DNA of 24,000 bases from Microcystaceae cyanobacterium (GTDB lineage Bacteria; Cyanobacteriota; Cyanobacteriia; Cyanobacteriales; Microcystaceae): contig JBFRWB010000212.1 of assembly GCA_051439375.1 (NCBI GenBank), forward strand, positions 11,144 through 35,143, read 5' to 3'. The first letter of the stretch is position 1. The number at the start of each line of letters is the position of its first letter. The notes beneath the pieces are model-generated. The model did not search any database, was not told where the DNA came from, and saw nothing but the letters and a program-made list of their open reading frames with translations. Of the stretch, positions 1 to 24,000 are shown piece after piece. A program made the position numbers and the translations under genes.

Positions 1-627
1 TGGCGGTGTAAAAGGATTTTCTCTCGAATAACAAGATAACTGAAACGCTTTTAGTTCAGCTAATTCTTTAACCTCAGCATCCAAAATAGTTCTTGTGGGA
101 ATTCCTCTCCCGCCCCATACTTTACCTCTATCAAGGGTAAAAACTATCATGCCACAAACTCGCTTGGTTGTTAAATTTAACAGCGATGAACCACTCATCC
201 CCGGCCTAACATTTCCTTCCTTAAACTTAAATAATCCATCCCCATCAATGCCAATATATTCAAACGTTCCCACATCCCCTATTGCATAGTTATCAGGATA
301 ACCAAAGCTATATAATTTATGGCCAACCTCAACTGATTTATCTAGCAAAACAAACGGAAATTCTAAGCTGTTATTCTCAATTTCCAACAGCGCAACATCT
401 AGCTTCTCAATATCATCTGAACAATACTTAAGATTAATCTGAGACTCAATAGCTTGCCCTTGATAATAAATTTTAAAGACTTTATCTTTATGTTTTAAGC
501 AAACATGAGCGCAGGTTAAAATTAATCTAGGAGAGACAAAGAAACCCGAACCCAGATGTTTCTGTCCCCCTTCATAACTAATTTTAACGGTGTATTTGTT
601 TAATTTTGTTTCAGAAATAGTAAACAT
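1..627 (-). CDS. Trypsin-like (chymotrypsin-fold) serine peptidase domain forming the N-terminus of a larger protein; the 3' end lies beyond the window start
   Basis: Absent from the supplied ORF track because no stop codon falls inside the window. The minus-strand frame is open from ATG (627..625) to position 1, 209 codons: MFTISETKLNKYTVKISYEGGQKHLGSGFFVSPRLILTCAHV...KLDVALLEIEN...GNVRPGMSGSSLLN...RENPFTPP. His (codon 505..507, TCAHV), Asp (397..399, DVALLEI) and Ser (193..195, GMSGS) occur in the order, spacing and local context of trypsin-like peptidases. No signal peptide or TM segment. Confidence 0.8.
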   Translation of the reverse strand, partial: MFTISETKLNKYTVKISYEGGQKHLGSGFFVSPRLILTCAHVCLKHKDKVFKIYYQGQAIESQINLKYCSDDIEKLDVALLEIENNSLEFPFVLLDKSVEVGHKLYSFGYPDNYAIGDVGTFEYIGIDGDGLFKFKEGNVRPGMSGSSLLNLTTKRVCGMIVFTLDRGKVWGGRGIPTRTILDAEVKELAELKAFQLSCYSRENPFTPP

Positions 628-658
628 AATGAGTCGTTAAACGTTTATTTCATGACAC

Positions 659-709
659 GCCATGAACTCAAGTTCATAGCGAATAGCAAAAGTCATCTTT
701 TAGATGACT
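659..709 (-). promoter_or_regulatory. Two short hairpins in the spacer between the small-protein gene and the peptidase gene (possible attenuator, processing site or weak terminator)
   Basis: ATGAACT (662..668) pairs with AGTTCAT (671..677). A perfect 8-bp stem AGTCATCT (691..698) / AGATGACT (702..709) has a 3-nt loop. Read on the minus strand, the second hairpin is followed by TTTG. The stems are AT-rich, so predicted stability is low. Confidence 0.25.
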
Positions 710-757
710 AAATTTAAAGTGCTATTTCTAGTTCCCAGCTAGTTAGTTAAACAATTA

Positions 758-792
758 ACTTCCGACTTCCGACTTCATACCTCCGACTTCTC
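758..792. repeat. Tandem heptamer array (ACTTCCG consensus, 5 units), STRR-like
   Basis: ACTTCCG 758..764, ACTTCCG 765..771, ACTTCAT 772..778, ACCTCCG 779..785, ACTTCTC 786..792. The array abuts and overlaps the stop codon (791..793) of the 102-aa gene. Confidence 0.75.
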
Positions 793-1099
793 AATCTCCT
801 CCCCATTCCAGCGTAACTTTTAATGTTCCTTCTCCTTTTCCTTTCACCAATAAAGTAGTTAACTGTCCCGATTCTACCCCAACTTTAAGACTAAATTCCA
901 CACTAGCCTTTTTCGGTTTAACATTATTAAAGGCATGGGTAATAGAATGAGCGATCGCTTCAATCGCATCTGTGACTCCTTCAAAGTCTAAAATGTCACC
1001 CACCCCTACTCTTTCTGCACCCCCAAGGGAAACCGCTTCAGCTTTAATGGTTACTTTATCAGAAACCTTTAAATCAATAATTTCTGTTGATTCATCCAT
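791..1099 (-). CDS. Small acidic protein resembling trypsin-co-occurring (Trypco-type) domain proteins; hypothetical
   Basis: 102-aa ORF directly upstream of, and co-directional with, the trypsin-like peptidase gene. The C-terminal pattern ASVEFSLKVGVESG...GEGTLKVTLEW matches my recollection of small proteins found next to trypsin-like peptidases in conflict-system neighbourhoods. No TM segment or signal peptide. The family assignment is from memory, not from a search. Confidence 0.55.
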   Translation of the reverse strand: MDESTEIIDLKVSDKVTIKAEAVSLGGAERVGVGDILDFEGVTDAIEAIAHSITHAFNNVKPKKASVEFSLKVGVESGQLTTLLVKGKGEGTLKVTLEWGGD

Positions 1100-1234
1100 G
1101 TCTAATCCCTCTAATAAATTTACTAATCAACCTTCTTTATTATCTCTTAAAATCTCTGTCGTGAGCAAACCTTATTTCATTATGGTATCGGTGCGTTACG
1201 CCTTACTAACACCCCCTACTGTTCCTTCATCATT

Positions 1235-1240
1235 TATAAT
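1235..1240 (+). promoter_or_regulatory. Candidate -10 box (TATAAT) for lgt
   Basis: Perfect TATAAT 34 nt upstream of the lgt ATG, in the divergent spacer 1100..1273. No convincing -35 element identified. Confidence 0.2.
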
Positions 1241-1273
1241 TAAGACCGATAGCCATCGCTCAAAGGATTTTCT

Positions 1274-2107
1274 ATGCTACTGGCCTTTAAATTTGCTTCC
1301 CCTGGCCCTGTCATTTTAGAGATAGGAAACTTCAGTATTCGTTGGTATGGCTTATTAATTGCCTCAGCAGTCCTAATTGGGGTAACCTTATCCCAATATT
1401 TAGCACAAAAACGCCATATTAACCCCGACTTATTAGGGGATTTAGCGATTTGGCTGATTATTGGTGCCATTCCCTGCGCTCGATTGTATTATGTTCTTTT
1501 TCAATGGCAAGACTATGTAAATCATCCTTCTGATATTATTGCCATTTGGAAAGGGGGAATTGCCATCCACGGTGCAATTATTGGGGGAACAATTGCTACC
1601 CTTATTTTTGCTAAATTTAATAAGGTATCTGTTTGGCAATTAATTGATTTGGTTGTGCCATCTTTAGCCTTAGGCCAAGCCATTGGCCGCTGGGGAAATT
1701 TCTTTAATTCAGAAGCTTTTGGCAGTCCGACTAATTTACCGTGGAAACTTTATATTCCCCCTGAGAATCGTCCGTTCGATTATTTAGGGGTTAACTATTT
1801 TCATCCTACCTTTTTATACGAATCAATCTGGAATATTGGGGTGTTTATTTTATTAATGACTCTTTTCTTTTGGGGAATAAAGAATCGAGAAACGTTAAAA
1901 ACGGGGACATTAAGCTTTGTTTATTTAATTACCTATAGTGTAGGTCGCGTTTGGATTGAAGGACTCCGCATGGATAGTTTAATGCTAGGCTCATTAAGAA
2001 TGGCACAAGTTATTAGTTTAGTATTAATTGGTATGGGAGTCATGGGATTAATTTGGTTGTATCGTTGGCAAAAACCCCTACCCGATGTTATTGTCAGTGA
2101 ACAGTAA
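1274..2107 (+). CDS. lgt: Prolipoprotein (phosphatidylglycerol) diacylglyceryl transferase
   Basis: 277-aa polytopic membrane protein with Lgt hallmarks: IRWYGLLIA near the N-terminus, [12 protein letters not shown], and the [13 protein letters not shown] signature. Confidence 0.93.
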
Positions 2108-2138
2108 TTTCAGTGAACAGTGAACAGTTATCAGCTAT
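2095..2138. repeat. STRR-like heptamer array (CAGTGAA consensus)
   Basis: CAGTGAA 2095..2101, CAGTAAT 2102..2108, (tt), CAGTGAA 2111..2117, CAGTGAA 2118..2124, CAGTTAT 2125..2131, CAGCTAT 2132..2138. The array spans the lgt stop codon (2105..2107). Confidence 0.75.
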
Positions 2139-2188
2139 CAAATGAGAAGTTAATATTAGCTAACAGTTACTAACTCTTACCTTACCTC

Positions 2189-2243
2189 CAACCCCGAAAC
2201 CCAACACCTGAAACCTAACACCTAGCACCTAACATCTAAAACT
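2189..2243. repeat. STRR-like heptamer array (AACACCT consensus, about 8 units)
   Basis: caacccc/gaaaccc/aacacct/gaaacct/aacacct/agcacct/aacatct/aaaacta. It runs right up to the ATG (2244) of the M16 gene, so the translation-initiation region is built from repeat units. Confidence 0.75.
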
Positions 2244-3701
2244 ATGAAAAAACTTATTACACGAATTAGTTTACTACTCATTTCTCTTACCTTTGTCGTT
2301 GGATTTTATCTAACCGCTAATGCGCAAACACCCCGTCATCATAATGATTTAACCTTTCCTCCTCTCTCAGAGATTCAACTTCCTGATTACGAACGCTATC
2401 AATTAGATAATGGAATGGTTGTCTATTTGATGGAGGATCGTAAATTGCCCTTAGTAGGAGGAAGTCTATTTATCCGCACAGGAGGACGTTTAGAACCCCC
2501 AGAAAAAGCAGGATTAGCTAGATTAACAGGAACAGTGATGCGAACAGGAGGAACAACGAATCATTCTCCTCAAGCACTTAATGAAATGTTAGAACAACGT
2601 GCAGCAGCTGTCGAGAGTGGAATCTCTCAAGATGTAGGATTTGTAAGTTTTAGTGGTTTAAGTAAAGATATTGACTTTATTTTTCCCCTTTTCGCCGATG
2701 TTATTCGTTCTCCTGCTTTTGACGCTCAACAACTAGCCTTAGCGAAAACCCAAACAAAAGGAGCAATTGCTCGTCGTAACGATAATCCTCGTGATATTGC
2801 TGGTCGAGAGTTCCGTAAGCTGATTTATGGCGAAACTAGCCCTTATGCTCGTACAGTTGAGTACAAAACCCTTAATAACATCTCCCGTAGTGATTTAGTC
2901 AAATTTCACCAAACCTATTTTCAACCTGATCAAATGATCTTAGGAATAACAGGAGATTTTGATGCGTCTCAAATGAAGCAGTTGATTGAGAAATATTTTA
3001 GTAATTGGCAAGCATCTGAGGAGATGATAGATTTAGACATTCCTGCGATCGCACAAAATTACCAAGACGGTGTTTTTATGGTAGATCAGCCCCAGTTAAC
3101 CCAGAGCAGCATTATCCTAGGGCATTTAGGGGGTAAACTTAATAGTCCAGATTATCCTGCGTTAAGTGTCTTAAATGGGGTTTTAAGTGGGTTTGCAGGG
3201 CGGTTATTTAATGAGGTGCGATCACGCCAAGGTTTAGCTTATTCTGTGTATGGTTCATGGAGTCCAAAATATGATCATCCGGGGTTATTTGTTGCAGGGG
3301 GACAAACTCGTACCGAAACCACAGAAGCGTTTATTCAAGCATTATTAACAGAAATTGAGCGCATTCGTACCTCACCTATTACTGACGAAGAATTAGCATT
3401 TGCTAAAGACTCTATTCTTAATTCTTTTGTTTTTAAATTTGAGAATCCGAGTCAAACTTTAAGCCGTTTAATGCGCTATGAGTATTTTGGATATCCTGAC
3501 GATTTTATTTTTCAGTATCAGAAAGGGATAAAAAATACAACTATTGAACAGGTACAACAAGCTGCTCAAAAATACCTTGATCCGAGTAAAATCGTAACCT
3601 TAGTAGTTGGTAATGCTGAAGCCATTCAACCCTTACTTAGCGATTTAAACGAAGAGATTAAACGGGTTGATATTTCCATTCCCACCCCAGAGCAAAGCTA
3701 A
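2244..3701 (+). CDS. Secreted M16 (pitrilysin/insulinase) family protein, predicted non-catalytic (no HxxEH motif)
   Basis: 485 aa with an N-terminal signal peptide (LLLISLTFVVGFYLTANA|Q) and overall M16 two-domain architecture. At the position of the zinc motif GxAHxxEHxxFxGT the sequence reads GLARLTGTVMRTGGT (codons from 2511). No HxxEH occurs anywhere in the ORF. Confidence 0.8.
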   Translation: MKKLITRISLLLISLTFVVGFYLTANAQTPRHHNDLTFPPLSEIQLPDYERYQLDNGMVVYLMEDRKLPLVGGSLFIRTGGRLEPPEKAGLARLTGTVMRTGGTTNHSPQALNEMLEQRAAAVESGISQDVGFVSFSGLSKDIDFIFPLFADVIRSPAFDAQQLALAKTQTKGAIARRNDNPRDIAGREFRKLIYGETSPYARTVEYKTLNNISRSDLVKFHQTYFQPDQMILGITGDFDASQMKQLIEKYFSNWQASEEMIDLDIPAIAQNYQDGVFMVDQPQLTQSSIILGHLGGKLNSPDYPALSVLNGVLSGFAGRLFNEVRSRQGLAYSVYGSWSPKYDHPGLFVAGGQTRTETTEAFIQALLTEIERIRTSPITDEELAFAKDSILNSFVFKFENPSQTLSRLMRYEYFGYPDDFIFQYQKGIKNTTIEQVQQAAQKYLDPSKIVTLVVGNAEAIQPLLSDLNEEIKRVDISIPTPEQS

Positions 3702-3705
3702 TATT

Positions 3706-3740
3706 CAGTTAACAGTTAGCAGTTAACAGTTAAATGTTAA
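3706..3740. repeat. STRR-like heptamer array (CAGTTAA x5)
   Basis: CAGTTAA 3706..3712, CAGTTAG 3713..3719, CAGTTAA 3720..3726, CAGTTAA 3727..3733, ATGTTAA 3734..3740. Confidence 0.75.
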
Positions 3741-3745
3741 CTCTT

Positions 3746-3771
3746 TGATTTATAATTCATGATTTATAATT
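3746..3771 (+). promoter_or_regulatory. Direct repeat TGATTTATAATT x2 carrying two perfect TATAAT boxes just upstream of the RND gene start
   Basis: TGATTTATAATT at 3746..3757 and 3760..3771 (14-nt period). TATAAT at 3751..3756 and 3765..3770; the second ends 5 nt before the ATG at 3776. No Shine-Dalgarno sequence is visible. Confidence 0.3.
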
Positions 3772-3775
3772 TCCT

Positions 3776-6433
3776 ATGACCTCAAATTGGCGAGAACGCT
3801 TAAATATTTCACGATTTGCTATTAAATATGCACGTTTAACAATATGCTTTTGGATAGGGGTTGTGGTTGCAGGAATCTTTGCTTTTAGTTCCTTACAATA
3901 CGCCCTTTTCCCAGACGTTACTTTTCCTGTCGTAGTTGTTAACACCCCAGAAACTAATTTAAGCCTACTGGAAACAGAAAAACAAATTACTCAACCCTTA
4001 GAAAATGCCTTAATGGTTTTAGATGACACCGCAGATTTATATTCATCTACTTACCAAGGGCAGTCTGTTATTAATATAACATTTATCGGTGGAATTAACC
4101 TCTCAGATGCAACTGAAGCGGTACAAAATATTGTTAATGAAGTTAAGCTTCCTAATAATTTAACACCAAAAGTTATCCCTTTTAATATTAGTGAATCCCC
4201 TGCTGTCAGTTATGCTCTAACCAGTGAAGAAAAAAGCCTAGGGGAATTAGCCATACTGGCTCAAAATAACATCTTACCCCAAATCGAAAAAGTATCAGGA
4301 GTTCTGCGAGTTGATTTATTAGGAGATGCAACGTATCGGGATTATGATACTCAAACCCCTAACCAAAATCCCCCAACATTGGTACGTTTTAACGGAGAAG
4401 ATGTCATCGCTTTTCAGGTAATTAAACAAGCCAATGCAAACACCTTAGAAATTGTCCGCAAAGTTGAACAAATCAGTCAAGATTTACAAGTCCAATTTCC
4501 TGAAATTAACTTTACTTTAGCAGAAAGCCAAGCCGATTATATTCGTCAAGCCACTCGATCTACGATAGACGCATTAATTGGGGCAATTATATTAGCAATT
4601 TTAGTAATCTATCCCTTTCTGCGTAACTTTGCTGCTACCGTTATCACCGCTTTAGCGATTCCTATCTCTTTGTTAGGAACTGTTATTGTTATGGCTTGGT
4701 CAGGATTTAACCTTGAAACCTTGACTTTATTGGCGTTAGCCTTAGTAATTGGGATTATAGTTGATGATGCCATTGTAGATGTAGAAAATATCGCAAGACA
4801 CCTTGATAAAGGTGAAAATCCTCGACAAGCAGCCATTAAAGGAACGGATGAAATCGGCTTAACGGTTGCTGCTTCTACCTTAACCATTGTCGCCGTTTTT
4901 CTGCCAATTGCTTTAATGGGAAGCACATTAGGTCAATTTTTTAAGCCTTTTGCTTTAACTATCTCTGCTGCTGTCATTACCTCTCTTTTAGTTGCTCGGA
5001 CGCTATCTCCTGTCTTAGCCGTTTACTGGTTAAAACCCCGTAAAACAACAACCTCCGTACCCAGAAGTTCCTCTTTTTCCTTACCCTTTACCCATACTTA
5101 TCGTAACTTATTAAACTGGTCATTAGATCATCGAGGAATTATCATTTTAATCGCCATAGGAAGTTTTATCTTAGGAATCGCTTTAATTCCTTTTATTCCC
5201 CAAGGCTTTGTCCCTAAATTAGATCGAGGTGAATTTAATATTATCTATAAAATTCCCACACCGAAACTGAATAAAAAACTAAAAAATGCTGATCTGAGTA
5301 ACTTATCTCAAGGGGAACAAAATACAGGCGGTGCATTCAATTGGGTAGGAAGTTTAGGTCAATCTCCTGAGCGTATTATTCTTAGAAAAACTAGGCGAAC
5401 GGGGAAAAAATTAGAAGAAGTAATCTTGCAGCAACCTGATGTTAAATCTGTCTATTTGGTATCAGGATTACGGGGTGATCCCACCAGAGGAAAATTATAT
5501 GTAAAATTAAAAAGCGATCGCAGTTTAACCACTAGCCAAGTTCAAAGTGAAATTAGAAATACCTTACCTCAATTAGATGGGGTTTCTGTCAGTGTAGAAG
5601 ATATTGTCTTTGTGCAAACAGCTAATGATGCACCCGTTAAAATAGCTTTATTAGGGGATAATTTAGATTCATTAAATCAATTAGGAAAAACGTTTAAAAA
5701 GGAAGTTTCTCAATTATCAGGTATTGAAGATATAGATATAACCCAAAATGATCCTGAGCAGGAAGTTCAACATTATAATCAGAAAAGGGCGGTTTTTTTA
5801 AGGGCAAATTTAGATGAAAATACTGCATTAGGAGAAGCGACTCAAAAGATTGTTAACTTAGCACCTTCAATTTTACCTAATAATATTAACCTTAAAGTAT
5901 TAGGAGATTCTAATCGTTCACAACTAATTTTAAAGGAATTTGGTGTTACTTTAACCCTTTCGATTATTTGTATGTTAGTTGTTTTATATATTCCGTTTAA
6001 ACGCTTTTTAGAGCCAATGGTGGTAGGCTTATCTTTGCCGCTTTCGTTGATAGGTGCAATGTTAGCCTTACTCCTTACTCAAAGTGAATTTGGGATGATT
6101 TCGCTAATTGGTTTAATCTTTTTGTTAGGCTTACTCGATAAAAATGCCATTCTTTTAATGGACTATATTAACCAACTTCGTCAACAAGGAATGAGTCGTC
6201 GAGAGGCAATTTTAGAAACAGGAACAGTCAGATTACGTCCTATTTTAATGACCACTTTTTCTACTATTTTAGGAATGATGCCGATTGCGTTAGGCTTAGG
6301 TGCAGGTGCGGAATTACGACAACCCATGGCAGTTGCAATCATTGGGGGGTTAATTGCTTCTTCTTTATTAAGTTTAATTGTTGTTCCTGTTTTATATACT
6401 TTATTAGAGGATAGTTATAAAAAATGGTTTTAA
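3776..6433 (+). CDS. RND-superfamily efflux permease (AcrB-like, HAE-type proton relay), unusually short and lacking docking subdomains
   Basis: 885 aa with 12-TM topology and two periplasmic loops. The TM4 motif GIIVDDAIVDVENI matches the AcrB DD relay. Porter-domain segments align by eye to AcrB (RFNGEDVIAFQVIKQANANTLEIV... versus AcrB [22 protein letters not shown]...). The loops are about 225 and 250 aa, versus about 310 each in AcrB. Confidence 0.9.
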   Translation: MTSNWRERLNISRFAIKYARLTICFWIGVVVAGIFAFSSLQYALFPDVTFPVVVVNTPETNLSLLETEKQITQPLENALMVLDDTADLYSSTYQGQSVINITFIGGINLSDATEAVQNIVNEVKLPNNLTPKVIPFNISESPAVSYALTSEEKSLGELAILAQNNILPQIEKVSGVLRVDLLGDATYRDYDTQTPNQNPPTLVRFNGEDVIAFQVIKQANANTLEIVRKVEQISQDLQVQFPEINFTLAESQADYIRQATRSTIDALIGAIILAILVIYPFLRNFAATVITALAIPISLLGTVIVMAWSGFNLETLTLLALALVIGIIVDDAIVDVENIARHLDKGENPRQAAIKGTDEIGLTVAASTLTIVAVFLPIALMGSTLGQFFKPFALTISAAVITSLLVARTLSPVLAVYWLKPRKTTTSVPRSSSFSLPFTHTYRNLLNWSLDHRGIIILIAIGSFILGIALIPFIPQGFVPKLDRGEFNIIYKIPTPKLNKKLKNADLSNLSQGEQNTGGAFNWVGSLGQSPERIILRKTRRTGKKLEEVILQQPDVKSVYLVSGLRGDPTRGKLYVKLKSDRSLTTSQVQSEIRNTLPQLDGVSVSVEDIVFVQTANDAPVKIALLGDNLDSLNQLGKTFKKEVSQLSGIEDIDITQNDPEQEVQHYNQKRAVFLRANLDENTALGEATQKIVNLAPSILPNNINLKVLGDSNRSQLILKEFGVTLTLSIICMLVVLYIPFKRFLEPMVVGLSLPLSLIGAMLALLLTQSEFGMISLIGLIFLLGLLDKNAILLMDYINQLRQQGMSRREAILETGTVRLRPILMTTFSTILGMMPIALGLGAGAELRQPMAVAIIGGLIASSLLSLIVVPVLYTLLEDSYKKWF

Positions 6434-7158
6434 TTAAAAATGAAATGCTAGCATTATTGTTGTTAATTGGTACAGTCTTAAGTACCGTCGCCAGTTTCAT
6501 TTTGGGCAACCCTTGGTTAACACTTATTTTAGGCGCAGGGGTAATTTATCCTGTCTTTTTGCAACAAGTTAACCACAAAACATATAGACAAGCTTTGTTG
6601 TGGGTATTATTGTGGGCATTTTTTCAGAGTATTGCGGTTATTGTTGCAAGTTTAAAAGCACCTGAACAAGCTGCAATCGTGATCTTTAACGGTAAAAGTT
6701 ACACAGAAGAGATGTTTCATTGGATTCAGACAGGAGAAGGGGCAGAAGGAGCATTACGCCTCTTTTTACCGATTCATTTACAATATTACGGGACATTTTC
6801 TTTATTGTCATTCTTCACACTAGGAGGGGCATCTTTACTATTGGGAACATATTTGCTAAATTATATGAATTATTATGTTGCTCAATTAATTTTCCTCAGT
6901 GCTAAACCGTGGTTAGCAGCTTTAATAGGTTGGCCAATCTGGTCAATTTTAAGGGTAATTGGTTTTATTTGTACGGGGATTGCTTTAACTGCACTAGGAT
7001 TAACTATCCTTCATAAACTTCACCAACAACAAGAGAAGTGGGAGTTTCCTCGCCATTTTCTTATAATAGGAATTGGCTTTGTGATCGCTGATATTATTGT
7101 AAAAGCTTTAATCGCTCCTTTATGGCAAAAAATGTTATTTCATGCTTTAATAGGATAA
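6424..7158 (+). CDS. Polytopic membrane protein of unknown function (about 6 TM)
   Basis: 244-aa hydrophobic ORF whose ATG overlaps the RND stop codon by 10 nt (alternative start at 6445). It is followed 21 nt later by corA. No family recognised. Confidence 0.6.
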   Translation: MVLIKNEMLALLLLIGTVLSTVASFILGNPWLTLILGAGVIYPVFLQQVNHKTYRQALLWVLLWAFFQSIAVIVASLKAPEQAAIVIFNGKSYTEEMFHWIQTGEGAEGALRLFLPIHLQYYGTFSLLSFFTLGGASLLLGTYLLNYMNYYVAQLIFLSAKPWLAALIGWPIWSILRVIGFICTGIALTALGLTILHKLHQQQEKWEFPRHFLIIGIGFVIADIIVKALIAPLWQKMLFHALIG

Positions 7159-7179
7159 TTAAACACAGGCATTTAACCG

Positions 7180-8337
7180 ATGATTCAACATTCTTCTACC
7201 GAATATTCTGCCTTTGATCCTACCCTTCGTCAAGATAATGAAGAAGAAGACTATTTTGAATATTACTATGATGAACCGGGAAGCGAACCGGGGACTTTAA
7301 ATATTGAACCAGATGCTTTACCCTCTCAAATTGTTTTAATTGATTATGAACCGAATAACGCGATTTGTAAAAAGAAAGTAACCCCCAATGCTTTAATTCC
7401 TTATTTGGGAACAAATACAGTTTCTTGGATGGATATTCAAGGCTTAGGAAGTGAAACCGTTTTAAAGCAAGTTGGGGACATTTTTAAACTTCATCCGTTA
7501 CTCTTAGAAGATGTGGTCAATGCACCCCAACGCCCTAAAGTAGAAGACTATAATCAACAGTTAGTTATTATCGCACAAATGGTCAGTGCTAACCCAGATG
7601 AAATGGGGTTTGAAAGTGAGCAAGTAGGATTTGTTTTAGGGGAGAATTATTTATTAACCTTTCAAGAAGATGAAGAGGATTGTTTTAATACCGTTAGAAA
7701 TCGTATCAAAGAAAATCAAGGAAGAGTTCGGCAAAAAGGAGCGGATTATTTACTTTATTTACTTTTAGATGCACTGATTGATTATTACTTTCCTGTTTTA
7801 GAAGATTATGGCGATCGCATTGAAAATTTAGAAGATAAATTAGTCAGTCATCCCCATCATAATCATTTACAAGAAATCTATGATGTCAGACGGGAATTAT
7901 TATCCCTAAGACGGGCAATTTGGCCGTTAAGAAACGTGACTGATTTATTGATTCGTGGTCATTATCCTATTATCACCGATGAAGTTCGTTTTTATTTTCG
8001 AGATTGTTATGATCACGTGATTCAACTATTAGATATTGTAGAAACCTATCGAGAATTAGCCGCTAGTTTAATGGATGTTTACTTATCTTCGATGAGTAAT
8101 CGGATGAATGAAGTGATGCAGTTTTTAACCGTCATTTCGACTATTTTTATTCCCTTAACGTTTATCGCAGGGGTGTATGGTATGAACTTTGATAATATGC
8201 CAGAGTTACAGTGGACATGGGGCTATTATTTGTGTCTGGCAATCATGGGAATTGTGGCAGGCTGTTTATTATATTTCTTTTGGAAACAAGGATGGCTTCA
8301 ACATTTTTATCCCTTAGATCATAAAAGAAAAACATAA
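7180..8337 (+). CDS. corA: CorA-family divalent-cation (Mg2+/Co2+) transporter
   Basis: 385 aa with a cytoplasmic N-terminal domain, two C-terminal TM helices and the signature YGMNF (in AGVYGMNFDNMPEL). Confidence 0.9.
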   Translation: MIQHSSTEYSAFDPTLRQDNEEEDYFEYYYDEPGSEPGTLNIEPDALPSQIVLIDYEPNNAICKKKVTPNALIPYLGTNTVSWMDIQGLGSETVLKQVGDIFKLHPLLLEDVVNAPQRPKVEDYNQQLVIIAQMVSANPDEMGFESEQVGFVLGENYLLTFQEDEEDCFNTVRNRIKENQGRVRQKGADYLLYLLLDALIDYYFPVLEDYGDRIENLEDKLVSHPHHNHLQEIYDVRRELLSLRRAIWPLRNVTDLLIRGHYPIITDEVRFYFRDCYDHVIQLLDIVETYRELAASLMDVYLSSMSNRMNEVMQFLTVISTIFIPLTFIAGVYGMNFDNMPELQWTWGYYLCLAIMGIVAGCLLYFFWKQGWLQHFYPLDHKRKT

Positions 8338-8428
8338 CCCAATTTTGTTTTTAAAATCTCTTAATCATTTCCCTCTTTATCTTCCCTTACAATGAATAGT
8401 AAAAGGCTAGGCATCTGGGACAGACATT

Positions 8429-10066
8429 ATGAGCGATCGCATTTTTCTCTACGATACAACCCTCAGAGATGGGGCGCAACGGGAAGGAATTTCCCTCTCT
8501 CTGGCGGATAAGCTGAAAATTGCTCGTAAGTTAGATAAAATGGGAATTCCCTTTATTGAAGGGGGATGGCCGGGTGCAAATCCCAAAGATGTGACCTTTT
8601 TTTGGAAAATACGGGAAGAAACCCTAACACAAGCAGAAGTAGTGGCCTTTTGTTCAACCCGTCGGCCAAAGGTGAAAGTGGCAGAAGATCGGATGCTGCA
8701 AGGGATTTTAAACGCAGAAACTCGATGGGTGACTATTTTTGGAAAATCTTGGGATTTGCACGTCACAGAAGGGCTAAAAACCACCTTAGATGAGAATTTA
8801 GCCATGATTGGAGATACCATTGACTATCTTCGCAGTCAAAACCGTCGGGTGATTTACGATGCGGAACATTGGTTCGATGGTTATGCAGCTAACCCTGATT
8901 ATGCCCTAAAAACCCTCAAAACAGCCTTAGATGCTGGGGCTGAATGGTTGGTTTTTTGTGATACCAATGGAGGAAAACTGCCCCACGAAATTAGTCATAT
9001 TGTTCTCGAAGTGATTGAAGGCTTAAACTTAGACTTATCTAAGCCTAATTCCCCTCAATTGGGCATTCACACCCATAATGATGCTGGAACAGCTGTTGCA
9101 AATGCTTTAGCTGCTGTCAACGCTGGTGTTCGCATGGTACAAGGAACAATTAATGGTTATGGAGAACGATGTGGAAATGCTAATCTCTGTACCCTCATTC
9201 CTAATTTACAGTTAAAGATGGGATACGACTGTCTTGAGCCTCAGAAATTAGCTGAATTGACGACCAGTAGCCGATTAATTAGCGAAATCGTCAATTTAGC
9301 CCCAGATGATCACGCTCCCTATGTAGGACGCTCTGCTTTTGCTCATAAAGGCGGAATTCATGTCTCTGCTGTACAGCGCAATCCTTTGACTTACGAACAT
9401 ATTAAACCTGAAGATATTGGTAATGTGCGTCGTATTGTAATTTCTGAACAAGCAGGGTTAAGTAATGTTCTCTCCAAAGCCAAGTTATTTGGAATTCAAC
9501 TTAATAAGGAGGATGAAGCCTGTCGCCGTATTTTAGAGCGATTAAAGGAATTAGAAGGGCAAGGCTATCAATTTGAAGCAGCAGAAGCGAGTTTTGAACT
9601 CTTAATGCGTCATGCTTTAGGACAACGACCTAGTTTATTTGCTCTAAAAGGGTTTCAAGTCCATTGTGATATGTTGCAGGTAGATGAAGAAAGTAATGCT
9701 TTAGCAACTATTAAAGTTACCGTCGGTGGACAGGATTTACTAGAAGTTGCCGAAGGAAATGGACCTGTATCTGCCCTTGACCGAGCATTACGCAAGGCTT
9801 TGACCAATTTTTACCCTGAAATAGCCAATTTTCATTTAGCAGACTATAAGGTGAGAATTTTAGACGGGACTGAAGGAACATCGGCCAACACCCGCGTCTT
9901 GGTAGAATCAACTAATGGGAAGCAGCGATGGACGACGGTAGGGGTTTCGGGTAATATTCTCGATGCGTCTTATCAAGCGGTGGTAGAAGGGATTGAGTAT
10001 GGGTTAATGTTACAAGCTGATGTTTGTGAACTAGATAAAACACTGGTTGCGTCAATTAAAGAATAG
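8429..10066 (+). CDS. cimA: (R)-citramalate synthase (LeuA/CimA family, long form with C-terminal regulatory domain)
   Basis: 545 aa. The N-terminus IFLYDTTLRDGAQREGISLSLADKLKIARKLDKMGIPFIEGGWPGANPKD is the pattern I associate with the Geobacter/cyanobacterial CimA clade rather than canonical LeuA. HTHND metal site and a LeuA-dimer-like C-terminus are present. The CimA versus LeuA call is from memory. Confidence 0.75.
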   Translation: MSDRIFLYDTTLRDGAQREGISLSLADKLKIARKLDKMGIPFIEGGWPGANPKDVTFFWKIREETLTQAEVVAFCSTRRPKVKVAEDRMLQGILNAETRWVTIFGKSWDLHVTEGLKTTLDENLAMIGDTIDYLRSQNRRVIYDAEHWFDGYAANPDYALKTLKTALDAGAEWLVFCDTNGGKLPHEISHIVLEVIEGLNLDLSKPNSPQLGIHTHNDAGTAVANALAAVNAGVRMVQGTINGYGERCGNANLCTLIPNLQLKMGYDCLEPQKLAELTTSSRLISEIVNLAPDDHAPYVGRSAFAHKGGIHVSAVQRNPLTYEHIKPEDIGNVRRIVISEQAGLSNVLSKAKLFGIQLNKEDEACRRILERLKELEGQGYQFEAAEASFELLMRHALGQRPSLFALKGFQVHCDMLQVDEESNALATIKVTVGGQDLLEVAEGNGPVSALDRALRKALTNFYPEIANFHLADYKVRILDGTEGTSANTRVLVESTNGKQRWTTVGVSGNILDASYQAVVEGIEYGLMLQADVCELDKTLVASIKE

Positions 10067-10484
10067 TGATAAGCCATTATATCTAAATTTTTTTTAATAA
10101 ATTTATTACACGTATTTGTTAATATGAGTATGAATTTTATAGACTTAAGGTATGATAGCTCAGAAATCCCTAATTTAGAACAAATAAATTGTTCAATCTT
10201 TTTATTAAGCTTCTTATAAGTTAGCAAATATAAAATTATATTCCATAAAAGTAGTCCTACTTGATTGATTAATTGGTTATATTCTGATCTTTTGTAAACA
10301 GCAATAGATGACAAATTATTTTGCTCAATAGATTCTAAATCTTTCCTTAAAAATGTATCAAAGCGATATTCTTTTTCTGTTTTCAAGAACAAAAAAGCCA
10401 CCAACCATAAGCAAGACAGAAGATTGTAAGAAGTCCAACAGATAAAGTCCCAAAAAGACTTTTTATTCCATCTAAGGTTACCAT
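9973..10484 (-). pseudogene. Possible frameshifted gene for a small membrane-anchored protein in an AT-rich spacer
   Basis: A 33-codon ORF (ATG 10484..10482, stop 10385..10383; MVTLDGIKSLFGTLSVGLLTIFCLAYGWWLFCS) and the 143-aa TTG-initiated ORF 9973..10404 are in different frames. One extra T in the T6 run (plus-strand A6 at 10391..10396) would join them. The last 94 nt overlap the cimA 3' end in antisense. No family recognised. Confidence 0.3.
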
Positions 10485-10667
10485 AAAGATATTACCTAAT
10501 GATTAATCAACTACTCCCTTATCATAATACTAACTCTATAGCCCTATCATAACTTTCTGCTTTCTTTAGTGAACCAAATTGATAGACCGATAATCTGGTA
10601 TATTCTTAGTTAAGGAGATTTTAGGTAGAGTCTTCCTCGACATTTTTGATAAAAACTACAGTAGAAA

Positions 10668-11975
10668 ATGACAAACAGCGTATTCAAAATTGGATTACTC
10701 GGACTGGGAACAGTAGGAGCAGGAACCGCTAACATTATTCTTGATCCTTTAGGAAGAAACCCCCTCATACAAGAATTATCAATTCATCGGGTGGGAGTGC
10801 GATCACTTGATAAACCCCGTCATGTCTCCCTGTCTCCTGATCTGATGACAACAGACTTAGACTCTATCGTGAGTGACCCTGAAATTGATATTGTAGTAGA
10901 ACTGTTGGGAGGACTCGAACCAGCGAGGTCGATGATTTTAAAGGCGATCGCTCATAAAAAGCACGTTGTCACAGCAAATAAAGCCGTAATTGCCCGTTAT
11001 GGTGACGAAATCTACGAAGCAGCCAATCAAGCAGGGGTTTATGTCCTCTTAGAAGCAGCCGTTGGTGGCGGAATTCCCGTTATTAAACCCCTCAAACAGT
11101 CTATCGGTGCAAATCGAGTGAGCAGCATTGTCGGCATTGTAAATGGGACAACGAACTATATTTTGAGCCAAATGACCACCTATGGGGCTGATTTTGGCGA
11201 AGTTTTACGGGAAGCACAACAATTAGGCTATGCAGAAGCCGATCCCACCGCCGACGTAGATGGACTGGATGCAGCCGATAAAATCGCTATTCTCGCCTCT
11301 ATTGGCTTTGGTGGACGAGTACAACGGGAAGATGTCTATTGTGAAGGAATTCGCCAAATTAATGCCGTTGATATTCAATATGCTGATCGTTTAGGGTTTG
11401 TGATTAAATTATTAGCGATCGCCAAAGGCTCTCAAGGAGAAAAATCAGAAACGCTACAATTACGAGTGCATCCGACCTTAGTGGCTAAAAACCATCCTCT
11501 TGCCAGTATTAACGGGGTATTTAACGCTATTTTAGTGGAAGCTGACCCATTAGGACAGGTTATGTTCTATGGCCCCGGTGCCGGTGCAGGTCCCACTGCC
11601 AGCGCAGTTGTCTCTGATATTCTCAATATTGTGGGCATCCTCAAAAGTAGTACCCAACTCGAAAACCTTGATCCCCTTCTAAGTTGTACCCATCAGCACT
11701 ATTGCCAAATAACGCCCCTAGAAGCCATTAATACCCGCTTTTATGTGCGTTTCCTCACCCAAGACTTACCGGGGGTCATTGGACAATTAGGGACTTGTTT
11801 TGGTCAAAATAACGTCAGTTTGGAGTCTATTGTACAGATTGGTTTTCAGGAACAATCAGCAGAAATTGTCGTCGTAACTCATGAGGTTTGTGAAGGAGAT
11901 TTTCGCAAAGCATTAGCAGAAATTCGTCAGTCGAAAGCAATTAAAGACATTCCTGCGATTATTCGAGTGCTTTAA
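10668..11975 (+). CDS. hom: Homoserine dehydrogenase (with C-terminal ACT domain)
   Basis: 435 aa with NAD-binding IGLLGLGTVGAG, VVTANKA, GGGIPVI, ADPTADVDGLDAADK, and a C-terminal ACT-like segment (FYVRFLTQDLPGVIGQLG). Confidence 0.93.
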   Translation: MTNSVFKIGLLGLGTVGAGTANIILDPLGRNPLIQELSIHRVGVRSLDKPRHVSLSPDLMTTDLDSIVSDPEIDIVVELLGGLEPARSMILKAIAHKKHVVTANKAVIARYGDEIYEAANQAGVYVLLEAAVGGGIPVIKPLKQSIGANRVSSIVGIVNGTTNYILSQMTTYGADFGEVLREAQQLGYAEADPTADVDGLDAADKIAILASIGFGGRVQREDVYCEGIRQINAVDIQYADRLGFVIKLLAIAKGSQGEKSETLQLRVHPTLVAKNHPLASINGVFNAILVEADPLGQVMFYGPGAGAGPTASAVVSDILNIVGILKSSTQLENLDPLLSCTHQHYCQITPLEAINTRFYVRFLTQDLPGVIGQLGTCFGQNNVSLESIVQIGFQEQSAEIVVVTHEVCEGDFRKALAEIRQSKAIKDIPAIIRVL

Positions 11976-11985
11976 GGGGTTAAAT

Positions 11986-12891
11986 TTGCGATTTCTACCG
12001 TTTATTGGACAAGGGTTAAAAGTGGGGTTACTAGGGGGTGTTCTCCTTTTAACCCCTAATTCTGTTTTTCTGGCTCAAAATAACCCAAATCCTTTTTCAG
12101 AAGTTTGTCTTGAGCCTGTTTTGTCCCGTTTACAGCGTCATGTCTCCATCGAAGGAGAAACAGTTGAAAGTATTGCCCAACAATATGCCCTTGTTCCGAC
12201 AACCATACTAAGTTTAAACCCTCAATTGCAACAAGAACCTATTACATCGGGGATGGTGATACTTATTCCTCCTTTTAATGGTATTGCGATACAAGTCCCA
12301 GAAGGCGCAACGTGGAAAGATGTCGCTACAGCCTATGGAGTTCGTGCAGATGTACTCTTTGAACTGAATGGCTGTGAAGTCCCATCAGATATTGCCTTTA
12401 TTCCGGGAGTAAATTGGACAACTGAGGGCAGACAAAGACAAATCAGAGATTATACGGGATTATCTGGTTATCCCTTGCCTTTCATTGCACCAATTGGCTT
12501 ATCCTACGGTTGGCACTTAGATTCTGACACACAAAAGAATGTTTTTCATAGTGGTGTCGATTTATTAGCAGATGTTGGAACGCCAGTATTAGCTCCCGAA
12601 GCAGGACAGGTCATTTTTAAGGGAAATGAAGGAGCTTATGGATTTTTAGTGATTATTGACCACGGAGAAGGCCGTCAAACCAGATATGCCCATTTAAGCA
12701 GGATAACAGTAGAAATCGGGCAAACAGTCGCAACAGGCGATCAGTTAGGAAGTGTTGGGATATCTGGCCAACCTGATATTAGCGATCCCCACCTTCATTT
12801 TGAGGTACGCTATCGCTTACCTGTGGGTTGGGTTGCACAAGATCCGATGATTCATTTATCGGTTAAAGGGAGTTCTTTGGAAAGCAATTAG
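11986..12891 (+). CDS. Secreted LysM-domain M23 (LytM-type) metallopeptidase
   Basis: 301 aa with a TTG start and signal-like N-terminus. Two LysM-like segments (HVSIEGETVESIAQQYA..., IQVPEGATWKDVATAYGV...). M23 motifs HSGVDLLADVGTPVLAP and PHLHFEV. Confidence 0.88.
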   Translation: MRFLPFIGQGLKVGLLGGVLLLTPNSVFLAQNNPNPFSEVCLEPVLSRLQRHVSIEGETVESIAQQYALVPTTILSLNPQLQQEPITSGMVILIPPFNGIAIQVPEGATWKDVATAYGVRADVLFELNGCEVPSDIAFIPGVNWTTEGRQRQIRDYTGLSGYPLPFIAPIGLSYGWHLDSDTQKNVFHSGVDLLADVGTPVLAPEAGQVIFKGNEGAYGFLVIIDHGEGRQTRYAHLSRITVEIGQTVATGDQLGSVGISGQPDISDPHLHFEVRYRLPVGWVAQDPMIHLSVKGSSLESN

Positions 12892-12907
12892 TAACTGATC
12901 ACTGAAA

Positions 12908-14167
12908 TTACGGATTAACCATTGTTCCCATAAATAAAATTGTCCCTGTTTCTTGATGTCGAATAGCATAGAAAAAAGGACGATTAACAACCATTTGAAA
13001 CCCTTGATCTGGCTGCATGACTGAAGTGAGACTAATCCCAATAGAAGTAGCCGCCGCCGCTTCTGTTCCTTCTTCATTTACTTCAATAAAGGTTTTATGT
13101 TTTACTTGATCAATAACTACCGAATAAGAAGTCATTTGGGAAAAATTCGCTTTACTTGCAGAAAATCCATCTTGCATCCCTAAAGCTTGTAAATGGGTTT
13201 CTAAGTCTATCTCATATTCTGACTGAAAACGGGGTAACTTTAAGCTGCCTTCCCGACTTTGAAAATTATTAACCCATTGCTTCCAATTCTCTGGTGTTAA
13301 CTGTGCTAAAAATTCTTGTAATGTTTTATTATCTTTAGGTAAATAGACATCAAACCGCCAACCACCATCACCATAGGGTAAACTTACCCCTTGGAAATCC
13401 TCCGTTTCTTGATACAAAAAATCACCCTTTCTCATCATTAAATCACGTTTCTTAGTAGAACCATCAGTTAAGAAAAAATCCTCAGAACTGGTTAAAGTTT
13501 CATCAAATTCATATTGCCACGTCCCTTTAAAATAAACTGCATTAATCAAAAATAAAATATTCTCCTTGTCAATTGAGTCAATAATTTGATTTATTTTCCC
13601 GTCTGTTTTTTGAGAAACCCAGCGATTAATAATGCCAACGGATTGATTATTACTAAAATCTAAGTTGGTAATTTCTGCCTTAAAATACTGTCGATTATTC
13701 TTTAAAAACTGATGGCGGAAAGAAACATCTTGCTTCACCCAAAGAGAATTCGCAATGTTCATTTGCACCATGGAATCTGTCCTTTGTAGCGATCGCTGGA
13801 GCATCTTAGAGGCAAGATTAACCTCTTCTAAAGTCATGTTATCAAACCCTAACAATTGATTCATCTGAGTTTGAGTTTCACCATCCGCCCCATTATATAG
13901 AAGGGAGAGTGCGATCGCCACACTGGACGGGGAAACAAACAGATTTTCTGAGTCCGTCTCCTGAAGAATCTGAGAAAATAACTTAAAGCCAAATCTATTA
14001 TGGGCATTTGTAAGTTTTTGGAGCGATTTATTCTTATTTGGCGATCCTTGAGCCATATTTTCCACAATTGGTGATAAATTAAATCCTTTGGCTGCAACGA
14101 AAGGAAGTTGCCACAAAATGCCTAACAAAACCGTCACAGCAATCATGCGTCGTGAAAACATAATCAT
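12908..14167 (-). CDS. Secreted serpin (serine protease inhibitor), predicted inhibitory
   Basis: 419 aa with signal peptide MIMFSRRMIAVTVLLGILWQLPFVAA|KG. Serpin core motifs FSPSSVAIALSLLYNGA, INAVYFKGTW, and the C-terminal NRPFFYAIRH..TG.ILFMG. The hinge EEGTEAAAAT (from codon 13075..13073) fits the inhibitory consensus. Confidence 0.9.
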   Translation of the reverse strand: MIMFSRRMIAVTVLLGILWQLPFVAAKGFNLSPIVENMAQGSPNKNKSLQKLTNAHNRFGFKLFSQILQETDSENLFVSPSSVAIALSLLYNGADGETQTQMNQLLGFDNMTLEEVNLASKMLQRSLQRTDSMVQMNIANSLWVKQDVSFRHQFLKNNRQYFKAEITNLDFSNNQSVGIINRWVSQKTDGKINQIIDSIDKENILFLINAVYFKGTWQYEFDETLTSSEDFFLTDGSTKKRDLMMRKGDFLYQETEDFQGVSLPYGDGGWRFDVYLPKDNKTLQEFLAQLTPENWKQWVNNFQSREGSLKLPRFQSEYEIDLETHLQALGMQDGFSASKANFSQMTSYSVVIDQVKHKTFIEVNEEGTEAAAATSIGISLTSVMQPDQGFQMVVNRPFFYAIRHQETGTILFMGTMVNP

Positions 14168-14239
14168 CTATCTCCCTAATTTCCTTCCATTTTCTATCAT
14201 GACTCTATTCGGCACAAGAATTCCTTTGTTGTCAAATGT

Positions 14240-14259
14240 GTAACCAACTGTTACCAACT
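14240..14259. repeat. Tandem 10-mer direct repeat GTAACCAACT/GTTACCAACT in the divergent serpin/exbB spacer (possible operator)
   Basis: Two adjacent near-identical decamers, 14240..14249 and 14250..14259, followed by AACCGA. They lie between the divergently transcribed genes. Confidence 0.25.
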
Positions 14260-14393
14260 AACCGATCAAAAAATGAACAGAAGAGCGTTATACTTGATCG
14301 CTAAGGTCAAATGTTTAAAAGTGTAACAATATTATTAACTTTTCCTAAAGAAAATGTCCAATCGTTAAAGTTAAAAGGAGGTCAATTAATCAA

Positions 14394-15071
14394 ATGAATA
14401 TCGTAGAATTAATGCAAAAAGGAGGTTGGGCAATGTGGCCATTGCTCTTCCTCTCTGTTTTAGCCCTTAGCACTATCTTAGAACGTCTTTGGTTTTGGAT
14501 GAGACTTCTCCTACAAGAAGGACAAGTCGCCAACCGAGTCATTGAAGCCGCCACCCGTAATTGGGACGTAGCAACTAAAGTGGCTAGGGATCATCGCAAG
14601 CATCCCATGGGAAACTACCTCTATACGCCCTTAAAATTACCCAATCCCGATCCCGATGTCTTCCATATTGCCTTAGAAGGGGCAGCTGATGATGAATTAG
14701 CCTTAATGCGGCGAGGAGAAAAGGTATTAGAAGCGGTTATCGCCCTTTCTCCCTTGTTAGGACTCCTAGGAACAGTTCTTGGCTTAATTACCTCTTTAGG
14801 ATCGATCCAAATTAGCGAATTAGGGTCAACCAGTGGAGTAACCCAAGGAATTGGAGAATCTCTCATTTCTACTGCCACTGGGCTAATTGTAGCCATTATT
14901 AGCTTGGCTTTTTATCGCTTGTTTCAAGGATTCTGGTTTAATCAAGTGAGAATCTTTCGTAAAGCGGGTAGTCAACTAGAAGTTATTTATCGCCAACACT
15001 GGTTAGACAAAGAAGATCAGGTTTATGCCCTCAACAATGGTAGAGAAACCTCAGACATCATTGATAACTAA
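14394..15071 (+). CDS. exbB: MotA/TolQ/ExbB-family proton-channel protein
   Basis: 225 aa with three TM segments and family motifs [15 protein letters not shown] and [14 protein letters not shown]. Strong RBS AAAGGAGG upstream. Confidence 0.85.
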
Positions 15072-15103
15072 CAAATATTGGTAATTTATCACGGATAATT
15101 GAA

Positions 15104-15724
15104 ATGACTGATACCGCAACTCGCAACCCTTCTCGTCCCAAAAAGAAATCGGCTGTAATGGCACGTCCCCTTAATTTATGGCAAGATAATTCCCAAAATC
15201 AGGAAGTCCGCATCGAAATTATGCCATTAATTGACGTAATATTCTGTATCTTAACCTTTTTTATCTTAGGCGCAGTGGAATTTTCCCGTCAACAGGCGAT
15301 TCAGTTAGATTTACCCAAAGCTACAACTGGAACGCCTCAAATGAGGGAGATGTTAGTAGTCAGTCTTGATGATTTTGGCCGCATCTACGTCACCAAACCT
15401 CAAACTACCTTGAATACAGGTAGTGCAACAGACAAACCCCAACCCGAACCTGTCACTCAGCAACAGCTTTACTCTGCCTTAGAAAATTATCAAAAAATGA
15501 CCCCAGATGGCCGTATCGTTCTCCATGCGTCCCGTAACGTGAGTTACAACGAAGTCGCTCAAGTTTTAGACACTTTACGACAAGTTGGGGGAAGTCGAGT
15601 TGCCTTGGCCACTTTACCCGGAGAAGCGACCTCCACCAATAATCCATCTTCCCCGAATCGTCCGTCTTCTCCTAATTCTTCTACTTTTCCCACTCCTCAG
15701 TTAAATCTACCCAATACCCCTTAA
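15104..15724 (+). CDS. exbD: ExbD/TolR-family biopolymer transport protein with a Pro/Ser-rich C-terminal tail
   Basis: 206 aa with the typical IEIMPLIDVIFCILTFFIL TM anchor and a periplasmic domain (RIVLHASRNVSYNEVAQVLDTLRQVG). The low-complexity tail is PSSPNRPSSPNSSTFPTPQ. The start may instead be the internal Met at codon 19. Confidence 0.85.
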   Translation: MTDTATRNPSRPKKKSAVMARPLNLWQDNSQNQEVRIEIMPLIDVIFCILTFFILGAVEFSRQQAIQLDLPKATTGTPQMREMLVVSLDDFGRIYVTKPQTTLNTGSATDKPQPEPVTQQQLYSALENYQKMTPDGRIVLHASRNVSYNEVAQVLDTLRQVGGSRVALATLPGEATSTNNPSSPNRPSSPNSSTFPTPQLNLPNTP

Positions 15725-16332
15725 CTTCTCATGCGACAAGCAATGAGTTGTTCCTCTAAAATGGCGATACGGTTATAAGCGGCGGTTAATTGCGCCATCA
15801 GACGACGAATTTGGATATCTGAGGCCACACTGGGTTCATGGAGAGGATCAGGAAGTGTAGTTTGTGGTACTTTGTCTTCTAATAGAACATCTTTATGTTC
15901 CATCGCCAATCTATAATATCCCTTTTGAGAATCCAGATGAGGCTCACTCACAGTATTATGGCCATTGCTGTTGTGATGATAGCCATTACCAACTAATTCA
16001 GTCGTCTCTGGATGACTGTTTTTATAGTGATAACTGTTACCGACTAATTCAGTGCTAGTGCTATCTGAATAACGATTGTCGTTATGATAACCGTTATCTA
16101 CTGACTCGCTTTCCTCTTGAGACTCAATTGAAGCAGTCTGAGCAGTGGCTAATTTTTCTTCTCGATGCGATAACTTAGGTAGCGGTTGTAACGGCTGATC
16201 TGAGGACATTGGAGAAGATGCGATATGAGGACTCGCTAAAACCGTTAACTGTCCCGTAAGACGTTCAACAATTTGATGAAGTTGTTCTACCTTTTGATTC
16301 AATGTGTTAATTTGATGTTGCAGCCCATCCAT
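15721..16332 (-). CDS. Hypothetical protein: terminal coiled-coil segments flanking a His/Tyr/Asn-rich repeat region
   Basis: 203 aa. Heptad-like N-terminus (QHQINTLNQKVEQLHQIVERLTGQL) and C-terminus (IQIRRLMAQLTAAYNRIAILEEQLIA). Central 17-aa tandem repeat TELVGNSYHYKNSHPET / TELVGNGYHHNSNGHNT (15952..16053). No family recognised. Confidence 0.55.
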   Translation of the reverse strand: MDGLQHQINTLNQKVEQLHQIVERLTGQLTVLASPHIASSPMSSDQPLQPLPKLSHREEKLATAQTASIESQEESESVDNGYHNDNRYSDSTSTELVGNSYHYKNSHPETTELVGNGYHHNSNGHNTVSEPHLDSQKGYYRLAMEHKDVLLEDKVPQTTLPDPLHEPSVASDIQIRRLMAQLTAAYNRIAILEEQLIACRMRS

Positions 16333-16603
16333 AAAAATTACCCCAAAGTAATGTTTCTTCTCACTATGCTAAGATTGATTAGATGAAAACTAACAAGATT
16401 CCCGATTCATTTAACACTTATGCAAACTCTCTTCATTGAGCTTAGGATTTTGTCTTAATTACAAGAGAATTTAATACAAAACTTTACAGAATCTTCTTTG
16501 CGATCGCCGTGAAGCCATAAATTGATCGGTCTCACTATGGGATTGTGATTTTTGACCAAACTTTGGGTATGTATAAGGATAGATGCCTTTTATGTGAACC
16601 CTC

Positions 16604-18568
16604 ATGTCTCTTCAAGCTGGTCTCAAAGCTCTTCAGGAGCAGCATTATTCAGACGCGATCGCCCTTTTGTCGTCCTATTGTCAAGAGGAAGTGGATCAAC
16701 GATCACCCTACTATATCCAAGCACAGATCGCCCTCGCTAGAGCCTATCGTGGTCATAATGAACATGACCAAGCGATCGCTATTTGTGAAACCTTAAAAAA
16801 ACATCCTCAAAAAGAGGTGAAAAGTTGGGCTTCAGGGTTTATTTCCATTATTAAATCCCAAGAAAATAGTGGTTTCTTCCATATAAATGCGGAAAATAGT
16901 ATTTTTAAGCCTGAAAAAGCGGGAAGAGTCTATCAAAAAGGGGTAAGACTTCTCAAACCCAAAATGGCAGATAGCTTATCGGTTGCTGCTATTGTTACAT
17001 CTGGGTTGATATGGCTGATTATTAGTGGAATTGTGCTACTTTTAGGGAGCTTTGGGTTAGTTTGGCAGGGATTAGAGATAGCACTGGGAATTGGACTGAT
17101 TTTATTGTTAATGGGTTTAATCATCTCCCCAATCCTTATGGATCAACTGCTTAATCGTCTTTATAGCGTTCGCTGGGAAAATTTAACCGCCATTCGCCAA
17201 CATAGCGAAGAGTCGGCCGAGGTTATTTTACAAATTTGTCGAGAAAGAGGCCTTAAATTTCCCCTGTTAGGTATTATTGATTATCCCATTCCCCTTGCTT
17301 TTTCCTATGGCTCATTTTGGGGTAAGAGTCGTATTCTTGTTAGTCAAGGACTATTTACCTACCTCGATGAAGAAGAAATTGCCACCGTCTATGGTCATGA
17401 GTTAGGGTTAGTTCTACCATGGGACAAAGCCATTATGACGCTGATCTGTCTTCCGACTCCCCTTCTTCATTGGATCAGTGCCTATTTAATGAAGCCAAAA
17501 GCCATTCCTCAGCCGATTCAATGGATTTTAACAACAATTGGTTCTTTCGTAGCAAATGTAGCTCAATTACTTACCTATCCACTCATTTACCTTTCCCGAA
17601 CTCGTACCTATCATGCGGATCACCTAGCCTCAGAAATCACTGGTAATCCCAACGGTTTAATACGAGCCTTAGCAAAAGCTGCCTATGGTATGGTCAAAGA
17701 GCAAAGTCGTCGGGGCTTTCCCAATCGATTAGAGATGGGGATCAGTCCCATTAACTTCTATAATCCGCAAAATGCAATTATTACGGGGACAACTTACCGT
17801 CAACACTCATCCTCACAGCGTATGGGACAGGTTTTCCTCTGGGATCTTTATAATCCTTGGTCTTGGTGGTTAGAATTTATTTCTACCCATCCCCTAACTG
17901 GACGACGTGTTCGAGTTTTAACCCATTATGCAGAACAAATGGAACTCGATACAGAGTTTAGTATGGCCTCAGTCGCCAAAGAAGGTAATAAGTTGAATAA
18001 AGGTAAATTAAGACTTAATTTTGCCCTTGACTGGTTAGCGATCGCATTACCCTTGATCGGGATTTTAGGGGGAATAACAACTTATCATGGGTACGAAAAT
18101 GTAACAGTGTTCAAAGCCATTTTCTGGGGATTTGGCATTGGAACATGGCTGCAAACCCTTTTAGTTTATCCATTTCCTTCAAAAAAACTCCTTTCATCTG
18201 ATATTTTTAGCTTAATGGCAGATCCTTATGCGAGTCCAGTCAGAGGTCGTTCGGTGACCCTCTCAGGAAAACTCCTTGGCAATTCAGAGCAAAAAACCGT
18301 TATTAACACGGACTTACAATTACAAGACCCGACAGGCGTAGTCAAAACAAAGTATGCGACTCGTTGGGGAGAACTAACGGAGCTTAAATCCCTTGAATCG
18401 TTTGTTAATGTCCCCATCAGGGCGATAGGATGGTTTTATCGAGGCATCATGCCTTCCTTTGATTTAAGTCAATTGGATAATGCACAGGGGCATCATCTAT
18501 ATGGTTATCATCGCTTTCGAGCTTGGTTATTCGGAAGTGTGGCAATTTTCTTAGGCTTATTTCTCTAA
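16604..18568 (+). CDS. TPR-like N-terminus plus M48 (HtpX/Ste24-like) membrane peptidase homolog with degenerate metal-binding motifs
   Basis: 654 aa. N-terminal TPR-like helices and multiple TM segments. M48-like core LDEEEIATVYGHELGLVLPWD (HELGL at 17396..17410), SRTRTYHADHLASEITGNPNGLIRALAKA, and THPLTGRRV. Two more TM segments and a roughly 130-aa C-terminal domain follow. Confidence 0.75.
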   Translation: MSLQAGLKALQEQHYSDAIALLSSYCQEEVDQRSPYYIQAQIALARAYRGHNEHDQAIAICETLKKHPQKEVKSWASGFISIIKSQENSGFFHINAENSIFKPEKAGRVYQKGVRLLKPKMADSLSVAAIVTSGLIWLIISGIVLLLGSFGLVWQGLEIALGIGLILLLMGLIISPILMDQLLNRLYSVRWENLTAIRQHSEESAEVILQICRERGLKFPLLGIIDYPIPLAFSYGSFWGKSRILVSQGLFTYLDEEEIATVYGHELGLVLPWDKAIMTLICLPTPLLHWISAYLMKPKAIPQPIQWILTTIGSFVANVAQLLTYPLIYLSRTRTYHADHLASEITGNPNGLIRALAKAAYGMVKEQSRRGFPNRLEMGISPINFYNPQNAIITGTTYRQHSSSQRMGQVFLWDLYNPWSWWLEFISTHPLTGRRVRVLTHYAEQMELDTEFSMASVAKEGNKLNKGKLRLNFALDWLAIALPLIGILGGITTYHGYENVTVFKAIFWGFGIGTWLQTLLVYPFPSKKLLSSDIFSLMADPYASPVRGRSVTLSGKLLGNSEQKTVINTDLQLQDPTGVVKTKYATRWGELTELKSLESFVNVPIRAIGWFYRGIMPSFDLSQLDNAQGHHLYGYHRFRAWLFGSVAIFLGLFL

Positions 18569-18633
18569 TGATAGTATTTGATCACGGATCAAAACTATTT
18601 TTTAATCACTCTTTTAGTACGAGGTAATTTCTT

Positions 18634-20085
18634 ATGTCTCCCCTTAACTCGTCGTTAAACACCACCTCAAGTTTATCGACATCTCAGGTGGTTTATCAAG
18701 AGTTTTTCCAAATTGTTAAACACCCCCGTCATCATAACCTAATTGTTGAGTTAAATCAATATTTTTTAAATGATTCTAGCCAACTGCCTCGTTTATTAAA
18801 TACAGTCATTCAACAGTTAAAACAACAAAAAATTTCAACGTTGCAGGCAAGAGAAATTACTGCAACAGCTTGTTGTGTCGTGGCAGAATATGTTAACACC
18901 TATGTTTATAATCCCAAAGATGAAAAATATTTTAAACAAGTAATTAGCTTATTGAATGCCTTGATTTATGGAGCGGTTAAAATTCCTAAATCAGAAGACT
19001 TATCAGAGCCTGAACCAAGCAATAATTACATAGAAAAAGAAACATCTGAGATCAGAAAAATAGATGGAAATACCTACGGCTTGGTTGCCTTAATTGGCAT
19101 TAAAGCTCTGTTAGAAAAAGTTAACATCAATAACGATTTTTTATTGCTGATTTCTATTTTTGAATGCCTTGACTGGTCACAGGTTTCTCCTGAACAACAG
19201 ACAATAATGACTAATTTTTTGAAGAACTTAAACTTTATTGGGGTTTCTCCCGAAGAGATGGAATTTATTTCGTTGTTACAAAAATACGGCTGGCGAGAAG
19301 TTTTAAGCATAGCGGAATTTCAATACCGTAAGAATCAATATATTAACCTAAAATCTCGTTTTAATGAAGACGAAAATGCAGAAAAATCTCCCATCGAATT
19401 TCTTGAAGAACCCCTGAGTATTTTTCAACAAAAATTAAAAGATTCTCTATCTTCTCTGATGGTTCTTGAGGAAGCAACCTTAGAGTTTGGCTCAGAGCCA
19501 TCTCAGTATCTAAACTGTTTTAATCGTGCTTGTTCTGCTCAAGACAAATTAATGATTGTGTTCCATGGGTTAACTAAAATGTGTCTAGATGGAATGTATC
19601 AAAATGCTCAAGCTCGTCAACATATTGAGCAGGGGATTCAATTTAGCACGAAAGCACAAGAATTGTATAAAACAATTTGCAGTCAATGGAGTCATCAACT
19701 GAGTGAATTGACTCGGTTAACGGTTGCTGCTAAAGTCATCACGACACCCAATGGACATAAAATGAAAAAGACTGTATTAGATTGGCCACTGAGTAGCTTT
19801 TTTCCTGAACAACAAGGGAAAAGAGGTAAAATCACACAAACTGTCCTTAAAGAAAAGGTCGATATGCTTTCTCTAGAAGATTGCGCTAATTTACTCGTCT
19901 TACTTTATTGTAATATTCAAGAAACAGCTAATCCGTTAGGACAGGTTAATAATCTCTATGCGGCATTTCGTGAAAAACTGACATTAACCAACCAAGACCA
20001 TCAGTTTACCCATAATTATTTAGAAGCAAGAGGGTTTAGTCCCCATCAAATCAGTGGAGTTTTAGAATTTCAAGAAGATGTTTAA
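18634..20085 (+). CDS. Hypothetical 483-aa predominantly helical soluble protein
   Basis: Long ORF with a GAGG RBS, 65 nt downstream of and co-directional with the M48-like gene. No TM segments, signal peptide or recognisable catalytic motif. Confidence 0.6.
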   Translation: MSPLNSSLNTTSSLSTSQVVYQEFFQIVKHPRHHNLIVELNQYFLNDSSQLPRLLNTVIQQLKQQKISTLQAREITATACCVVAEYVNTYVYNPKDEKYFKQVISLLNALIYGAVKIPKSEDLSEPEPSNNYIEKETSEIRKIDGNTYGLVALIGIKALLEKVNINNDFLLLISIFECLDWSQVSPEQQTIMTNFLKNLNFIGVSPEEMEFISLLQKYGWREVLSIAEFQYRKNQYINLKSRFNEDENAEKSPIEFLEEPLSIFQQKLKDSLSSLMVLEEATLEFGSEPSQYLNCFNRACSAQDKLMIVFHGLTKMCLDGMYQNAQARQHIEQGIQFSTKAQELYKTICSQWSHQLSELTRLTVAAKVITTPNGHKMKKTVLDWPLSSFFPEQQGKRGKITQTVLKEKVDMLSLEDCANLLVLLYCNIQETANPLGQVNNLYAAFREKLTLTNQDHQFTHNYLEARGFSPHQISGVLEFQEDV

Positions 20086-20092
20086 TGCCAAC

Positions 20093-21625
20093 TTAGATAG
20101 TTGAGTTTAAATTTTTATATGAGGCAATAATTTGTTGTACGACTTCTTCAATCGTTAAGTGATCCGTTTCAATTCTAATGGCATCTTCTGCTTGACGCAG
20201 GGGAGAAATGGCTCTATTACTATCAAAATCATCCCTTTGTTGAATCTCTTGCATTAATGTGTCTAACTGCTCTTCATATCCCTGTTCAGAAAAGTCTTTT
20301 AACCGTCGTTTCGCCCGTTCTTTCACCGAAGCCGTTAAAAATATCTTTAATTCTGCATTAGGAAACACATGAGTCCCAATGTCTCTTCCTTCTGCCACTA
20401 AACCCCCTTTCTCACCATATTTTTGTTGTACGTTTACAAGAAATTGACGTACCGCAGCCTGTGCTGCCACTTGCGAGACATTTTTAGTGATTTCTGGACT
20501 ACGAATAATTTCACTAACATCTTGGCCATTAATTTTCACCCCATTCTTGTCGGGAACTAATTCAAGGGTTAACCCTTCGAGTTGATCAGCGATCGCAATT
20601 TCATCCCCCAGAGAAATTCCCTTTTCCATTATCCACCATGTAATTCCTCGATACATCGCCCCAGTATCAAGGTACAAAAGATTTAATTGTTGGGCAATTT
20701 GACGGGTAACGGTGGACTTTCCTGCACCCGCCGGTCCATCTATGGCAATAATAGGAGAATGGTCACAAAGCAACATATTATCAATTAAACGGGTTGACCC
20801 TACATAAGCAGCAATGGCCAATATTCCCTGATTTTCAAGCCTTTCTAAAGGAATCAAGGTTTTTGGATCAACCAACTCGGCATATTGTAATTTAATATCA
20901 GGAATTTGGGCGAATTCTTGACGAATAAGGTGCAGTAAAACTTTAGGGGATTTTTCCCCCTGTTCAAAGGCGTTTTTCGCAACGGATAAACTTTTATAAA
21001 GGGTAAGGGCTTTTTCTTTTTCTGTTTTGCTTAAATACTGATTACGGGAACTATAAGCGAGTCCAGAGGGTTCTCTTATGGTAGGACAGCCCTGAATTTT
21101 GACGGGAAGATTTAAGTCCGCAACCAAATGGCGAATAATCACCAACTGTTGCCGATCTTTTTCGCCAAAATAAGCGACTGTTGGCTGAATAAGGGTTAAA
21201 AGCTTAGTTACAATTGTAGCGACTCCAGCAAAATGACCGAGGCGAAATTCTCCACAAAGATGTTTGGTTAATATTTCAGGCGGCACGACAGTGGTAAGAT
21301 TTTTGAGATCACTGGTGCTGTTCCCCGAAACGCCCAATGTTTCAGGCGTAGGAGCAAAGATAGCATTCACACCTAATTCTGCACATAATTGACAATCTTG
21401 TTCAAATTGCCGAGGATATTCGTCTAAATCTTCACTGGGTGTAAATTGAAGTGGATTAACAAAGATACTAACGATGGTAAACTGATTTTCTAAAAGCGAT
21501 CGCTTGATCAGGCTCAAATGGCCCGCGTGTAAAAACCCCATTGTTGGGATTAAACCAATAGTTTGATGGGGTTTAAAAGAGCGAATTAGGGTTTTAACAC
21601 CAGATACGGTGGTTAAGATATACAT
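20093..21625 (-). CDS. panC: Bifunctional pantoate--beta-alanine ligase / cytidylate kinase (PanC-Cmk fusion)
   Basis: N-terminal PanC motifs (GLIPTMGFLHAGHLSLI, YFGEKDRQQ) and C-terminal Cmk motifs (IAIDGPAGAGKSTV, GRDIGT). I place the start at the internal ATG 21625..21623 (MYILTTVSG...) because the 19 upstream codons of the 529-aa ORF look non-native (MSRLGKITFYCYFDETLIV). Confidence 0.9.
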   Translation of the reverse strand: MYILTTVSGVKTLIRSFKPHQTIGLIPTMGFLHAGHLSLIKRSLLENQFTIVSIFVNPLQFTPSEDLDEYPRQFEQDCQLCAELGVNAIFAPTPETLGVSGNSTSDLKNLTTVVPPEILTKHLCGEFRLGHFAGVATIVTKLLTLIQPTVAYFGEKDRQQLVIIRHLVADLNLPVKIQGCPTIREPSGLAYSSRNQYLSKTEKEKALTLYKSLSVAKNAFEQGEKSPKVLLHLIRQEFAQIPDIKLQYAELVDPKTLIPLERLENQGILAIAAYVGSTRLIDNMLLCDHSPIIAIDGPAGAGKSTVTRQIAQQLNLLYLDTGAMYRGITWWIMEKGISLGDEIAIADQLEGLTLELVPDKNGVKINGQDVSEIIRSPEITKNVSQVAAQAAVRQFLVNVQQKYGEKGGLVAEGRDIGTHVFPNAELKIFLTASVKERAKRRLKDFSEQGYEEQLDTLMQEIQQRDDFDSNRAISPLRQAEDAIRIETDHLTIEEVVQQIIASYKNLNSTI

Positions 21626-21765
21626 AACAATTAAAGTTTCGTCAAAATAACAATAGAAAGTAATTTTGCCTAATCTTGACACAAACCTTAATGGTATCTT
21701 AATTCTGGAATAAGAACCTCATCTTTTTAATGATGACGCTTGACTCAATTGTGCAAAATGATTGA

Positions 21766-22212
21766 CTATTCATGGGGTAAAGTAACGGTTTGCAACCAAA
21801 ACGCCTCAATTCCTTCGACAATTTTAAATAACTCTTTTAAATTGCGGGACTTCGTAATAAAACAATTGACGTGGAGTTCATAACTATAATAAATATCTTC
21901 TTCATTGCGAGAAGTGGTCAAAACAACGACAGGAATGCGCTTCAAAGACGGATCTTGCTTAATTTCTGCTAACACTTCCCTGCCATCTTTTTTAGGCAAG
22001 TTTAAGTCCAATAAAATCAAATTAGGACGGACGGCATTTTCGTATTCCCCTTGTTGGTATAGATAGTCCATTGCAGCCATACCATCCCTCACCACTGTTA
22101 ACTGATGAGGGACAGAACTGGTTTTGAGGACTTCTTGAACGAGTCTTGCGTCCGCTTTGGAATCTTCTACCAAAAGGATCAATTTAGCTTGTCCGTCCTC
22201 TGAGATGGTCAC
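21766..22212 (-). CDS. rcp1: CheY-like single-domain response regulator, Rcp1-type phytochrome partner
   Basis: 148 aa. ILLVEDSKADARLVQEVLK...PNLILLDLNLPKKDGREVLAEIKQDPSLKRIPVVVLTTS...YELHVNCFITKSRNL closely resembles Synechocystis Rcp1 as I recall it. The gene overlaps the kinase gene end by 29 nt. Confidence 0.9.
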   Translation of the reverse strand: MTISEDGQAKLILLVEDSKADARLVQEVLKTSSVPHQLTVVRDGMAAMDYLYQQGEYENAVRPNLILLDLNLPKKDGREVLAEIKQDPSLKRIPVVVLTTSRNEEDIYYSYELHVNCFITKSRNLKELFKIVEGIEAFWLQTVTLPHE

Positions 22213-24000
22213 GATCGCGTCCTCCTATGGGTAGGGTAAAGGTAAATGTCGATCCCTGTCCGAGTTCTGATTCTACCCAAATTTGCCCTCGGTGACATTC
22301 AATAATTTTCTTACAGATGGCTAACCCCATTCCTGTTCCCTGATATTCGTCACGGGTGTGTAGCCGTTGGAAAATGATAAAGATACGGTCATAGAATCGT
22401 GAATCAATGCCAATACCGTTATCTTGAACAGAAAATCGCCAAGCATCGTCTAAACGCTGAGAAGAAATATGAATTTCAGGGGTTTTGTCACTGCGGAATT
22501 TAATGGCATTGCCAATTAAGTTTTGGAATAGCTGCATTAATTGAGTGCCATCCGCCATCAGCGTCGGTAAGGGATCATGAGTAATGATAGCGTGATTTTC
22601 CTTGATGCGTCCCCGTAAATTTGCTAAAGCCCGTTGCAAGGCATTTTCTGACTCGGTGAGTTCAAATTCTACCCCTTGAATATCTACTTTAGAGTAAGCA
22701 AGGACATCATCGATGAGGGTTTGCATCAAACTTACCCCATCTACAGCAAATTGAATGAATTCTCCGGCATCTTCGTCTAATTCCTCTTGATAACGCATTT
22801 CCAGCAACTGGACATAATTGGCCACTTGGTTGAGGGGTTCTTGTAAATCGTGGGAAGCGACATAGGCGAATTTCTTCAATTCTGCGTTAGAAAGGGACAA
22901 ATCGTGTGCTAGTTGCGCTAATTCATCGGCTTGTCGCAGAATGATATTGGTGATGGCTTTGCGTAATTCTAAGGCCGCTTGAATCTCTACCGATTTCCAA
23001 GGTAAGGATTTTAAGCGAACCGTCTCTTTCCACAGTTCAAAGGATTTACGGGGAGAAAGCTGCACAGTTCCATCTACTTCGACGGCTTCAAAAGCTTTAG
23101 TGGGATCTCCCCCCCAATTTACTGTTTGAATGACTTCTGGCCGGAACCACATCACATAGTTGCGGTGAGAAATCGGAATTGCGAGTAAGCCACTGGCTAC
23201 ATTTTTGTAGTTTAAAGCATCCGAATAAATATGAGGCAGGGAATCCGTTTGAAAAATTTCCCCATTATTATTCAGTTTGACCCATTGTAAGAGGAAATTG
23301 AGGTCTTCGGAGGCAGGGGTATCTCCAAGGGTAAAACAGTCTTCTCCCATAAAGATAGCAGCCCCCTGTGCGCCGGTTAAGTCTAAAAGATTGGGGGTAT
23401 GTTCGATTAGTCCTTTGACAAAGCTATCTTCTTCACTCATAAATTCCACCAATTGGGATTGAACGGTGGACAATTTCATGCGGTAGTCATAGTCTTCTGT
23501 TTCTTCTTTTACGGCAATTTCATTAAACACCACTCGACCTAAAAATTCACAGGCTTTTCGTAGTTCGTAGGGGACAAATTTCGGGGTACGATGGTGACAA
23601 GCAATCAATCCCCATAATTTCTCTTCGTGAATCAAAGAGATGGTTAAAGAGGATTCGACTCCCATATTGTGTAAATACTCTAAGTGACAAGGAAAAGCAC
23701 TACGCAAGATAGAAAGGGTTAAATCCGAGGGATTCTGGGTTTCGGGATGGACTTCTGGATACAGAGAAACAGGGGATGCGTAAATATCTGGAATGAGGCG
23801 AATATAGTTGGCACTAAAGAGACGACGGGCAGGGGCAGGAATATCTGATTCGGGAAAACGTAGTCCTAAGTAGGATTCCATTTCATCGACTTTATCTTCT
23901 GCAATAACATCTCCATGGTTTTCTTCGTCAAAGCGGTATAACATTACCCGATCAAATCCAGTTAGATTGCGAACCTCTTTAACAATAATTTCACAAAAAT
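22184..24000 (-). CDS. cph1: Cph1-type cyanobacterial phytochrome histidine kinase (GAF-PHY-HisKA-HATPase); the N-terminus lies beyond the window end
   Basis: The frame stays open upstream of the Met at 23944 to the window edge (...FCEIIVKEVRNLTGFDRVMLYRFDEENHGDVIAE). The GAF bilin site is RSAFPCHLEYLHNMGV, with the Cys codon at 23689..23687. PHY-type segment WGGDP. H-box ASHDLQEPL. N and G boxes NLIGNAIKF and DNGIGI...GTGMGLAICK. Confidence 0.92.
   Translation of the reverse strand, partial: FCEIIVKEVRNLTGFDRVMLYRFDEENHGDVIAEDKVDEMESYLGLRFPESDIPAPARRLFSANYIRLIPDIYASPVSLYPEVHPETQNPSDLTLSILRSAFPCHLEYLHNMGVESSLTISLIHEEKLWGLIACHHRTPKFVPYELRKACEFLGRVVFNEIAVKEETEDYDYRMKLSTVQSQLVEFMSEEDSFVKGLIEHTPNLLDLTGAQGAAIFMGEDCFTLGDTPASEDLNFLLQWVKLNNNGEIFQTDSLPHIYSDALNYKNVASGLLAIPISHRNYVMWFRPEVIQTVNWGGDPTKAFEAVEVDGTVQLSPRKSFELWKETVRLKSLPWKSVEIQAALELRKAITNIILRQADELAQLAHDLSLSNAELKKFAYVASHDLQEPLNQVANYVQLLEMRYQEELDEDAGEFIQFAVDGVSLMQTLIDDVLAYSKVDIQGVEFELTESENALQRALANLRGRIKENHAIITHDPLPTLMADGTQLMQLFQNLIGNAIKFRSDKTPEIHISSQRLDDAWRFSVQDNGIGIDSRFYDRIFIIFQRLHTRDEYQGTGMGLAICKKIIECHRGQIWVESELGQGSTFTFTLPIGGRDRDHLRGRTS

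Follow-up and report, generated by a model that had tools for sequence, protein, structure and literature searches.

An apparently decayed Trypco1-protease locus in a Microcystaceae cyanobacterium, probably the front part of a three-gene conflict cassette

What do a small acidic protein and a cytoplasmic trypsin-like peptidase do together when their genes stand side by side, and is the pair found at one edge of this piece of cyanobacterial DNA still able to do it? The window, by which we mean the whole 24,000-nucleotide stretch of the Microcystaceae contig that was analysed, opens with such a pair (Table 1), which the first-pass annotation had taken for an edge-truncated Trypco-like module. 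In the survey that defined it, Trypco1 is encoded beside intracellular trypsin-like peptidases; the NTP-dependent conflict systems concerned, of the vWA-MoxR/VMAP ternary type, are over-represented in cyanobacteria and actinobacteria, and Trypco domains figure there simply as companions with no assigned function (Kaur et al. 2020, eLife 9:e52696). Trypco2 ("Pepco"), with which Trypco1 has been grouped as 'Pepco', is described as a pre-assembled beta-barrel pore, and cleavage of its tail by the neighbouring protease switches it on (Evans et al., bioRxiv 10.1101/2025.11.14.688446). In the same work SsPepco was reported to be an SDS-resistant 9-10-mer beta-barrel activated by SsAvs4, which cuts it after Ile97; its toxicity requires the catalytic serine of the protease and the amphipathic helix, and the pair is no longer toxic once SsPepco is deleted.

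We consider it probable that positions 1-1273 hold the first two members of a protease-effector conflict cassette of three genes, of the abortive-infection type and with a protease-cut Trypco1 pore, and that this copy is disabled. The locus is a further, decayed member of an already known kind.

Table 1. Features of the locus, in window coordinates
Feature	Position	Strand	Size and accession	Basis
Trypco1 gene	791..1099	minus	102 aa, MGK7933453.1	ORF list, Pfam PF19493, NCBIfam NF041216
Intergenic spacer, Trypco1 to protease gene	628..790	minus	163 nt	fold, repeat and terminator scans
Trypsin-like peptidase / P-loop NTPase gene, first 209 codons	1..627	minus	MGK7933452.1, 344 aa as annotated	translation, Pfam Trypsin_2
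Divergent intergenic region, Trypco1 start 1099(-) to lgt start 1274(+)	1100..1273	.		ORF map

The small upstream gene lies where the first-pass annotation had placed it, and the guess that its product is Trypco-like proved sound: it is a bona fide Trypco1 protein, far above the curated cut-offs of both the Pfam family (E 1.2e-15, 58.3 bits against 24.6) and the NCBIfam family CU044_2847_fam (E 1.2e-15, 57.9 bits against 23), and all 96 of the 96 Trypco1 homologs found belong to PF19493. The protein is acidic, as had been noted, with a computed pI of 4.85 and a net charge of -6.3. A poor AF2 monomer model, built with 41 sequences (pLDDT 56, pTM 0.41), gives at low confidence the order beta-beta-alpha-beta-beta, in which an acidic N-terminal beta-hairpin (residues 1-31) is followed by an amphipathic helix (39-60), a KPKKA motif (61-65) and an amphipathic beta-hairpin (64-99), the amphipathic character of the helix and the second hairpin being read from hydrophobic moments. 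Only three residues follow the terminal LEW and the last strand, and across 93 distinct Trypco1 sequences the terminal xEW is followed by 0-16 residues (median 2). The conserved Ile/Val95 sits within the last strand, and Val31, near-invariant by column conservation in the same 93 sequences, lies in a loop of the form LGGEExV. This loop is reminiscent of the SsPepco site LGGQPARI/R (slash at the cut), a motif too short to exclude chance. A PDB sequence search with the protein returned noise only (streptavidin, E 0.05). By analogy with Trypco2, the product is probably a latent pore-forming effector, predicted to form a membrane pore when triggered by the protease.

The second gene is a minus-strand frame that starts at the ATG at 627 and stays open to position 1, and which is missing from the ORF list because it runs off the window. 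Its identification as a peptidase with an ordered catalytic triad and no signal peptide stands in every particular. The Trypsin_2 model is covered over its full 144 positions (E 4.6e-14, 53.8 bits against a cut-off of 27.6), the triad codons lie at 507-505 (His41, TCAHV), 399-397 (Asp77, DVALLEI) and 195-193 (Ser145, GMSGS), and direct reading of the N-terminus, MFTISETKLNKYTVKISYEGGQKH, finds no signal-peptide hydrophobic core. The three residues are also conserved in homologs, being invariant in an alignment of ten sequences that includes the experimentally studied SsAvs4 protease.

The visible part of this gene comprises the whole PA-clan serine protease domain and a linker, which ends in ENPFTPP; what encodes the NTPase is located past window position 1. 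It had been proposed that the protein extends beyond its N-terminal peptidase module and that the NPF motif at the edge might begin an NTPase domain, and both proposals are borne out by the full-length protein from the NCBI Microcystaceae MAG (P0001), which has 344 residues and is 100% identical to the visible peptidase part. Directly past ENPF a P-loop NTPase starts, with FGRDLE, a Walker A motif GASGMGKSS and a Walker B motif LLLLLDG in residues 218-330, and the STAND-type set of an FxGRxxE helix, Walker A and Walker B is present within residues 218-325. Matches to nSTAND1, AAA_16, NACHT and NB-ARC are weak: nSTAND1 reaches 24.7 bits, under its cut-off of 27.1, and in the intact homolog of locus L004 it reaches 27.5 bits over only 41 of the 379 profile positions. 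Intact relatives of the protease-NTPase are 422-446 aa long, and no C-terminal repeat sensor was found in intact homologs, which end at 433-446 aa. In place of the giant STAND protein with TPR or WD40 repeats that had been envisaged, the partner is a compact protease-NTPase of ~430 aa, accompanied by a separate membrane ATPase gene.

This third gene emerges from the relatives, in which the order runs from Trypco1 through the protease-NTPase to a membrane ATPase of ~800-1050 aa whose (GVxx)n repeat is hypervariable. This arrangement is seen in the cyanobacterial loci L002, L004 and L006 and in the Competibacteraceae locus L010, with protease-NTPases of 433, 434 or 446 aa and ATPases of 853-954 aa. 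The linkage of Trypco1 to a peptidase, which the first-pass annotation had made a condition of its reading, is conserved: of 72 metagenomic loci with Trypco1, 67 have as the following gene, on the same strand and usually 12-58 nt away, one for a homologous protease, and among the 20 complete protease ORFs with an NTPase tail in the metagenome sample all but one are followed by gene 3 (19/20). On the source contig, where accession numbers run in window order, gene 3 is represented by P0114 (MGK7933449.1). Its product is a membrane ATPase with a glycine-zipper-like (GVxx)n repeat and a C-terminal winged-helix region. The repeat array consists of 40 copies of 12 nt in L004, differs in size among near-identical loci (92-363 aa) and in L010 crosses into a second reading frame and returns. 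Glycine-zipper STAND sensors were looked for in the literature, with no relevant result. We rejected the idea that the two ATPase modules are recent paralogs, there being no significant BLASTP similarity between them.

As a catalogued defence system the cassette is absent from PADLOC 2.0 and NCBIfam, and its identity with a known catalogued system was rejected because the matches in these collections are only partial, to the protease head or the P-loop. The neighbourhood on the visible side of the locus consists of housekeeping genes, starting with lgt at 1274(+) (Pfam LGT, E 2e-83), and the defence island that had been looked for is not present there. The cassette promoter presumably lies in the divergent region upstream of Trypco1, in which a scan for consensus promoters gave only 9-of-12 matches, none of them well placed or convincing.

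The spacer between the two genes had been singled out as structured. Its length and structure hold up: the minimum free energy is -41.2 kcal/mol (z = -2.4; 2 of 200 shuffled sequences fold as well), and the spacer contains short direct repeats of the GAAGTCGGA type (790-758), a terminator-like hairpin (709-691) with a T-rich tail after it and another hairpin at 681-658. It is not conserved in relatives. There is no Rfam match and no alignment with the spacers of relatives, neither the window nor 90 loci hold a further copy, and on these grounds a conserved regulatory RNA was rejected. Across the Trypco1 family spacer length is bimodal, at 12-58 nt or 159-305 nt, and the present spacer is probably a variable insert or an attenuator.

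Whether the cassette could still work in this genome depends on its second and third genes. P0001 ends in ..DMVWEG-KGLLIQYGINYEV and a stop, where intact relatives read ..DMVWEG-FTNPVRNQLRSLA and continue. The last 13 residues of P0001 match the +1 frame of the relatives, and the DNA of L002 read in that frame gives GKALLIRLGINSGV with a stop at the same place. The protease-NTPase gene thus appears to be frameshifted ~20 aa past Walker B, a lesion read from protein sequences only, for which a reconstruction suggests a 5-nt GGGAA duplication. Gene 3 is also affected: alignment of P0114 to the gene-3 product of L004 begins at residue 311 of the latter, so that it is annotated without its first ~310 residues, and two more CDS accessions (MGK7933451 and MGK7933450) lie between P0001 and P0114. 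Judged from these sequences, the cassette looks disabled in the source genome. Close relatives carry lesions of their own, namely genes 2 and 3 joined by a deletion in L001, a protease broken at the catalytic Ser in L002, a gene 2 in three pieces in L009 and, in L008, an orphan Trypco1 gene beside which only a 34-aa protease remnant is left; as independent lesions are this common, real decay would be the norm in the clade.

The alternative that survives best, although we still regard it as somewhat unlikely, is that the cassette is intact and functional and that the apparent gene-2 frameshift and the shortened product of gene 3 are artefacts of MAG assembly or annotation, for example indels in or near the repeat array. 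The source is indeed a MAG, the array of gene 3 is the type of sequence that assemblers collapse or shift, in L010 it passes through a second frame and back, and both Trypco1 and the whole protease domain are undamaged. The gene-2 shift, however, falls in unique, non-repetitive coding sequence just past Walker B, and the independent lesions of the four relatives speak against an artefact. Nor are pervasive frameshifts seen in the window, which holds 19 ORFs of at least 120 aa and in which LeuA, Hom, PanC-Cmk and CorA, among others, are full-length. AcrB was considered as a second frameshift (ORFs 3776-6433 and 6424-7158) and rejected, the 885-aa ORF having N- and C-termini normal for the family and the 244-aa ORF having no ACR_tran match; this gives no sign of pervasive assembly indels.

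For intact members of the family, the reading that we prefer proposes the following order of events. The membrane ATPase and the NTPase module would sense a trigger and act as the switch, roles that we assign to the two ATPases purely by inference. The protease domain, once activated, would by analogy cut Trypco1, and the processed Trypco1 would permeabilise the cytoplasmic membrane, killing or arresting the cell, by analogy with the Trypco2 protein SsPepco, which was studied experimentally. The analogy is one of shared design: the mechanism was not carried over on grounds of homology, since hhalign detected none between Trypco1 and Trypco2 (Trypco1 alignment against SsPepco, probability 0.16%), and SsPepco matches only the Pfam Trypco2 family, the source protein only Trypco1. 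Having essentially no C-terminal tail, Trypco1 cannot be activated by the tail removal of Trypco2; speculatively, the activating cut could release the acidic N-terminal hairpin behind Val31 or fall at the KPKKA junction.

The first of these candidates leads to a variant that we think unlikely as a whole, in which Trypco1 is a distinct, possibly permuted, N-terminally gated mini pore-former that would be activated by losing its acidic hairpin, with cleavage following Val31 of the LGGEExV loop, and in which the membrane ATPase would be the sensor of the trigger. As its 12-nt array expands and contracts and stays open in more than one frame, the ATPase would in this variant be a fast-changing membrane sensor or else a second effector at the membrane.

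Less probable again is a reversal of roles, with the protease as the death effector, acting on host or phage proteins, and Trypco1 as an inhibitor, an antitoxin-like cap or an adaptor that forms no pore. Such a reversal would suit a protein with neither detectable homology to Trypco2 nor a cleavable tail, the treatment of Trypco domains by Kaur et al. as co-occurring partners only, and the report by Evans et al. that effector-less caspase-like proteases defend alone. The persistence of orphan Trypco1 genes after loss of the protease, as in L008, could be tolerated for a latent toxin and a harmless regulator alike. Against the reversal, a conserved amphipathic helix with strictly alternating strands, one face hydrophobic and the other charged, typifies proteins that form membrane beta-barrels and has its counterpart in SsPepco; Trypco1 and Trypco2 take the same, mutually exclusive slot beside the same protease clade (Kaur et al. 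2020); the peptidase aligns with SsAvs4, triad conserved; and Evans et al. group the two families together. That the pair is simply a housekeeping quality-control protease of the HtrA/DegP type with an unrelated small gene upstream, as a weak NCBIfam likeness to MarP, DegS and HhoA-type proteases might suggest, is effectively refuted by domain architecture and linkage, given scores far under the cut-offs (26 against 250 bits, 20 against 423 bits), a peptidase with no signal peptide, TM anchor or PDZ domain, its fusion to a P-loop NTPase and the near-obligate link to Trypco1.

To our knowledge, within the literature surveyed, only the Trypco2 branch has been tested experimentally. The first-pass claim that modules of this kind had never been tested accordingly fails for the sister family Trypco2 (Evans et al. 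2025) and stands for Trypco1, the protein tested being a Trypco2. Protease-licensed pore formation, following gasdermin or perforin logic, seems to be among the most widespread effector strategies of bacterial immunity, and the present locus and its intact relatives define a compact Trypco1 subtype, in which an effector of 100 aa is combined with a protease-switch of 430 aa and a membrane ATPase, and which spans phyla from cyanobacteria to a MAG of the Competibacteraceae (Gammaproteobacteria). Because its effector is without the tail that gates Trypco2, the subtype is tractable for asking how Trypco1 is gated and what a membrane-embedded ATPase senses. The source genome offers a defence cassette caught in decay, which matches the frequent independent inactivation in related unicellular cyanobacteria.

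Several known systems share parts of this design. The vWA-MoxR/VMAP systems differ in their NTP-dependent components, which in the present cassette are a short STAND/AAA-like module attached to the protease and the transmembrane (GVxx)n ATPase; no vWA, MoxR or VMAP-C was found in the window flank or in the intact cassettes L004 and L010, and a MoxR-like gene occurs only in L001, two genes upstream. The heads of the PADLOC proteins LmuA (Lamassu, protease type), RT-Protease class XI, Avs1b and HamA resemble the N-terminal ~110-160 residues of the peptidase (E 3.9e-18 to 5e-9), a match of the protease domain alone, their remainders and partner genes being absent here; as an AVAST protein, Avs1b matches only the first ~107 residues, at 27.8 bits against a cut-off of 1500. 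Bacterial gasdermin-protease and EACC1-caspase modules are alike in logic, an adjacent protease licensing a latent membrane-pore effector, but their effector folds are unrelated to Trypco1, and they are monomers that oligomerise once an inhibitory C-terminal domain is removed, unlike the pre-assembled barrels reported for Pepco-type proteins.

The closest parallel in design is SsPepco-SsAvs4 of Streptomyces subrutilus. Trypco1 is without the 20-aa C-terminal tail and the Ile97-type site of SsPepco, and so has no cleavable tail, and has an extra N-terminal beta-hairpin in the low-confidence AF2 model. Its protease partner is of ~430 aa with a minimal NTPase, whereas SsAvs4 has 1638 aa and a portal-binding sensor, and a separate membrane ATPase gene follows here, unlike in the Streptomyces pair. 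The two systems nevertheless have in common a small acidic protein (pI 4.84 in SsPepco, almost that of Trypco1) encoded directly upstream of a trypsin-like Ser protease, which in both is cytoplasmic and carries a fused P-loop NTPase; the protease triads align, and the amphipathic helix and strands of a Pepco are present in Trypco1 with comparable hydrophobic moments: the helix means at 100 degrees are 1.81 in Trypco1 and 1.35 in SsPepco, and the two strictly alternating strands of Trypco1 give 2.70 and 2.26 at 180 degrees, against 2.81 and 2.22 in SsPepco.

The gene pair at the window edge is a member of a kind already known and annotated. The protease frame is open throughout its 209 codons, and is absent from the ORF list because it runs off the edge. 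It carries the motifs TCAHV (His41), DVALLEI (Asp77) and GMSGS (Ser145), has no visible hydrophobic signal sequence at its N-terminus and matches Pfam Trypsin_2 over the entire model (E 4.6e-14, 53.8 bits; cut-off 27.6). Ten aligned relatives all keep the three triad residues, one of them being SsAvs4, the protease from the sole experimental work on a Trypco protein; against PADLOC, likeness is confined to the protease 'heads' of LmuA, RT-Protease XI, Avs1b and HamA. The 102-aa ORF is real, acidic (pI 4.85, net charge -6.3) and matches both Pfam Trypco1 (E 1.2e-15, 58.3 bits; cut-off 24.6) and NCBIfam CU044_2847_fam. The first-pass annotation had described this frame, its triad, the missing signal peptide, the small ORF and a structured spacer, and is confirmed in every detail. 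Its reading as a Trypco module is also supported, except that the partner is a compact ~430-aa protease-NTPase rather than a giant repeat-bearing STAND protein.

The full-length product of this second gene, P0001 (MGK7933452.1, recorded as 'MAG: trypsin-like peptidase domain-containing protein [Microcystaceae cyanobacterium]'), has 344 aa, is 100% identical to the window frame and is encoded on a 49,779-bp contig. Past the window edge (..ENPFTPP) it reads TGQINNIHKVFGRDLEIQRSFELLNSGSGVALIGASGMGKSS...RLLLLLDG, comprising an FxGRxxE helix, Walker A and Walker B, and the earlier guess that an NTPase starts directly after the NPF motif was therefore correct; matches of this part to nSTAND1, AAA_16, AAA_22, NACHT and NB-ARC are weak, each under the gathering score. 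P0001 ends only ~20 residues past Walker B, while intact homologs have 433, 434 and 446 aa and a C-terminus conserved among them. Its final 13 residues before the stop are KGLLIQYGINYEV, where relatives have FTNPVRNQLRSLA..., and the +1 frame of the DNA of a related locus (L002) reads KALLIRLGINSGV at the same point, with a stop in the identical position. Judged by this agreement, the source gene appears frameshifted near codon ~331; in our reconstruction, a 5-nt GGGAA duplication would give exactly the ending of P0001.

Real inactivation in the source genome is favoured as the explanation, since the cassette lesions in close relatives (Table) are independent of one another and the rest of the 24-kb window has no sign of pervasive frameshifts. 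The latter observation speaks against the less favoured alternative, that the frameshift is an assembly error. The first-pass reading needs correction here: this copy looks broken, and the pair is probably defunct.

Table. Features of the window, of related loci from other genomes or metagenomes (L numbers) and of the cassette proteins
Sequence	Feature	Position	Remarks
Window	Protease-NTPase gene	627 (ATG) to 1 (-)	runs off edge
Window	Spacer hairpin, second	681-658
Window	Spacer hairpin	709-691	terminator-like
Window	Trypco1 gene	791..1099 (-)	102 aa
Window	lgt	1274-2107	divergent from cassette
Window	ORF	6424-7158 (+)	244 aa, no Pfam match at E <= 1e-5
Window	Serpin gene	12908-14167 (-)	full-length bacterial
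Window	ORF	15721-16332 (-)	203 aa, no Pfam match at E <= 1e-5
Window	ORF	18634-20085 (+)	483 aa, no Pfam match at E <= 1e-5
Window	PanC-Cmk fusion	20093-21682 (-)	529 aa, pantoate-beta-alanine ligase + cytidylate kinase
L001	Lesion	6891-7892	deletion fusing protease gene to middle of third gene
L002/L003	Lesion	L002 6086-7272	protease broken at catalytic serine
L006	Lesion		third gene split at repeat
L008 (Gloeothece verrucosa)	Lesion	8335-8436	orphan Trypco1 + 34-aa protease remnant
L009 (Crocosphaera)	Lesion	5532-6842	protease gene in three pieces
Third-gene protein	Part 1		conserved head (VPKLDLAPKL..PLDYLLLLYWVFFFPQALRWY)
Third-gene protein	Part 2		hydrophobic stretch of (G-V-x-x)n repeats
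Third-gene protein	Part 3		helical middle
Third-gene protein	Part 4		ATPase (GHRRMGKTS; IIALDEFE); AAA_35, ATPase_2, AAA_16, AAA_22 matches; weak Orc1/Cdc6-like similarity
Third-gene protein	Part 5		C-terminal region; helix-turn-helix in annotation of some sources
Protease ORFs	Size group 1		about 375 aa
Protease ORFs	Size group 2		422-446 aa, NTPase tail
Protease ORFs	Size group 3		>750 aa, protease fused to large C-terminal regions

The two genes, previously taken as a two-gene module, are indeed paired but belong to a three-gene cassette, as in relatives. The order in close relatives is Trypco1, protease-NTPase and a ~780-1050-aa protein, whose gene often overlaps or abuts the second. The same order, with genes overlapping by 4 nt, is found in a gammaproteobacterial MAG (Candidatus Competibacteraceae, L010), and on this shared order the cassette is a conserved unit crossing phyla. 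Scanning metagenomes with a Trypco1 alignment yielded 80 loci, whose six-frame ORFs were searched with HMMs from the relatives; 72 loci had 300 bp or more of downstream sequence, and in 67 of these a homologous protease comes next on the same strand. Three main size groups occur among the 48 complete protease ORFs of these loci, 20 complete ORFs have an NTPase tail, and the third gene comes after 19 of these. The window pair is of the 422-446-aa, NTPase-tailed class.

The source contig's own third-gene product, P0114 (MGK7933449.1), has 649 aa and is likewise recorded on a 49,779-bp contig. Its alignment with the L004 protein starts only at residue 311 of the latter; it therefore lacks the head and repeat region. 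Accessions run from lgt (MGK7933454) through Trypco1 (..453), protease (..452) and two CDS (..451/..450) to P0114 (..449), and thus the cassette is annotated as at least five CDS in the source, which is consistent with breakage; the CDS ..451 and ..450 could be an insertion rather than cassette fragments.

The hypervariable (G-V-x-x)n stretch of the third-gene product, a membrane ATPase, is encoded at L004 8052-8533 by a 12-nt tandem repeat in 40 copies, present also in the third gene of L032 and L039; as translated, it is a continuous, glycine-zipper-like GxxxG hydrophobic array. In otherwise near-identical loci, the segment separating the head from the C-terminal part ranges from 92 to 363 aa. 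The L010 array (gene at 9665-12427) reads SAWRSAWR... for ~32 codons in the annotated frame and a canonical GVAFGVAV... in another; more than one of its frames is open, so that indels can alter the protein without truncation.

The 163-nt spacer between Trypco1 and protease is somewhat more stably folded than shuffled versions of it (z = -2.4). A search of Rfam gave no match, relatives' spacers show no conservation with it, and neither the rest of the window nor any of 90 loci holds a second copy. In the family as a whole, spacer length is bimodal, 60 loci having 12-58 nt and 8 having 159-305 nt; the long spacers carry unrelated, hairpin-rich inserts. The most likely reading of the window spacer is a variable insert, whose terminator-like hairpin might lower read-through and so leave Trypco1, as the presumed oligomeric effector, in excess over the protease. 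Spacers of L033, L034 and L038 hold mosaic, hairpin-rich inserts of 175-237 nt where near-identical siblings have 18 nt; their common ends and differing middles suggest small mobile or recombining elements aimed at that intergenic site. The cyanobacterial HIP1 palindrome (GCGATCGC) has 15 sites in the window, one of them (951-958) within the Trypco1 gene.

No obvious defence island surrounds the cassette on the visible flank, which is housekeeping (M16 peptidase, AcrB-type transporter, CorA, LeuA, homoserine dehydrogenase, M23 peptidase, serpin, ExbB/ExbD, M48 peptidase, PanC-Cmk, response regulator, phytochrome kinase). Flanks differ at every related locus, with NACHT genes in L006 and toxin-antitoxin pairs in L004 and L010, so that the cassette behaves like a mobile accessory element. 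Module GC (36.8%) is near that of the window (39.0%), and composition thus gives no hint of recent acquisition. The serpin gene (Pfam Serpin, E 6.9e-117) adjoins an M23/LysM peptidase gene, and no link was found between it and the protease module 12 kb away. In L001 alone, a MoxR-type AAA+ gene (bpMoxR/AAA_3; 4704-6212) and a DHC gene lie directly upstream of Trypco1, recalling the MoxR-centred systems where Trypco1 was first described.

Kaur et al. (2020) introduced Trypco1 and Trypco2 as families that occur, one or the other but not both, next to intracellular trypsin-like peptidases of NTP-dependent conflict systems; Evans et al. (bioRxiv, Nov 2025) place the two under the name 'Pepco'. The latter study reported that SsPepco of Streptomyces subrutilus forms SDS-resistant beta-barrels (9-10-mer), that the adjoining trypsin-like Avs4 cuts its 2-kDa C-terminal tail off after Ile97, that a version truncated immediately after Ile97 is lethal to E. 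coli, and that toxicity requires the protease catalytic serine and the amphipathic N-terminal helix. The first-pass statement that such modules lack experimental tests is therefore superseded as regards the sister family, which now has a precedent: SsPepco is Trypco2 in the supplement of Evans et al. and by Pfam, and no sequence homology with Trypco1 is detectable (hhalign probability 0.16%). In the model adopted here, the ATPase modules would be the switch, the protease the licensing enzyme and Trypco1 a membrane-permeabilising effector; the protease-to-small-protein logic alone has experimental precedent, in the sister-family pair.

Like SsPepco, Trypco1 combines one helix of strong amphipathicity (residues 39-60; moment at 100 degrees 1.81 vs 1.35) with two strands that alternate strictly (moment at 180 degrees 2.70 and 2.26 vs 2.81 and 2.22), and the pI of the two proteins is the same. 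Unlike SsPepco, it begins with an additional acidic beta-hairpin (residues 1-31), as predicted by a low-confidence model, and essentially no C-terminal tail: 0-16 residues (median 2) follow the terminal xEW in 93 distinct sequences, and Trp is the last residue in four. The activating cut must therefore be elsewhere than in SsPepco, the best-conserved candidates being Val31 after the LGGEE loop (V in 82 and I in 8 of the 93), the KPKKA junction (61-65) and Ile/Val95 within the last strand.
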